64,000 bases of DNA from an uncultured Gammaproteobacteria bacterium (GTDB lineage Bacteria > Patescibacteriota > Patescibacteriia > UBA2169), in assembly GCA_964611875.1 (NCBI GenBank), contig CAZTBF010000002.1, forward strand, positions 184,439-248,438, read 5' to 3'. Position 1 is the stretch's first letter; each line of letters begins with the position of its first letter. A program made the position numbers and the translations under genes. Shown here in pieces: positions 1 through 64,000 of this stretch. The notes below the pieces were generated by a model. That model had not been told where the DNA came from. It did not search any database and worked only from the letters and a program-made list of their open reading frames with translations.

Positions 1-143
1 GTTCAGGATGACGGGCGTAAGGTACATAGACAAGCATTCCCCCTCTTGTACTCAGGAGGGGGTAAGGGGGTGGTTGTTCCTCATCGCGTTATACACGAAC
101 CCTCCCCTAACCCCTCCCTGATTACAGGGAGGGGAATGTTTTG
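1..143. repeat. Intergenic C-rich hairpin repeat modules (window edge)
   Basis: GTTCAGGATGACG word at 1-13 recurs at 16137 and 63846. Hairpins CCCCCTC..GAGGGGG and CCCCTCCCTG..CAGGGAGGGG are present. The ACGAACCCTCCCC word is shared with 2650-2665. Confidence 0.6.
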
Positions 144-329
144 TTACGCGTACTCCTCATTAAATGCCTTATTCGCTGCAATGACTTCGGTGAAGTGTTT
201 GCGTGAGTAGTGTTCTGCTTTTTTGCCGACGTTAAAGTGGGAGACTGGTCTGTGGTAGCCCATAACGCGTGTCCATACTTCGCATTTGGTGCGTGTTTTT
301 TGTGTGGGTTGTTCTGTGGTGTGTTGCAT
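144..329 (-). CDS. nrdD: Class III (anaerobic) ribonucleotide reductase NrdD, detached C-terminal glycyl-radical fragment (61 aa)
   Basis: CEVWTRVMGYHRPVSHFNVGKKAEHYSRKHF matches the NrdD C-terminal C..RVxGY..(W/F)NxGKxxE..R glycyl-radical loop. It is on the same strand as the large nrdD ORF and directly downstream of it. Confidence 0.75.
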   Translation of the reverse strand: MQHTTEQPTQKTRTKCEVWTRVMGYHRPVSHFNVGKKAEHYSRKHFTEVIAANKAFNEEYA

Positions 330-343
330 ATGTTTTTGTTTGG

Positions 344-421
344 GACTACGGATTACAGATCCTGTACAGATTTACGAATAAAAACATCTGTATATTCGTA
401 CTAGATCTGTAATCCGTAGTC
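344..421. repeat. 78-bp palindromic (MITE-like) element with GACTACGGATTACAGAT termini
   Basis: Left end GACTACGGATTACAGATC (344-361) is the reverse complement of GATCTGTAATCCGTAGTC (404-421). Related copies lie at 2552 and 19390. Confidence 0.8.
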
Positions 422-426
422 ATTAA

Positions 427-2544
427 TTATTTATAAGATTCTTTATTGTTATAGGTTTCTCTATAGGTATCATCAAACCGCTCTCCTGCGATAACACCTG
501 CATCTTTGTCGCATACCGGGCAGTAGTCATACTCTCCGGCGAGGTAGCCATGTACTGGGCAAATGGAGAAGGTTGGGGTGATGGTTATGTAGGGTAATCG
601 ATATTTGCTGAGTATGGTTTTGACTAAGGAGCCACAGGTTTGGGCATCGCTTAGGCGTTCGTTCATGTAGCAGTGGAGTACGGTGCCTCCGGTGTATTTT
701 GTTTGGAGCACATCTTGTTTATCTAATGCTTCAAATACATCGTCGGTGTAGCCTACGGGGAGTTGGGAGGAGTTGGTGTAGTAGGGGGCAGCTTGGGTTC
801 CTGCTTGGAGTATTTTGGGGAATCGCTTTTGATCTTCTTTTGCAAAGCGGTAGGTGGTGCCTTCGCCGGGGGTTGCTTCGAGGTTGTATAAATGGTCGCT
901 TTCTTCTTGGTATGCTATGAGTTTTTCTCGCATTACGTCCATAATGCGTTCTGCGAATTGTTGGCCCCATGGGGTTGCTATGGTTTCTGCGTCGTGCGTG
1001 AAATTGCGTATGGCTTCGTTTAATCCGTTTAACCCGATGGTTGAAAAGTGGTTGCGCAAATACCCAAGGTATCGTTTGGTAAAGGGGAATAATCCTTTAT
1101 CGATCCATTTTTGTATTTCTTTCCGTTTGAGTTCGAGCGAGGTGTAGGCTAAGTCCATAAGGTGTTCTATTCGTTCGGTAAAGGCTGCTTCATCGCCTGC
1201 GTGCATGTATCCTATGCGTGCCATATTTATGGTGACGACTCCTATGGAGCCGGTCATCTCGGCACTGCCAAAGAGTCCGCCTCCACGCTTTTTGAGTTGG
1301 TTTAAATCGAGTTGTAGCCTGCAACACATACTGCGTACATCGCCGGGGTTCATGTCGGAATTGATAAAGTTTTGAAAGTACGGGGTGCCATATTTTGCGG
1401 TCATTTCAAAGAGTGGCTTGGTGTTTGGATCGTCCCAATCAAAATCTTTGGTGATGTTGTAGGTTGGTATCGGAAAAGTGAAGGTTCTGCCTTTGGCGTC
1501 GCCGGTACTCATTACTTCTATAAATGCTCGGTTGATCATGTCCATTTCTTTTTGTAATTCCCCAAAGGTGTAGGGGAATGGCTCTCCGCCGAGGAGGAGT
1601 TTTTTTTCTCGTAGATCATTGGGGCATACCCAATCGAGTGTTATGTTGGTAAACGGTGTTTGAGTTCCCCAACGGGAGGGGATATTTAAATTGAATACAA
1701 ATGACTGAATATTTTGATACACGTAGTTATATGTTTTTTCTTGTATGTAGGTATGCATTGCCTCGTGTGTGGCAAATTGCATGTCGTGCTTTCGGATATC
1801 TTCTAACAATTCCATTTTGTATTTGCGTACAAAGGGTGCGAGGTAGGTATCAAAACTGGAGAATGCTTGTGCGCCTGCCCATTCGTTTTGGAGGGTACCT
1901 AAAAAGTTGACCATTTGGGCGACTGCTGAGCTTAAATGTTTTGGTGGGTGTGATTCTATTTTTTCGGGTACGCCGTTGAACCCTTCTTCCAGTAATGCGC
2001 GCAAGCTCCAGCCTGCGCAGTATCCTGAAAACATATCTAAATCATGGATATGCATGTCTGCGTTGCGGTGGGCGTCTCCTACATTTTTTGGATAGATATG
2101 TGAGAGCCAATAGTTTGCGGTCATTTTTCCTGAGGTGTTGAGGATCATTCCTCCAAGTGAGTAGCCTTGGTTTGCGTTTGCGGATACGCGCCAATCGAGC
2201 TTTTCTAGATATTCGGATATGGTTTTTTCTACTTCTACGACCACGTTTTTATCGCTTCTGCTTTCTGCTCGTTTGGTGCGGTATTGTATGTATGCTTTGG
2301 CGAGTTCTGGATAGTTGTGTGCGATGAGTACTTTTTCTACGACATCTTGTATGTCTTCTACTGTTGGTATGGTATCGGCATAGTGTTCTTCGAGTTGGGT
2401 GAGTACATGTTTGGTGAGGGTGTGTGCATGTATATCTTTTGTTTTGCCTATTGCGTGTATTGCTTTTTCTATTGCTCGTTCTATTTTGGTGAGGTCAAAG
2501 TCTACGATTGCGCCGTTGCGTTTTTGTATTTTGAGTAATGACAT
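427..2544 (-). CDS. nrdD: Class III ribonucleotide reductase NrdD, large fragment (705 aa) lacking the glycyl-radical loop
   Basis: N-terminal ATP-cone (KIQKRNGAIVDFDLTKIERAIEKA) and a long class III RNR core. The C-terminal end has CPVHGY..YCPVC (zinc ribbon half), then a TAA stop. Confidence 0.9.
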   Translation of the reverse strand: MSLLKIQKRNGAIVDFDLTKIERAIEKAIHAIGKTKDIHAHTLTKHVLTQLEEHYADTIPTVEDIQDVVEKVLIAHNYPELAKAYIQYRTKRAESRSDKNVVVEVEKTISEYLEKLDWRVSANANQGYSLGGMILNTSGKMTANYWLSHIYPKNVGDAHRNADMHIHDLDMFSGYCAGWSLRALLEEGFNGVPEKIESHPPKHLSSAVAQMVNFLGTLQNEWAGAQAFSSFDTYLAPFVRKYKMELLEDIRKHDMQFATHEAMHTYIQEKTYNYVYQNIQSFVFNLNIPSRWGTQTPFTNITLDWVCPNDLREKKLLLGGEPFPYTFGELQKEMDMINRAFIEVMSTGDAKGRTFTFPIPTYNITKDFDWDDPNTKPLFEMTAKYGTPYFQNFINSDMNPGDVRSMCCRLQLDLNQLKKRGGGLFGSAEMTGSIGVVTINMARIGYMHAGDEAAFTERIEHLMDLAYTSLELKRKEIQKWIDKGLFPFTKRYLGYLRNHFSTIGLNGLNEAIRNFTHDAETIATPWGQQFAERIMDVMREKLIAYQEESDHLYNLEATPGEGTTYRFAKEDQKRFPKILQAGTQAAPYYTNSSQLPVGYTDDVFEALDKQDVLQTKYTGGTVLHCYMNERLSDAQTCGSLVKTILSKYRLPYITITPTFSICPVHGYLAGEYDYCPVCDKDAGVIAGERFDDTYRETYNNKESYK

Positions 2545-2551
2545 ATTATAT

Positions 2552-2593
2552 GACTACGGATTACAGATTAAGTACAGATATACGAATGTATTG
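2552..2593. repeat. Half copy of the GACTACGGATTACAGAT element, 7 nt from the nrdD ATG
   Basis: GACTACGGATTACAGATTAAGTACAGATATACGAATG matches the left arm of the 344 and 19390 copies. No right arm follows. Confidence 0.6.
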
Positions 2594-2700
2594 CTCCCCT
2601 CCTGCCAAGGAGGGGCTGGGGGAGGTTATGTGAATACTTGTTGGTCATCACGAACCCCCTCCGGCTCCCCCTTAGCAAGGGGGAGAGTAAGAAGGAAGAC
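2594..2700. repeat. C-rich hairpin repeat module homologous to 52-143
   Basis: Hairpins CCCCTCC-TGCCAA-GGAGGGG and CTCCCCC-TTAGCAA-GGGGGAG. GGGGCTGGGGGAGGTT and CACGAACCCCCTCC parallel GGGGTAAGGGGGTGGTT and CACGAACCCTCCCC at the window start. Confidence 0.55.
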
Positions 2701-2727
2701 ACAAAAAGCTCACCTTGTGGGTGAGCT
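2701..2727 (-). terminator. Intrinsic terminator after the Com-like gene
   Basis: AGCTCAC/GTGAGCT stem followed on the minus strand by TTTTTGT. Confidence 0.6.
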
Positions 2728-2751
2728 TCTGGAGCTTCGACGTGTGTATGT

Positions 2752-2979
2752 TTAGTTGTTCTCTGCTGTATGCCGTACGCGGTTGGGGCAGGGGTATATC
2801 ATGCAGAGGTACTTATCTGCTGGTTCTCCGTGTATTTCTACGAGCTTTCCGCATCCCTTGCATTTTATCTCGACCACGCTTTCTATGAGTACTCCTTTGA
2901 ATAGTAATTTGCCGCATGAGCATCTGTGTTCTTGGTATCCGGTTCCCATATGTTGGGGGTTGAGTATTATGTGTACCAC
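2752..2979 (-). CDS. Small Com-like (phage Mu Com type) zinc-ribbon protein
   Basis: HRCSCGKLLFKG..EIKCKGCGKLVEI resembles the Mu Com CxxC..LLFK..IxCxxC pattern (from memory). Confidence 0.55.
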   Translation of the reverse strand: MVHIILNPQHMGTGYQEHRCSCGKLLFKGVLIESVVEIKCKGCGKLVEIHGEPADKYLCMIYPCPNRVRHTAENN

Positions 2980-3155
2980 TATATATTGTGGTATGTACTA
3001 GTATACTCCTGTGTATTTTTTTTTGCAAAATGATAGGTGGGTGGATAACTTTATTCTTGGTATATTTATTGACAAAAAGAAAATATTTATGATATTATAT
3101 TTTGTTCTTTATAATAATGTTTCAAAATTCACACTTACACGAAATGAGGTTATAG

Positions 3156-3758
3156 ATGAATTCTTCAGATCCTTCGTTTAAGAAACGTGTTATTCGTTTG
3201 GCTGAAGAGGGTGTTAATCCTGGTGTTATCAAGTGGCAAAGAGAAATGTCAATTCATTTTGTAGATTGTGCTGATGGTACTGTTGGTCAGTGGGAGGCCT
3301 TTCATGCCCCGACATTTGTGAAAACGGTATCTGTTGCAGCATTTACCTCTGAAGGAAAAATGATATTAGTTCGAATGTTTCGATTTCCTGTCAGATCTTG
3401 GTGTATTGATTTACCTGGTGGGGACAATAAAGAAGGTGAATCTCTTAAAGATGCTGTAATGCGCGAACTACTTGAAGAGACTGGATATGCAACGGATGGT
3501 CCTGTAGATATTTTATCAAGCGGATACATTAGTACTGCGCATACGAACGTGCCTCATCTCATTTTTTATGCTTCCAATTGTTTTATTGCCCAAGAACCTG
3601 TCCGAGATGCTATGGAGGTTGCCTCGGGTATGGAAGTTGTGCTTATGAGTCCTACTCAAATAATGAGGAATATTGCAAATCTAAAGAACACATATGGTTA
3701 TGGCCTTTCTCGTGCACTTTTACTTCTTTCGTATGGTGGTACGGTGAAATTTGAGTAG
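3156..3758 (+). CDS. NUDIX hydrolase
   Basis: Nudix box GDNKEGESLKDAVMRELLEETGY (Gx5Ex7REUxEExGU). Confidence 0.85.
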   Translation: MNSSDPSFKKRVIRLAEEGVNPGVIKWQREMSIHFVDCADGTVGQWEAFHAPTFVKTVSVAAFTSEGKMILVRMFRFPVRSWCIDLPGGDNKEGESLKDAVMRELLEETGYATDGPVDILSSGYISTAHTNVPHLIFYASNCFIAQEPVRDAMEVASGMEVVLMSPTQIMRNIANLKNTYGYGLSRALLLLSYGGTVKFE

Positions 3759-3764
3759 TTATTT

Positions 3765-3801
3765 CCTCTCTACTATATAATGGTAGGGGGGATTTTTTTT
3801 T
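3765..3801 (+). terminator. Intrinsic terminator after the NUDIX gene
   Basis: CCTCTCTAC..GTAGGGGGG stem (two G-U pairs) followed by a T9 run. Confidence 0.55.
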
Positions 3802-3837
3802 GCTCATTTCCCTATTTTCCTATACGCTCAATAGACT

Positions 3838-5100
3838 ATGGATCAAAAAACAGCGCTGAAAATGTTGAAATCTGGTAAGAATGTGTTTCTCACGGGCCCT
3901 GCGGGGAGTGGGAAGACGTTTGTGTTGCGTGAGTTTATTGAGCATTTAAAAAAGAAGAATATTAAGCATGCGGTTACAGCTTCTACGGGTATTGCTGCCA
4001 CGCATTTGGATGGTACTACTATTCACTCATGGTCTGGCATTGGGGCGAAGGAGGTGCTGAAGGGGCGTGAGTTGCAAAAGCTTGCGGATAATGAGCACGT
4101 GGCTGAGCGGTTTTTGGCGTGTGATGTGTTGATTATTGATGAGATTTCTATGATTGATGCGCGTACGCTGAATCTGATTGATGAGGTGTGTATGGCGGTG
4201 AAGCGGAGTGTGCAACCGTTTGGTGGGTTGCAGGTTGTTGTGTGTGGTGATTTTTTTCAATTGCCTCCGGTGCGGAGTGATCGCTCGAAACCTATTTTGG
4301 CGTATCATGCGGATTCGTGGAAGCGGGCTCATTTTCGGGTGTGTTATTTGGAGGAGCAGTTTCGGCATGAGGATGAGGTGTTTATGCAGGTGTTGAATGA
4401 TATTCGGCATAACACTACTTCTTATGAAACCGAGGAATTGTTGCAATCGCGCTATTTGCAACCTGTTTCGAGTGAGGTGTATACGACCAAATTATTTGCT
4501 CGGAATGCGGATGCGGATCAGGTGAATGAGTTGGAGCTTGAGCGGCTCGCGGGGGATGCGTGTGTGTACCGTATGCGGACCAAGGGTAAAAAGGATTTGG
4601 TTTCTCAATTGCAAAAGGATTTTAACAAGGTGCCGAGGGAGTTGGTGTTGAAGGTGGGGGCGTTGGTTATGTTTACGAAGAACAATTTTGAGTTTGGGTA
4701 TGTGAATGGCACGCTTGGTGAGGTGGTGGATTTTTGGGAGGATGATGAGGAGGTGTTGTTGCCTGTTGTCCGGTTACGTTCGGGTAAGCGGATTCATGTT
4801 GGGTATAGTAGTTGGTCCATGGAGCATAATGATCAGGTGGTGGCTTCGCTTATTCAGGTGCCTGTTCGGCTTGCGTGGGCGATTACGATTCACAAATCGC
4901 AGGGGATGACGCTTGATACGGCTGAGATTAATTTGGGGAATACGTTTGGACATGGTATGGGGTATGTGGCGCTTTCACGGGTGCGTTCTTTGGATACGTT
5001 GAATCTGACTGGTTTTTCTCGGCGGGCGCTTTCTGTTGATCCTGAGGTTTCTGAGGTTGATGTGGTGTTTCGGCGGTTGTCTGAGGGGAAGAAAAGTTGA
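3838..5100 (+). CDS. PIF1/RecD-like SF1B DNA helicase
   Basis: Motifs GPAGSGKTF (Walker A), IIDEISM, GDFFQLPPV, HKSQGMT and YVALSRV. Confidence 0.85.
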   Translation: MDQKTALKMLKSGKNVFLTGPAGSGKTFVLREFIEHLKKKNIKHAVTASTGIAATHLDGTTIHSWSGIGAKEVLKGRELQKLADNEHVAERFLACDVLIIDEISMIDARTLNLIDEVCMAVKRSVQPFGGLQVVVCGDFFQLPPVRSDRSKPILAYHADSWKRAHFRVCYLEEQFRHEDEVFMQVLNDIRHNTTSYETEELLQSRYLQPVSSEVYTTKLFARNADADQVNELELERLAGDACVYRMRTKGKKDLVSQLQKDFNKVPRELVLKVGALVMFTKNNFEFGYVNGTLGEVVDFWEDDEEVLLPVVRLRSGKRIHVGYSSWSMEHNDQVVASLIQVPVRLAWAITIHKSQGMTLDTAEINLGNTFGHGMGYVALSRVRSLDTLNLTGFSRRALSVDPEVSEVDVVFRRLSEGKKS

Positions 5101-5110
5101 AAAAAATTTT

Positions 5111-5140
5111 AACGGTCGCGATGGGTGACCGTTGATTTTA
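5111..5140 (+). terminator. Intrinsic terminator, AACGGTC..GACCGTT family
   Basis: AACGGTCGCGATGGGTGACCGTT followed by a T-rich tract. It is related to the terminators at 8402, 9385 and 10026. Confidence 0.6.
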
Positions 5141-5184
5141 GGGGCTAAAAAGGGTAGGGTTAGTATGTACGTAGCCTAAAATAT

Positions 5185-5535
5185 ATGTCTGATATTTCCC
5201 CTGTTTTAGAAAAATTACTTGCTTTTAGAAAGGAGAGGGATTGGGAGCAATTTCATAAGCCGAAGGATTTGGCTTTATCTTTGGTTTTGGAGGCTTCGGA
5301 GGTGTTGGAACATTTTCAATGGAAGACGACTGAGGAGATTGAGGAGTATGTGAAATCGAATAAGGATGATATTGCTGAGGAGTTGGCTGATGTGTTTAAT
5401 TGGGTTATTTTGCTTTCTCATGATTTGGGGATTGATGTTGTTGATGCTGCGCATAAGAAGATTGAGAAGAATGGGTTGAAGTATCCTGTTGGGAAAGTGA
5501 ATGGTAAGTCGGATAAGTATGATAGGTATGAATGA
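5185..5535 (+). CDS. MazG-like all-alpha nucleoside triphosphate pyrophosphohydrolase
   Basis: LVLEASEVLEHFQWK and EELADVFNWVILLSHDLGIDV are typical of small MazG/dCTPase-like proteins. Confidence 0.8.
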   Translation: MSDISPVLEKLLAFRKERDWEQFHKPKDLALSLVLEASEVLEHFQWKTTEEIEEYVKSNKDDIAEELADVFNWVILLSHDLGIDVVDAAHKKIEKNGLKYPVGKVNGKSDKYDRYE

Positions 5536-5695
5536 TGAGGTTTGATTCCGTATAACATGCTGATTTGGTGTGCTATACAAAAACATTCCGTATAATTTCT
5601 AGTTATATGAAATACGTGTTTTTCTCTTGGGCTACCGCCCGCTCTTAAAAATAATCTGATTTTGTTCCTTAATTATTTAAGGAGGGGAAAACAAG

Positions 5696-7021
5696 GTGTC
5701 TTCTCCGCTACGCTACGAAGATAAATTTAAAAATATGATCAAACAACAAATTAAGTCAATAAGAGTAAAAGAATTATGTTTGTGGACTGAAAATCCCAGA
5801 GATCCAATGGATCCAAAAGATACAGATTACAATATAATCAAGAAAGCTATTGCAGATGAAAGATCAAAATGGAATTTGCAAAAAATAGTTGCAGAAATGG
5901 GTACTCATTACGACCTGAGCGAGCTACCAACTGTCGTAAAACTAGATAAAAAATTTATAGTATTTGATGGAAACCGCAGAATTGCGGTGCTGAAATATTT
6001 ACAAGATGAAGAGTTGTATGGAAAATTGGGTGGCGGACTTTTTTTTAAAGAAGAGCCAAAAGAATTAAGAGAACAGTTGGAAGTTCCATGTAATTTATGC
6101 ACGAAGGAAGTTGCCCTTACTAACATTGAAAGGAAGCATGTTAATAATGGTTCATGGGGTCCTCTAGAAAGAGAATATTTTTTACATATTCACAGAGGTC
6201 ACAAAAAAAGTTTATTTTTAAAATTCGAAGAACAAACAGGTGGCGCAATAAGTAATCACCCAAAAATGAATCAGAGGGTAGTGAAAGAAGAATTGTTGAC
6301 TAAGAAAAACTTAGAGGAAATAGGAATAAGCTTCAATGAAGACGAAAAGCTTGTCTCGAACATTTCAAACAGCGACACAAAAAAAGTAATAGATAACATC
6401 ATATCCACTGTTGAAGACTCAAAAGCATTAACTAGAGGTGCAAATCGTGGAAAATTAAAAGAAACCATTTTGCAAGAGCATCCAGAGATGAAAGACAAAT
6501 TGAAACCTTTTGACGACACAAAAAATAAGCACGTTATCAAAATAAATAGCAACATTGACAATGTTAAACCTCCAAGGAAAACACCAAAAACGAACAGTAA
6601 AAAAATACTGTTCGAGAGAACACTTGTCTTAAAGTCCGGAGATGTTAATAATCTTTACGGTGCAATTTTAAACGTTTATAATAAACATAAAGATGATAAA
6701 GACGTATGGCCAATAATAGGCATGTCACTACGATTATTGCTTGATGTGGCAGCACGATCTCATTATGAAGAAATTCCTGGAGCAACAAAACAAGACAAAG
6801 ATGCAATATATAAAGATTTTCTAAAAAAAGCAAAAAAACAAATGACGGACAAAAAAAATATTAACTATCTATCACTCACAAATGATTGGCTATCAGACAA
6901 ACACTCAATGGATGGCATGTTGGCAAAATATGCTCACGGAAATATAACAACCAATCTGAGTGATATTTTATCTAACTCTTATATCATTTCAGACATTTTA
7001 GAATTCTACTTTAAAAAATAA
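5696..7021 (+). CDS. ParB/Srx-fold N-terminal domain protein with Lys-rich middle and helical C-terminal region (function unknown)
   Basis: GTG start 10 nt after GGAGG. ENPRDPMD and FIVFDGNRRIAVLKYL match ParB-like nuclease/NTPase domain motifs. The gene is very AT-rich. Confidence 0.7.
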   Translation: MSSPLRYEDKFKNMIKQQIKSIRVKELCLWTENPRDPMDPKDTDYNIIKKAIADERSKWNLQKIVAEMGTHYDLSELPTVVKLDKKFIVFDGNRRIAVLKYLQDEELYGKLGGGLFFKEEPKELREQLEVPCNLCTKEVALTNIERKHVNNGSWGPLEREYFLHIHRGHKKSLFLKFEEQTGGAISNHPKMNQRVVKEELLTKKNLEEIGISFNEDEKLVSNISNSDTKKVIDNIISTVEDSKALTRGANRGKLKETILQEHPEMKDKLKPFDDTKNKHVIKINSNIDNVKPPRKTPKTNSKKILFERTLVLKSGDVNNLYGAILNVYNKHKDDKDVWPIIGMSLRLLLDVAARSHYEEIPGATKQDKDAIYKDFLKKAKKQMTDKKNINYLSLTNDWLSDKHSMDGMLAKYAHGNITTNLSDILSNSYIISDILEFYFKK

Positions 7022-7024
7022 ATT

Positions 7025-7879
7025 ATGTTTTATTCCCCTTTACGGTATCCAGGTGGAAAAAATAAACTAGCAAAATTTATTGCCAAAATTTGTGTAAATA
7101 ACGAGATTGACGGACACTACGTTGAACCATATGCAGGTGGTGCTTCTGTTGCTCTTTATTTATTAATCGAACAAAAAGTTAAAAAAATTACCATCAATGA
7201 TTATGATCGATCGATTTATGCTTTTTGGCATTCAGTAGTAAAAAATACGAATAAACTTTGTCGTTTAATTTCAGAAACCGAAGTCAATACTGAAAATTGG
7301 TTAAAAGCAACTGAAATACAAAAAAACAAATCAAAAGCAAATCTTTTGGATCTAGGTTTTTCTACCCTCTTTCTCAACAGAACTAACATATCTGGAATAA
7401 TTAATGCTGGCATAATCGGTGGGATCAATCAAAAAGGTAAGTATAAAATGGATTGCCGTTTTAATAAAAATGAACTTATCAAAAGAATTAAATTAATATC
7501 AAAACACAAAAAACAGATTGAACTCTATAATCTCGATGCACTTGATCTAGTAAAAAAAATACAAAAAGAATCAAACAATAAAAAAACAATTTTTTATTTT
7601 GACCCTCCATACTACCTAAAAGGGTCGTCTTTGTATATGAACTATTACAATGACACTCAGCACAAAAAAGTTGCCAGCACTATTAAAGGCATAAAAAAAA
7701 TTAATTGGATAGTTTCATACGACAATACTCCACAAATAGAATCCATCTACAAATGGGTTTCCAAAAAAAGAATAAAAAAATATACATTCAACCACTCAGC
7801 ATACCGGGCAAGAGAGGGAAAAGAGATATTATTTTTTAGCAAAAATTTACTGACACCAAAAGCTGTTTTTAATATATAA
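7025..7879 (+). CDS. D12-class (Dam-like) N6-adenine DNA methyltransferase
   Basis: Motifs SPLRYPGGKNKL, EPYAGGASV and YFDPPYY. The ATG lies 3 nt after the upstream stop. Confidence 0.85.
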   Translation: MFYSPLRYPGGKNKLAKFIAKICVNNEIDGHYVEPYAGGASVALYLLIEQKVKKITINDYDRSIYAFWHSVVKNTNKLCRLISETEVNTENWLKATEIQKNKSKANLLDLGFSTLFLNRTNISGIINAGIIGGINQKGKYKMDCRFNKNELIKRIKLISKHKKQIELYNLDALDLVKKIQKESNNKKTIFYFDPPYYLKGSSLYMNYYNDTQHKKVASTIKGIKKINWIVSYDNTPQIESIYKWVSKKRIKKYTFNHSAYRAREGKEILFFSKNLLTPKAVFNI

Positions 7880-7883
7880 GAGA

Positions 7884-7936
7884 TTTTTTGCTTCGGGAAT
7901 TTACCCCTTTGATTCCCCTCTTCCCGAAGCAAAAAA
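7884..7936 (+). terminator. Long hairpin closing the ParB-like/Dam unit
   Basis: TTTTTTGCTTCGGGA (7884-7898) pairs with TCCCGAAGCAAAAAA (7922-7936) around a 23-nt loop. Confidence 0.5.
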
Positions 7937-8020
7937 GGAGAAAAAACAAAATACAGATTCATTTTTAAGAGTGCCTAAGAGTACTTAGGCAAGAGAGAAA
8001 AACCCGTACATCATATAACA

Positions 8021-8091
8021 CAGCGTATGCGGTTCGCGCTTGCCTGACGGCAAATGCTCACCCAAGTTGCTACGCAACTTCGCATACGCTG
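8021..8091. repeat. 71-nt three-stem palindromic element
   Basis: 11-bp outer stem CAGCGTATGCG/CGCATACGCTG encloses TTGCC-TGAC-GGCAA and AAGTTGC-TAC-GCAACTT hairpins. Confidence 0.5.
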
Positions 8092-8127
8092 GAACGTTAG
8101 CTGAAATACAATTAAGATTAAACTCAT

Positions 8128-8403
8128 ATGTCCCACCTCATAACCCTCCTAATAGGCCTCCTTATCGGCTACTCCATCGGACGTGAACATACGCCCAAGC
8201 CAACCAACTCAAAAGAATCACGCAAAGAAAAAATACTCGCACACCTCGAAGAAAACGAAAAAATAACCAATAACGAAGTAGAAGCATTACTCGGAGTAGG
8301 CGACACCACCGCATACAAATACCTCCAAGAACTCGAAGAAGCAGGCACCATCCAACAACACGGAGAAACAGGAAAATACGTCTATTACACCCTCAAAAAG
8401 TAA
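8128..8403 (+). CDS. Membrane-anchored winged-helix DNA-binding protein
   Basis: N-terminal TM (LITLLIGLLIGYSIG) followed by a wHTH-like segment (ITNNEVEALLGVGDTTAYKYLQELEEAGTI). Confidence 0.7.
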   Translation: MSHLITLLIGLLIGYSIGREHTPKPTNSKESRKEKILAHLEENEKITNNEVEALLGVGDTTAYKYLQELEEAGTIQQHGETGKYVYYTLKK

Positions 8404-8430
8404 CGGTCACCCATGTGACCGTTAACTTTT
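8402..8430 (+). terminator. Intrinsic terminator AACGGTCACCCATGTGACCGTT plus T-run
   Basis: Perfect stem. The 28-nt string TAACGGTCACCCATGTGACCGTTAACTTTT is repeated identically at 9384-9411. Confidence 0.75.
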
Positions 8431-8597
8431 TTAAAGAGAAACTTTGTATTCATCTTAAGCATTTTGGTGTAAAAATTAGCTAATATAAGCATAATTAAAA
8501 ACATATTGCTTGCTTTTTTTGTTGTTTTATGATATAGTATAAAGTAACAAAAATCGTACAAAGGTAGTTTAAAATCCATTTTTTAGGAGGTGTTTTA

Positions 8598-9341
8598 ATG
8601 AAACACACGTCTTTTAGTATCATGATTATTCTGTTATTGGTACCGTTTATTGGGTGCACATTGAACAACTCTGTAGGGCCAAATGATGTTGATTTTCAAC
8701 ACCATCAACCAGCTGCAAAAGTGGTTGCCAAGGACTCACCACCTGCATGGATTGCTTTTCGTGTAGTTGATTCGAATGGCAAACCAGTGAATGGAGTCGA
8801 AGTTCGTTTTGGCAACAGTGTTGCTGGAAGACCATTTCAGTGGGCAGTTGGAGCAACTACCATTTTTGAAGGTATTGCTTCACTGGAGTTTCATGTATGG
8901 GAATATTTGCCCTACAATAGTGGCATGTATCAATATGTGATGTTGTATAAAGGAAAAGAGATTGATAAAGGACATAGTCTGCCCTTGAATGCCGGTCGCA
9001 TGACTGAAGTTCAATTTGAAATTGGTAACGGGTGGAAAATTTTAGATGAGTATCCACTTGGGCAAAAACCAATTCCAGTCCTGCGTCGTGATACTGAAGA
9101 GGAAATCATTTTTTCATTTTTGTTGAATGATCATAAACATTCCAATTATGAGCTATTTGCTGATTGGGCAAAAACTGGAGATTTTGCAGTTGAAGAGTAT
9201 ATGAGTATGCAGGTTAATTATATACTCTATAAAACACGTGGTACGTTTGTACTTCCTGCAGAAGCGATTGGCCGTGTTCGTGTAACACTTATTGATACAA
9301 CAAGTGTTGGACCAATCCAAACAATGTTCATTGATTTATAG
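8598..9341 (+). CDS. Putative lipoprotein, function unknown
   Basis: AGGAGG SD; signal peptide with lipobox LVPFIG-C. Confidence 0.75.
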   Translation: MKHTSFSIMIILLLVPFIGCTLNNSVGPNDVDFQHHQPAAKVVAKDSPPAWIAFRVVDSNGKPVNGVEVRFGNSVAGRPFQWAVGATTIFEGIASLEFHVWEYLPYNSGMYQYVMLYKGKEIDKGHSLPLNAGRMTEVQFEIGNGWKILDEYPLGQKPIPVLRRDTEEEIIFSFLLNDHKHSNYELFADWAKTGDFAVEEYMSMQVNYILYKTRGTFVLPAEAIGRVRVTLIDTTSVGPIQTMFIDL

Positions 9342-9349
9342 ATACAGAG

Positions 9350-9413
9350 CCCCTTTCACAGGATGTGAGAGGGGTTGTTTTTTTAACGGTCACCCATGTG
9401 ACCGTTAACTTTT
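9350..9413 (+). terminator. Tandem intrinsic terminators
   Basis: CCCCTTTCACA..TGTGAGAGGGG plus T-run, then AACGGTCACCCATGTGACCGTT plus T-run. Confidence 0.7.
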
Positions 9414-9511
9414 TATGCTAAAAACCATCTCTAGACAGAAAATACAAAGTATACTATACTTGTTTGTTTCAATCGTTCGTTTTATTCCCCTTCATAGAAA
9501 AGAGGTTTGCA

Positions 9512-9892
9512 ATGGCTAGGAATTCATTAGTAGATAAATTTCCAGACGGAGGGCGGTGGTTTCTTATGTTTGAAATTTGCTGCCACACCGAGATAATATA
9601 TTCGCATCCGTCTCGAAAAACTTTCATACGTATAGACCATAGAGTAAAAAAATACGAAACAGCACTAAAAAGGGCAACAAAAGTATGGTACGAGGTAATA
9701 GTTCCGGCAGCTGAAAAAAGAGAATTGTCTGTAGTGCTGCCCACTTTGGTGTTTGGGGGGTATATATTATTAGACGAATGGCATGAAAAACGCTTTGCAG
9801 AAAGACCTCCATTAACCCAGATTGGATCAGATGAAAAAGTAAAATTGCTCATGGATCAGCTAGAGGAAGATCTTATAGGAGGGAGCTATTAA
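9512..9892 (+). CDS. Hypothetical protein
   Basis: ATG at 9512 is preceded by AAGAGG, and a terminator follows at 9901. The ORF track start at 9464 is less likely. Confidence 0.55.
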   Translation: MARNSLVDKFPDGGRWFLMFEICCHTEIIYSHPSRKTFIRIDHRVKKYETALKRATKVWYEVIVPAAEKRELSVVLPTLVFGGYILLDEWHEKRFAERPPLTQIGSDEKVKLLMDQLEEDLIGGSY

Positions 9893-9900
9893 TTTACCTG

Positions 9901-9935
9901 ATCGGTCTACTTATACAGTAGATCGATTTTTTTTA
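9901..9935 (+). terminator. Intrinsic terminator
   Basis: ATCGGTCTACT..AGTAGATCGAT stem plus T8. Confidence 0.7.
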
Positions 9936-10132
9936 TAGAAAAGTTAGATTGTTTATTTTTGGTATACAATACATATTAAAAAGAACATCATCGTATTAGT
10001 AAGCACACTTACACTCATAACAGCTGGTCACATAGGGTGACCGTTACCTTTTTTATACATTGACAACACCCCCACACAAGCGTACCATAGCAAACACCAA
10101 AACGTTCATTCCAAAAAAACAAAGGAGCAACC

Positions 10133-10546
10133 ATGCCCTTATTCTTTTATCGGTTGTACGAAAAACATCCCGCACGAATTATAGCCGTTGGCTTATTGGC
10201 ACTTGCAATATTCATAACCTATATTTCGTTCGTTACTGTATCAAAACAGTTTAACGTAATGACAAGTATTATAATGGTAGTAATTTTCTGGTTTATAATG
10301 GTAATAGGGTGTTCACGATTACAGATACCCAACCGAAATCACGATTATAGTTTATTCGAAGAAATATTTGCTGAAATGGTAATGGACACCCATGCAGAGC
10401 GAATATTTTTGTTAAAGTTGTGGGGGATTAGGAATAACGGATACCGCCGTTTTTCATGTGGATTGGTATTGTACTTGGTCATTAAACCAATACAAAAAGT
10501 GTTCAACATCGTCCTACGCAAAATCAGACGCTACACCCAGAGATAA
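10133..10546 (+). CDS. Small integral membrane protein, function unknown
   Basis: AAAGGAG SD 6 nt upstream; two or three hydrophobic helices. Confidence 0.65.
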   Translation: MPLFFYRLYEKHPARIIAVGLLALAIFITYISFVTVSKQFNVMTSIIMVVIFWFIMVIGCSRLQIPNRNHDYSLFEEIFAEMVMDTHAERIFLLKLWGIRNNGYRRFSCGLVLYLVIKPIQKVFNIVLRKIRRYTQR

Positions 10547-10605
10547 TATACTCTGGGATTTTTTTATAAAAAAACCTTTGTATTTCTACAAAGGTTATAT
10601 TGTTA

Positions 10606-11193
10606 TTATACAACTCCCGCATCTTTGCGAAGCAACGGCATAAATCCAAGGCATCCTTTTTTGTATACCAAGAGTTGATATATGCAGTACCCATTCTCAA
10701 CTCGATCGTTACCGTACATGATACCAGGAATGTAGTCTTGTGTGTCGTTTTTCTCTACACCTTCAGGATGGATAGAAACAATAGTTCCAGAAATATGATC
10801 AAAATGACCGGTGGTATCAAGGTTTATCAACTCCATACCCACTGCAATCTTGCCCTCATCAATAAGTTTCAGAAATTGGCGATAGGTAATTCTGTGCTTC
10901 ATGCATACAGCAGTGTATGGAGATTCTTTGAAGGCTTCTTCTTCCGAAAGAACTTTCACTAAGGGGTGGCATAACTGTGGAATGCGAATCATGTTCATAT
11001 CAACAATGGTATTGTTGATCCAAAATAGCTGTATATTATGCATATTAAAAGGACTTCGAATAAACCAACCATGTTTTTCTTCATCCCCTTTGTTTGCCAC
11101 CTTCCAAATACGATTATTTGCATCACGAATTTCGTCACCAATGGAAAGAGTATTCCATTGATCTTGTGTAATAGATGTTTCGGGAGTATCCAT
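10606..11193 (-). CDS. Hypothetical protein (195 aa)
   Basis: Long ORF and last gene of a three-gene minus-strand unit. No motif recognised. Confidence 0.6.
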   Translation of the reverse strand: MDTPETSITQDQWNTLSIGDEIRDANNRIWKVANKGDEEKHGWFIRSPFNMHNIQLFWINNTIVDMNMIRIPQLCHPLVKVLSEEEAFKESPYTAVCMKHRITYRQFLKLIDEGKIAVGMELINLDTTGHFDHISGTIVSIHPEGVEKNDTQDYIPGIMYGNDRVENGYCIYQLLVYKKGCLGFMPLLRKDAGVV

Positions 11194-11297
11194 TATCTAC
11201 ATCTCCTATACCAGCTTGGTTAAAAGGATATAAAAAGAACACTATTGTATATCATTATATCTATGAGTTGTCAAAAGATAAAAAAATCCCCCATGAA

Positions 11298-11810
11298 TCA
11301 TGAGGGAGGAACAATCGGTTTTGGACTAATTTTTACATTAATCACATCTTCAATAGGAATACAGTACAATGTGTTATCAATACTTACAGATTGAAGAACA
11401 AACGAAGTACATACCTTTACTGGGGAGGTACTGTTTTGTTCTTGTAGTGCTTGTTCTGTTTTTTGAGAAGCAATCAATGCTCCATAACATGTATGTGTAA
11501 GCAACACTCGTTCGCCAGCAGAAAAATGAATGTCATGATCAAAATTGATAAGATCATCCGTGAGTAATTTTCTTCTCAAGACAGTAAAAAACATATTGCC
11601 AGTCAACTCAAGAGCCAATTGGTTCCATTGTCGAATAGCAGTATCACGCACCTGCGTAAGAGCATTAAACTCAGGTGTAGATGCTGGAGAGAGTCCCATA
11701 ATCTCTGCCTGATTAAGAAATGTCCATTCCTGAATAATGCGATGAGCAAACCTGAAAAGATCCTTTTTCTTTTTTGGATACAGGTGAATAAAGTCATCAT
11801 ACTGTTTCAT
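11298..11810 (-). CDS. Hypothetical protein (170 aa)
   Basis: Long ORF starting 12 nt downstream of the 86-aa ORF stop. No motif recognised. Confidence 0.6.
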   Translation of the reverse strand: MKQYDDFIHLYPKKKKDLFRFAHRIIQEWTFLNQAEIMGLSPASTPEFNALTQVRDTAIRQWNQLALELTGNMFFTVLRRKLLTDDLINFDHDIHFSAGERVLLTHTCYGALIASQKTEQALQEQNSTSPVKVCTSFVLQSVSIDNTLYCIPIEDVINVKISPKPIVPPS

Positions 11811-11822
11811 TGGAATACTCCT

Positions 11823-12083
11823 TTACACAATAGGCAAGTCAGATCCTTCTTGTAATGCTTCTACCGCTTGTTTCCTGAGTTCAAAATCATGCTGGATAAT
11901 AAAATGAAATTCTGTAGCCAGTTGATCGCTCCCCAAAATATAACCAATATTAGCACCACCAATGATGCATGTTTTTCCTGCTCGTTCTTCAGCACGAGCA
12001 AGAATAGTATCATGTGGTTCGGTTACTTTATCTGGATATTTTTCTAAATAAGCACTAATTGTTGAAAGAGCATACATATGCAC
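11823..12083 (-). CDS. Hypothetical protein (86 aa)
   Basis: First ORF of the minus-strand unit. No motif recognised. Confidence 0.5.
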   Translation of the reverse strand: MHMYALSTISAYLEKYPDKVTEPHDTILARAEERAGKTCIIGGANIGYILGSDQLATEFHFIIQHDFELRKQAVEALQEGSDLPIV

Positions 12084-12156
12084 CTCCCTTAATAGGTATG
12101 TGTCATAATCGAATTACCTATGTTGTATCCTAGATACCTTTTTTGGTCAAGCAGTA

Positions 12157-12185
12157 TTGCACCAAACGCCAGTATTTAGTATGCT
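12157..12185 (+). promoter_or_regulatory. Sigma70-like promoter of the SET gene (TTGCAC-17-TATGCT)
   Basis: The -10 ends 8 nt before the ATG at 12194 and there is no SD. Confidence 0.45.
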
Positions 12186-12193
12186 AAACACTC

Positions 12194-12607
12194 ATGAAAA
12201 AAGCAGGACGACCAAAACAACAACCCAAAAAAGTAGCAGTAAAACGATCCAAAGCAGGACTCGGATTATTTGCGGAAGAAGATATCAAACGAGATGAGTT
12301 CATCATAGAATACACCGGCGAACTCCTCACCACCGAAGAATCAGACGACCGACCAAATAAATACCTGTTCGAAGTAAACAGCCGATGGACCATAGACGGC
12401 AGCCCACGCAGCAACATCGCGCGCTACATCAACCACTCATGCAGGCCAAATTGTGAACCCGATATTTTTGGACACAAAATAAAAATCTACGCCATAAAAA
12501 ATATTAAAGCAGGGGAAGAGCTCGGGTACGATTACGGTAAAGACCACTGGAACGAATACATAAAACCTCATGGGTGTAAATGTGTGAAATGTAGTGAAAA
12601 AAAATAG
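12194..12607 (+). CDS. SET-domain protein lysine methyltransferase
   Basis: NHSCRPNC, GEELGYDYG and a C-terminal CKCVKC post-SET-like cluster. Confidence 0.85.
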   Translation: MKKAGRPKQQPKKVAVKRSKAGLGLFAEEDIKRDEFIIEYTGELLTTEESDDRPNKYLFEVNSRWTIDGSPRSNIARYINHSCRPNCEPDIFGHKIKIYAIKNIKAGEELGYDYGKDHWNEYIKPHGCKCVKCSEKK

Positions 12608-12705
12608 CCCAACAAGGGTAAGTAGTCGAGAAACAAAAAGACGTGTATGATATACATAGCTATTAAACGCACTCTCTAGCCCCCCGCAGGGGAATCTCTT
12701 ATCCT

Positions 12706-13560
12706 ATGCCAGATAAATTTAATGCAACCTGGGTCTCCCATTCATCAATAAGTGACTACCTTATATGCCCGCGCGCATACTATTTGAAAAACGTATATAA
12801 GGACCCACAAAGCAATCACAAAATAACCCTCATCACTCCAGCATTAGCGCTCGGCCAAACCGTGCACGAGATTTTGGAATCCTTGTCCGTATTACCCGTG
12901 CAAGAACGCGTACTCGCAAACTTAGTACCACAGTTCCAAAAAGCGTGGGAAAAAGTAAGCGGAGAAAAAGGAGGATTCACCAGTGTTTCGCAAGAAAAAA
13001 AATATAAAGAACGCGGAGAAGAAATCATGCGACGAGTGTTCAACAACCCTGGACCACTCAAGCATAAAGCTGTAAAAGTGCAAAAAGATTTGCTCTGGTA
13101 CTGGCTTTCGGAAGAAGATGAAATTATATTATGCGGAAAAATAGACTGGATGGAATATTTGGAACAAAGCGACGCCGTGCATATTATAGATTTTAAAACA
13201 GGGCAACACAAAGAAACCAACTCCATGCAGTTGCCGATTTATTATTTGCTCGCCACACACTCCCAAAAACGAAACGTGCAAAAAATGAGCTACTGGTATG
13301 TAGCGCTCGAAGACACCTTAACCGAACTCGAGTTGCCCAATATAGAAGAAGCACAAAAACAAGTGCTCGAAATAGCACGGAAAATAAAACTCGCACGCAC
13401 CCTCGAAAAATTTACCTGCCCGAAAAATGGGTGCAGAGCATGCGAACCATTTGAACGCATTATACAAGGAGAAGGAAAACTGGTAGCAACGGATGATTTT
13501 AATCGTGATCAGTATATTTTGCCAGACGCACCGGAAGAAGACGCAGAAGTAATTTTGTAA
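12706..13560 (+). CDS. Cas4/AddB-type PD-(D/E)XK nuclease with four-Cys cluster (stand-alone)
   Basis: N-terminal Cys (YLICPRAYYL), GKIDWME, IIDFKTG, QLPIYY and C-terminal CPKNGCRAC. Confidence 0.8.
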   Translation: MPDKFNATWVSHSSISDYLICPRAYYLKNVYKDPQSNHKITLITPALALGQTVHEILESLSVLPVQERVLANLVPQFQKAWEKVSGEKGGFTSVSQEKKYKERGEEIMRRVFNNPGPLKHKAVKVQKDLLWYWLSEEDEIILCGKIDWMEYLEQSDAVHIIDFKTGQHKETNSMQLPIYYLLATHSQKRNVQKMSYWYVALEDTLTELELPNIEEAQKQVLEIARKIKLARTLEKFTCPKNGCRACEPFERIIQGEGKLVATDDFNRDQYILPDAPEEDAEVIL

Positions 13561-13561
13561 T

Positions 13562-13828
13562 ATGCCGAAAAGACTCAGCTCCGTAACCGTACGTTGCAGA
13601 TGTGGCATGGAGTTATTTAAGTATCACAAAATGGGAACCGGAAGATTAGTAAAATGTTATCAATCCCGCATTACGCAGGACAACATAGGAGCAACACAAT
13701 CAAAAGAAAATGGGGAGGAGGTGTTGTGCCCCACATGCACCGCACGCATTGCAACCATACAGATGATAACAGGCAAGCCCGCTCTAAAGTTAAATCAAGG
13801 GCAAATACAGAATATTCATATACATTAA
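13562..13828 (+). CDS. Small zinc-ribbon protein (second Com-like CxCG..LFK protein)
   Basis: VRCRCGMELFKY and LCPTCTARI. Starts 1 nt after the nuclease stop. Confidence 0.55.
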   Translation: MPKRLSSVTVRCRCGMELFKYHKMGTGRLVKCYQSRITQDNIGATQSKENGEEVLCPTCTARIATIQMITGKPALKLNQGQIQNIHIH

Positions 13829-13829
13829 T

Positions 13830-14267
13830 ATGGCAAATCAAAATAAAACCAAACCAACCAAAATCAGTGTTTCTGCATACATACAAACACTTGATACCCC
13901 TGAGCAAAAAAAAGATGTTAAAACGATTATACAACTTTGGAAAGAGATTACTCCGTACAAACCAAAGATATGGGGAGAGAGTATTATTGGCTTTGGTGAG
14001 TATCACTATAAATACAAATCTGGCCGAGAGGGAGATTTCTTTTTAGTAGGGGCATCGGCACGCAAACAAAGCCTTACCATATATGCTATGAATGGCTGGG
14101 AAGAGTACAAGGCATTGCTTAAAAAACTTGGACCACATAAACTTGGTTCATCGTGTTTATATATAAAAAAAATAGAGGCAATACATCTACCAACCTTAAA
14201 ACAGTTGATGAAAAAAGCATACAAAGATACGTATGCATATATCAAAAAGGAGCATACGTTACAGTAG
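13830..14267 (+). CDS. DUF1801/YdhG-like protein
   Basis: Overall YdhG-like pattern (AYIQTL..KKDVKTIIQLWKEIT). Starts 1 nt after the upstream stop. Confidence 0.65.
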   Translation: MANQNKTKPTKISVSAYIQTLDTPEQKKDVKTIIQLWKEITPYKPKIWGESIIGFGEYHYKYKSGREGDFFLVGASARKQSLTIYAMNGWEEYKALLKKLGPHKLGSSCLYIKKIEAIHLPTLKQLMKKAYKDTYAYIKKEHTLQ

Positions 14268-14318
14268 GTAAAAGAGAGTATGTAATTCTAACGTTCTTTT
14301 AGTAGGAGGTACTGCACC

Positions 14319-14483
14319 ATGAGTAAACAACCCGTGGATCAGATACAATCAAAAAAAGATGACAATACAACTTCATCTCCATTAATACAGTTGCCACCAG
14401 ACAAATTACAAGAATACCATAATTTGATAAAGTGGCAGTTAGATTCTGCATACACTATTCGTGATTATTGTATTAATACCTAA
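14319..14483 (+). CDS. Small hypothetical protein (54 aa, below ORF-track cutoff)
   Basis: AGGAGG lies 9 nt upstream of the ATG. Translation is MSKQPVDQIQSKKDDNTTSSPLIQLPPDKLQEYHNLIKWQLDSAYTIRDYCINT. A hairpin plus T8 follows. Confidence 0.45.
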   Translation: MSKQPVDQIQSKKDDNTTSSPLIQLPPDKLQEYHNLIKWQLDSAYTIRDYCINT

Positions 14484-14515
14484 CCTGCACAATATGTGCT
14501 GGTTTTTTTTATAAC

Positions 14516-14545
14516 AAAAATCCGCCTTATCGGCGGAATTTTTGT
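14516..14545. terminator. Bidirectional terminator (TCCGCC..GGCGGA)
   Basis: A-run, stem and T-run. It lies immediately 3' of tRNA-His on the minus strand. Confidence 0.65.
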
Positions 14546-14546
14546 A

Positions 14547-14621
14547 TGGGGCGACTAGAGGGAATTGAACCCTCGTTAACGGGACCACAACCCGCTGTTC
14601 TACCATTGAACTATAGCCGCC
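14547..14621 (-). tRNA. tRNA-His (GTG) with encoded G-1 and CCA
   Basis: Hand-folded cloverleaf with acceptor GCGGCTA/TAGTCGC, an extra 5' G, anticodon loop TTGTGGT and T-loop TTCAATT. Confidence 0.9.
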
Positions 14622-14795
14622 GCGTCAAAGTCGGAACTTCGTGCTGCGCGTATCCCGTGAGTACACGGTATCCGCTTCGCACTACGTCCGCCTTTTCCTT
14701 TCAAATTTCTGCTTAACTTCGGAGTACCTCAGCCCAAGCAGAAATTTGTAACAAACATTTCACTTAACCTTCGCTACGCTACGGCCCAAGTGAAA
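14622..14795 (-). promoter_or_regulatory. tRNA 5' leader module (divergent body) with two CTTGGGC..GTTAAG hairpins
   Basis: Hairpins at 14703-14747 and 14758-14795 match those at 52167, 52464 and 55785. It ends in TTTGACGC next to tRNA position -1. Confidence 0.6.
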
Positions 14796-14855
14796 ATTTG
14801 GAATATACATATGTTGTTTAGCAATGAAGTGCTACCTTATATATATGCTTGCTCA

Positions 14856-14927
14856 TGCCCCCATCAGGAATCGAACCTAAATCTAGGGATTAGAAGTCCC
14901 TCGTTCTATCCATTGAACTATAGGGGC
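14856..14927 (-). tRNA. tRNA-Arg (TCT), no encoded CCA
   Basis: Hand-folded cloverleaf with acceptor GCCCCTA/TGGGGGC, anticodon loop CTTCTAA and T-loop TTCGATT. Confidence 0.9.
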
Positions 14928-15009
14928 TTAAGCCAACATACATGTTCGATTCGGAAGCATGACACGTCTGAATGTACCACGAACATTGTGTGAAAGTCAA
15001 TAACCAACA

Positions 15010-15948
15010 TCACCTCCTCGTCTTCCCATGAAAAGCCTTATGTACATCTTTTAATTGTTTGTTGGTAACGTGCGTGTAAATTTGAGTAGTGGTAATAGAA
15101 GCATGTCCGAGCATGGATTGTACCGCGCGGATATCGGCACCATTGTTTAATAGATCCGTTGCAAAGGAATGTCGTAGGGTGTGCGGGCTAATCTCTTTGG
15201 TAATACCTGCAACAACCGCGTACTTTGCAACCACACGTTGCACCGTGCGGGGAGTAATGCGGATATCTTTTTGTTCTTTGCGAGTATCCGACGAGCCAGC
15301 TTTATCGTGTGGAATAAACAATGCTGGTTCGGGGTCGCGTCTAAAATCGAGATATTGTTTTACCGCATCTTTAGCTGTAGAAGAAACAAACACCACACGC
15401 AACTTGCCACCTTTTCCGCGAATGGTAAATTCATCACGTTTAAAATTAATATGATCGCGATTCAGCTTTACCAATTCACCCACACGCAGGCCCGTAGAGA
15501 ATAATAGTTCGAGCAAAGCTTTGTCACGCAGCCGAACAATTTTTGTGCCCGGTGCGGTATCCGGAGCCTCGAGTAAGCGTTCTACATCATCCGCATCTAA
15601 AAAATCTACTTCACGCATTTCTTGCTTAGCAAGTTCTATTTTTTCTGGAGCAAGAGACGTAACATCTTGGCGAGCAAGATACTTTAAAAAGCTACGCAAA
15701 GCAATGAGGTGATAATTTTGTGTTTTGGTAGAAAGTTGCTGACCAGTATCTGGATCCTCGTATCTATTTAACCATAAACGATATTTGCGAATCATAGCTC
15801 CATCTATTGCTTGAGGGAGAGGGTTTTTTGCCCATTGCCCAAAACGGCGTAAATAAAAATCATAGTTACGCAGGGTTGCTTCGCTTCGTCCTTTTTCTAT
15901 TTCGAGGTATTCAAGGAAGTCGGTTATATGGGTGTTTATTTTTGGCAT
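15010..15948 (-). CDS. Tyrosine recombinase (XerC/XerD-like integrase)
   Basis: RHSFATDLL and LGHASITTTQIYTHV catalytic region, plus an N-terminal SAM-like domain. The ATG at 15948 is preferred because the ORF-track start at 16005 lies inside a repeat. Confidence 0.85.
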   Translation of the reverse strand: MPKINTHITDFLEYLEIEKGRSEATLRNYDFYLRRFGQWAKNPLPQAIDGAMIRKYRLWLNRYEDPDTGQQLSTKTQNYHLIALRSFLKYLARQDVTSLAPEKIELAKQEMREVDFLDADDVERLLEAPDTAPGTKIVRLRDKALLELLFSTGLRVGELVKLNRDHINFKRDEFTIRGKGGKLRVVFVSSTAKDAVKQYLDFRRDPEPALFIPHDKAGSSDTRKEQKDIRITPRTVQRVVAKYAVVAGITKEISPHTLRHSFATDLLNNGADIRAVQSMLGHASITTTQIYTHVTNKQLKDVHKAFHGKTRR

Positions 15949-15999
15949 GTTTTTGGTGGAGAGGGGGAGTTGGGGAATTGGAGAGTGCCTGAACCTGAA

Positions 16000-16120
16000 C
16001 GTCATCTCGACCGTAGTGAATCGTTGTACTCAACGATGAACGGAGTGGAGAGATCCCTTTCATACAAATAGCACGTTCAAGGGATTCCTCGACTCGGGAG
16101 TACCCTCGCTCGGAATGACG
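16000..16120. repeat. MITE/REP-like element with CGTCATCTCGACCG / CGCTCGGAATGACG imperfect inverted termini
   Basis: About 75-80 percent identical by eye to 46165-46296 and has internal hairpins. Its minus strand contains GGGTACTCCCGAG. Confidence 0.7.
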
Positions 16121-16136
16121 GGATGAGTATCTCTAC

Positions 16137-16167
16137 GTTCAGGATGACGAGAGAGAGTTCTCTCTCC
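16137..16167. repeat. GTTCAGGATGACG word plus GAGAGAG-TTC-TCTCTC hairpin
   Basis: The same 13-mer occurs at 1-13 and 63846-63858. Confidence 0.4.
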
Positions 16168-16233
16168 CAGATTCCTAGATTCCAGGATTCCATAACTCCT
16201 GCATACCATACATTTTACGACACTTACCCGCTA

Positions 16234-16262
16234 TTGACAAATCAACCTATTTTACGTAATAT
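16234..16262 (+). promoter_or_regulatory. Sigma70-like promoter of rpsO (TTGACA-17-TAATAT)
   Basis: Consensus -35 with exact 17-nt spacer. Confidence 0.6.
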
Positions 16263-16274
16263 CTAGTCACATTA

Positions 16275-16318
16275 CGATTGCTTGGGTATCGACTGATCGC
16301 CGATACACTCGGCAATCG
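16275..16318 (+). promoter_or_regulatory. rpsO 5' leader hairpin (candidate S15 autoregulatory site)
   Basis: CGATTGC/GCAATCG outer stem and GTATCG/CGATAC inner stem, about 25 nt upstream of the ATG. Confidence 0.35.
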
Positions 16319-16342
16319 CTTATCATTATATACATAACTATT

Positions 16343-16717
16343 ATGTTGGATCGCAAGAAAAAAGATCGCATTATTGCGAAATACAAGACCCATGATAAAG
16401 ACACAGGGTCACCAGAAGTGCAGATTGCTATTCTCTCAGCAGAAATTAAAGATCTCACTGATCACTTAAAAACCCATAAGAAAGATTTTTCTTCTCGCCG
16501 TGGGTTGATCAAAAAAGTGTCTCAACGCCGTAAGTTACTCCAATACTTACAACGCGAAGATAGTGATTCATATGAAGACATTATCAAAAAATTGAAAATC
16601 AAACGTCGTGCAGAGCACACCATTGCAAAAGAAGATCCAGTTATGGAAGCTCGTGAAGCAGCAGAAGCAGCAGGTGAAAATGATGATGAAGAAGATGCAG
16701 ACGAAGACATGGAATAA
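16343..16717 (+). CDS. rpsO: Ribosomal protein S15 with ~35-aa acidic C-terminal extension
   Basis: DTGSPEVQIAILSAEIKDLTDHLKTHKKDFSSRRGL..., then an EAAEAAGENDDEEDADEDME tail. Confidence 0.9.
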   Translation: MLDRKKKDRIIAKYKTHDKDTGSPEVQIAILSAEIKDLTDHLKTHKKDFSSRRGLIKKVSQRRKLLQYLQREDSDSYEDIIKKLKIKRRAEHTIAKEDPVMEAREAAEAAGENDDEEDADEDME

Positions 16718-16725
16718 TATCAACA

Positions 16726-16759
16726 CACCCCACACTCGCGAGAGTTGGGGTGTTTTGTT
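16726..16759 (+). terminator. Intrinsic terminator after rpsO
   Basis: CACCCCA..TGGGGTG stem plus TTTTGTT. Confidence 0.6.
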
Positions 16760-16770
16760 ATACTATATAT

Positions 16771-18837
16771 ATGTTTAAACCACGACACATACTCTTTCTT
16801 TTTGTAGGTATATTATGTATGCCTGTTTTTGCGCATGCACAAGAAGTACCTGCTGCACCTGTACAGTTTACCGCAACGCAAATAGAGCAAAGTGCACAAG
16901 TGCTCTTACAATGGAGTGCTCCAAGTGCAGGAGGAACTGGACGATATCGTATTTATCGATCAGACACCGAAACTATTTCTCCAACTGCAGATGTATTACT
17001 TGCACAACGTGCAAGTACACAATTTATTGATGTCAGTGTGCAACATGGATTAACCTATTATTATGCAATCGCCACTTTGGATGGAGAAGTTATTTCAGTA
17101 CTTACTCCAGTACAGGCAATTACCATTACCTCTCTGCGTGCAGAAGACACCAAACAGGGTGGGGAAGTCCTCATTACATGGGATGCAACGAGCGATCCTG
17201 TTGATGTGTATCGTTCGGATGATCCAGAAAAAATAGGAAGACGCATCGGTACCCGTATTACCACTTCACAGCTTTTGGACGATGATGCAGAAACAGGAAT
17301 TACACAATATTACCGGTTACGATTTCGAAGAAGTACGGGTACGAGTGACCCAACCGAAGCCGTAGCAGTCATCCCAACAGATACCATTCCGCCGCCACCA
17401 CCACGCAATGCACGTGCCCGTATTACAGATGATGGTGAAGTTCGGTTAAGTTGGAGTAGCCCAACTGGTGAATCAGAGGTAACGTATGCGGTATTTCGAT
17501 CAACCAGTAGTGGTAATGACGGCGAAGAGCGAACACAAACAGACAAACGGTCCTATACCGAAACAGGCCTGCGGGATAAAGAAATATATTATTACCGTGT
17601 ACAAGCACTAGATGCAGGTGGAAATCGTTCTCGCTTTACCGATTATATAAAAGTAACTGTTGTAAATGAAACGAATTTAGATAGTCGTGTTGCAGAGTTG
17701 CAAGCCGTTGCAACCGGACGCTCGGGTCAGATTACTCTTACGTGGAGAAATCCTTCACGTGATTCTTTTTCATATAATGAGGTATATAGAAGCACACAAC
17801 AAGGAGTGCGAGGAACGCTAATAAAATCAAAGTTACGAAGCACAACATTGTCTGATACAAAGCTAACGAATAATGTTCGATACTATTATACTATTGAATC
17901 ATATACGAGAGATGATATTTCTTTAGGAACGAGTATCCAAGTATCTGTCGTTCCCTTTGATGAAAAAGCAACACAAAAAAACACTCCAACTGGACCACCA
18001 TGGGTAACACGAGTACGCACACAAGACGAGGGAGATGGTTTACATATTACGTTGCGATGGAATAACCCTCCATTACATGAGTACCACTCAATTTCAATAT
18101 ATCGCAGTACCGCACTTGGTGATATTGGTGAACGCATTGTTTCAAACATACGTACCAGTACCTATACAGATAGTGCGGGAATTATTTCTGATACTGAGTA
18201 CTATTACATTATTCGAACCGTAGATAGTACCGGTGCCGAATCAAACAATACCCAACAGGTGCGTGGACTTGCAACCGTTGCGCTTGCAGGAGAGGGAGCA
18301 GATACGGATAGTGATGGTGACGGGTTATCAGATGCATATGAACGTGCGTTTGCGTTACATCCACGTATTCCAAATGACACCAGCATAGATGAAGATCAAG
18401 ATGGTTTAACTCTTGCACAAGAAGCACAATATGGAACCAACCCATGGAGTGATGATACCGATGAAGATGGGTATCCAGATGCAACAGAAATAGCAAATGG
18501 GTATGATCCTGATGGTGATGGACGTAAGCAACAAGTGCAACAAACACGAAACAACCTAGCGTCTGGTAATTATGCGTATAGCAAACAACGATTAGGTAGC
18601 TTGCAAGAAGAACAAACCCTTGCAAGTGAATTACGCGTGCAACTCGAGGATGTGTTTGGACGCAATCGTATTCCAAATCCTCGTTCACATTGGCCAACCC
18701 TCGTGAATGCATATATCTATGGAGGGTACACCGCAGATGAAATAGCCAACACCTTGCGATTTGGTCCTGGATTAGTACACCCAACACTTCCTGCTGAGGT
18801 ATGGCGAACCACCGCGGAATACCAACGAAAACGTTAG
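16771..18837 (+). CDS. Secreted protein with about five fibronectin type III-like repeats and thrombospondin type 3 (DxDxDG) repeats
   Basis: Signal peptide MFKPRHILFLFVGILCMPVFAHA. Repeated W..YR/YYY FN3-like units, then DTDSDGDGLSD, DEDQDGLT and DTDEDGYPD. Confidence 0.85.
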   Translation: MFKPRHILFLFVGILCMPVFAHAQEVPAAPVQFTATQIEQSAQVLLQWSAPSAGGTGRYRIYRSDTETISPTADVLLAQRASTQFIDVSVQHGLTYYYAIATLDGEVISVLTPVQAITITSLRAEDTKQGGEVLITWDATSDPVDVYRSDDPEKIGRRIGTRITTSQLLDDDAETGITQYYRLRFRRSTGTSDPTEAVAVIPTDTIPPPPPRNARARITDDGEVRLSWSSPTGESEVTYAVFRSTSSGNDGEERTQTDKRSYTETGLRDKEIYYYRVQALDAGGNRSRFTDYIKVTVVNETNLDSRVAELQAVATGRSGQITLTWRNPSRDSFSYNEVYRSTQQGVRGTLIKSKLRSTTLSDTKLTNNVRYYYTIESYTRDDISLGTSIQVSVVPFDEKATQKNTPTGPPWVTRVRTQDEGDGLHITLRWNNPPLHEYHSISIYRSTALGDIGERIVSNIRTSTYTDSAGIISDTEYYYIIRTVDSTGAESNNTQQVRGLATVALAGEGADTDSDGDGLSDAYERAFALHPRIPNDTSIDEDQDGLTLAQEAQYGTNPWSDDTDEDGYPDATEIANGYDPDGDGRKQQVQQTRNNLASGNYAYSKQRLGSLQEEQTLASELRVQLEDVFGRNRIPNPRSHWPTLVNAYIYGGYTADEIANTLRFGPGLVHPTLPAEVWRTTAEYQRKR

Positions 18838-18843
18838 ATTTCG

Positions 18844-18872
18844 TTGACAATATACCTATATTTCTTTATAGT
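18844..18872 (+). promoter_or_regulatory. Sigma70-like promoter (TTGACA-17-TATAGT) of the NYN gene
   Basis: Consensus boxes. The ATG is 17 nt after the -10 and there is no SD. Confidence 0.6.
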
Positions 18873-18889
18873 AAGCAATCAGTTCTTCT

Positions 18890-19387
18890 ATGATACAACA
18901 CAAAGCGCAACGAGTAGGCGTATTCGTCGATGTACAGAATATGTATTACTCAGCTAAAAATTTATTTGATGCAAAAGTAAACTTTAAAAAGATACTTGAT
19001 GAAGCAGTAGGCACACGACAATTAGTACGTGCCATTACCTATGTAGTAAAAGGACCACAGTCCGAAGATGATAACTTTTTTCTTGCCCTTGAAAAAATGG
19101 GGTACGAAGTAAAGGTAAAAGAACTACAAGTATTTTTAGGCGGAGCAAAAAAAGGAGATTGGGACGTTGGCGTGTGTATGGATGCCATTCGTATGGCAGA
19201 AAAGTTGGATGTAGTTGTATTGGTTTCTGGTGACGGGGATTTTGTACCGCTCATCAATTATCTAAAATACAGTAATGGATGTGTGGTAGAAGTTATGGCA
19301 TTTGCAAAAACAGCATCAAGTAAATTACAAGAAGAAGCTGACGCTTTTACCGATTTAGGTGAACAAAAAAAGTTTTTAATAAAATAG
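18890..19387 (+). CDS. NYN/LabA-like domain protein (putative RNase)
   Basis: VGVFVDVQNMYYS and VVLVSGDGDFVPL motifs. Confidence 0.85.
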   Translation: MIQHKAQRVGVFVDVQNMYYSAKNLFDAKVNFKKILDEAVGTRQLVRAITYVVKGPQSEDDNFFLALEKMGYEVKVKELQVFLGGAKKGDWDVGVCMDAIRMAEKLDVVVLVSGDGDFVPLINYLKYSNGCVVEVMAFAKTASSKLQEEADAFTDLGEQKKFLIK

Positions 19388-19389
19388 AT

Positions 19390-19532
19390 GACTACGGATT
19401 ACAGATTTTTTACAGATATACAAAAGTAGGGGACAGGCATGCCGGTATCCTACAGCATAGCCATCATCCTAAAGAATGTTTAGCATGACGAGACGCATCT
19501 GTATATCAGTACTCGATCTGTAATCCGTAGTC
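19390..19532. repeat. 143-bp member of the GACTACGGATTACAGAT palindromic element family
   Basis: Termini at 19390-19406 and 19515-19532 are inverted repeats identical to the 344-421 termini, with a longer unique core. Confidence 0.8.
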
Positions 19533-19647
19533 TTTAATAAGTAAGCAATACTCAACGATTCGAATGACATCCTAATGACACGAATACACGTTATTCGCAT
19601 TATTCGGATGTTTCTCGTCGTTTGGGATTGCACAAAGGAGTTTTTAT

Positions 19648-21861
19648 ATGTCCGAACAACAAACGTTCGAGGTTTCAGTAGGCAAAGATACCTATTCTTT
19701 TACTACTGGACAACTTGCATTGCAAACCAATGCAAGCGTATTAGCACGTATCGGTGGAACCGAAGTGCTTGCAACAGTGGTTATGTCACCCTCCCCTCGT
19801 GAAGATGTGGGGTATTTCCCACTTATGGTGGACTTTGAAGAAAAGTTATACGCCGCAGGAAAAATTAAAGGATCTCGTTTTGTAAAACACGAAGGACGTC
19901 CGACCGATGCAGCTGTGCTCTCTGGTCGGTTAATTGACCGTGCGTTGCGTCCATTGTTTCCAGATTGGTTACAAAATGATGTGCAGGTCGTACTGACTGT
20001 CCTTTCTTTTGATAAAGAACATGATCCAGACATTGTTGGTTTAAATGCAGCAGCAGCAGCATTAACTATTTCAGATGTACCATGGCAAGGACCGATTGCT
20101 GGTTTGCGTGTGGCATATCATGATGGTGAATGGATTCCAACACCAACGTATGCACAACTTGCAACATCACAAATAAATATTGTGGTTGCTGGTGCAGAGG
20201 ATCGTACGCTTATGCTTGAGGCAGATGCTCACGAAGCAAAAGAAGACCTTGCATACGAAGGTATTGTGTATGCGCAAAAGCAATTTGCACCAATGATTGC
20301 ATTGTTTGAAGAAATGCGTGAAAAAATGGGTAAAGAAAAGTACACTCAACCAACAGAAGAACCAAGTGATGACGAAGAAGCAGATACGTCAAACATTGAT
20401 CCTCAAAAAGAAGCAGAAACATATGTTGCAGAACATATTGATGCTGTTATGTTTACCGGTCCAAAAGAAACCAAGTCTTCTCGTAAAGCTGCGGTAAAAC
20501 AGATGATGCATGATTTGGATGAGCACTTAAAGGAAAAGCAAGTTGGTAAAGATAAACGTAAAAAAGCAATGGGCTTTGCTGAAAAGGCAATTGAACATGC
20601 TATTACAGAAGCAATTATTAAGAATGAAAAACGTGTAGATGGACGTGCGATTGATGAAATCCGTCCGCTCAGTTTAAGTACCGGTATTCTTGCACGTACG
20701 CATGGTTCTGGATTGTTTACTCGTGGGGAAACACAAGTACTCTCAGTAACGACTCTTGATTCACCTGGTGCAGAGCAAATTCTTGATACCTTAGAAGAAG
20801 ATGATACGAAAAAGCGCTATATCCACCACTACAACTTCCCACCATTTTCTGTTGGTGAAGCTCGGCCATTACGTGGACCAGGAAGACGTGACATTGGTCA
20901 TGGTGCATTAGCAGAAAAAGCATTAGTACCGGTGTTACCTTCGAAAGAAGATTTTCCATACACTATTCGTGTGGTATCTGAAACATTGGGATCAAATGGT
21001 TCTTCATCTATGGCTTCTGTGTGTGGTTCAACACTCGCGTTACTTGATGCTGGTGTGCCACTAAGCAAGAGTGTTGCTGGTGTTGCTATGGGGCTTGCCT
21101 CAAACGACAAGGGAGACTATAAGATTTTAACCGATTTGCAAGATCTTGAAGATGGTAAAGGTGGTATGGACTTTAAGGTTGCCGGAACTCGTGACGGAAT
21201 TACCGCAATTCAACTTGATACCAAGACCCTTGGTCTTTCAAATAAGATTGTAGAAGAAACATTAACTCGTGCACGTGACGGACGTTTCGAATTGCTCGAT
21301 GCAATTGAAAAGGTGATTAGCACACCAAATGAACTTTCAGAATTTGCACCACGCATTACCTCATTACAAATTGATCCAGAAAAGATTCGTGTGGTGATTG
21401 GTACTGGTGGTAAAACCATTAACGAAATTATTGAAGCAACCGGAGTTGAAATTGATATTGATGATAGTGGACTCGTTATGATCACCGCAGAAAATCCAGA
21501 AGCATCCGACAAAGCTCGTGAATGGATTGAACGACTCACGACCGATGTTGAAGCAGGACAAAAGTATCATGGTAAGGTTGTCCGTATTATGGACTTTGGT
21601 GCGTTCGTAGAAATTCTTCCAGGCAAGGATGGCTTGGTACATATTTCAAACCTTGCACAAGGTCATGTAAACAATGTTGAAGATGTGGTGAAGGTTGGTG
21701 ATGCACTTGATGTAGAAGTGATTGAAGTTGATGACATGGATCGTATCAACTTAAAAGTACAAGGCGTAGAAAAAAAAGAACGTGAAGATCGCGGACCACG
21801 CAAACCACATGGACAACGTCCACCACGTGGCGGCAGTGATAGAGGAGGACGTCGATCATAA
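19648..21861 (+). CDS. pnp: Polyribonucleotide nucleotidyltransferase (PNPase)
   Basis: Two RNase PH domains plus KH and S1 (GKVVRIMDFGAFVEI). AAAGGAG SD. Acidic internal insert and RGG-like basic tail. Confidence 0.95.
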   Translation: MSEQQTFEVSVGKDTYSFTTGQLALQTNASVLARIGGTEVLATVVMSPSPREDVGYFPLMVDFEEKLYAAGKIKGSRFVKHEGRPTDAAVLSGRLIDRALRPLFPDWLQNDVQVVLTVLSFDKEHDPDIVGLNAAAAALTISDVPWQGPIAGLRVAYHDGEWIPTPTYAQLATSQINIVVAGAEDRTLMLEADAHEAKEDLAYEGIVYAQKQFAPMIALFEEMREKMGKEKYTQPTEEPSDDEEADTSNIDPQKEAETYVAEHIDAVMFTGPKETKSSRKAAVKQMMHDLDEHLKEKQVGKDKRKKAMGFAEKAIEHAITEAIIKNEKRVDGRAIDEIRPLSLSTGILARTHGSGLFTRGETQVLSVTTLDSPGAEQILDTLEEDDTKKRYIHHYNFPPFSVGEARPLRGPGRRDIGHGALAEKALVPVLPSKEDFPYTIRVVSETLGSNGSSSMASVCGSTLALLDAGVPLSKSVAGVAMGLASNDKGDYKILTDLQDLEDGKGGMDFKVAGTRDGITAIQLDTKTLGLSNKIVEETLTRARDGRFELLDAIEKVISTPNELSEFAPRITSLQIDPEKIRVVIGTGGKTINEIIEATGVEIDIDDSGLVMITAENPEASDKAREWIERLTTDVEAGQKYHGKVVRIMDFGAFVEILPGKDGLVHISNLAQGHVNNVEDVVKVGDALDVEVIEVDDMDRINLKVQGVEKKEREDRGPRKPHGQRPPRGGSDRGGRRS

Positions 21862-21879
21862 TTTCTGATGACGCAATTG

Positions 21880-21910
21880 CCCCGCCTCTTTCGAGAGGCG
21901 GGGTTTTGTT
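21880..21910 (+). terminator. Intrinsic terminator after pnp
   Basis: CCCCGCCTC-TTTCGA-GAGGCGGGG plus TTTTGTT. Confidence 0.8.
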
Positions 21911-21944
21911 TACACATGAAAATTGCGCATGGTACAATACGAGT

Positions 21945-23558
21945 ATGTTACGAAACAAGCCGAACAAATCAGTTGATCAATTGTTTTTAGGAGTAGGAGT
22001 AAACAAAAGTGTGATGTTAAGTCGTACACGACATCACTTTTTTATCGTGCCGTATGTGTTTGTTGCATGTGTTGTTCTTATGCTCTGTGCTTTGGTGTAT
22101 TGGTATCTTACCCAACCACGTGCGGTACTCGTTTCACACTTGCCACACACCACGCAGTGGTATGTTTCTGTTCCGCTTCCCAAGCAAGAAACGTTTATGC
22201 AACGCATGTTGTTTTGGAAAGAACCAACCACACGTGATATCACGGTGCGTGCTCTTGCCTCGCAACTTTCTTTTATGCAGATTGCTGGTCGTACTCTGCA
22301 AGAGTCAGTACTTCCATACAGTTCTGGACGCTACGAAATGGCACAACTGAATGATACGGATGTGGTATTTGCAACGACCATGCCACACTATACTGAATGG
22401 ATTGCGTCACTTGATATCCCAAAAGGAACAGAGGAAGGAACACTGCCTGAGGTATCAGGGTGGATAACCCTGCATACCCCTACACACGCATGGGTATGGA
22501 AAAAGGTAGGAGATCATGTGTATATAGCCAATAGCCCAGAAGCACTTGCATCAATAACTCAAAAGAGAAGCACCACCCTTGAAACGGTGTTGGACGCACC
22601 AAAACATACACAAGCAACACTGTATATTGCCTCAAAGAACGTATTACAGGATTCAGGCAATGCAATTGCGCAGTTATTTGGATCGAATACGACTTATCCG
22701 ATCAGTATTTTTGCAGTACACAAAGGAAAAAATGAAATTCGTTTGCTTACACATACCGGTCTTGAAGTGCCACAAACATATAGTGGTACCAGACCAGTAT
22801 TGCAAACATTAGTACATCTATCGGACGCCACATATGGTTTGTATAGCAAACAGGCTGGTAAAAGTTATGCTCGTTGGCAGACATATCTCAGTTCCGCAGA
22901 TTTAAACAGAAACCTTCGTATACAATCGTTATCAGAACAGTTGCATGGGCTGTATGCTTTCTCTATACGAGAGCCGATATTTGAGCTTCCGTCCGCAGTA
23001 TTTATGTATGCAGATGCTGCAAAAGATCGTACCGAATATCAGTGGGTATACTTGATAGATGATGTATCGAATAATGTTGCTACAAGTAGTATAGAGACTT
23101 TTGAGACTATTGGTTCCACACTTTTTGCACAGAGATATCCAGAGCAGCAACGTGTGTTACTCCCTGATGGTACCACTATGATAGAGAACATTGCAGATAC
23201 CAGTAGTGTTGTATGGGAACAAGGCACTATAGAACTGGCAGGTACCACCATTGCAGTGTCTCAATTGTTTGATACAGAAGGGAATCTGTTCATGCTTGTT
23301 GGTCGTGTTTCTGGTTTAGGTACTTTTATGAGTAACACCATGGAGAGAATAGAACATATTGTCTCACAATTTCAGGAATACGTTTTATACGATAGCAGTG
23401 ATACCGTATGTGATACGTCTCATGAGTCACTTTTTGAGTTTCAGATGAGTGGAAAGGTGCTTGCATCTACTCTTGGCGACACTTCCGTCGTAGAAAATAT
23501 CTTTGTGTATGAATCTGTGACCGGTGAAACTGAAGCATGCGTTGCATTACAAAAATAA
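21945..23558 (+). CDS. Membrane-anchored hypothetical protein
   Basis: ATG at 21945 lies 6 nt after an extended -10 (TGGTACAAT). One N-terminal TM helix, with no motif recognised otherwise. Confidence 0.7.
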   Translation: MLRNKPNKSVDQLFLGVGVNKSVMLSRTRHHFFIVPYVFVACVVLMLCALVYWYLTQPRAVLVSHLPHTTQWYVSVPLPKQETFMQRMLFWKEPTTRDITVRALASQLSFMQIAGRTLQESVLPYSSGRYEMAQLNDTDVVFATTMPHYTEWIASLDIPKGTEEGTLPEVSGWITLHTPTHAWVWKKVGDHVYIANSPEALASITQKRSTTLETVLDAPKHTQATLYIASKNVLQDSGNAIAQLFGSNTTYPISIFAVHKGKNEIRLLTHTGLEVPQTYSGTRPVLQTLVHLSDATYGLYSKQAGKSYARWQTYLSSADLNRNLRIQSLSEQLHGLYAFSIREPIFELPSAVFMYADAAKDRTEYQWVYLIDDVSNNVATSSIETFETIGSTLFAQRYPEQQRVLLPDGTTMIENIADTSSVVWEQGTIELAGTTIAVSQLFDTEGNLFMLVGRVSGLGTFMSNTMERIEHIVSQFQEYVLYDSSDTVCDTSHESLFEFQMSGKVLASTLGDTSVVENIFVYESVTGETEACVALQK

Positions 23559-23613
23559 TGCATCAAAAAAAAATTTTCTAAGTAAAAAATAAAAAAGTCT
23601 AGTAAAATGCATC

Positions 23614-23642
23614 TTGACTTTTGCGTTTAGGTATGCTAAAAT
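23614..23642 (+). promoter_or_regulatory. Sigma70-like promoter (TTGACT-17-TAAAAT)
   Basis: Near-consensus boxes with exact 17-nt spacer in a 540-bp ORF-poor gap. Confidence 0.65.
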
Positions 23643-23648
23643 GGATAT

Positions 23649-24086
23649 ATCAATGTTGAACTTTAACAACGCAAACGTTTAATCGCACTTTGGTGACACA
23701 CTTCTGTTCAGAAAATGCATATCGCGTTGTTATGAATACAGGTGTGTCTCTACTCTCTATCAAAAAAACATGAAGGCCGACCTTCATACAAAAACAAAAA
23801 TAAAAAACAAACGGTGTCTGGCAGGGAAACAAAAAAAACTTTCACAATCGGCGTACATCTATTCAGAGATGATACGACCACTCAGATGGTAGAGGCAATT
23901 AAACAAACATCTAAGTCGGAATGATGTATGACATTACTGTTTGATGTCACATTGCTGAGTTCTGTAGGCATGTGTATAGGGTACTCCTATATAGATGTCT
24001 ACGGAGCTCAGCTGCGCCAAGCAGTCCAAGGGCGTAGTTGAGCCACTTAATTAAAAAGCGGGCGTTCAATACGCCCTCTTTTTTTT
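23649..24086 (+). ncRNA. Candidate ~440-nt structured non-coding RNA (class unknown)
   Basis: Lies between the promoter and a hairpin plus T8 terminator (24057-24086). Hairpins at 23695-23748, 23770-23787, 23929-23949 and 23964-24002 are separated by A-rich linkers. There is no convincing ORF. Confidence 0.45.
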
Positions 24087-24097
24087 GAAAAAAAATT

Positions 24098-24490
24098 ATG
24101 TTACACTTTTTGCATATGACACACACACAAACACATCTTGATGATGCATTCATTGCACAGCAAAAAGAAAAACTTACCACCGAAAAAGAACGCCTTGTTC
24201 AGGAATTACAAAAAAGAGGTAAAGCAGACAGTAAGGATCCAACAAACTACACCGCAAGCTACCAAGAGTATGGTGATGATGAGGAATCAAACGCTGCTGA
24301 GTATGCAAACCATGAAACAGATATTGCCATTGTGAACGAACTTGAACAACAATTACAAAAAACAGTTGCAGCATTACAACGTATTGAGGATGGCACCTAT
24401 GGGTTAGACATTGATACTCAAGAACCGATTGAACAAAAAAGATTAGAGGCAGTACCTGCTGCAGAACATTGTATAAAAAAAGATGCGTAA
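24098..24490 (+). CDS. DksA/TraR-family-like protein lacking the C4 zinc-finger cysteines
   Basis: Coiled-coil N-terminus and C-terminal IEDGTYGLDIDTQEPIEQKRLEAVPAAEHCIKK, which parallels YGxCxxCGxxIxxxRLxAxPxAxxCxxC. Confidence 0.6.
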   Translation: MLHFLHMTHTQTHLDDAFIAQQKEKLTTEKERLVQELQKRGKADSKDPTNYTASYQEYGDDEESNAAEYANHETDIAIVNELEQQLQKTVAALQRIEDGTYGLDIDTQEPIEQKRLEAVPAAEHCIKKDA

Positions 24491-24929
24491 ACCTGTATAC
24501 CTCACCGTGGGAGCGTTGCTGATTATACTCGTTGATCAAGCGTTGAAATATAGTGTACGAACAAACCCCTTCTTCCAAGATGGGGTTTTTGTGCTTCATG
24601 ATTGGTTTGGTATACGATATTTTCATAATACTAATCTTGCATTAAGTATTCCATTTCCAAATACTATTGCTCTTGTTAGTATGATTGTCATTTTATGTGG
24701 ACTTGGCATATTGCTTGTGCGCTCACACTATTGGCGAACACAATGGGGCATGTACTTGGTTATTGCAGGTGCTGTTTCGAATATCTATGATCGTATGTTG
24801 TTTGATGGTGTGATTGATTATATTGTTATTCCTTTTGGAGGCATTATTAATCTTGCAGACGTTGCTGTGGTGTGTGGTGCTTGTGGGTTACTACTGTATT
24901 CTCAAAAAGCGTTTACACGAGAAAGATAA
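24483..24929 (+). CDS. lspA: Lipoprotein signal peptidase II
   Basis: Motifs NTNLALSI, SNIYDRMLFDGVIDYI and INLADV. Overlaps the upstream stop by 8 nt. Confidence 0.85.
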   Translation: MRKPVYLTVGALLIILVDQALKYSVRTNPFFQDGVFVLHDWFGIRYFHNTNLALSIPFPNTIALVSMIVILCGLGILLVRSHYWRTQWGMYLVIAGAVSNIYDRMLFDGVIDYIVIPFGGIINLADVAVVCGACGLLLYSQKAFTRER

Positions 24930-24969
24930 TTGAATAATTCTTTATACTACTTTGCTATGCTATGGATAT

Positions 24970-26484
24970 ATGTTAACTCATGTTCATGCATGTGCATTAG
25001 TAGGGCTTGATGGCCGAGCCATTACCATTGAGGTAGATGTTTCAAATGGATATCCTGGAATGACCATTGTTGGTTTACCAGACAAAGCCGTTGATGAATC
25101 TCGCCAACGTATTCCCACTGCCATTCGGAATGCAGGTTTTGAGTATCCCTTTACCAAAAAGACCGTGGTTAATTTAGCGCCAGCTGATGTACGTAAGGAA
25201 GGTGCGAGTTTTGATTTACCTATTGCAGTTGGGGTGTTGCTTTCAACAGGACAGCTGCCTGAGTTGTCTGACACATCGTTGCTTATGGGAGAACTGGCAC
25301 TTGATGGAACCGTCCGTCCAACACATGGTATGCTTTCTGCTGCATTGTTTGCTGAAGCACATGGGTATACGACTATTTATGTACCAAAAGCAAACGCACC
25401 TGAGGCATCGCTCGTGCAAAACATAACCGTGATTCCTATCACATCACTTAAATCCTTTGTTGATCATGTAACCGGTGTTGCACCTATTGTGCCTGCACAG
25501 TATGTACCAACCACACATAAGCAGGAAACATATGGTGTTGATTTTGCACATGTAAGTGGGCAAGAACAGGCAAAGCGAGCATTAGAAATAGCTGCTGCTG
25601 GGGCACATAACATTGCATTGAGCGGGCCACCCGGAAGTGGTAAAACATTGTTAGCACGTGCATTGGTTTCTATTTTGCCCGGAATGACTATGGACGAACA
25701 ACTAGAAGTAACAAAAATTTATAGCGTATCAGGAAGATTACCTACGGGCGTTTCGTTAATACATGAACGTCCCTTTCGTACACCACACCATACGTCTTCT
25801 GGTGTTGCATTAGTTGGGGGTGGGGCATATCCTCGTCCTGGTGAAATTAGTTTGGCACACCGTGGGGTATTGTTTTTAGATGAGTTTCCCGAGTTCTCTC
25901 GCCAAGTATTAGAAAACCTTCGGCAACCATTGGAGGATGGAAAAGTAACGGTATCACGTGCACAGGGAAGTGTCATGTTCCCTGCACGGTTTATGTTGGT
26001 TGCATCACAAAATCCATGCCCATGCGGATATGTTGATGATCCAACAAAAACCTGCATCTGTAGTCAAACACAAGTATTAAAATATCGGAGTAAGATTTCG
26101 GGTCCAATTATAGATAGAATTGATTTGCATGTAGAGGTACCGCGTGTCCCTTTTGAAAAATTAGCACATGAAACACCTGCTGAAGCATCACAACAGGTAC
26201 AAGAGCGTGTTGAACGTGCTCGTACCATTCAGCAACAGCGTTTTGCCAACACGCACTATGTTACCAATAGTGAAATGGGTCCGCATGCGGTAAAAGAGTG
26301 GTGTGTGCTTGATGCAACAACAAAAACACTCCTTGGTAATGCAGTACAGAGCTTAGGATTATCTGCACGTTCAATACATCGTGTCATAAAAGTTGCACGA
26401 ACTATCGCGGATCTTTCAGATGTTCCTGACATTCAACCGGCCCACATTGCAGAAGCACTGCAATATCGACCTAAGCATGGATAG
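24970..26484 (+). CDS. comM: YifB/ComM Mg-chelatase-like ATPase
   Basis: Lon-protease-like N-domain, GPPGSGKTL Walker A and LFLDEFPEF. The start is taken at [10 protein letters not shown]. Confidence 0.9.
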
Positions 26485-26485
26485 T

Positions 26486-27889
26486 TTACAAGTAATCAAG
26501 TGGGTTTACCCGATTACCATTTGAACGTACCTCAAAGTGAATATGTGGTCCGGTTGATCGTCCTGTTGATCCAATATTTGCAATAACTTCTCCTTTTTTC
26601 ACACGGTCACCTTTTTTAACTAACAATTTACTGCTATGAGCGTATAGTGTGTGCAAACCATTTCCATGGTCAATAACAATGTAGAGACCATATCCACCAC
26701 TATTCCAGCCTGCGGTAATAACCACACCATCTTCTGCTGCATAAATTGGTTGGCCTATTGGTGCACCAATATCAATACCCGTATGGCGCCAACCTCTATA
26801 GTATTGCGTAATACGATGCGAGGTGGTTGGCCAGTTAAATTTGCCAGCCACAGCAGGAGCAGGAGTAAAAATACTCTTAATACTTGCTAAGCCTGATGAG
26901 GTAGTAACCGTAGGGCGAGCTGCTGGTGGGGGAATACCATCTGGGACAATAAGTTTTGCACCAATTTTAAGTTCAGAAGCATCTGCTAATTTATTCACTT
27001 CTAAAATATCTTCTTCTTCAGCTTTGTATTTCGCCGCAATGGCACGGAGCGTATCACCACGTGAGACAGTGTATGTAACACCTGTTACAGGGAGAATAAC
27101 TAACTCTTGTCCTGGTTTAATAAAATCGCGTGGGCCAAGTTTGTTTTCCCACAAAATAGTATTGGTACTGAGTTGGAATTTTTCTGCAATTTCAGAAATG
27201 GTGTCACCATCTTCTACGACATAGGTAATAATACTGTCACGTAGCTGTGGGGTAATATCTGTTGCCAATACATTTGGGCGAACCAGTGAACCAGAATCAT
27301 CGGTAACCAAGGTATTTAATTCATCTACTGGAATATTTCCTGATGGAGCAACTTGGCTACTCACCCCTATATCTGATAATGCAATGGCGTTATTTTCAGC
27401 AACCGGTGCTTGAGATACGGTATCTTCTGAAATAATGCCTTCCTCTACAATGAGTTCAAAATCACTGTTTTGTGCAAGCAGGGTATAGAGGCTTGAATGT
27501 CTGCCTACTTCTTCTGGGCGTACTTCGCGTGCTTTTAGGTTGCTGACCCCTGCAAAGAGTGTGAGTACGGTAAGCCCTCCGTATAACATAACGTTTCGAG
27601 AAAAGTTATCGCCAAATTCGTTGCGGAAATAATCTTGTGCTCGTTTTGTTTTGTGGCTGACCCAGTTTGCTTTGCTATATATAGGAAGTGCGAGGTACCG
27701 AATACTGAATCGTAATACTTTTGAACCAACATATTTTATGACCAACAATACACCACCAATAATTTTAAGCACCAACACAACAATACTACTCAAAAGTCCG
27801 AGTAGTTGTACTGCGTTTTTTTGTGCGAGCATGCGATTTCTCGAATACCCTCGTGTTGCGTTGTAGGTTGGTCTTTTCTTAAATGCCAT
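26486..27889 (-). CDS. Membrane-anchored LysM (x2) / M23 peptidoglycan endopeptidase
   Basis: LysM repeats GDTISEIAEKF and GDTLRAIAAKY. M23 motifs HTGIDI, LYAHSS and GPHIHFEV. Confidence 0.85.
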   Translation of the reverse strand: MAFKKRPTYNATRGYSRNRMLAQKNAVQLLGLLSSIVVLVLKIIGGVLLVIKYVGSKVLRFSIRYLALPIYSKANWVSHKTKRAQDYFRNEFGDNFSRNVMLYGGLTVLTLFAGVSNLKAREVRPEEVGRHSSLYTLLAQNSDFELIVEEGIISEDTVSQAPVAENNAIALSDIGVSSQVAPSGNIPVDELNTLVTDDSGSLVRPNVLATDITPQLRDSIITYVVEDGDTISEIAEKFQLSTNTILWENKLGPRDFIKPGQELVILPVTGVTYTVSRGDTLRAIAAKYKAEEEDILEVNKLADASELKIGAKLIVPDGIPPPAARPTVTTSSGLASIKSIFTPAPAVAGKFNWPTTSHRITQYYRGWRHTGIDIGAPIGQPIYAAEDGVVITAGWNSGGYGLYIVIDHGNGLHTLYAHSSKLLVKKGDRVKKGEVIANIGSTGRSTGPHIHFEVRSNGNRVNPLDYL

Positions 27890-27957
27890 GTGGCGTATCT
27901 AGTAATAGTAGTATAACGTATTTTTGAGGTTTATGTTACATGAAAAACTGATATTTG

Positions 27958-27986
27958 TTGATTTTTTAGCCGAAAAAGCGTATGAT
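27958..27986 (+). promoter_or_regulatory. Sigma70-like promoter of leuS (TTGATT-17-TATGAT)
   Basis: The -10 ends 12 nt before the ATG at 27999 with no SD. This argues against the ORF-track TTG start at 27924. Confidence 0.55.
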
Positions 27987-27998
27987 ATGGGCATTACT

Positions 27999-30900
27999 AT
28001 GAGTTACGACCACAAAGCAATTGAGGCAAAATGGCAAAAACGCTGGAAAGATGAGCGTGTGTTTGAAGTGGATAATACCGTTGATGCTGAAAAGAAAAAG
28101 TACATTTTAGACATGTTTCCGTATCCTTCTGGTGCGGGGTTACACGTTGGGCACCCTGAAGGCTATACTGCAACGGATATTTACTCTCGATATCTACGTA
28201 TGAAGGGTTTTTCTGTGTTGCACCCAATGGGGTGGGATGCTTTTGGCTTGCCTGCAGAAAATTATGCAATTAAATCTGGCGTGCATCCTAAAGAAAGTAC
28301 TGAAAAAAATATAGAAACCTTTACCCGACAAATTCAATCTCTTGGATTTAGTTATGATTGGTCTCGTGAGGTAAATACATCCTCTCCAGAATATTATAGA
28401 TGGACGCAGTGGATTTTCTTACAACTCTACAAAGCAGGATTAGCATATAAAAAGGAAGCACCCGTAAACTGGTGTGATGACTGCCAAACCGTTCTTGCAA
28501 ATGAACAGGTGGTAGATGGAAAATGTGAACGTTGTGGACACGAGGTGATTCAAAAAAATCTTGCTCAGTGGTTTTTTAAGATTACGGGGAATAGTTCTGA
28601 GTTCGAAGGCGATAGTTCAAAGAAAACTAACTATGTTATTTTGCATGGTTATACAGGATCTCCTGATAGTGATTTTCATCCATGGTTAAAATCTGAATTG
28701 GAAGCACGTGGATATTCCGTGCAAGTTCCACTTTTACCGAATACAGATAACCCTACAGTTATGGAACAAGTTTCGTATGTTCTTGAAAACTGTACCTTTG
28801 ATGAGCATACTATTGTATTAGGACATAGTTTGGGGGCAGTTGTTGCACTTAAAGTGTTAGAAACACTTAATAAGCCAATTCAAAAATTAGTATTAGCAGC
28901 TGGATTTATAGAAGCAGAATTTTTAGATAAAGAACGCCCGTTTAAAGATACCTTTGATTGGAGTTTTGATTTTGAACGTATAAAAAAGAATGTCTCTTCA
29001 TATGTATATCTACAAGCTCAAAATGATACAGCTGTGCCAGCACAGCAAGCAGTAGCAATGCAAAAAGAATTGGGAGGTGGTATTGTATCATTTGTTGCAG
29101 AAGATGATCATATTTGTGGTGGTCAAGAACCGACAGTGCTTGAGCATGTGCTCGCAGAGGCTTCAAGTTATCCAGAGCGTTTACTCAATAATTTAGATAC
29201 GCTCGATTGGCCAGATCCTATTAAGCACATGCAACGAAACTGGATCGGAAAAAGCGATGGAGCGGAATTAGAATTTAAAATTTCAAATTCTGAATTTAAA
29301 ATTTCTGTTTTTACTACGCGTCCAGATACGTTATTTGGTGCAACGTACATGGTACTCGCACCAGAGCATGAGCTTGTACAGAAATTGAAAGAAACTATCA
29401 AAAACTGGGGTGCTGTTGAGGACTATATAAAGGAGGCACAATCAAAAAGCCAACTTGAGCGTACAGATCTCGCAAAAGAAAAAACAGGCGTGCCATTAGA
29501 AGGTGTTACCGCAGTAAACCCAGCTACAGGTGAAACTATTCCTGTATGGATTGCGGATTATGTATTAGCTTCGTATGGTACGGGTGCAATTATGGCAGTT
29601 CCTGCACATGATGAACGTGATTTTGCATTTGCTACCAAATATAACTTGCCGATTAAAAATGTTATTGAGCCAGATTTAGGGTATTGGAAATCAGATATAA
29701 GTAGTATTGAAAAAGAGATGCAAGAAGATTTGAATTCTTCTAAAACTCCTGAAAATGAAGCTAAGTGGCAAGAAAAACAAGACAAGGAATTTGAATCATA
29801 TTGTAAAGATGTTAAAGAAGGAAAAATTGTTTATCCTGGACCAGGTAAAATTCTTAACTCTGACATATATGAAGGTTTGTATTCAACAGAAAAGGATGCC
29901 ATTTTTCAAAAACTAAAAGAAAATAGTTTAGGTCATAGTGCTGTTCAACATAAACTCAGAGATTGGCTCATTAGCAGACAACGCTACTGGGGAACACCAA
30001 TTCCTATTGTGTATGATCCAGAAGGGAACCCACATCCAGTGAAAGAGGAACATCTTCCATTAGAACTTCCAACGGATGTTGATTTTAAACCAAAAGGAAC
30101 TTCTCCACTTGGTAGTTCTGAAAGCTACAAAGCATTAGCAGAAAAACTCTACGGAAAAGGTTGGTATTTTGAAATTGATACCATGGATACCTTTGTTGAT
30201 TCATCATGGTACTTTTTGCGATATACAGATGCACATAATGACAAAGTATTTGCATCGCCAGAAGCATTGCAAGCATGGTTGCCAGTAGACACCTACGTTG
30301 GTGGTGCAGAACATGCGGTATTGCATCTTATGTATGCACGATTTTTCTGCATGGCATTACACGATCTTGGGCATCTTTCTTTTGAGGAACCATTTATCAA
30401 ACTCCGCAATCAAGGACTTATCATGGGGCCAGACGGGCAAAAAATGTCTAAGTCACGAGGGAATGTCATTAATCCAGATGAAGTGATTGAAAATCTTGGA
30501 GCAGATACCATGCGTTTGTATGAAATGTTTATGGGGCCCTTGGAAGAATCAAAGCCATGGAGTACGGACGGTATTATTGGAGTGCGTAGATTTATAGAAC
30601 GCGTGTGGCATGCCGAGCAGTTTGTGGTAGAAACTATTGAAGACAAGAAACAATCACAGGATATAGACAGAGGATTACATCAGCTTATTAAGAAAGTACA
30701 AGAAGATATAGAATCTTTTGGTTTCAATACCGCTATTTCACAAGGAATGATTTTTATCAATATGGTGTATAAAGCAGGAGCTATTACTCAAGCACAATGG
30801 GATGTATTTCTCACTGTATTACATCCCTTTGCTCCGCATATCACTAATGAACTATGGGAAAAACGAGGACATACTACCTTGCTTGAAAAAGAGGATTGGC

Positions 30901-31121
30901 CAACATACGATGAATCATTGCTCGTAGAGGATGAAGTGACATACGTGATTCAGGTAAATGGAAAAGTACGTGCCAATATTGTTGCAGCAGCAAATGCTTC
31001 AGAATCAGATATTGTTGCACAAGCGCAAGCAGAAGAAAACGTACAACATCAATTACAAGATAAAAAAATCGTAAAACAGATTTTTGTACCAGGGAAACTG
31101 TTGAATTTTGTAGTGAAGTAG
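27999..31121 (+). CDS. leuS: Leucyl-tRNA synthetase carrying an inserted alpha/beta serine hydrolase domain
   Basis: HVGHP, KMSKS, Zn module CDDC..CERC, CP1 editing domain (TTRPDTLFGATY..AHDERD), and the C-terminal anticodon-binding and tRNA-binding regions. Confidence 0.9.
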   Translation: MSYDHKAIEAKWQKRWKDERVFEVDNTVDAEKKKYILDMFPYPSGAGLHVGHPEGYTATDIYSRYLRMKGFSVLHPMGWDAFGLPAENYAIKSGVHPKESTEKNIETFTRQIQSLGFSYDWSREVNTSSPEYYRWTQWIFLQLYKAGLAYKKEAPVNWCDDCQTVLANEQVVDGKCERCGHEVIQKNLAQWFFKITGNSSEFEGDSSKKTNYVILHGYTGSPDSDFHPWLKSELEARGYSVQVPLLPNTDNPTVMEQVSYVLENCTFDEHTIVLGHSLGAVVALKVLETLNKPIQKLVLAAGFIEAEFLDKERPFKDTFDWSFDFERIKKNVSSYVYLQAQNDTAVPAQQAVAMQKELGGGIVSFVAEDDHICGGQEPTVLEHVLAEASSYPERLLNNLDTLDWPDPIKHMQRNWIGKSDGAELEFKISNSEFKISVFTTRPDTLFGATYMVLAPEHELVQKLKETIKNWGAVEDYIKEAQSKSQLERTDLAKEKTGVPLEGVTAVNPATGETIPVWIADYVLASYGTGAIMAVPAHDERDFAFATKYNLPIKNVIEPDLGYWKSDISSIEKEMQEDLNSSKTPENEAKWQEKQDKEFESYCKDVKEGKIVYPGPGKILNSDIYEGLYSTEKDAIFQKLKENSLGHSAVQHKLRDWLISRQRYWGTPIPIVYDPEGNPHPVKEEHLPLELPTDVDFKPKGTSPLGSSESYKALAEKLYGKGWYFEIDTMDTFVDSSWYFLRYTDAHNDKVFASPEALQAWLPVDTYVGGAEHAVLHLMYARFFCMALHDLGHLSFEEPFIKLRNQGLIMGPDGQKMSKSRGNVINPDEVIENLGADTMRLYEMFMGPLEESKPWSTDGIIGVRRFIERVWHAEQFVVETIEDKKQSQDIDRGLHQLIKKVQEDIESFGFNTAISQGMIFINMVYKAGAITQAQWDVFLTVLHPFAPHITNELWEKRGHTTLLEKEDWPTYDESLLVEDEVTYVIQVNGKVRANIVAAANASESDIVAQAQAEENVQHQLQDKKIVKQIFVPGKLLNFVVK
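28587..29168 (+). other. In-frame ~194-codon YdeN/RBBP9-type serine hydrolase domain inserted in LeuRS
   Basis: NYVILHGYTGSPDSDFHPWLK, GHSLG nucleophile elbow, QNDTAVP (Asp) and EDDHI (His). Flanked by LeuRS motifs QWFFKIT and YPERLLNNLDTLDWPD. Confidence 0.75.
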
Positions 31122-31207
31122 GAAGAAGATATAAGGTATAAGGTGTAAGAAGTAAGATTGTGTTACCACTACTTCTTACACCTTACTTCTTATATCTTTA
31201 TCTTTTT
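31122..31207. repeat. TAAG-rich long imperfect palindrome
   Basis: GGTGTAAGAAGTA pairs perfectly with TACTTCTTACACC, and the arms extend imperfectly to about 30 nt each. Confidence 0.65.
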
Positions 31208-31209
31208 AC

Positions 31210-31806
31210 ATGGAAATTATTCAAGCCTTGGACGTTGATTACCAAGCTATCGCTCAATCGCTACGAGAGGGAAACGTTATTATCTATCCAACTGATACCG
31301 CATATGCACTTGGTGCAGATGCAACCAATGCACAAGGGGTTGCACGAATTTTTGATGTAAAACAACGTGATACAGATAAAACACTATCACTTATCGTTGC
31401 AGACAGAGCCATGGCAGAAACATGGCTCGAGTTTTCTCCACTTGCAACAGAACTTGCTGATACCTATTGGCCAGGTCCACTCACACTAACACTTCCACAT
31501 AAAAAAGAAGGCTTGATGCCCGAAACCATGCATGAAGGTTTTGTTGCGGTACGTATGCCTAATGAAGAACACGCTGTACTCATTGCCGAGGCACTTGGGG
31601 CTCCGATTGTTTCAACTTCTGCAAATACCTCTGGTACCGGTCCACAATATAGTATGCAAGAAGTGGTTGCATCACTTGCGGATAGAGCCGAGCTTGTTTC
31701 ATCTGGCATTGATGCTGGTATGTTACCAAACAAAGGGGTATCAACCATTGTAAAAGTATGGAATAATACAAAGGAAATACTTCGAGAGGGGGTTATTACT
31801 TTATAA
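31210..31806 (+). CDS. tsaC: L-threonylcarbamoyladenylate synthase (TsaC/YwlC-type)
   Basis: Motifs YPTDTAYALGADATN, WPGPLTLTL and VSTSAN. Confidence 0.85.
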   Translation: MEIIQALDVDYQAIAQSLREGNVIIYPTDTAYALGADATNAQGVARIFDVKQRDTDKTLSLIVADRAMAETWLEFSPLATELADTYWPGPLTLTLPHKKEGLMPETMHEGFVAVRMPNEEHAVLIAEALGAPIVSTSANTSGTGPQYSMQEVVASLADRAELVSSGIDAGMLPNKGVSTIVKVWNNTKEILREGVITL

Positions 31807-31819
31807 AAAATAAAAACAC

Positions 31820-33016
31820 ATGCGCGTAAATTTTATTAAAACGGTTAAAACATTATTTGCAACAAAAATTACTCGACAAGTACGAGAATTGTATCTTTCG
31901 AGTGGGATTGTAAATTTTGCGGTTGCCATGGTGGCAATTTTTGAACCTATTTATTTATATAAGCAAGGCTTTAGTTTAACGCAGGTCTTGTATTTTTATC
32001 TTGCCGTATATATAGGATATTTGTTTACCATTTCATTAGGTGCAAAATTTGCGCGGAGATTTGGATATGAAAAAGCAATACTCTTAGGATCTCCATTTCT
32101 TGCGGTGTTTTATATTTCTTTGCACTTGATACAAACAAACCATCTGTTTGTGTATGCAGCCGTTGCTGCCCTGATTATTCAAAAGACATTTTATTGGCCA
32201 GGATACCTTGCTGACTTTGCACGATTTGGACAAAGTAATGAGCGAGGTAGGGAAGTGAGCAATCTGCTCGTACTTACTTCTGCTGTTGCTATCCTTGGAC
32301 CGTTTGTTGGTGGTTTTATTATTAGTACCTGGGGCTTTGGTATGTTATTTACGGTTGCAACCGTTTTAATTCTTGCTTCGAATCTTCCACTTCTTTCAAC
32401 ACCCGAAAAATTTACCCCAGTGCCATTTTCATATAAGGATTCTTTTAAAAGAATGTTCACCAAAGAGAATCGGAGAAACCTTATTGGGTTTTTAGGGTAT
32501 GGGGAAGAATTAATAGCCATGGTTATTTGGCCCATTTTTATTTTTACGGTAATGACTGACTTTTTAGAAATTGGTTCCTTAATTGCTTTAGCAACACTTA
32601 CGACGACCGTGATTATTCTCTTTGTTGGGAAAATGGTTGATGCGGGAAAGCGAGAGAGACGATCAATTTTAAAATTAGGTTCGGTGTTTAATAGTGCTTC
32701 GTGGTTTTTACGTATTTTAGTTGGTGGACCACTTGGAGTATTTTTAGTTGATGCACTTTCGCGCACCACAAAAAATGTTATTGTGGTTCCTATGATGGCA
32801 ATGACCTATGATCATGCAAGTAAGACTAGTGTGATGAAAACCATTATCTTTTTTGAAATGGCACTCATTTTAGGAAAAATTATTGCTATTGTGTTATCGA
32901 TTGTGGCCCTTGTCTTTATACCAAACTCATTTACGTTACTCTTTATTATTTCAGCATTGATGACCTTGCTTTATTCACTTGTTAAGTATGATCCTATTAA
33001 ATTAGGTACCAAATAA
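31820..33016 (+). CDS. MFS-type transporter
   Basis: About 12 hydrophobic helices in a two-halves organisation. Confidence 0.7.
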   Translation: MRVNFIKTVKTLFATKITRQVRELYLSSGIVNFAVAMVAIFEPIYLYKQGFSLTQVLYFYLAVYIGYLFTISLGAKFARRFGYEKAILLGSPFLAVFYISLHLIQTNHLFVYAAVAALIIQKTFYWPGYLADFARFGQSNERGREVSNLLVLTSAVAILGPFVGGFIISTWGFGMLFTVATVLILASNLPLLSTPEKFTPVPFSYKDSFKRMFTKENRRNLIGFLGYGEELIAMVIWPIFIFTVMTDFLEIGSLIALATLTTTVIILFVGKMVDAGKRERRSILKLGSVFNSASWFLRILVGGPLGVFLVDALSRTTKNVIVVPMMAMTYDHASKTSVMKTIIFFEMALILGKIIAIVLSIVALVFIPNSFTLLFIISALMTLLYSLVKYDPIKLGTK

Positions 33017-33020
33017 TAGT

Positions 33021-33881
33021 GTGCAGTTAACTGATCTCGAAACCATACAATATATTGCAAAGAAACATAAGATACATCCATCTAAAGCATATGGGCAGCA
33101 TTTTTTAATTGATCAAGATGTATTAGACGAAATGGTGCGTATTGCTGATATCCGATCAAAAGAAAACATTGTAGAAATAGGGCCAGGACTCGGTGTACTT
33201 ACGCAGGAATTGGTTGCGAAACAAGCCAATGTTGTTGCAATAGAAAAAGATCCTGCATTGATACATCACTTAGAAACCGTATTTGGCAAAGATATTACGC
33301 TGGTACATGAAGATGTCTTACGCATTACGAATGAAGCTATTCCTACCTATTTCAATAAAAAAGAAGAAGTATCGGCTAACCGATATAGAATTATTGCTAA
33401 TATTCCGTATAGTATTACCGGAGCATTACTCAAGAAATACATATCGAATACGACACCAAAACCAACAGAAATGATGGTGTTAGTACAAAAGGAAGTAGCA
33501 GAACGAGTATGTGCTGAACCTGGGAATATGAGTTTATTGTCTTTATCTGTACAGTTATATGGCGATCCTTCATACCTTTTTACCGTCCCGAGTGAAAGCT
33601 TTTGGCCCGCACCGAAAGTAGATTCAGCCGTGCTCTATATTAAGTATATTCAAGAAAAGCCACGCTATACGATTGCCGATATTGATACCTTTTGGCGCAT
33701 TGCACGCATTGGTTTTTCTTCCCCTCGGAAACAGATACATAATAATTTAGTAGCAGGGCTTTCGAAAGAGAATAGAGATGCAATTGAACAGGCACTTGCT
33801 GTTGTTGGTATTTCTCCACGTGCACGAGCGCAAGAATTATCTGTTGAAGATTGGGTAAAACTTACACACGAACTTGCATAA
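33021..33881 (+). CDS. rsmA: 16S rRNA (adenine1518/1519-N6)-dimethyltransferase
   Basis: GTG start. Motifs KAYGQHFL, EIGPGLGVLT and ANIPYSIT. Confidence 0.9.
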   Translation: MQLTDLETIQYIAKKHKIHPSKAYGQHFLIDQDVLDEMVRIADIRSKENIVEIGPGLGVLTQELVAKQANVVAIEKDPALIHHLETVFGKDITLVHEDVLRITNEAIPTYFNKKEEVSANRYRIIANIPYSITGALLKKYISNTTPKPTEMMVLVQKEVAERVCAEPGNMSLLSLSVQLYGDPSYLFTVPSESFWPAPKVDSAVLYIKYIQEKPRYTIADIDTFWRIARIGFSSPRKQIHNNLVAGLSKENRDAIEQALAVVGISPRARAQELSVEDWVKLTHELA

Positions 33882-33908
33882 GTAGTAGGTCATACATACC
33901 AGTACTAA

Positions 33909-33933
33909 AACGTGTAACAGTACACGTTTTTTT
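33909..33933 (+). terminator. Intrinsic terminator after rsmA
   Basis: AACGTGTA-ACAG-TACACGTT plus a T-run. Confidence 0.7.
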
Positions 33934-33934
33934 G

Positions 33935-33964
33935 TTGAATATTTTTATATGTTTATGATATAAT
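33935..33964 (+). promoter_or_regulatory. Sigma70-like promoter (TTGAAT-18-TGATATAAT) of the giant-protein operon
   Basis: Extended -10 with consensus TATAAT. Confidence 0.6.
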
Positions 33965-33987
33965 ATTTGTATCTAACACAACTTGAT

Positions 33988-34554
33988 ATGCAGCGATTTC
34001 ATATTATTTTATTTTCAGTTTTTGCAGTTCTTTCTGTTGTCTTTGGTTTTATTCAGATTGGTAAAAATGTAACATTGTCGTTTAATGTTCCTGATGAATT
34101 ATTATCTGAAGAAGCTACGAACACCGTAACACAACAATTCACTGATACTGATCAAGATGGTCTTTCTGATATTGAAGAAATACAGGTGTACTACACAAGT
34201 CCATATATTGCTGATTCAGATTCTGATGGCGTAAGCGATGCTGATGAAGTTGCACTCGGGACAAACCCAAATTGTCCTGAAGGCACGGATTGTTCTGGTG
34301 ATGGAATAGTTCAAAGCACCGAAGTGGATGAGGTGTCCACTGGAGAAATAGACCCAGAAACATTAGAAACGTTAGAAGTGCTCAGCACCATTCAGGGTGG
34401 CGGTATTCCTGATCCAGAGAAAGTTCGTAACGTATTGAGAAGTTCTGGTGTGAGTGATGAAGAACTTGCCGGTGCATCCGATGAAGAACTTTTGGAATTG
34501 ATGCTTGTGGTTATGGAACAAGTTCAAGCACAACTACAGCAACCAGCTGAATAA
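33988..34554 (+). CDS. Membrane-anchored acidic protein with thrombospondin type 3 repeats
   Basis: TM helix IILFSVFAVLSVVFGFIQI, then DTDQDGLSD and DSDSDGVSD. Confidence 0.75.
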   Translation: MQRFHIILFSVFAVLSVVFGFIQIGKNVTLSFNVPDELLSEEATNTVTQQFTDTDQDGLSDIEEIQVYYTSPYIADSDSDGVSDADEVALGTNPNCPEGTDCSGDGIVQSTEVDEVSTGEIDPETLETLEVLSTIQGGGIPDPEKVRNVLRSSGVSDEELAGASDEELLELMLVVMEQVQAQLQQPAE

Positions 34555-34559
34555 CACAC

Positions 34560-37500
34560 ATGAAAAAATCAAAACAAACAAGACATAAAAATCGCATAGG
34601 TATAGGTATTGTTTCAGCATGTCTTGCTTTTTTTGTTTTTGCACAACCTGCACACGCTATTCTTGGTATTGGAGACATTAGCATTACGGCAGGTGACATC
34701 CCTCGTACTATTGAAAAAATTGTAGGGAACATTGTACAGAAGTTTGGATCACGTGCTTTTTATCAAGCATTGAGAAGTGTGACCTATCAATTAGCACAAG
34801 ATACTGCAGTATGGGTTGCCTCAGGGGATAGAGGGAAAAAACCGTTAATTTTTACTGATTTTAAAAAAGGACTCTCAAGTGTGGGTGATGAAGTTGCTGG
34901 AAAGTTTTTGGTAAACCTTTCAAGCTTTGATGGAGGGATCCCTGTTAATTTGTGTAGCTCAGAAAGTTTAAAGAAACGAAGTGCTTTGGTTATTGGAGTT
35001 TCAAAATCGGTTCGTGATTTTGATATTTTTGCAGACACACAATTTGCAGACATAAACAATGATATTGGGCAACGAGGTTGTAGCTTATCAAAAATTAGTG
35101 ACAATGTTACTGAAGCAGCAAAATACTATAAAGAGAGTGCTGAGGCAACCGCACAGAGTTTGAAAAATTTACAAAGTGGTTTTGATACGGGTAAAACCGA
35201 TATTAGTACGTTTTTAGTGTTGCAAGAATATGCATCAAAAGAAAAAGCTGATACAAAATTACAAGTACAACTTGATGCAAGTAAGGGAGTTGTTGAGGGC
35301 AAGGATGCTGTTGGAAATGTCAAAAATGCTGCTGAAGACGTAAAACGTGTCCAAGATCAAATTACCGAAAAAGCAATTAATCCAAATCCTGCACAGGTGA
35401 CTGGAGACATTTTTGTTGATGCATTTCAAATATTTACTAACACTCTTGCACAAACATATTTACAACGTTTGAGTAGTGGATTTTACCCTCTGAGAAAAAC
35501 AGCTTCTCCAGATAGCTTTGTGTCACGTATTGGGGGAGAAGGATCAAGTTCTCGTCGAGCACTGCTTGCAAGTTTTAGTGAATTTTCTCCAGAGAATGTG
35601 TTGGATGTTGGTTCTCCTGGTGAAATTGATTTATTTAGTGAAATGGCATCATGTCCCCCGGGCAATTTGCAATCACCATATCATTGTTTACTGAGTAGAG
35701 GATTACAACAAGCAGTACAAGAAGGTATTACAGTACGACAAGCACTTGAAAGAGGATTGCTTGATCCAAATATGCTGTTCCCGCAAGAGCATGATAACAC
35801 CCAACCAGTGCTTTCTATAGAAAACATTAGAAAGCTTCGCTTTTTGCGAGTAGTGCCTCTTGGTTGGGAAATAGCAGCAGAACGTGCGTATGAGCGTGGA
35901 CAGGTTCGTTTAGGTACGGTGGTGCAGTGTTTTGAAGATAGTCAAAGTCCAAATGACCCACAAGCCCCTGCTTCCTGTGTAACCAGTACGCAAAATCCTG
36001 ATGCAGAAAATCCTTACTACCATTTAATTGATCCAACGTGGTTGCTTGATATCCCACAGCAGTTTTGTCGAGCACAAGGGTATGGCAATATTCCAGAACA
36101 TGAACGCTCTCCAAACAGAACACAGGCTTGTGTTGATTTACAAAGTTGTATTGAAACCGATGCTCAAGGAAATTGTGTTGCCTATGGGTATTGTACTCGT
36201 GAAAGAAACACGTGGCAGTTATCTGGTGAACAGTGTGAAGAACAGTACGCAACCTGTACCACATTTACCGCTTCAGATAATAGTACGCTTTCATTGCTCA
36301 CTAATTCATTAAATACAGAAGGATGTACTCTCCAAAATGCTGCTGGATGCCAATGGTATAGCCGGTTACGTAATCCGAATGAATCAGCTTCAGACAGAAG
36401 TGATGATTGGTATGATTTCCCATCGAATCGTATTTATCTCAATAGTCGTTCACAAAGCTGTGGCGTAAATCAAAAAGGATCAGAAGAAATTATTCCCTTT
36501 ACTCAAGGAATAAATTTAGTAAAGAATGGTGATTTTAGTGAAGATCTTTTTACGAAACGTGTCCCTGCTTCTGAAAATACTGTTGCATACCCAACCTATG
36601 ATGATGGGGGGTGGAAATTTACTGCTCTGAATAATAGTGGGCGTACCATTGATAGTGGTACCGATCCTTTTTATTTGTATCATGATACTCGATATGGTTT
36701 AGAAGCAATTAAGCCTGATCTTGCTGAACAAATTGTTCATTTAAAACCACGTACGTACTATACCCTTTCGTTTGATGTGCAATCATTAGATGAAAATACT
36801 GTTGCTGATGTGCGCGTTCAAATGGCACGATTAGAACAAATACGAAATGTATCCTTTCAAGGAGTAGCAGGAAGTGATACTGCGTATGATACCAGTATCG
36901 AGTCAACGACTTTAGCATTACGTATTGCGAACGTTCCTTCTAGTGAACCTGTTCGGTATGCTGCAACATTTTATAATACAGCACGAAGTGTAAGTACCGT
37001 TAATATTGAACTACGTGGAAATCTTTTATATGACAACATACAACTTGAGCCAATTAGTTTAGCAGAAGGAATTCGTGCAAAAGATCAGGTTGATGCATTT
37101 CTCCAAACAACCACAGGTGCTGTTGCTTCATTAGAGGCAAAGCAAGAATATGTAAACACGGTGCCATCAAATGCAAAAAACATTGCATCTCCAACCACAC
37201 CATATGGGTCATATAATGATAATCAAAAAAATAAACGAGTAGTATTTGCAGAGGCTGACAGTTGTACTGATGTTGAAGCAAGTGCGGTACGGTATACTCG
37301 TGCACGAGATGGGAAACAAACTATTGCACGTCTGACACCAAATGGCTTGTGTGCACAACAATGTAATGGCATGAATCAGTTTCTTGCCATACCAACACCT
37401 ATAGAAAAACTGGTAGATCAAAGTGCGGTTGCACATCGTGCATATTTTATTCCTTCACGCGCACAGTCTTGTCAGGCTCAAGATGTGGGGTGTGAGGTAT

Positions 37501-40500
37501 TTACCAATACGTCGAGTGGTACTGAACAGCGAGAGTATTACAGTAAAATAGAATCATGTGTTGCGGACACAAACCCGAATACCGCAACATTCTTTACTTG
37601 GGAAGGAACTGATACTGCAGGATTTCAATTGCGTGCGTGGCAATTTTTGGCAGAAGAACCTGAATCAAGTACTGATACACAATTGGGTCCGTGTGCTGCA
37701 TTCCCACAAGGGTTACGGCAGCAAGGGGGCATTTCTCCTGAAAATGCACAATGTCAGGGAGTGCAAGTATGTAGCCTAAATCCTGCTGATGAAAATTATA
37801 GTTCGACTTGTCGAACCTATTTAGATGTGAACGGTGTTGAATATACCCGAGACAGCACACGTTTAGTTACAGCATCAAACGAGTGTACTACATACCGACG
37901 AACGAACACGGTTAATGGGGTACAAGAACAATGGTATTTTATTCCAAATGAAGCAAATACTTGTAGACCTACTGCCATTGGGTGTCGTGAATATAAAGGA
38001 GCATTAGGAAATGTGACACAGACTATTTTTAACACTACTTTTGAAAACAATGTCACTGATCAATGGAGTAATGGAACCTTATCACCAGAAGCTATTGTTG
38101 CAGGAGAATCCTCTCTCCGCATTAGTGGGGGGACTGATGTTTCTCGTCCTGTTACCCTTGTAAACCCTGTTGGGAAATCATATCTGTTACGGTTTAATGC
38201 AAAAGCAGAGAATACAAATGGAGTATTAAATCTTATTCGTTTTGGTGTTACCGCTAATGGCACACAGCTCGATAGGTCTTTCATTGATGCTTCGACCGAT
38301 GCTCCTCTTGCACTCACAACAGATTGGCGTTCATATACTGTGGGGCCAGTACTGTATGAATCATTAGGTGGGGAATATGATACACAAAATCCACGAATAA
38401 TAATTCGTGCCCAAAATGGAAATGTCTTTATTGATGATATTGAGTTGGTTGAAGTACAAGATAGATTTTATGTGACCGATCAATCTACTCGAGCACAAGA
38501 AAATGGAGGAACCCAACCAAATGGTTGTTATACACAAAATTCAAATTACACCAATCCCGTATATGCCCGATGTGAAGCCTATACCGATAGCGCACGTAAC
38601 ACCTATTTTGTTGAAACATTTGATCAACTGTTCTCAGAAGAAGCATTGAGCTGTACCGCGGCAATTGTAACGAATAATTACACATATCCGTATAGTGAGC
38701 GATTCTTCCAAAAGAATAGTGTTGCTGCAGCTCCAGAGCTTCCAATAGATGTTCGTGCCGATAGGCTTGAGTATCGTAGATTGGTTGCACAAAATGTGGT
38801 GGTACCACAGGCTGCTGGTTGTACAGAGGTCGGATTACAAAAAACTGATTTGAGTGGTACGTATTGGCAAACAACGTATCGTACCATTGATCCCGATACT
38901 TTTGGACAGACATTGTGCCAAGATGCAAGTGTTGGGTGTGGTTCGTTTACCACAACCGAAGGGGCACAATATACTTTTAGAGATCCTCGTCAAAATGGAA
39001 ACATGTGTGAATGGAGTGCAGAAGCTCGTGGTGGTTTAGGTGGATGGGTTAAACAAGGAAGCGATGACCCGTGTGAAACTAATGATGCTCGCACCTGTCC
39101 TTCGGATCAAAATGCATGTACTGCGTATGCCGCATATAATGACGCAGCAAACATTGGATTAAGTGATACTCTCTTTTATCGTTCAAACACATTAACGAGT
39201 GGAGATTGTCAAAGTGAAGATATTGGTCTTGGTTGTGTGAGTTTCGTAGAACGATATGCAGATGACGGAGCACTCAAGGGTTCGGTATTGCCTGGGCAAG
39301 AACCCGGTATTCGAGTGTTGCAGGGAACACAACAACGACAATGTACTGAATGGCTTGCTCCAACAACAACTTCAACTATAGATGATCCTCGTACCAGAAG
39401 TAAGCGTGTGGTGAGTTATGATATTGGGCGATGTCAAAAATTAAGTCCAACAGGTGAATGTGTTACCTGGGTAGAACCTCTTGATGGAAGTGGGGTATAT
39501 CCTGCTGCGTATCTTGCAGATGATAACCAAACACCAACACGATTTTCTGTGAGCGCATACCAAAACAGATACACGTCAGTGACCGGCAACCCACAAACAC
39601 TGTTTAGTGGTGCATGGGAATATACTGGATATTCTTCTGCTGAACAATATCCAGCAGATGTGTTACAACAGTTTAATGGAGATAACCCAGTACTTGGTGT
39701 TTCTCGTGGAGGAACCTATCGTTGTCCTGCAGGGCAATGTAATGCAACAACACTCTATGCAACAGGATCTTCCTTTGGAACGGCTAATTTAGTTGGTATG
39801 TATGCGGTAATTGAAGATACTGACCTTGCTGGTGAAATACGTGAAATTGTTGGTAATAATCCAGGGCAACTCTTTATTTCTCCTGATTTTCCATTTTCTA
39901 CCGATCCTGAAGGTGCTGCTTTCCGTATTGTTGATGGTTCTGCTATTGAGTGTCGTGCTTACCCAGAAGAAGATGCGCCATTTGACCGTGGAGGTATTCG
40001 AGAGAGAGCAGCGTATACTGATATAGTTGATTTTACCGGTAATGCTGCATTACAAAACCTTACCTTATGTGAAGAAAGTGGTAAGGCATGTAGCTGTTCA
40101 TATAAAAAAGTCCAAACAGATACTGAAACCGTATACCTGAGCAAACAAACAACAAAACAACTTCCAGAGGATACACGTTCAGTAACCGATTTTGATGGAT
40201 GGCAAGGATATTGTTATGAATATGATTATGAGACTTTGGATCCAAATGGTAATCCTGTGTGTTTATCGTGGTGGCCTGTTGATGTTCCTGTTGGGGTAAC
40301 TAATATTTTTGATAATCACCCAAGTGCTGGGTTTGTTTCAAGTCAGCCATTATACTATTGTTTGGATGCTCAAAGTAATTTAAGGCAATCAATTCCAAAC
40401 GTTACTTTTGTTGAAGCAAAGAATAACACGTATGTGCTGGCACTTGAAAATGCAACTGGAAATTCAGTTGATGCTTTTAAAGCACACTTTAATACTGGTA

Positions 40501-43500
40501 CTGGATGGGTGCGACGCGATGCCACGAACCCAAAAGATGGGTATCATTTATTGCAACGTTTAGCAGATACCGATGGCCCTGAAAATGCATCAGGTATTAT
40601 GCAATTTAGTGTAAAACCTGATTCATTCTTTAGTACCTTAAAGGAATATGATATTGATTCAATTGTTTTGAAAGTTCGTAATAGTGAACATCAACGAGAA
40701 TGGCCAGGAGCTGGTGAAGAATTTGCGCTTTCTCGAAAAGGCCTTGCTATGAGCTTATTGACCAATCCTGAAATTGCAGATGAAAATAGGTGGACGGTTT
40801 TATGGTGTGGAGGAAAAGAAGATGCAAAATGTAGTTTTGGTGACGTGTATAGTTGGGATAAATTTAAACCATTTCTTGAACACACCAATGAAATTGTTGC
40901 ACCAAATGCAGAACATCCTGCAGATAACGATTTATGTTGGGGGCAAGCAGAAGTAAATGGTCAAAATATTTCTATAGATGCGAATGGTGGAACAAATATT
41001 TTTGGTATTCGAGCTATCTTTACAGATGAAAATGGTAATGCACCAGCTGGTTCAACGTATGCAACTGTTACTACTCAAGAACCACACTCATTCCTTGGAT
41101 TTGAAGGAGGGTTATGTGACAATACTGGTAGCGGTGGTTGGGTTGATTTTGAAGTTGTTTTTAAAGTACGTGAATGGTGTTCTGCTGTAGCTCAAGTAGA
41201 TACAAGTGGACAAAATGAAGCATGGAGTGGACGATTAGGAGGAAAAGCACAAGTTGCTTCTGGACTCTGTACACTTGAACCAGGGAATGAACGAGCTGCA
41301 TTTTGTTATAGTAATGCAGATTGTGCAGGGGAGAGAACCTGCCAATTGCATTTTGAAGTAGCCGATACTACTGGATTTATGAGTGGTGTCTATCAGGATC
41401 CGACCCAGAGATTCACTTTACAAACGGATGCTCAGCCATTTGGATCTATTGTTCCTCCAACAGATACCTTATTTGATCCAACACAATGGGATTCTCGTGA
41501 TGATACCTATCTTTTTGAACGCCTCGAGAATGGTTCACTTGTACAGGAAGAGCGTACTCTTGAGCCAGGGAAGCAACCTATTTACGTGGAGATTCCACAA
41601 GGGCAAGTACGTGCGGGCACACCCCTTGCATGTACTCGAGGTGCTGAGTGTTTATTACCTCCACATACTAATACTTCTGCTCAATCAGATGCCTTTACTG
41701 GCCTCTCAGGTGGTATTACTGCATTACGTAATTTGTTTACTCGCATTTTTGGTATTTGGATATTTAATCCAGAAACCGTAACCTACGAAGAACGCACCTC
41801 TGAACAGTTAGATATTGGTTTTGATTATTCGCAAGATGCCTCAGATGCTGGTCAATGTCCGGTGATACAAGATATTGAAAAAACAGCAACAGGTGATGCT
41901 ATTGTGTTTGATCCAACAACAGCGAATCCACAAAATTGGAATCCTATTGCAGATAGCTCAGGAAGAATAGCTGGGCGTAATTGTCCTTCCCCATCAGATG
42001 ATGTTGCACGTGCTGGTCGATACTCAATCAACGGACAAGCAGTTCCTCATCTTGCTGGTGTGGTGCAACAGAAACAACAAGTGCAAGTAGGGGAAGAAGT
42101 AAAATTGCAATTTTATGCATTTAATTATAATGGTGAGCAATTACCATTACGTACGATTACTATTGATTGGGGTGATGCTGGTGCCCCAACAATTATTACA
42201 GGTAATTTTAAGAATCATCGACCTGATTGTTCAAACCTTGGTGCAAATTATGGACAAACAGATCGAGCCTGTGATAGCAATTATTTTGAATTTAGACACG
42301 TATACCGAACATTAGGAAATAAATGGCCAATCGTTACTATTGAGGACAATTGGGGTAAACGTACGGTTGCACAGTATGCAGAAACTGGCGAACCAGTATT
42401 AGAAATTTATGATCAGTCTCGTGATATCCCATTAGAGTTTATTAACGTTGCACAACCAAGTGATGCTGCAGAGTTTCAGTGGGTTGCAACACCAAACAAA
42501 CTGGTGGTGAATTCGTTTAGAGTTGTAGTTACAACTATTGGTCAAAATGGAGACGTTTCAACGCAACCTTCTCAAACTGTTTCTGTTTCTGGTGGTGGTG
42601 ATGCAGCATATGAAGGGAACATACGTATTTCTAAAAATACTGACACCTCTATTATTACGATTACAGTACAAGGGTGTAATAATGAAAATCCAGAGCAACC
42701 AGTATGTGGTGCACTCTATAGAAAAAGCGAAGGAAACCCTCCTCGTATTGTCGATAACTTTCGTGTAGATAGTGGTATCGAAACGACCATTAACAAAGCA
42801 CAAGGTTCTGTGGTCACTGCAACATGGGACAGTTTGCCAGAGGCAGAATATTATCAAGTTGAAGTTTCTAAAGATAATGGAACATATGTTGCTGTGCGAC
42901 GTGAGGTGCGTAGCTATGCTGTGGTATATGAGCAACATACAAAAACGACCGATATTCGCATTCGTGCATGTAATGCTGTTGGCTGTGGTGCTCCTACTTC
43001 GATTAAGCGAGTATGGTATACCCCTACTGCGGTAACTGGTTTTGGACATACCCCGACACAACCATATCAAAATACACAAGTTACCGTAACCTGGAGCCAA
43101 AATGTGATTGCAGATCAATACATTGTATCGTATGGATATAATAACAGATCAAAAGTTGAACAATCAGTATCTACTCCGTATTTCACGTTACCTGTACAAT
43201 TTGGGGCAACAAATGCACAAGTGAGGGTGAGTGCTTGTAATACCAACACAACACATTGTGGAAGTGCCTCAAACGAATACACTATACCGTATACGTCCCC
43301 GCAGACAGATTGGCGGATTGCTTTTAGTGCTATTGGTGATCCTGCTGGCACCACCGGATGTGAAAGTCAGTACGGGCAAAACCATATTTGTAGTGCGAGT
43401 GAATTTAACAGTTATGCATTTAATCCTGTTGCATCTATTGATCGATCTACATTGCATATATTTGATACTGACTTACAACAGCGCATTGGACAAAAAGATT

Positions 43501-43754
43501 TTGCAGGGATTAAAGCAACAAAGGAGTACGTGGTAACACAAAATGGAACATATACTTTTTCTATATCAAGTGATGATGGTTCTGAATTTTGGGTGCGAAG
43601 ACAAGGACAACAATTGTTGCATCTAGACAATGGTGGTGACCATGGTACCACAGGGAAACAAGGTGCGGTAACACTTACTCCTGGCACCTATCAGTTGGAA
43701 TTTATTGGTTGGAATAACGATGGTGGTTCTGAATTCCATGTAAATCTTCCATAA
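34560..43754 (+). CDS. Giant (3064 aa) Cys-rich secreted/surface protein with lectin/CBM-like modules, FN3-like modules and C-terminal PA14 domain
   Basis: Signal/anchor IGIVSACLAFFVFAQPAHA. NGDFSE..YDNIQLEP spans ~36515-37055 and a second module ends in IDDIELVEV at ~38035-38460. FN3-like units are at ~42738-43300. PA14-like GTYTFSISSDDGSEFWV..GTYQLEFIGWNNDGGSEF spans ~43300-43751. Confidence 0.9.
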   Translation: MKKSKQTRHKNRIGIGIVSACLAFFVFAQPAHAILGIGDISITAGDIPRTIEKIVGNIVQKFGSRAFYQALRSVTYQLAQDTAVWVASGDRGKKPLIFTDFKKGLSSVGDEVAGKFLVNLSSFDGGIPVNLCSSESLKKRSALVIGVSKSVRDFDIFADTQFADINNDIGQRGCSLSKISDNVTEAAKYYKESAEATAQSLKNLQSGFDTGKTDISTFLVLQEYASKEKADTKLQVQLDASKGVVEGKDAVGNVKNAAEDVKRVQDQITEKAINPNPAQVTGDIFVDAFQIFTNTLAQTYLQRLSSGFYPLRKTASPDSFVSRIGGEGSSSRRALLASFSEFSPENVLDVGSPGEIDLFSEMASCPPGNLQSPYHCLLSRGLQQAVQEGITVRQALERGLLDPNMLFPQEHDNTQPVLSIENIRKLRFLRVVPLGWEIAAERAYERGQVRLGTVVQCFEDSQSPNDPQAPASCVTSTQNPDAENPYYHLIDPTWLLDIPQQFCRAQGYGNIPEHERSPNRTQACVDLQSCIETDAQGNCVAYGYCTRERNTWQLSGEQCEEQYATCTTFTASDNSTLSLLTNSLNTEGCTLQNAAGCQWYSRLRNPNESASDRSDDWYDFPSNRIYLNSRSQSCGVNQKGSEEIIPFTQGINLVKNGDFSEDLFTKRVPASENTVAYPTYDDGGWKFTALNNSGRTIDSGTDPFYLYHDTRYGLEAIKPDLAEQIVHLKPRTYYTLSFDVQSLDENTVADVRVQMARLEQIRNVSFQGVAGSDTAYDTSIESTTLALRIANVPSSEPVRYAATFYNTARSVSTVNIELRGNLLYDNIQLEPISLAEGIRAKDQVDAFLQTTTGAVASLEAKQEYVNTVPSNAKNIASPTTPYGSYNDNQKNKRVVFAEADSCTDVEASAVRYTRARDGKQTIARLTPNGLCAQQCNGMNQFLAIPTPIEKLVDQSAVAHRAYFIPSRAQSCQAQDVGCEVFTNTSSGTEQREYYSKIESCVADTNPNTATFFTWEGTDTAGFQLRAWQFLAEEPESSTDTQLGPCAAFPQGLRQQGGISPENAQCQGVQVCSLNPADENYSSTCRTYLDVNGVEYTRDSTRLVTASNECTTYRRTNTVNGVQEQWYFIPNEANTCRPTAIGCREYKGALGNVTQTIFNTTFENNVTDQWSNGTLSPEAIVAGESSLRISGGTDVSRPVTLVNPVGKSYLLRFNAKAENTNGVLNLIRFGVTANGTQLDRSFIDASTDAPLALTTDWRSYTVGPVLYESLGGEYDTQNPRIIIRAQNGNVFIDDIELVEVQDRFYVTDQSTRAQENGGTQPNGCYTQNSNYTNPVYARCEAYTDSARNTYFVETFDQLFSEEALSCTAAIVTNNYTYPYSERFFQKNSVAAAPELPIDVRADRLEYRRLVAQNVVVPQAAGCTEVGLQKTDLSGTYWQTTYRTIDPDTFGQTLCQDASVGCGSFTTTEGAQYTFRDPRQNGNMCEWSAEARGGLGGWVKQGSDDPCETNDARTCPSDQNACTAYAAYNDAANIGLSDTLFYRSNTLTSGDCQSEDIGLGCVSFVERYADDGALKGSVLPGQEPGIRVLQGTQQRQCTEWLAPTTTSTIDDPRTRSKRVVSYDIGRCQKLSPTGECVTWVEPLDGSGVYPAAYLADDNQTPTRFSVSAYQNRYTSVTGNPQTLFSGAWEYTGYSSAEQYPADVLQQFNGDNPVLGVSRGGTYRCPAGQCNATTLYATGSSFGTANLVGMYAVIEDTDLAGEIREIVGNNPGQLFISPDFPFSTDPEGAAFRIVDGSAIECRAYPEEDAPFDRGGIRERAAYTDIVDFTGNAALQNLTLCEESGKACSCSYKKVQTDTETVYLSKQTTKQLPEDTRSVTDFDGWQGYCYEYDYETLDPNGNPVCLSWWPVDVPVGVTNIFDNHPSAGFVSSQPLYYCLDAQSNLRQSIPNVTFVEAKNNTYVLALENATGNSVDAFKAHFNTGTGWVRRDATNPKDGYHLLQRLADTDGPENASGIMQFSVKPDSFFSTLKEYDIDSIVLKVRNSEHQREWPGAGEEFALSRKGLAMSLLTNPEIADENRWTVLWCGGKEDAKCSFGDVYSWDKFKPFLEHTNEIVAPNAEHPADNDLCWGQAEVNGQNISIDANGGTNIFGIRAIFTDENGNAPAGSTYATVTTQEPHSFLGFEGGLCDNTGSGGWVDFEVVFKVREWCSAVAQVDTSGQNEAWSGRLGGKAQVASGLCTLEPGNERAAFCYSNADCAGERTCQLHFEVADTTGFMSGVYQDPTQRFTLQTDAQPFGSIVPPTDTLFDPTQWDSRDDTYLFERLENGSLVQEERTLEPGKQPIYVEIPQGQVRAGTPLACTRGAECLLPPHTNTSAQSDAFTGLSGGITALRNLFTRIFGIWIFNPETVTYEERTSEQLDIGFDYSQDASDAGQCPVIQDIEKTATGDAIVFDPTTANPQNWNPIADSSGRIAGRNCPSPSDDVARAGRYSINGQAVPHLAGVVQQKQQVQVGEEVKLQFYAFNYNGEQLPLRTITIDWGDAGAPTIITGNFKNHRPDCSNLGANYGQTDRACDSNYFEFRHVYRTLGNKWPIVTIEDNWGKRTVAQYAETGEPVLEIYDQSRDIPLEFINVAQPSDAAEFQWVATPNKLVVNSFRVVVTTIGQNGDVSTQPSQTVSVSGGGDAAYEGNIRISKNTDTSIITITVQGCNNENPEQPVCGALYRKSEGNPPRIVDNFRVDSGIETTINKAQGSVVTATWDSLPEAEYYQVEVSKDNGTYVAVRREVRSYAVVYEQHTKTTDIRIRACNAVGCGAPTSIKRVWYTPTAVTGFGHTPTQPYQNTQVTVTWSQNVIADQYIVSYGYNNRSKVEQSVSTPYFTLPVQFGATNAQVRVSACNTNTTHCGSASNEYTIPYTSPQTDWRIAFSAIGDPAGTTGCESQYGQNHICSASEFNSYAFNPVASIDRSTLHIFDTDLQQRIGQKDFAGIKATKEYVVTQNGTYTFSISSDDGSEFWVRRQGQQLLHLDNGGDHGTTGKQGAVTLTPGTYQLEFIGWNNDGGSEFHVNLP

Positions 43755-43761
43755 TACTATA

Positions 43762-43790
43762 TTGACTTCACACAGCTCATCTGGTACGAT
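43762..43790 (+). promoter_or_regulatory. Sigma70-like promoter of efp (TTGACT-17-TACGAT) overlapping a hairpin
   Basis: The -10 ends 12 nt before the ATG. CACAGCTCATC/GATGAGCTGTG hairpin at 43771-43798. Confidence 0.45.
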
Positions 43791-43802
43791 GAGCTGTGTT
43801 AT

Positions 43803-44366
43803 ATGGCACAAATTTCTCTCGGACAAATTAGAACAGGACAAGCACTTGTGTACAATAATGAGGCATATGTGGTTGTTGATAGTGCCCACCATAAAAAAGG
43901 ACGTGGTGGTGCTGTGGTGCGTACAAAATTGAAACACATTGCCAATGGAAATGTTATTGAAGCTACCTTTCAAGGAAATGATAAAGTAGAGCTCGCTGAC
44001 GTGGTTCGTAAAAAAGTACAATATTTATATGCAGATGATTCGTCTATGCACCTCATGGATGAAAACTATGAACAGTTTACGTTGGACAAAGAATCTGTTG
44101 CAGATCAGTTATTGTATTTAAAAGATGGAGAATCTGTTGATGTTGCGTTTATAGATGGAAAACCAGCAACCGTTCAATTGCCACCAAAAGTTGAACTGTT
44201 AGTTACCGAAGCTCCTCCAGCGGTAAAAGGAGACACCGCAAATAACGCAACCAAAGATGTAACTTTAGAAACAGGATTGCATGTACAAGCACCATTATTT
44301 ATTAAAGATGGTGATGTATTACGTATTAATACAGAAACAGGCGAGTACGTAGAACGTGCAACCTAA
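43803..44366 (+). CDS. efp: Elongation factor P
   Basis: Full-length EF-P pattern with loop HHKKGRGGAVV. Confidence 0.95.
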   Translation: MAQISLGQIRTGQALVYNNEAYVVVDSAHHKKGRGGAVVRTKLKHIANGNVIEATFQGNDKVELADVVRKKVQYLYADDSSMHLMDENYEQFTLDKESVADQLLYLKDGESVDVAFIDGKPATVQLPPKVELLVTEAPPAVKGDTANNATKDVTLETGLHVQAPLFIKDGDVLRINTETGEYVERAT

Positions 44367-44417
44367 GTTTTATTGATACGATTTCTGATGTATACTACTA
44401 GTAGTTAGATGTAGAAC

Positions 44418-45044
44418 ATGTTTAGTGCACGACACAATAGTTTAAATATTATCCTCTTGATAGTCCTTATTGGCGCATTACTTGCGTTAAGTGGTTGGCT
44501 TGCATATCATGCAGGACGCAATGTTGCAGAGGGTGAAGCATTGGTCCGTGCACAACAACGTATTATTCAAAATCCAACGGAAGTAGTATTAACCACCATT
44601 TCACTTGCCGAAAATGCTCGCCTTGAAGATGCAACAGGTATTACCTATTTAGATATAGAAGGTGGTCGTGGTGAAGTAGATGTGGTATTGCCTGAAAACA
44701 TTGGATTGCCAGAAGGAATGATGTTTGAGGCGTGGTTAGTTGATGCGGGAAAACTTGGTGGTCTTGGTACGAGTTCAGTATCAGAACAAGATCAACAATT
44801 TGGCACCCCTTTTGCAAATTTAGATTTTAGTGGCAATGTAGATGCAGCTCCATACGCTCATTCAATGGGTACATTAGTATGGGATGCTGTACGAGGAAGT
44901 TATCATGTCTATTTTGAAACACATAATATGCTTACTCCCTATGATGCCGTTATGGTTACCGTTGAGTCAGATGGAAACCAACAAGATTACGACCCTCGAC
45001 CAGGTACACCAATACTGATTGGGGAAATTACATTAGCACAATAA
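44418..45044 (+). CDS. Membrane-anchored hypothetical protein
   Basis: N-terminal TM helix IILLIVLIGALLALSGWLAY. No catalytic motif recognised. Confidence 0.65.
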   Translation: MFSARHNSLNIILLIVLIGALLALSGWLAYHAGRNVAEGEALVRAQQRIIQNPTEVVLTTISLAENARLEDATGITYLDIEGGRGEVDVVLPENIGLPEGMMFEAWLVDAGKLGGLGTSSVSEQDQQFGTPFANLDFSGNVDAAPYAHSMGTLVWDAVRGSYHVYFETHNMLTPYDAVMVTVESDGNQQDYDPRPGTPILIGEITLAQ

Positions 45045-45050
45045 TTGAGT

Positions 45051-45512
45051 ATGAATTTTAAATATATCGGGATACTTGCACTCACACTGGTTCTTGCTGG
45101 TTGTGGTGCACAAACAAATACAAATGTGACTGCAGATGTTGCAACTGAAAATAGCACCAGTATGATGCAGGAGAAAGCACCTGTGGTTCGATTAACCAGT
45201 CCTCAAGAAGGGCAAGTACTTGCCTCACCATTTCTTGTTGGTGGAGAAGCCCAATTTGCTGATAATACCGTACATGTACGTGTAACAAATACTGCAGGGG
45301 ATAGTTTAATTGAGGAAACTACCTTAGTGAAAGCAGAAAATGGTGAAAAAGGTCCGTTTGGGGTACTTATTAACTTTGCCTTTCAAGCAACTGATACTGG
45401 ATATGTAGAGGTATATGGTATTGATCCAACTTCTGGCAAAGAAATTGGATTATCTTCTGTAGCTGTTTCGTTTGATATTAGTAGTAGTGGAAGTGCTGGT
45501 GTTGCCCAATAG
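45051..45512 (+). CDS. Lipoprotein with Gmad2-type Ig-like domain
   Basis: Lipobox LVLAG-C. LTSPQEGQVLASPFLVGGEA..VHVRVTN..GPF pattern. Confidence 0.7.
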   Translation: MNFKYIGILALTLVLAGCGAQTNTNVTADVATENSTSMMQEKAPVVRLTSPQEGQVLASPFLVGGEAQFADNTVHVRVTNTAGDSLIEETTLVKAENGEKGPFGVLINFAFQATDTGYVEVYGIDPTSGKEIGLSSVAVSFDISSSGSAGVAQ

Positions 45513-45648
45513 GGTGTGGATTACTTTTATTCTAATCTTAGTAAAAAAGGCGTTTGAATATTAAGTAGACGCCTTTTTAAATACGTTTTTATGGGTATTC
45601 ATGCTATCATATAGATAAGCGAAAGCGCATACAATTAATTGGAAACGT

Positions 45649-45843
45649 ATGGAAAATACAAACGAAATGCCACAAAATGAGGGTGGGCAGCCAATGCCAG
45701 AAAATCAAAACCAAACACAAAATGCTCCTATGCAGGAACAAGCACCTGCACAAGTCGGTGAATCAAAATCATCTATGAAAATGATTCTCCCTATTGTGTT
45801 GGTTGTGATCGTTATTGCATTGATCGTTTGGCTGGTTGTCTAA
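45649..45843 (+). CDS. Small C-terminally anchored membrane protein
   Basis: Gln/Asn/Pro-rich N-terminus and TM helix ILPIVLVVIVIALIVWLVV. Confidence 0.5.
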   Translation: MENTNEMPQNEGGQPMPENQNQTQNAPMQEQAPAQVGESKSSMKMILPIVLVVIVIALIVWLVV

Positions 45844-45866
45844 TAGCTGTACTTGTGTAATACTAA

Positions 45867-45893
45867 CCCCGCTTTTAACAGAAGCGGGGTTTT
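45867..45893 (+). terminator. Intrinsic terminator
   Basis: CCCCGCTT-TTAACAG-AAGCGGGG plus TTTT. Confidence 0.75.
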
Positions 45894-45899
45894 GATTAT

Positions 45900-46142
45900 A
45901 TGACAGACACATTTGAACAAACAATACATACGACATTACAAGAACTTGAGCCGTATGTGCATTCACATGGAGGCACTATTGAGTTTGTTTCGTACACACA
46001 TCCTTTTGTACATGTTCGGTTAAAAGGTTCGTGTGAAACGTGTCCAATTTCTGTGATTACTTTGAAATTAGGTATTCAAAAAAAACTTCGAGAACATGTT
46101 GAGGATATCGAAGTTGTTGCCGTTGAGGAAGAGTTAGAATAG
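45900..46142 (+). CDS. NifU C-terminal-like Fe-S cluster protein
   Basis: HGGTIEFVSY..VHVRLKGSCETCPIS CxxC motif. Confidence 0.8.
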   Translation: MTDTFEQTIHTTLQELEPYVHSHGGTIEFVSYTHPFVHVRLKGSCETCPISVITLKLGIQKKLREHVEDIEVVAVEEELE

Positions 46143-46164
46143 TAGCATTAAGTTTCTTTCTACT

Positions 46165-46296
46165 CGTCATCTCGACCGAAGTTCATCGTTGTACTCAACG
46201 ATGAACTGAGTGGAGAGATTCCTTATATATCAACAAGATTCCTCCTCTCGGGAGTACCCGCCTGTCGGCGAGGAATGGCACTCGGCCGGAATGACG
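46165..46296. repeat. Second copy of the CGTCATCTCGACCG..GGAATGACG MITE/REP-like element
   Basis: Aligns with 16000-16120, including GTTCATCGTTG-TACT-CAACGATGAAC and CTCGGGAGTACCC. Confidence 0.7.
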
Positions 46297-46302
46297 TATT
46301 GC

Positions 46303-47736
46303 TTATGACGGGTTGTTTTCAACAACCTTTCGCATAGCCATATGCGAGCTTTGCGTTTCTTCAAGCAAACTACTTTCGTTGATGTACAGGTGTTTGCGAT
46401 CTTTAATCACAAATGTTCCATTGATCATAAGGTCGCGAACATAGCGTCCACCATGTGTGGTAATGTTTCCTAATAACGTTACCGGATTATTTTCGTCATA
46501 CGGAATAAAACCTCTGTCTTTGAGTTTCCAAAAACACAAGTCTGCTTTTGCACCAGGAATAATACGTCCACGTGGTTCGTGCAATACACGTGCACCATTG
46601 GTGGTCATCATTTTAAAGAGAGAACCAAACTTTACCGTACGGTTGTATAGGTGGGTGATGCGTGTTTGGTATGCTTCAGTTAAAATATCTAATCTGCTTT
46701 TACTTACCACACTATCTGTTCCAAGGGTGAGTTGAGGAAATGCACCTGCTTCTTCAAATTTCCAAAAATCAAACGTACCACTTTTATGAATAATGTTTGA
46801 AGTTGGCAGATGTGAAATGCCTACTTTGTTATCTGCCAGTTTTTTAATATCCTCATCTGACACATGTATCACATGGGAAACAATAGTGTTGCTGTTGAGT
46901 AATCCATATTTTTCTAATGTTTGCACTTCAGTAAGACCATGTTTTTTTATACACTCATCGGCAACCATTTCACTTTCTGCCATGTGGCAAGTGAACAAAA
47001 TATTATAGGTGTCTACCAACTTTTTGATTTTTTTGAGTGCCTCACCATCTGCTTTGTACAGATAATGGAGAGAGGCTGCAAGTTGAGAGGTGTATGTATC
47101 TTTATGTAAAATAAGATTTTCAAGTAGCTCAGGGGTGTTTTCTGGATGAGAATTTGAAACTACACTTAATGCATTGATCACACGTTGTTTGGTGTGTTTT
47201 GTTGCTTCCTCTATTGGTTCAAAGACTCCGTAGTGAGAGAGGGTGGTGGTAACCCCATGCTTTTGTTGCTCGGTAAGATCACCAATGGTTGCAATGGTGT
47301 AATGTTCATCTGCCATGGCGCGTTCCCACAAAGGCATGGCTGCTATGGTTTCATCCACTCCTTCGCCTTCATCAAGCATCATGGCACTACGCATGAGGTA
47401 CATGGGTGGGTGGGTATGCGTGTTAATAAGCCCAGGAGTAACAACGGTTCCGCCACGTTTGCCAGCGTCATACACCACATCAAAATCTTGTGTAGATACT
47501 TTATCCGCAGGAAGTACGTCTTCTATAGTATCTCCTTGTATGATAATGGAATGATTTTCAAGCGTTTTTACTCGGTCATCTTCGTTGCAGGTAAATAAAA
47601 ACGGCACGTTATGCACGAGAACACGTGAGTACTCAGTGTTTCGTATATCGTACCGACTATGTTCGGATGATCCTTTTGAAAGTGTTTCCGAACTGGTAAT
47701 GCGTTTAAGAGTATCGTCTGATAATGCTGCTTTCAT
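46303..47736 (-). CDS. Amidohydrolase-superfamily deaminase (MtaD/guanine deaminase-like)
   Basis: PGLINTHTHPPMY metal-binding HxH motif, with the later His and Asp positions conserved. Located downstream of guaA. Confidence 0.75.
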   Translation of the reverse strand: MKAALSDDTLKRITSSETLSKGSSEHSRYDIRNTEYSRVLVHNVPFLFTCNEDDRVKTLENHSIIIQGDTIEDVLPADKVSTQDFDVVYDAGKRGGTVVTPGLINTHTHPPMYLMRSAMMLDEGEGVDETIAAMPLWERAMADEHYTIATIGDLTEQQKHGVTTTLSHYGVFEPIEEATKHTKQRVINALSVVSNSHPENTPELLENLILHKDTYTSQLAASLHYLYKADGEALKKIKKLVDTYNILFTCHMAESEMVADECIKKHGLTEVQTLEKYGLLNSNTIVSHVIHVSDEDIKKLADNKVGISHLPTSNIIHKSGTFDFWKFEEAGAFPQLTLGTDSVVSKSRLDILTEAYQTRITHLYNRTVKFGSLFKMMTTNGARVLHEPRGRIIPGAKADLCFWKLKDRGFIPYDENNPVTLLGNITTHGGRYVRDLMINGTFVIKDRKHLYINESSLLEETQSSHMAMRKVVENNPS

Positions 47737-47779
47737 GGGTGTATGGTAGGGGAAATTGGTTGTTTTGTAAAGAATACCA

Positions 47780-49567
47780 TTATTCCCATTCTATGGTTCC
47801 TGGTGGTTTGTTTGTTGTGTCATAGAATACATAATCAATCGGGAATTGTGTTGTGATGTCCTGTGTGAGCTTTTCAAGCAACGCATGATCCATGCGGTAA
47901 AAATGTGCGGTCATGGCCTCTTGAGACTCTATTGGACGCAATACAATGGATTGATAGTGTGTATGCCCCACAGGAATAAGCACCACAGGAAATTGCCATA
48001 TAGCATGATACAAACCAGCTTCTCTAATAGTTTGCATAACCAGTGCATCAATATCTTGTAAAAGCGTAATACGTTCTTGCGTGAGTGTTTGTTGTGTCGG
48101 CGCAAGTTCTATAGCCTTTTCTTGTGGGTTCAGAAGCACCATGGTGCGGTTAATAACCTTTGATGCATTCGTAATGGTACTTGAAAGTTCATCAATCTGT
48201 TCCCAATCATTCATACCCCAAAAAGCGAGCGGGTGTTCGTAGGTTCTATTATCTCCTTGCACTCCAACAGATTGTATCGGGACAATGCTGTGTTTAATAC
48301 TTTGTAGTAGTGTTGGATCTGTATCTATTGGTGGTAGGTCATCTTTTTCTGCGTTGGTACATAACATGCGAATAGCAAGGCCAGGCCCAGGGAATGGGTG
48401 GCGATCTATCATATGTTGTGGCAACCCAAGTAAAGTACCAATGTGGCGCACTTCATCTTTATAAAAGTCTGAAATTGGTTCCACTACCTTTCCTTCTGCT
48501 ATAAGTTTTTGAATAGCATCTACACGATTATGATGTGTTTTTATGGTGTCTGCATGTTTGGTACCACCTGTTTCAATGGTATCTGGGTAAATAGTTCCTT
48601 GCCCAAGGAGCCATTCATCGGAATCAAGTCCGAGTTTTTGTGATACCTGTTCGCGTATATCTAAAAATACTTTTCCAATGATCTTTCTTTTTTCTTCTGG
48701 TTCTACAATTCCTTTTAGCGCATCTAAAAAATGAACATGTGCATCGTGTACATGAATATTATTAAAACCTGCTTGGGAGAGGTTTTGTGTTATCTCTTGT
48801 GATTCATCTTTACGCATGAAACCGGTATCAACATACAAACCATACACACGTTCTTTCCCTAATGCTTTGGTTGCGAGTGCAAAGGCAACACTTGAATCCA
48901 CTCCACCGCTGACCAGCATAAACACTTTTTTATCCGCAACCTGTGTTTGGATCTGAGTAAGAATATCTTCAACCACATGCTCAATGTTCCAGTTTTTTTC
49001 AGCACGGCAGATAGTAAACACAAAATGTTTGAGCATGGTAAGACCTTCGGTGCTGTGGTGTACCTCTGGATGAAATTGTAATCCAATAATGGTGTTCGTT
49101 TCATTTGCTACGGCAGCGTTTGGGCAATCTTTAGTGGTACCAATGACGCGAAAATCTGGAGGGAGTTGTGTAACGGTATCGCCATGACTCATCCATACTT
49201 GTGTTTTGTGTGCAATGTTTTCTAAAAGCGCTGAGGCATCCGTAATCGTAAGTGTTGCTTTTCCATATTCTCTAATAGTCCCTGCTTCAACAGTACCACC
49301 AAGTGTTTTTGCAATGAGTTGGTGCCCATAACACAAACCAAGTATCGGCACTCCTCGTTCAAATAATGCGGTGTCTATTTGAGGAGCATTTTCATCATAT
49401 ACGGATTGTGGTCCTCCCGATAAAATAATACCAACCACATCTGGTGGAAGGTCTTTTGCATCAATATCTGCGGGATATAAGTCAGCACGTACTTCGAGTT
49501 CGCGAATACGACGTGCAATGAGGTGTGTATACTGAGAACCAAAATCTAAAATGGCAATATGGTGCAT
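47780..49567 (-). CDS. guaA: GMP synthase (glutamine-hydrolysing), long form
   Basis: GATase LDFGSQY and CYGHQ, ATP-PPase SGGVDSS and C-terminal PPGTIEWE. The ATG at 49567 is preferred over the TTG at 49573. Confidence 0.95.
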   Translation of the reverse strand: MHHIAILDFGSQYTHLIARRIRELEVRADLYPADIDAKDLPPDVVGIILSGGPQSVYDENAPQIDTALFERGVPILGLCYGHQLIAKTLGGTVEAGTIREYGKATLTITDASALLENIAHKTQVWMSHGDTVTQLPPDFRVIGTTKDCPNAAVANETNTIIGLQFHPEVHHSTEGLTMLKHFVFTICRAEKNWNIEHVVEDILTQIQTQVADKKVFMLVSGGVDSSVAFALATKALGKERVYGLYVDTGFMRKDESQEITQNLSQAGFNNIHVHDAHVHFLDALKGIVEPEEKRKIIGKVFLDIREQVSQKLGLDSDEWLLGQGTIYPDTIETGGTKHADTIKTHHNRVDAIQKLIAEGKVVEPISDFYKDEVRHIGTLLGLPQHMIDRHPFPGPGLAIRMLCTNAEKDDLPPIDTDPTLLQSIKHSIVPIQSVGVQGDNRTYEHPLAFWGMNDWEQIDELSSTITNASKVINRTMVLLNPQEKAIELAPTQQTLTQERITLLQDIDALVMQTIREAGLYHAIWQFPVVLIPVGHTHYQSIVLRPIESQEAMTAHFYRMDHALLEKLTQDITTQFPIDYVFYDTTNKPPGTIEWE

Positions 49568-49573
49568 GTTCAA

Positions 49574-49670
49574 AGGTATAAGGAGTAAGAAGTAAGTAAT
49601 AAGGAATGTGCTATTTCTTATTACTTATTTCTTACATCTTACTTCTTTTCTACTCTTTACGCTCCTTCTT
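49574..49670. repeat. TAAG-rich long imperfect palindrome in the guaA/guaB divergent region
   Basis: AGGTATAAGGAGTAAGAAGTAAGTAATAAGGAAT - GTGCT - ATTTCTTATTACTTATTTCTTACATCTTACTTC. Confidence 0.6.
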
Positions 49671-49681
49671 GGATAGGGTAG

Positions 49682-51175
<1,494 letters not shown>

Positions 51176-51205
51176 GTGGTAAGATGTAAGAAGTAAGAAA
51201 CGCGA

Positions 51206-51562
51206 TTATTGTTTCCGTATATATTTTGTATACCCTGCAAGTAATTTCCCAACTTCTCGTGCTATTTCCATTAAGTATATTCCTTTTTCTTTTGTAATAT
51301 AGTTAAGATTATAACTTAATAGTATATAGTATTTTATTTCCTCAAGTGATCCTTCTGCAATAGTATTGTAGTGTATTTTATGTTTGTTACTTTTTCTTTT
51401 ACTTCCTTCCGCTATATTTGCAGGTATTGAAACTGCTGATCTTCTTATTTGAGAGGTAAGTCCAAATTTTTCTGTATTGGGATATGCTTGTGTTGTGATA
51501 TACATATTAAGTACTAATGTATGTGCTTTTTGCCATACCTGTAGTTTTCGAAAATTTTCCAT
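51206..51562 (-). CDS. Four-helix-bundle protein of the 23S rRNA intervening-sequence protein family
   Basis: Motifs LQVWQKAH, IRRSAVSIPANIAEG and EGSLEEIKYY. Confidence 0.85.
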   Translation of the reverse strand: MENFRKLQVWQKAHTLVLNMYITTQAYPNTEKFGLTSQIRRSAVSIPANIAEGSKRKSNKHKIHYNTIAEGSLEEIKYYILLSYNLNYITKEKGIYLMEIAREVGKLLAGYTKYIRKQ

Positions 51563-51632
51563 ATAAAAAAACTCCTAATAATAATATGGAGCTTAAAGCC
51601 CCCTCCTATTTCTTATATCTTATAACTTACTT

Positions 51633-52097
51633 CTAGAACATTATAATGACCCAGGTTAAAATAATCAACAATGGTATTTGTAACATGAAGCCTTGCTTGG
51701 TGGTGAGTTTTGTTTTTATGATGTTGTGGAGTGCACTGTGTTTTTTACGGTACCATCGGAGGAATGGTGCATCTGTGAGCTCATGAAATCCCCATAGAGC
51801 ATCGGGTACTATGCCTCCTGCTATTCCTGCAAACATACCGAGGAGTTGGTCTACTGGGGAGTTAAGGGTCCAGAATATAAAGAAGAAAAAAAGTATGGTA
51901 AAATCTGATCCTACGACGAAAAATAATTTACTTCGAGCAGATTTGAGCCAGGTAACTTTTTTGGTTACTTCTTCATCTCCATGAGGAATAATATCCAATA
52001 TAAAATGTGAGACAACACCAATAAGGAATGCTACGAATGGATCTGATATAAATTGTCCTATTGCTCCACCTACTGCGGAGTGGATGGTGATATACAT
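51633..52097 (-). CDS. Integral membrane protein (YdjM/DUF457-like, tentative)
   Basis: Four hydrophobic helices and an HFILDIIPHGD motif. Confidence 0.6.
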   Translation of the reverse strand: MYITIHSAVGGAIGQFISDPFVAFLIGVVSHFILDIIPHGDEEVTKKVTWLKSARSKLFFVVGSDFTILFFFFIFWTLNSPVDQLLGMFAGIAGGIVPDALWGFHELTDAPFLRWYRKKHSALHNIIKTKLTTKQGFMLQIPLLIILTWVIIMF

Positions 52098-52166
52098 GGA
52101 TATAGTATAGCAAAAAGGGTTGAATAAATGAATAAAATATGATATACAATAATAGTTCTACATAGA

Positions 52167-52283
52167 CTTTACCGCTTGCTCCGAGGTTAAGTGGTAAAGT
52201 GAAAGGAGTATGCGTATGAAGGGTGTAGTGGATTCTGTAGCGTAGCGAAAGAATACACGGAACCCGTAATGCGATTACGACGC
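52167..52283 (+). promoter_or_regulatory. Conserved tRNA 5' leader module, copy 1
   Basis: Hairpin CTTTACC..GGTAAAG around CTTG..CTCCGAGGTTAAG, followed by an ~80-nt block shared with 52505-52589 and 55699-55784. A TTGAAT-17-TATACA promoter lies at 52120-52148. Confidence 0.6.
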
Positions 52284-52360
52284 GCCGGGGTAGCTCAGTT
52301 GGTTAGAGCGGAGGACTCATAAGCCTCAGGTCGACGGTTCGATCCCGTCCTCCGGCACCA
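52284..52360 (+). tRNA. tRNA with CAT anticodon (elongator Met or Ile2), CCA encoded
   Basis: Hand-folded with acceptor GCCGGGG/CTCCGGC, anticodon loop CTCATAA, T-loop TTCGATC and a C11-G24 elongator-type pair. Confidence 0.85.
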
Positions 52361-52463
52361 AACCCGCCTTTGGCGGGAAACATCAAACACCAAACATCAA
52401 TAACCAATAAATTGACGTTTGCACTATAGTCTGTTAGCATAGCAACCAATGCCTTATTAATCA

Positions 52464-52589
52464 TTTTGTACTTGGGCCAAGGTACTCCGAGGTTAAGTAC
52501 AAAATGAAGAGGAATAGGCGCATGAAGGGTGGAGTGGTTTCCTAAGCGTAGCGTAGGAAAACACGGAACCCGCAATGCGACTATGACGC
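52464..52589 (+). promoter_or_regulatory. Conserved tRNA 5' leader module, copy 2
   Basis: Hairpin TTTTGTACTTGGGCCAAGGTACTCCGAGGTTAAGTACAAAA plus the conserved block. A possible TTGACG-17-TAGCAT promoter lies at 52412-52440. Confidence 0.6.
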
Positions 52590-52664
52590 CGCGGGGTAGA
52601 GCAATGGCAGCTCGCCAGGCCCATAACCTGGAGGTTGCGGGTTCAAGTCCCGCCCCCGCTACCA
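52590..52664 (+). tRNA. tRNA-Met (CAT), initiator-like, CCA encoded
   Basis: Hand-folded with a C1xU72 mismatch, A11-U24 pair, anticodon loop CCCATAA and T-loop TTCAAGT. Confidence 0.8.
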
Positions 52665-52668
52665 AAAA

Positions 52669-52694
52669 ACACTCTCGACATGAGGGTGTTTTTT
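52669..52694 (+). terminator. Intrinsic terminator after the tRNA pair
   Basis: ACACTCTC-GACAT-GAGGGTGT plus a T-run. Confidence 0.65.
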
Positions 52695-52776
52695 GATGTG
52701 TAACAATAGGGTACTTACCGTAATATCCAATATATAGTATACTGAAAGCTCACATTAAGAATGTATATATATAAGT

Positions 52777-53571
52777 ATGGAAATGATAGAAGTAAAAAAT
52801 TTAACAAAAAAATTTGGAGATGTCACAGCGGTTGATGATATTTCTTTTTCTGTTCCTAAAGGAGAAATTTTTGCCTTTTTAGGACCAAATGGTGCGGGTA
52901 AATCAACCACCATTAAAATGCTTACTACATTATTACATGCAACAAGTGGGAGTATTGTGCTTAACGGGCATGATCCAGCAAAGAATCCACATGAAGTGCG
53001 TCGATCTTTTGGTATTGTATTCCAAGATACCAGTTTAGATGATGAGCTCACCGCATGGGAAAATATGGAGTTTCATGGAGTACTCTATAACGTAGAAAAA
53101 AACGTACGACGTAAACGCACCGAAGAACTGTTGTCTTTTGTTGATCTTATCGATAGAAAAGATAGTTTAGTAAAAGAATTTTCTGGCGGGATGAAACGTC
53201 GACTTGAAATTGCACGAGGGCTATTACATCATCCCAAAGTTATCTTTTTAGATGAACCAACACTTGGGCTTGATCCACAAACACGTAATCACATGTGGGA
53301 CTATTTGTATCGCTTAAATAAAGAAGAGGGAACCACTATTTTTTTCACCACACATTATATGGAAGAAGCAGATCGAGCAGCACAACGTATTGCGATTATT
53401 GATCATGGTAAGATCATTGCTCTTGGTACCTCAGCTTCTTTAAAAGAAGAAACAAACACCAATTCCCTTGAAGACGCCTTTTTAGCATTAACCGGCAAAA
53501 CTATGCGTGTCGAAAATAGTAATGCAATTGATAATTTACGCGCTATGGGGCGCATGTGGGGGAGAAAATAA
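52777..53571 (+). CDS. ABC transporter ATP-binding protein (ABC-2/DrrA-like)
   Basis: GPNGAGKST, SGGMKRRLEIA and VIFLDEPTLGLD. Confidence 0.9.
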   Translation: MEMIEVKNLTKKFGDVTAVDDISFSVPKGEIFAFLGPNGAGKSTTIKMLTTLLHATSGSIVLNGHDPAKNPHEVRRSFGIVFQDTSLDDELTAWENMEFHGVLYNVEKNVRRKRTEELLSFVDLIDRKDSLVKEFSGGMKRRLEIARGLLHHPKVIFLDEPTLGLDPQTRNHMWDYLYRLNKEEGTTIFFTTHYMEEADRAAQRIAIIDHGKIIALGTSASLKEETNTNSLEDAFLALTGKTMRVENSNAIDNLRAMGRMWGRK

Positions 53572-53572
53572 T

Positions 53573-54319
53573 ATGCAAACGATATATATTTTGTGGCTGA
53601 GACAATTAAAGCGATATGTGCGTTCTCGTTCTCGGATTGTTGGCTCATTGGGACAACCTATTTTATTTTTGCTTGCACTGGGATATGGATTTGGTTCGGT
53701 ATATAAGCAAGCAGGACAAGGTGATTATTTAACCTTTTTGGCCCCTGGTGTTATTGGCATGAGTATTATTTTTACCGCAATATTTACCGGTATGGAAATT
53801 ATTTGGGATAGACAGTTTGGTTTTTTAAAAGAAACCATGGTTGCTCCAGTCTCTCGTTTTCATATTATGTTAGGACGAACCCTTGGTGGGGCAACTGTTT
53901 CTGCTTTGCAAGGGCTTATCGTACTTGTTATCGCACTTATTGCGGGGTTCCGTCCTGCACACCTTGCGGGGATTGTTCCCCTTATTGGACTCATGTTTTT
54001 GGTTGGATTATTATTTGCTTCTTTAGGTACACTGATTGCTTCTCGTTTAGAGGATATGCAGGGCTTTCATCTGATTATTAATTTTTTGGTCATGCCACTC
54101 TTTTTTCTTTCGGGTGCTTTATTCCCTTTGGCAGGGTTACCAAAAGCATTAGCAATTGCAGCTCTTATTGATCCATTATCCTATGGTATTGATTCCTTTC
54201 GACATGTATTAATTGGTATGAGTCATTATAGTCTTGGTGTTGATGTGCTTGTGTTGAGTTGTATTACGTTATTCTTTTTGGTCCTTGGTGGTTGGTCTTT
54301 TTCTAAAATAGAAGTATAA
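53573..54319 (+). CDS. ABC-2 type transporter permease
   Basis: ATG at 53573 lies 1 nt after the ATPase stop. Six hydrophobic helices. Confidence 0.85.
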   Translation: MQTIYILWLRQLKRYVRSRSRIVGSLGQPILFLLALGYGFGSVYKQAGQGDYLTFLAPGVIGMSIIFTAIFTGMEIIWDRQFGFLKETMVAPVSRFHIMLGRTLGGATVSALQGLIVLVIALIAGFRPAHLAGIVPLIGLMFLVGLLFASLGTLIASRLEDMQGFHLIINFLVMPLFFLSGALFPLAGLPKALAIAALIDPLSYGIDSFRHVLIGMSHYSLGVDVLVLSCITLFFLVLGGWSFSKIEV

Positions 54320-54325
54320 GTACAA

Positions 54326-54362
54326 AAAAATAGGGGACGGTTTCAAACCGCCCCCTATTTTT
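54326..54362. terminator. Bidirectional terminator (ATAGGGGACGGTTT..AAACCGCCCCCTAT)
   Basis: A-run, 14-bp stem and T-run between convergent genes. Confidence 0.75.
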
Positions 54363-54364
54363 AT

Positions 54365-55516
54365 TTACGCAATCGCCGATTTCCACTTATTAATAAGCTG
54401 TGAGAAAAAGAGTGGAATAATAAACATAAACACCACACTGGAAGCAATGACTACTGAGTAAATGTCATAGCCAATAACCTCATTATCAAATAAGAATTTA
54501 ATAATAATAATACTGGTACTAAAACGCACCGAAAGACCAATACCCAGTATGGTAGAACCTTTGAGTCCCAATTCCTTTTTACCCATAAGGTAGCTGCCAA
54601 TGATTTTTACTCCGATAGAGACACTTGCAACAAGTAATACCAAGAGTGGAGCCGAAACAAGATAAGCAATATCCAGACCTGCACCAATCCACACAAAAAA
54701 GAGGGGAGCAAAGAAACCATAGGTAAGTGACTTGATCTCATCATCAATAAAAGAGAGTCGTTGATCATGAATAAAGAGACGAACCGATACCCCTGCAAGA
54801 ATAGCAGCAAGCGGTGCGGATGCTGCATATGAGCCTATGCCAATGAAGATAAAAAACACAAAAAGAATAAACAAGAATAATGTTTCGATGCTGATAAAGG
54901 TAAATTGGTCACGTTTTTTGCCAAAGAGTCTGAAAGCAAAAGTCATAAGGAGTACAATTGCCAGTGAACCAAGAATAACAAAAATATTACCTTCTACCTG
55001 TGTACCAACAACAATACTTGCAAAGAGTAAGAGTAAAATTTCAATAACATCATCTGCCGTACCAATACCAATAATAGCTTGTCCAAGTGTGGTATTAATA
55101 AGTTTAAATTCATGCAAAATAGGTACTAAAATAGCTTCGCCTACCGTTGCAAAGCTTAATGCAACCAAGAGTGAAATTATCCAGGAATAATCAAATACAT
55201 AGTGAACAATGAGCGATCCAACAATACCTTCAAGAAAAATAATGACAAAAGCAGAAGTAAAAATAAAACTACTTTTTTTCTTTAATTTTTCTATGTTGAG
55301 TTCAAACCCAACAAGAAACAACAGTAAGTACATCCCGAGATGTGCAAAGAGAGTAAATGTTTCAGAAGAGGTAATGTCCGAAAAGGGGTTGCGAATAGCA
55401 AGCAGTGTACCAATAAGAAGCGCAGCAAAAATCCAAGGTATACGAACCTTTTCGAGTAATTTGCCCAATAGGAGCGTTCCAATAAAAATAAGGGCAATAA
55501 AAATAAAGATATTCAT
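54365..55516 (-). CDS. Cation:proton antiporter (CPA2/Kef-type membrane domain)
   Basis: About 11-12 TM helices with IGIGTADDVIEILLLL. The ATG at 55516 is preferred because the longer ORF runs into the tRNA terminator. Confidence 0.8.
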   Translation of the reverse strand: MNIFIFIALIFIGTLLLGKLLEKVRIPWIFAALLIGTLLAIRNPFSDITSSETFTLFAHLGMYLLLFLVGFELNIEKLKKKSSFIFTSAFVIIFLEGIVGSLIVHYVFDYSWIISLLVALSFATVGEAILVPILHEFKLINTTLGQAIIGIGTADDVIEILLLLFASIVVGTQVEGNIFVILGSLAIVLLMTFAFRLFGKKRDQFTFISIETLFLFILFVFFIFIGIGSYAASAPLAAILAGVSVRLFIHDQRLSFIDDEIKSLTYGFFAPLFFVWIGAGLDIAYLVSAPLLVLLVASVSIGVKIIGSYLMGKKELGLKGSTILGIGLSVRFSTSIIIIKFLFDNEVIGYDIYSVVIASSVVFMFIIPLFFSQLINKWKSAIA

Positions 55517-55577
55517 AGGAGTATATATGTTTCTTATATAGTACTCAATTACCTGACGGGTGTAAACCTTGGTGTTA

Positions 55578-55613
55578 AAAAACAAACGTTCCACCGAGGT
55601 GGAACGTTTGTTT
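55578..55613 (-). terminator. Intrinsic terminator 3' of tRNA-Leu
   Basis: AAACAAACGTTCCACC..GGTGGAACGTTTGTTT long stem with T-runs. Confidence 0.7.
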
Positions 55614-55698
55614 TGGTGCCGGAGGAGAGACTCGAACTCTCACACCTTGCGGTACACGATTTTGAGTCGTGCGTGTATACCAGTTTCACCACTCCGGC
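55614..55698 (-). tRNA. tRNA-Leu (CAA), long variable arm, CCA encoded
   Basis: Hand-folded at 85 nt with acceptor GCCGGAG/CTCCGGC, anticodon loop CTCAAAA and T-loop TTCGAGT. Confidence 0.9.
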
Positions 55699-55829
55699 GC
55701 GGCGTCGTAGTCGCATTGCGGGTTCCGTGTATTCCTTCACTACGTTACGGAATCCACTCCACCCTGCATGCGCCTACTCCTTTCAATTTTTTACTTAACT
55801 CGCGAGTACACGAGCCCAAGTAAAAAATT
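55699..55829 (-). promoter_or_regulatory. Conserved tRNA 5' leader module, copy 3
   Basis: Minus-strand AATTTTTTACTTGGGCTCGTGTACTCGCGAGTTAAGTAAAAAATT hairpin plus the conserved ~85-nt block ending in TACGACGCCGC. Confidence 0.6.
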
Positions 55830-55874
55830 AGTAAAAACAGGATAACATGGCTATTCTAAACTAATCATAGTGCA

Positions 55875-55903
55875 TTGTCAAAGGTGGATAATTTCATTAT
55901 AAT
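55875..55903 (+). promoter_or_regulatory. Sigma70-like promoter of parA (TTGTCA-17-TATAAT)
   Basis: The -10 ends 8 nt before the ATG at 55912, so the mRNA is effectively leaderless. Confidence 0.6.
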
Positions 55904-55911
55904 ATATACAT

Positions 55912-56682
55912 ATGGCACGAGTGATAAGTGTGGTAAATCAGAAAGGTGGAGTCGGCAAAACAACAACCGCAGTAAACCTAGCAACGTATTTAGCAGCGTT
56001 AGGAAAGTACGTACTGCTCGTTGATTTAGATCCGCAAGCAAACGCAACCAGCGGAATAGGGATAGCGCATCAAGACCTATCAGCAGGACTCTACGAAGTA
56101 TTAAGTGGCGAACGCGAGTTGCGCTCTGTTATCCAACCACACGAATTAGAGGGATTACGTATTCTTCCTGCAACCAACACCCTTGCCGGAGCATCGGTTG
56201 AATTAGTAAATGTTGAGCGACGAGAATACCGATTATTAGATGTGATGGATCAAATTCGCCATGAATATGATTACGTGATTATTGATTGTCCTCCTTCGTT
56301 AGGATTGCTTACTATCAACGGGTTAGTTGCCGCAGACGAAGTGTTGATACCAGTGCAAGCAGAATATTACGCATTAGAAGGGTTAGGACAGCTCATGAAA
56401 ACTATTGAGCTCATTCGCCAAGGGATTAAACCAGAACTTGGGGTACTCGGTGCGGTAATAACCATGTTTGATGGACGAGCAAAGCTTTCTGAGCAAGTGA
56501 TGCATGAGTTGTATCAATATTTTCCAGATAAAATTTTTAGAAGTGTTATTCCACGAAATGTACGCTTAACCGAAGCACCTTCGTACGGACGTTCTATTTT
56601 GCACCATGATCCAAAATCAAAAGGAGCAAAAGCATACGAACGCCTTGCACGAGAATTATTAGAATTACATGATCGAGAATAA
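55912..56682 (+). CDS. parA: Chromosome partitioning ATPase ParA/Soj
   Basis: NQKGGVGKTTTAVNLA deviant Walker A. Confidence 0.95.
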   Translation: MARVISVVNQKGGVGKTTTAVNLATYLAALGKYVLLVDLDPQANATSGIGIAHQDLSAGLYEVLSGERELRSVIQPHELEGLRILPATNTLAGASVELVNVERREYRLLDVMDQIRHEYDYVIIDCPPSLGLLTINGLVAADEVLIPVQAEYYALEGLGQLMKTIELIRQGIKPELGVLGAVITMFDGRAKLSEQVMHELYQYFPDKIFRSVIPRNVRLTEAPSYGRSILHHDPKSKGAKAYERLARELLELHDRE

Positions 56683-56691
56683 TCATCCACT

Positions 56692-57615
56692 ATGGCAAAA
56701 CAAAAACAAACAGGATTAGGTAGAGGATTAGGTTCGCTTATTCCAAAACCGACTATTCCAAGTCCTTCGGAAGACACATCTGAAGCAACTTCAACTAAGC
56801 CAACATTGAGTGAGGGTGGGTTAGATACCACTGTCGCAGAATCAGATATTTTAGAAGTGTCTGTTGATGACGTGCATTCAAATACCTATCAGCCACGTAA
56901 ATATTTTTCTGAAAAGCATTTAAACGAATTAGCTGACTCTATTAAAGAACATGGTGTTTTGCAACCTTTGGTTGTTATCCCGCGTAAAGAAGGTGGCTAT
57001 GAATTGATTGCAGGTGAAAGGCGTTTGCGCGCTTCTAAACAAGCAGGTAAAAAACATGTGCCAATTATTGTGCGCCAAGCAAGCGAGCTTGAGCGTTTAG
57101 AATTGGCATTGATTGAAAATATTCAGCGTGCAGATTTAAACCCCATAGAAGAAGCATGGAGCTATCAAAAATTAAACGATGAATTTGGATTAACCCACGA
57201 GCAAGTAGCAAAACGAGTAGGGAAGAGCCGTTCCACCATTACCAATGCATTGCGCATGTTACAGTTGCCAGAAAATATTCAACAAGCCATTGCAGAAGGA
57301 AAAATAACCGAAGGGCATGCAAAAGTGCTCATGGAAATTAAAGATGAAGACAGACGCGCCGAATTATTTGAACGAGTACTCAAAGAAAAACTAACGATTA
57401 CCGATACCGCAGAAGAAGTAAAAAAGGTAGCCGTAAACAGACATACACGTACCGTACGCAAAGATCCAACCCTAGGGGCATATGAACAAGAATTACGAGG
57501 GCTACTGGGTACCAAAGTTTCTATTAAAAAACGAGGCAAGCATGCCGGTATTGTGCAAATAGAATACTACGGTGATGAAGAATTCCAAGCATTGCTTGAA
57601 AAATTGAGAGGGTAA
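56692..57615 (+). CDS. parB: Chromosome partitioning protein ParB/Spo0J
   Basis: GLGRGLGSLI, LIAGERRLRA and ENIQRADLNPIEE, plus an HTH. Confidence 0.95.
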   Translation: MAKQKQTGLGRGLGSLIPKPTIPSPSEDTSEATSTKPTLSEGGLDTTVAESDILEVSVDDVHSNTYQPRKYFSEKHLNELADSIKEHGVLQPLVVIPRKEGGYELIAGERRLRASKQAGKKHVPIIVRQASELERLELALIENIQRADLNPIEEAWSYQKLNDEFGLTHEQVAKRVGKSRSTITNALRMLQLPENIQQAIAEGKITEGHAKVLMEIKDEDRRAELFERVLKEKLTITDTAEEVKKVAVNRHTRTVRKDPTLGAYEQELRGLLGTKVSIKKRGKHAGIVQIEYYGDEEFQALLEKLRG

Positions 57616-57620
57616 AAAAT

Positions 57621-57672
57621 AATGGGGGTATGGTAGGGGTAGAAAATTTTCTACCCCTACCATACCCCCATT
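57621..57672. terminator. Bidirectional terminator, 26-bp perfect palindrome arms
   Basis: AATGGGGGTATGGTAGGGGTAGAAAA / TTTTCTACCCCTACCATACCCCCATT between convergent parB and rel. Confidence 0.8.
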
Positions 57673-57675
57673 TTT

Positions 57676-59136
57676 TTACCCCCGTAAACTCGTAATCGTC
57701 TCCCATAAACTTTTGGGAGATTTTTGTTTTATTTTTTCACGTGCGGCACGTGTTTTAACAAATTTAAGCCAGTCTCGGTTTGGGCCTTTGCGGTTTTTAT
57801 CTATGACAATTTCAACCATGTCGCCACTTTTTAATGACGTATCTAAAGAAGCCATTTGATTGTTAATACGAGCGGCAATGGTTTTATCTCCAATTTCGGT
57901 ATGAATATGATACGCAAAATCTACGGGGGTAGAGTTTTCTGGTAAATCAATCACATCTCCTTTTGGGGTAAATACAAAAATGCGATCCTGAAATACATCA
58001 ATTTTGAGTGAGTCGAGGAATTGTTGCCCGTCTGTTATTTCTTGTTGCCAGTTTGAAAGGTCTGTTACCCAATCAAAATGTTTGTCTAAGAGAATAGAGC
58101 CTTTTTCATCGTAATGCCAATGTGCTGCCACACCATATTCTGCTGCAAGGTGCATTTCTGGCGTACGAATTTGTACTTCAACCGTATGCCCTTTATCAAA
58201 GAAAATAGTGGTATGTAATGATTGATATCCATTTGGCTTAGGTTGTGCAATATAATCTTTAATTCTGCTTGGAATTGGTTTCCATTGACTATGAATAACA
58301 CCTAAGGTTTGGTAACAATCTGCAATTGTTGGTACCACAATACGCACCGCAACAATGTCGTGAATACGCTTTATTTCATTTTCATGGTTCTGTAGTTTTT
58401 TATATAAACTAAAGAGATCTTTTGCCCTACCTGAAATTTCTACCATGGTAATGTCTTCTTGTTTGAGTGCTTTGGTAACTGCTTTTTTAAGTTCAGCTAC
58501 AGCTGCTTCACGTTCGCTGTATTGCTTTTCCAGTACTTCTTTTAATTCGGTATATTCTTTTGGATAGAGATATTTAAAAGAAAGATCTTCTAATTTTCCT
58601 TTGAGTTGCCAGATTCCGAGTCTGTTTGCAATAGGTGCATAGATTTCTAGTGTTTCAAGGGCAATGCGTTCTTTTTTTTCTTGGGGGAGGGCATCTAACG
58701 TTTCGAGGTTATGAAGACGATCCGCAAATTTAATAAAAATAACCCGAATGTCAGAAGCCATTGCCACAAACATTTTTCGTAGATTTTCCGTATAGCGTTC
58801 CATACCACGGTACTTCAATTTACCCAGTTTGGTAATACCTTCTACTAAATGTGCTACTTCTTTACCAAATTGTTTTTTAACATCGGCAAGTGTGCGTTCG
58901 GTATCTTCTGGCACGTCGTGCAACAACCCTGCGATAATGGTGTCTTGATCAAGATGATAGAGTGCGAGTGTTTTTGCGGTTTCGAGCGGATGATTAATAT
59001 AAGGTTCACCACTTTTACGCATTTGTCCGTTGTGTGCCTCTTTTGCATATTCATAGGCAAGACGAACCAAGTCCGTATCCACACGAAGTTTTTCTTGTTC
59101 GATAATTTTGATCAACGAATTGACGGATGATGACAT
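57676..59136 (-). CDS. rel: RelA/SpoT-homolog (p)ppGpp synthetase/hydrolase, short form ending after the TGS domain
   Basis: HD domain HDVPEDT, a synthetase domain and TGS (FTPKGDVIDLPENSTPVDFAY). No ACT-type C-terminus. The ATG at 59136 is preferred over the TTG at 59175. Confidence 0.9.
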   Translation of the reverse strand: MSSSVNSLIKIIEQEKLRVDTDLVRLAYEYAKEAHNGQMRKSGEPYINHPLETAKTLALYHLDQDTIIAGLLHDVPEDTERTLADVKKQFGKEVAHLVEGITKLGKLKYRGMERYTENLRKMFVAMASDIRVIFIKFADRLHNLETLDALPQEKKERIALETLEIYAPIANRLGIWQLKGKLEDLSFKYLYPKEYTELKEVLEKQYSEREAAVAELKKAVTKALKQEDITMVEISGRAKDLFSLYKKLQNHENEIKRIHDIVAVRIVVPTIADCYQTLGVIHSQWKPIPSRIKDYIAQPKPNGYQSLHTTIFFDKGHTVEVQIRTPEMHLAAEYGVAAHWHYDEKGSILLDKHFDWVTDLSNWQQEITDGQQFLDSLKIDVFQDRIFVFTPKGDVIDLPENSTPVDFAYHIHTEIGDKTIAARINNQMASLDTSLKSGDMVEIVIDKNRKGPNRDWLKFVKTRAAREKIKQKSPKSLWETITSLRG

Positions 59137-59183
59137 AGTATAGTTAGAGTAGTCCTGTGGGGTGTGATTTGTCAAATAAAAAA

Positions 59184-59222
59184 ATAGTAGGGGATGGTTT
59201 TAAACCATCCCCTACTATTTTT
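59184..59222. terminator. Terminator hairpin (ATAGTAGGGGATGGTTT..AAACCATCCCCTACTAT)
   Basis: A-run, 17-bp stem and T-run between topA and rel. Confidence 0.75.
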
Positions 59223-59223
59223 T

Positions 59224-61668
59224 TTATTCAGCCTTTTTCTTCTTTGCACCACCGCCCCACGCTCGTTTTGGTGCTTTTCGTTTCTTTTCAAGCATTTCTA
59301 CTGCTTCATCAAAGGTGATATCTTTTGGTTCGGTATTCTTTGGTACGGACTTGTTTGTTTTTCCGTCTGTAATGTATGGACCAAATCTTCCATTTTTTAC
59401 CACAATGTTTCCACCTGAGTTTGGATCAGTTCCGAGTTCTGCGATTGGTTCATTCATCTTTTTACGGATTGCTGCTGCATTAGCAAACACTTCGAGCGCT
59501 TGGGTAATGGTAATGGTGTGCGGATCATAGTCATCTGGAGGGAGAGAGACCGTTTGTTTTCCTGCTTTGAGGTATGGACCAAAACGACCGACATCTGCAA
59601 TCATTTCTTCACCTTCTTTATTTTTACCGACCACACGTGGCAACTCAAGTAAGTAGAGTGCTTCTTCTAAGGTAATGGTTTCGAGGCTTTGTCCTTTTTC
59701 AAGCGAAGCGCTACGTGGTTTTTCTTCTTCGGGAGTATCTTGTTCTTTTTCTGGTGTTTCTTCTTCATCTTCTGCATCCTTTTTTTTCTTTTTAGTCTTT
59801 TTCTTTGGTTTGCCATGATACTCACCGAGTTGTACATATGCACCAAAGCGTCCTGTTTTTCCAAACACGGTAAGACCAGTTGCTGGATCAACACCGATTT
59901 CACGTGATTGCATGATATCTTCCTTTTTCACTTCTTCTGTTTTTTCGGTGAGATTTTTTTTGAATGGTTCGTAAAAATCATTAATGGCTTGTTCCCAGCC
60001 AAGTTTGCCTTCTGCTATGTCATCAAGTTCTTCTTCAAGTTTTGCGGTAAAAGCATAGTCTGACACATTTTTAAAATGTTCTACTAATAAGTCGGTTACC
60101 ACAAAGGCAATGTCTGTTGGTTTGAGTCTGCGGTTTTCAATACGTTCAACATAGCCGCGATCAATAACCGTACTAATAGTTGGGGAGTAGGTTGAAGGGC
60201 GTCCAATTTCATGATCTTCGAGTGCTTTTACCAATGATGCATCGCTGTATCGTGCTGGAGGTTCGGTGAAATGTTGGTTTGCATTGAGTTCTGCACATAC
60301 AACGGTTTCTTTTTCTTCGAGCTCTGGGAGAAGGTTCTCTCTTTGAGTAAATGGATAGAGTTTTAAGAATCCATCAAATTTAATGGTTTGTCCTGTTGCA
60401 CGGAAGGTGTATTGTGCATCTGTTTTGGTACCAATATCAATACTGGTGTTGCTCATAATAGCTTCAGGCATTTGTGAGGCTACTGCACGTTGCCAAATAA
60501 GGCGATAGAGCTTGAATTGACGGTCATCCAAGTATGCCTTTACCGATTCTGGATCACGAAGTGCTTCGGTTGGGCGAATTGCTTCGTGTGCTTCTTGTGC
60601 TGTTTTTGAACGTGCTTTAAATACGCGTGGTTCTGCAATGGTGTATTCTTTCCCAAGATTTTTTTCAAGATATTCGTGTGATTCTGTTAGGAATTTTTGT
60701 GACAGTGAAACAGAGTCCGTACGCATGTAGGTAATCAAACCAACTGAACCCTCATCACCAATATCAATACCTTCATACAATTGTTGTGCAAGTCGCATGG
60801 TTTGTTTTGAAGAATATCCTAACTTACGGTTTGCTTCTTGTTGCAGGGTAGAGGTGGTAAATGGTGCTGCAGGATTTTTCTTTGTTTCTTTCTTTTTAAT
60901 AGCGTCTATGGTATATGTTGCATCTTTCAGTGCTGCATGTAGTTGTTGTGCATGTTTTTCATCACCAATTTCAAATTTATCAAGAGAGTCACCATTAATT
61001 GCGTGTAACTTTGCAGGGAAAAATCCTTCTGGAAGATTTTTTTCATCAATTGCTCCGGTATGTGTTGCGCCTTCTTTATTAAAGAATGCATCAAGGGTCC
61101 AGTATTCTTGTGCTTTAAATTGAAGAATTTCACGTTCACGTTCAACAATTAATCGTACGGCTACTGATTGTACCCGACCAGCAGAAAGTCCACGCGCTAC
61201 TTTTTTCCATAAGAAAGGGGAGAGTTCGTATCCAACTAAACGATCCAAAATACGACGTGCTTGTTGCGCATCTACTCGTTGCATATCAATGGTGCGTGGA
61301 TGTTCGAGGGATTCTTCTATTGCGTGTTTGGTGATTTCGTGGAAGGTAATACGTTTTATTTGCTCTGGCTTTGGTTTTAGAATTTCTGCAAGATGCCATG
61401 CAATTGCTTCTCCTTCGCGGTCCTCATCAGTTGCGAAATAGATATGCTTTGCCTTTTTTGCTGCTGTTTTAAGCTCTGATACTACTTTTTTCTTTTCAGT
61501 ATCAACCACATAGGTTGGTTTATAGTTATCGTCTACATCAACCCCGATGCTTGATTTTGGTAAATCACGCACATGCCCAAAAGATGATTTTACGGTAAAA
61601 CCACTTTTAAGAAATTTGCTTATAGTTTTTGCTTTGGTTGGGGATTCGACAATAACGAGGTCTGACAT
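59224..61668 (-). CDS. topA: DNA topoisomerase I
   Basis: Toprim VIVESPTKAK, catalytic-Tyr region ITYMRTDS and Cys-less C-terminal GRFGPY repeats. Contains a K/E-rich insert KKKTKKKKKDAEDEEE. Confidence 0.95.
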   Translation of the reverse strand: MSDLVIVESPTKAKTISKFLKSGFTVKSSFGHVRDLPKSSIGVDVDDNYKPTYVVDTEKKKVVSELKTAAKKAKHIYFATDEDREGEAIAWHLAEILKPKPEQIKRITFHEITKHAIEESLEHPRTIDMQRVDAQQARRILDRLVGYELSPFLWKKVARGLSAGRVQSVAVRLIVEREREILQFKAQEYWTLDAFFNKEGATHTGAIDEKNLPEGFFPAKLHAINGDSLDKFEIGDEKHAQQLHAALKDATYTIDAIKKKETKKNPAAPFTTSTLQQEANRKLGYSSKQTMRLAQQLYEGIDIGDEGSVGLITYMRTDSVSLSQKFLTESHEYLEKNLGKEYTIAEPRVFKARSKTAQEAHEAIRPTEALRDPESVKAYLDDRQFKLYRLIWQRAVASQMPEAIMSNTSIDIGTKTDAQYTFRATGQTIKFDGFLKLYPFTQRENLLPELEEKETVVCAELNANQHFTEPPARYSDASLVKALEDHEIGRPSTYSPTISTVIDRGYVERIENRRLKPTDIAFVVTDLLVEHFKNVSDYAFTAKLEEELDDIAEGKLGWEQAINDFYEPFKKNLTEKTEEVKKEDIMQSREIGVDPATGLTVFGKTGRFGAYVQLGEYHGKPKKKTKKKKKDAEDEEETPEKEQDTPEEEKPRSASLEKGQSLETITLEEALYLLELPRVVGKNKEGEEMIADVGRFGPYLKAGKQTVSLPPDDYDPHTITITQALEVFANAAAIRKKMNEPIAELGTDPNSGGNIVVKNGRFGPYITDGKTNKSVPKNTEPKDITFDEAVEMLEKKRKAPKRAWGGGAKKKKAE

Positions 61669-61683
61669 AAATAAAGAGGGAAA

Positions 61684-62937
61684 TTAATGAGTTTTTCGAT
61701 GGGTGAGTATATACTCTTCACTGATCCAGTGCTCCCGGAGGGCACCGGTCATATAAAAGGATCCAGTAATAAGGAGTGCATCATTCTTTTTAATCTTTTG
61801 CATTGTTCGCTTGAGTGCTTTGTGTGCATCTGGCTCTATTGTTGCGTGTGTGGTGTGTGATGCAAGTTGTTGTGCGATATATGCATTTTTTGCTGCTGCT
61901 TCGAATTCGGTAAAGATAAACTGTTTCGTATAGGGTTGTAATAGCTTAATCATTTTTTGTGCATCTTTATTCGAGCTACTGGCAAAGATAGTATACAGTG
62001 TATCATATGTCAACTTTTTAAGATTGTGGACAACGTTTCGTATTTTATCTGGATTGTGTGATCCATCTAATATAATGAGTGGATGTTGTTGCATGATTTC
62101 GAATCTGCACGGGAGTTTGGTACGTTGTATTCCTTCGTGTATATGCTTGTCTGCAATACCAATATGCTGTGTAATTGCTGTTGCTAATTTTTGATTTGCA
62201 TCATCAAATTTTTTTGCAGGAATATGATGAAAGGTTGCTTTTTTTTGTGTACAGATTTTTTTGAAAAGCGAAATAAGTTTTGATCTGCGTTCGGTACTAA
62301 AAAAGTGTCCGTGTGGTCGTATGATTCCTGCTTTTTCTGTTGCTATTTTGCTGAGCGTGTTCCCGAGTAGTTTCATGTGATCAAGCCCAACATTGGTATT
62401 ACCACAGATTGCTTTTGGGATAATCATACCTGCGTCATAGGTGCCTCCGCATCCAACTTCGAGTACTGCCCAGTTGCATTTTTTTTGTTTAAAGTAGAGA
62501 AGTGCCATACCAAAAAATATCTCAAAGTACGAAGGGCGTCCATACTTGTATGAGGTGTCCATTTTTTCAATTGCTGGTTGTACTTTGTTAACCAATGCTA
62601 CAAATTCTTTTGGTGATAGTAAGAGATCATTCACTTTGATTTTTTCTATAGAGGTTGTTGCATATGGTTGAGTAAATGAGCCAACGGTATTACCTGCAGA
62701 TTGTAGAATGTTATGTATGTAATTGGTCGTTGTTCCTTTTCCTGCGGTACCTGAAATGTGCACAAAACGAATTCCTCGGTAGGGGTTACCGAGGAGTTTT
62801 ACAAATTCGCGTGTGCGTTCCACATATTGTTGTGGGTTCGCACTATGAGTTTTCATGTATGCAGTATCGTGTGGTGTTGAAGCAAGTGTTTCGAGGTAGT
62901 GTACTGCATCGTGATATGTTTTGAGATTTTTTTTCAT
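61684..62937 (-). CDS. folC: Folylpolyglutamate synthase/dihydrofolate synthase-like Mur ligase family protein
   Basis: P-loop HISGTAGKGTT and FolC-like length and organisation. Confidence 0.8.
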   Translation of the reverse strand: MKKNLKTYHDAVHYLETLASTPHDTAYMKTHSANPQQYVERTREFVKLLGNPYRGIRFVHISGTAGKGTTTNYIHNILQSAGNTVGSFTQPYATTSIEKIKVNDLLLSPKEFVALVNKVQPAIEKMDTSYKYGRPSYFEIFFGMALLYFKQKKCNWAVLEVGCGGTYDAGMIIPKAICGNTNVGLDHMKLLGNTLSKIATEKAGIIRPHGHFFSTERRSKLISLFKKICTQKKATFHHIPAKKFDDANQKLATAITQHIGIADKHIHEGIQRTKLPCRFEIMQQHPLIILDGSHNPDKIRNVVHNLKKLTYDTLYTIFASSSNKDAQKMIKLLQPYTKQFIFTEFEAAAKNAYIAQQLASHTTHATIEPDAHKALKRTMQKIKKNDALLITGSFYMTGALREHWISEEYILTHRKTH

Positions 62938-62940
62938 GGA

Positions 62941-63060
62941 GAAGAAAAGTAATGTGTGGTAATGAGATTGTAATGAATAGTAATAAAGTAGTAATGAAAT
63001 GGTAATGCATTACTACACGTTACAACCTCATTACTACTTCATTCCCTCTATACTACGAGT
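62941..63060. repeat. GTAATG-rich long imperfect palindrome
   Basis: Centred on GGTAATGCATTACTA (~63004-63011). Arms are built from GTAATG / CATTAC words. Confidence 0.55.
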
Positions 63061-63075
63061 AGTATATCTTAATTA

Positions 63076-63714
63076 TTATTCTTGGCTTGTCTTACCACTC
63101 TTCAACCAATGCACAATACCGTATACAAACGGTGTATCAATAAATGCAAAGGCTACTTTAATTAACCACCATGGAATAATAAGTGAGAACACGAAGGCAA
63201 CATCAAATTTTGGTGTCATTTGGTAGAATGCCAAAAACATGAATAAGGTAGTATCTAAGAATTGGCTGACAAAGGTTGAAAGGTTATTACGTAGCCATAA
63301 AAATTTACCGTGTGTTTTCTTTTTCCAAAAATCAAATGCCCAGATATCATGTCCTTGGCTCAGTACAAATGCAATTAAACTTGCGAGCATGATACGTATT
63401 GAACTAGAGAAAACACTGACATAACTTTCATTATTGGTAAATCTATCTGCTGGTGGAAGATATACTGCAAGTGCAACGACAATCATAATAAGGATGACAG
63501 ATACCATTGATCCATATACGAGTTCTTGTGCTTTCTTTTTACCATACACTTCAGAAATAGCGTCAGTAATTAAGAAAGTGAGCGGTAACACAAAAATACT
63601 GACGGACATGTTAATACCGAGTATGGTCGTTATTTTTGACCCTATTAAATTTGCGGTTATCATTGAACTCACAAATATGGATGTGAGAATAGTTAGTTTT
63701 TGTTGTTCTAACAT
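63076..63714 (-). CDS. yhhQ: Queuosine-precursor transporter YhhQ (VUT family)
   Basis: PLTFLITDAISEVYGKKKA, FVLSQGHDIWAF and six TM helices. Confidence 0.8.
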   Translation of the reverse strand: MLEQQKLTILTSIFVSSMITANLIGSKITTILGINMSVSIFVLPLTFLITDAISEVYGKKKAQELVYGSMVSVILIMIVVALAVYLPPADRFTNNESYVSVFSSSIRIMLASLIAFVLSQGHDIWAFDFWKKKTHGKFLWLRNNLSTFVSQFLDTTLFMFLAFYQMTPKFDVAFVFSLIIPWWLIKVAFAFIDTPFVYGIVHWLKSGKTSQE

Positions 63715-63834
63715 AAGTAGTTACAAGGTTAAAGTGAATAGTTACATACGTCCATTATTGTAATGCATGTGCTGAATGTAACCTACATATAGCTTTATGA
63801 TTACATTGATGTCGGACGTTTATAAAATACAAGA

Positions 63835-63858
63835 TCCTGAATCAAGTTCAGGATGACG
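63835..63858. repeat. ATCCTGAA..TTCAGGAT hairpin carrying the GTTCAGGATGACG word
   Basis: The same 13-mer occurs at 1-13 and 16137-16149. Confidence 0.4.
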
Positions 63859-63893
63859 ATACTATTTATATTATTAGTATCTATGAGTATCGC

Positions 63894-64000
63894 TTATGTT
63901 ATAACATAGTTCATTGAGCCAAGATGTGTAATCATGCCTTTCATTTCCATGAGGGCTAATGTTGCATTTATATCCTGAATTGGCATCTTGGTCAAGCGAG
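63894..64000 (-). CDS. dprA: 3' end of a DprA-like gene (partial, runs off the window)
   Basis: Minus-strand translation ..RLTKMPIQDINATLALMEMKGMITHLGSMNYVIT* resembles the DprA C-terminal winged-helix tail. Only 35 codons are visible. Confidence 0.4.
   Translation of the reverse strand, partial: RLTKMPIQDINATLALMEMKGMITHLGSMNYVIT

Follow-up and report, generated by a model that had tools for sequence, protein, structure and literature searches.

Immediately 5' of four of the five tRNA genes in the window, i.e., the whole 64-kb stretch of DNA analyzed here, lies a module of 117–128 nt comprised of two RNA hairpins. The genes in question code for tRNA-Met, tRNA-fMet, tRNA-Leu, and tRNA-His, the fifth being that for tRNA-Arg (all detected by ARAGORN and Rfam), and the host lineage is the small-genome Parcubacteria (Patescibacteria/CPR). 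Related modules at these four genes had been reported in an initial annotation, whose quoted coordinates and sequences are all correct, and their presence is confirmed by a covariance model of the module body (R1), a check that had been suggested there: it returns exactly four matches in the window (86–93 bits), each adjoining a tRNA and lying on its sense strand, against 8–18 bits on the reverse strand. The motif CTTGGGC..GTTAAG likewise occurs four times versus 0.02 expected by chance. The tRNA-Arg gene, which had been listed as lacking the module, has no R1 match.

On the forward strand, the first copy (M1) opens with a shortened variant of the 5' hairpin, H1 (52167..52199; sequence and MFE fold), followed by a longer helix, the rod (52204..52283; R1 match 52199-52283, 86.2 bits; fold z -4.9), which runs from AGGA (52204-52207) to GACG (52279-52282) plus 1 nt, C, and adjoins tRNA-Met (CAU; 52284..52360, +1 at 52284, CCA encoded). 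The second copy (M2), also on the forward strand, has an H1 (52464..52504) supported by sequence, fold, and inverted-repeat detection (repeat I2), and a rod (52510..52589; R1 match 90.5 bits, with folds in support) extending from AGGA (52510-52513) to GACG plus C; it adjoins the initiator tRNA-Met (52590..52664, +1 at 52590), which displays C1.A72 and is followed by a terminator hairpin. The third (M3), on the reverse strand, is similarly organized, with an H1 (55785..55829) again recovered by sequence, fold, and inverted-repeat detection (I1), and a rod (55702..55781; R1 match 93.3 bits; fold z -7.05) from AGGA (55781-55778) to GACG (55706-55703) plus C (55702); here, 3 extra nt, CGC (55701-55699), intervene before tRNA-Leu (CAA; 55614..55698, +1 at 55698). 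The fourth (M4), also on the reverse strand, follows tRNA-Arg (UCU; 14856..14927) and has two H1-type hairpins: H1b (14703..14747; sequence and fold) and, upstream, an extra H1a (14758..14795), whose tip GUAGCGUAGCGAA is the same as the rod tip of M1-M3 and which may be a remnant of an older unit. Its rod (14622..14699; R1 match 92.5 bits; fold z -6.2) runs from AGGA (14699-14696) to GACG (14626-14623) plus C (14622) and adjoins the encoded G-1 (14621) of tRNA-His (GUG; 14547..14621), after which comes a terminator (14521-14537).

As had been stated in the initial annotation, all four window copies end in GACGC within 0–3 nt of tRNA +1 or -1: the end lies 0 nt before +1 in tRNA-Met and tRNA-fMet, 0 nt before G-1 in tRNA-His, and 3 nt before +1 in tRNA-Leu. 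When copies from outside the window (see below) are included, the gap between GACGN and +1 or -1 is 0–3 nt in all nine tRNA-proximal copies, and the last rod pair is 1 nt from +1 in eight of these.

The surrounding signals suggest that the module is transcribed with its tRNA. By consensus match alone, promoter-like sites are seen upstream of M2 and tRNA-fMet (TTGACG-17-TAGCAT with TG; 52412..52440, + strand), of M3 and tRNA-Leu (TTGACA-17-TAGAAT, 11/12; 55853..55881, - strand), and of tRNA-Arg (TTGACT-18-TACATT; 14971..15000, - strand), with the last of these probably driving a single unit of tRNA-Arg, M4, and tRNA-His. The sigma-70-like sites of M2 and M3 are placed ~23 nt upstream of H1, and two relatives (L002 and L003) have promoters at positions equivalent to that of M3 and tRNA-Leu. 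A duplication of the promoter together with the module was considered for M2 and M3, and was set aside as the similarity is not significant (20/300 shuffles as high). At the window loci, no terminator is seen between module and tRNA, the terminators coming after the tRNAs, and the whole predicted transcript folds as separate domains, viz., H1, rod, cloverleaf, and terminator. The module is supported as a structured element between promoter and tRNA on the sense strand of the latter.

A covarying two-hairpin fold

The stem of the first hairpin, H1, is A/U-rich; it is accompanied by CUU/AAG pairs, two G.U pairs, and one bulged G, and the loop usually reads UACU. The CTTGGGC/GTTAAG segments that had been taken for fixed loop edges are thus actually paired. 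A 3–4-nt hinge joins H1 to the rod, a long helix spanning AGGA to GACG, at whose base the linker AGGA is opposite the terminal GACG (A.G, G-C, G.A, A.G), so that only 1 nt remains between the structure and tRNA +1. The rod contains ten near-invariant, regularly spaced purine-purine oppositions, with the non-canonical positions kept in 9–10 of 10 copies, and its internal loops are symmetric (3x3 GNA/GNA). The inner stem and the CGCAT/ATGCG pairing reported earlier are both sections of this longer covarying helix.

The alignment comprises 10 intact body copies and a few degenerate ones from about five organisms. Of the cells, 96.1% are paired versus 32–43% in slid controls, with the proviso that copies from ~5 organisms are not phylogenetically independent. 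Both sides are changed in 9 of the 21 pairs, and in none of 500 shuffles was either the covariation score or the paired percentage as high as that observed. The compensatory changes noted previously are real. RNAalifold independently recovers the same structure, and all eight MFE folds of single sequences share this architecture (z -3.4 to -7.05). The basal stem of H1 is paired in 105 of 110 cells, with 3–4 pair types at three positions, the same non-independence of the copies applying to this count. The copy at tRNA-His had been described as having a different body; it instead has the same fold with compensatory changes in the rod (GGGU/ACCC to GUGC/GCAC and GUG/CAC to GCG/CGC). The signal is also asymmetric between strands: there are 6 G.U versus 2 A.C pairs, and the covariance model gives 86–101 bits on the sense (tRNA) strand versus <=30 bits on the antisense strand.

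Two coding- or translation-related readings of the region were rejected. A leader peptide (AAGGAG followed by ATG and a 7–9-codon ORF in M1-M3) lacks the ATG in M4 and in copies from two other loci (L007, L037), and the substitutions track base pairing rather than codons. An anti-Shine-Dalgarno sponge was discarded as the AGGAG run is not single-stranded, being opposite GACG at the rod base.

Copies in related genomes

Examination of related genomes, also proposed in the initial annotation, uncovered further copies in a GTDB genome and on four distinct contigs from metagenomes, those near tRNAs each adjoining a tRNA other than the four in the window (Ala(UGC), Ala(GGC), Pro, Lys, or Cys). The distribution is patchy among related Parcubacteria. 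In L002 and L003 the syntenic tRNA-Leu and Met/fMet loci have short leaders and no module, and the locus with xerD, tRNA-Arg, and tRNA-His is empty in L075, L076, L083, and L084-87 (spacers of 68, 37, and 5 nt). The empty tRNA-His site of L085 and a module at tRNA-Ala (L007) belong to one and the same MAG. At the tRNA-His of L077, a decayed relic is placed exactly at the tRNA and retains just the tRNA-proximal strand. Other tRNAs in module-bearing genomes are without the module.

Tandem arrays are found in L048, L067, L037, and M4, and in each the tRNA-proximal unit is intact while the upstream units are degraded: the distal copy of L048 has a broken rod base, that of L067 scores 37 bits with the covariance model, the upstream unit of L037 has a truncated rod, and of that in M4 a lone H1a remains. 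The copies fall into subfamilies, with M4 itself being closer to those of other organisms (78–82%) than to M1-M3 (63–70%). Absence from the same tRNA genes in relatives, presence at others, and tandem stacking together are the behavior of a spreading element. The flanking protein genes differ at every module locus and have nothing in common, on account of which an associated protein gene was rejected; neither a transposase nor a partner protein was found among the neighbors, nor was an autonomous element encoding a mobilizing enzyme. Outside the window, the source organism is represented by short Logan contigs of run SRR15635848. Scans of viral contigs yielded no copies, and a profile of reverse-frame translations, meant to catch copies via spurious ORFs, had no matches.

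A predicted small RNA released at tRNA maturation

Given these features, we propose, at roughly even odds, that the module represents a previously undescribed, mobile-like family of transcribed structured RNAs occupying tRNA leaders and inter-tRNA spacers, which RNase P would set free with a helix locking either end. In the proposed path, the tRNA promoter would give rise to a transcript with a short 5' tail, the module, and the tRNA, and the module would fold on its own into H1 and the GA-rich rod, placing the last rod pair 1 nt from +1. RNase P, obliged to cut there for the tRNA to mature, would then free an RNA of 120–140 nt, i.e., tRNA maturation probably detaches the module as a separate small RNA. 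In such an RNA, the 3' end would lie recessed within the rod and H1 would cap the 5' side, an arrangement expected to confer exonuclease resistance. The near-invariant purine-purine oppositions, together with the G.U/bulged-G motif, are likely to be what a protein partner, or the machinery that copies the element, recognizes, and protein binding is our guess for its function. In evolutionary terms, the element behaves as a passenger that moves or duplicates: relatives have acquired and lost it at differing tRNA genes, invariably in the sense orientation and at the 5' boundary of the tRNA. The initial annotation, which had offered a shared processing or regulatory leader, a co-transcribed small RNA, or a tRNA-targeting repeat, is partly supported in this regard: the comparative data favor the second and third combined, with the closed-ended fold suiting a released small RNA.

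The principal alternative, which we consider unlikely though the best of the rivals, is that the module acts in cis, on maturation or expression, and only while attached to the tRNA. The stable helix stacked 1 nt from the acceptor stem might gate or time RNase P, e.g., with a protein or ligand being needed to open the GA-rich base of the rod, or else the module might insulate the tRNA from misfolding with the neighboring transcript. The constant 1-nt spacing in eight of the nine tRNA-proximal copies, the decay of copies that lose tRNA adjacency, the retention of precisely the tRNA-proximal strand in the L077 relic, and the invariance of the rod's weakest segment (A.G, G-C, G.A, A.G) right beside the cleavage site are all compatible with such a role. 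However, the same tRNAs of related genomes manage without the module, M3 tolerates 3 extra nt before the tRNA, neither an expression platform nor a tie to tRNA identity is apparent, and H1 and the distal rod are conserved despite their distance from the cleavage site. A point against the released-RNA proposal is that bacterial RNase P favors a single-stranded leader, because of which a helix ending 1 nt from the cleavage site is a non-ideal substrate, and the element might thus delay maturation rather than merely ride along.

We know of no mechanism that accounts for insertion exactly at tRNA +1. A speculative extension, to which we assign a distinctly low probability, is that the element is an RNA-level "homing" passenger, whereby ligation, or template switching by a reverse transcriptase, would rejoin the freed leader RNA to the 5' ends of other tRNAs, and the product would return to the genome as a copy. 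This would explain the clean junctions at +1 of nine unrelated tRNAs, the 3 extra nt at one junction, and the fact that the newest, intact tandem copy is always the tRNA-adjacent one. If true, it would constitute a new class of bacterial mobile element aimed at an RNA-processing site and not at a DNA sequence. More generally, that the element comes, goes, and stacks in tandem precisely at the 5' boundary of tRNAs points to a targeting principle undescribed for bacterial repeats.

Relationship to known RNAs and repeats

The absence of a known RNA family noted in the initial annotation holds up in Rfam 15 (4227 models): at the gathering threshold the whole window gives only the five tRNAs, and scans by E-value, covering every module region and four related loci, leave no credible match on the module. 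A single RNaseP_nuc match (13.8 bits, E 0.07) was not reproduced in a repeat scan. A miniature or cis RNase P RNA was accordingly rejected, the short likenesses AAGGGUGAA and ACACGGAACCC coming without any reproducible RNase P model match and other tRNAs of the same genomes lacking the module. Neither ARAGORN nor Rfam RF00005 detects a tRNA or tRNA-like fold on the modules, and full-text literature searches returned no description of such an element.

Among the closest known systems are MALAT1/mascRNA and MEN-beta, RNase P-matured ncRNAs whose 3'-end signal is a downstream tRNA or tRNA-like structure. The module resembles them in that a structured RNA immediately precedes an RNase P substrate of tRNA shape, and cleavage is predicted to yield a 3' end at once sequestered in a protective structure. 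It differs in that its signal is a genuine functional bacterial tRNA, that its protective structure would be a GA-rich helix rather than a triple helix, and that it is multi-copy and moves among tRNA genes, with its cleavage and stability being predictions. Another parallel is 3'ETS-leuZ of E. coli, a regulatory RNA from the spacer of a tRNA transcript: the module, too, would be a by-product of tRNA-operon processing, possibly acting in trans. However, RNAs of that kind are single-locus, largely unstructured base-pairing sponges, unlike the conserved two-hairpin fold with hardly any single-stranded sequence repeated here at many tRNAs. As with RNase P-matured, tRNA-linked ncRNAs (see also PMC8457004), the module is positioned immediately 5' of an RNase P substrate.

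The long irregular helix, the conserved purine-rich internal loops, and the functional tie to tRNA recall T-box leaders. Those leaders are found ahead of mRNAs and contain both a specifier and a terminator/antiterminator. The module has none of these, the tRNA being directly downstream of it with no intervening terminator, and RF00230 gives no match.

A DNA-level repeat of MITE, REP, or IS200/IS605-derived type, in which a transposase or recombinase would recognize the hairpins in single-stranded or cruciform DNA and the RNA fold would be incidental, appears improbable to us. Small non-autonomous bacterial repeats, such as REP/REPIN, ERIC, and Correia elements and the IS200/IS605-derived PATEs, share with the module a size of ~100–150 nt, hairpins, multiple copies, a patchy presence among relatives, and the ability to decay; its tandem and degenerate copies, two subterminal hairpins, and conserved right end, GACG, are also in line with such an origin. 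Unlike these repeats, it has neither terminal inverted repeats nor flanking direct repeats (target-site duplications) at its boundaries, the only inverted repeats being the two internal hairpins. Moreover, H1 and the rod are unlike in sequence and shape, transposase genes are absent from the vicinity, the window copies all lie at tRNAs, and every copy collected is sense-oriented within a leader predicted to be transcribed and restricted to the tRNA 5' junction. Both the G.U pairs and the ten conserved G.A oppositions are what one expects of RNA, and a DNA-sequence target cannot account for insertion at +1 of nine different tRNAs. An integron attC site was also discarded: GTTAAGY resembles GTTRRRY, yet the partner strand is not complementary.

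Finally, a new self-cleaving RNA, in which two helix-loop-helix domains would dock via conserved internal loops, as in the hairpin ribozyme, and cut at or near the tRNA junction or in the leader, is very improbable: the invariant non-canonical nucleotides in two neighboring helical domains joined by a 3–4-nt hinge are suggestive, but the module regions match none of the known self-cleaving ribozymes in Rfam 15 (hammerhead, HDV-like/theta, twister, twister-sister, pistol, hatchet, and hairpin) even at E<=10, the architecture is rod-like with neither a multi-helix junction nor a pseudoknot, self-cleavage would give the tRNA a 5'-OH, and the 3-nt offset of the M3 junction means that RNase P would still be required. 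A precedent exists in the tRNA-flanking theta ribozymes, minimal HDV-like RNAs beside phage tRNAs (PMC10879173). These are likewise small and structured, with a tRNA end as boundary at many different tRNAs; they have an HDV double-pseudoknot fold and process tRNA 3' ends. The module, in contrast, is 5' of the tRNA and has no HDV-like fold or Rfam match. Inspection of the folds likewise showed no kink-turn (no 3-nt bulge beside the tandem G.A of the rod base) and an unfit geometry for an archaeal bulge-helix-bulge, an 11-nt tetraloop receptor, or an H/ACA-like layout.

To our knowledge, almost no non-coding RNAs have been described from this uncultured genome-reduced lineage. If the leader RNA of our favored proposal is stable, it would represent a new route to bacterial small RNAs, borrowing the promoter and RNase P site of a tRNA, and the ten regularly spaced, near-invariant G.A-type oppositions constitute an unusual RNA architecture for which a specific partner is to be expected. 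On a practical level, the module makes leaders and spacers longer and causes false ORFs to be called across tRNA loci of metagenome-assembled genomes.

Module copies in the window and their fold

ARAGORN and Rfam call five tRNAs in the window: tRNA-His (14547-14620, minus strand), tRNA-Arg (14856-14927, minus), tRNA-Met(CAU) (52284-52360, plus), an initiator tRNA-Met (52590-52664, plus), and tRNA-Leu(CAA) (55614-55698, minus). R1, a covariance model of the module body run on the window with filters off, recovers exactly four copies in 64 kb (86-93 bits), each directly 5' of a tRNA and on its strand, namely those at tRNA-Met(CAU) (M1), initiator tRNA-Met (M2), tRNA-Leu (M3), and tRNA-His (M4). 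The opposite strands of these sites score 8-18 bits, nothing elsewhere in the window exceeds 17 bits, and tRNA-Arg has no copy. This is the set recognized in the initial annotation, including the bare tRNA-Arg, and the sequences it quoted are present where it placed them; the motif CTTGGGC..GTTAAG occurs 4 times in the window vs 0.02 expected. A 120-aa TTG-start ORF antisense to the initiator tRNA, M2, and part of tRNA-Met (52303-52665, minus) is almost certainly spurious; gene callers place similar ORFs over the tRNAs of another genome (L002).

The fold was worked out by hand and checked by eight independent MFE folds (z-scores -3.4 to -7.05), RNAalifold, and pair counting; the material, drawn from ~5 organisms, comprised only 10 intact rods and 11 H1 hairpins. 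The 5' hairpin, H1, has an A/U-rich basal stem of 7-11 bp (consensus AAAUUUNNN pairing with NNNAAAUUU), in which 105/110 cells are paired and three positions show three or four Watson-Crick pair types by pair counting. Above it come CUU/AAG pairs, two G.U pairs, and one bulged G, which together correspond to the 'CTTGGGC / GGTTAAG edges' noted earlier, followed by CC/GG pairs, a variable inner stem often with tandem purine mismatches, and a loop that is usually UACU. Directly 3' of H1, a 3-4-nt hinge (UGAR) leads into the body, a single long irregular helix (the rod). Its base sets AGGA opposite GACG (A.G, G-C, G.A, A.G) and is succeeded by three variable pairs, G-C, one G.A, five pairs, a symmetric 3x3 GNA/GNA loop, GGGU/ACCC, a second GNA/GNA loop, GYG/CRC, a G/A opposition, and a variable apical hairpin tipped by GUAGC-GUA-GCGAA, UACU, or UUCG.

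The ten purine-purine oppositions of the rod are identical in 9-10/10 copies, and its 21 Watson-Crick pairs hold in 96.1% of cells vs 32-43% in controls with partners shifted by 1-3 columns. The suspected covariation is borne out, with both sides changed in 9/21 pairs and a covariation score reached by 0/500 column shuffles. One nucleotide separates GACG from tRNA +1 in M1 and M2 and from G-1 in M4; M3 has three nucleotides more than the other copies. The tRNA-His copy thus has the same fold, with compensatory changes, and the 'different body' ascribed to it must be withdrawn. The apical motif GUAGCGUAGCGAA tips both H1a, the extra M4 hairpin (14758-14795), and, exactly, the M1 rod (52236-52248), with close variants in M2 (UAAGCGUAGCGUA, 52540-52552) and M3 (GUAACGUAGUGAA), and UACU tips likewise occur on both H1 and rod; hence, as judged from these sequences, the tips seem exchangeable between the two hairpins.

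Distribution across genomes and tRNA sites

GTDB species genomes and JGI metagenomes were scanned, once each, with patterns limited to the positions that the two most divergent window copies have in common. Besides chance matches in GC-rich coding DNA, these returned one GTDB MAG (NZBL01, 'bacterium ARS1386') with a copy 5' of tRNA-Ala(UGC), and four distinct metagenome contigs with copies 5' of tRNA-Pro(CGG), Lys(CUU), Cys(GCA), and Ala(GGC). All tRNA-proximal copies end in GACG[C/U/A] directly at tRNA +1. Protein genes flanking the copies are housekeeping genes without relation to one another, which leaves a tRNA, whatever its identity, as the module's sole constant neighbor. M4 is 78-82% identical to copies of other organisms vs 63-70% to M1-M3.

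Tandem arrays are seen at four loci: a second unit lies upstream of the intact one in L048 and L067, which share an identical junction sequence and yet precede different tRNAs (Cys and Ala), while L037 has an upstream H1 with a truncated rod and M4 one extra H1. Of the distal rods, that of L048 no longer has the AGGA/GACG base and that of L067 is degenerate (37 bits). In 4/4 arrays it is the tRNA-contacting unit that is intact. Either units are newly acquired at the tRNA junction and displace older ones upstream, or selection keeps the adjacent unit only.

Relatives retain the gene order around the tRNAs, so that loci could be compared site by site. At parA/tRNA-Leu, L002 and L003 have an equivalent promoter followed by a 16-19-nt leader without a module. 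The tRNA-Met-to-tRNA-fMet spacer is 0 nt in L003, 60 nt in L002, and 229 nt in the window, which alone has the module there. Between tRNA-Arg and tRNA-His at xerD, the module-bearing window spacer is 235 nt, and spacers of 68 nt (L075, L076), 37 nt (L083), and 5 nt (L084-L087) are empty. L085 and L007 belong to one MAG, and that genome therefore combines a module at tRNA-Ala with an empty tRNA-His site. The 142-nt spacer of L077 holds a decayed relic (5.9 bits), with the tRNA-proximal strand ACGCGCAACCCGCA..GACUACGACGU kept, abutting G-1, and the 5' strand now unpaired. Hence, individual tRNA genes gain and lose the module.

The genomes compared show further peculiarities. In the relic-bearing spacer, the tRNA-Arg 3' end and trailer (GGGGGTACCAGACT) are duplicated ~60 nt downstream (L077 3920-3995). 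Two relatives have two tRNA-His genes each, with a PQ-loop membrane-protein gene between tRNA-Arg and the first (L080 7157-8191, L081 6673-7413). In L007, the 23S and 5S rRNA genes (545-3354, 4398-4514) lie ~1 kb apart, and a free-standing ORF between tRNA-Val and tRNA-Leu (6720-7330) resembles, by eye, a LAGLIDADG homing endonuclease.

Predicted transcription and possible roles

Sigma-70-like sites lie ~23 nt upstream of H1 in M3 (TTGACA-17-TAGAAT, 11/12 match) and M2 (TTGACG-17-TAGCAT), and a third upstream of tRNA-Arg would drive tRNA-Arg, M4, and tRNA-His jointly. The window modules have no terminator between module and tRNA, and terminator hairpins lie 3' of the tRNAs; we infer that the module is transcribed. 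For M2, the predicted transcript consists of independently folding domains, viz., 5' tail, H1, rod, cloverleaf, and terminator. Directly 3' of tRNA-Met is a hairpin without a U-run (CCCGCCTTTGGCGGG, 52361-52385), and between it and the M2 promoter a 14-nt tandem repeat (ACATCAAACACCAA / ACATCAATAACCAA).

As had been surmised, no known family covers the module: Rfam 15 gives none on any copy, at gathering threshold or E<=10, an RNaseP_nuc match (13.8 bits, E 0.07) in one scan having vanished in the next, and literature searches turned up no account of a comparable element. We regard as established that the module is an RNA-type structure on the tRNA sense strand under selection, confined to tRNA leaders and spacers with a patchy, dynamic distribution, and that no known family includes it. 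Most likely, module and tRNA would be transcribed together, RNase P would cut the module off, and the released 120-140-nt RNA would persist, its 5' side capped by H1 and its 3' end recessed in the rod. Both the regular G.A-type opposition array and the G.U/bulged-G motif resemble surfaces that a protein or the copying machinery would recognize. The module would either benefit the host or be a well-tolerated passenger, the tRNA leader being a safe harbor because RNase P removes anything placed there. Ongoing selection is supported by the compensated substitutions among resident copies, dispensability by the relics and empty sites.

The foremost rival is that the module acts only in cis, to time RNase P cleavage, given that a helix 1 nt from the cleavage site is no neutral leader. 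The conserved loops would suit a new ribozyme but are the only feature in its favor. A DNA-level repeat is disfavored because TIRs and TSDs are absent, the orientation is strict, and the pairs are of RNA type. A last reading, which we consider improbable, has the element spreading via RNA and targeting the RNase P site; it would account for junctions that fall precisely at +1 of nine unrelated tRNAs.

Source organism and other features of the window

The window (~40% GC) is cellular, not viral, encoding NrdD, PNPase, LeuRS, GuaA/GuaB, TopA, ParA/ParB, RelA/SpoT, and XerD. For its XerD, the best named homologs (61-71% identity) belong to Komeili-, Sung-, Uhr-, and Jacksonbacteria or to 'Parcubacteria/Patescibacteria group' MAGs, and a neighboring hypothetical protein has a distant match in Candidatus Buchananbacteria, which makes the organism a Parcubacteria-type CPR bacterium. 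The nearest database relatives are ~75% identical in XerD and only ~55% in the fast-evolving neighbor protein.

LeuRS (27924-31121, plus, 1065 aa) carries an alpha/beta-hydrolase insert (Ser_hydrolase/Abhydrolase_1, residues ~237-389) between catalytic core and editing domain. A single ORF of 3064 aa (34560-43754, plus) has syntenic counterparts of 2773-3237 aa in relatives, one of which carries a Big_7 domain; giant surface proteins are the probable identity of this group. Between convergent ABC-2 transporter and Na+/H+ exchanger genes, a perfect 17-bp hairpin flanked by A-runs and T-runs (54326-54362) is probably a bidirectional terminator, and draws several weak sRNA-family matches.
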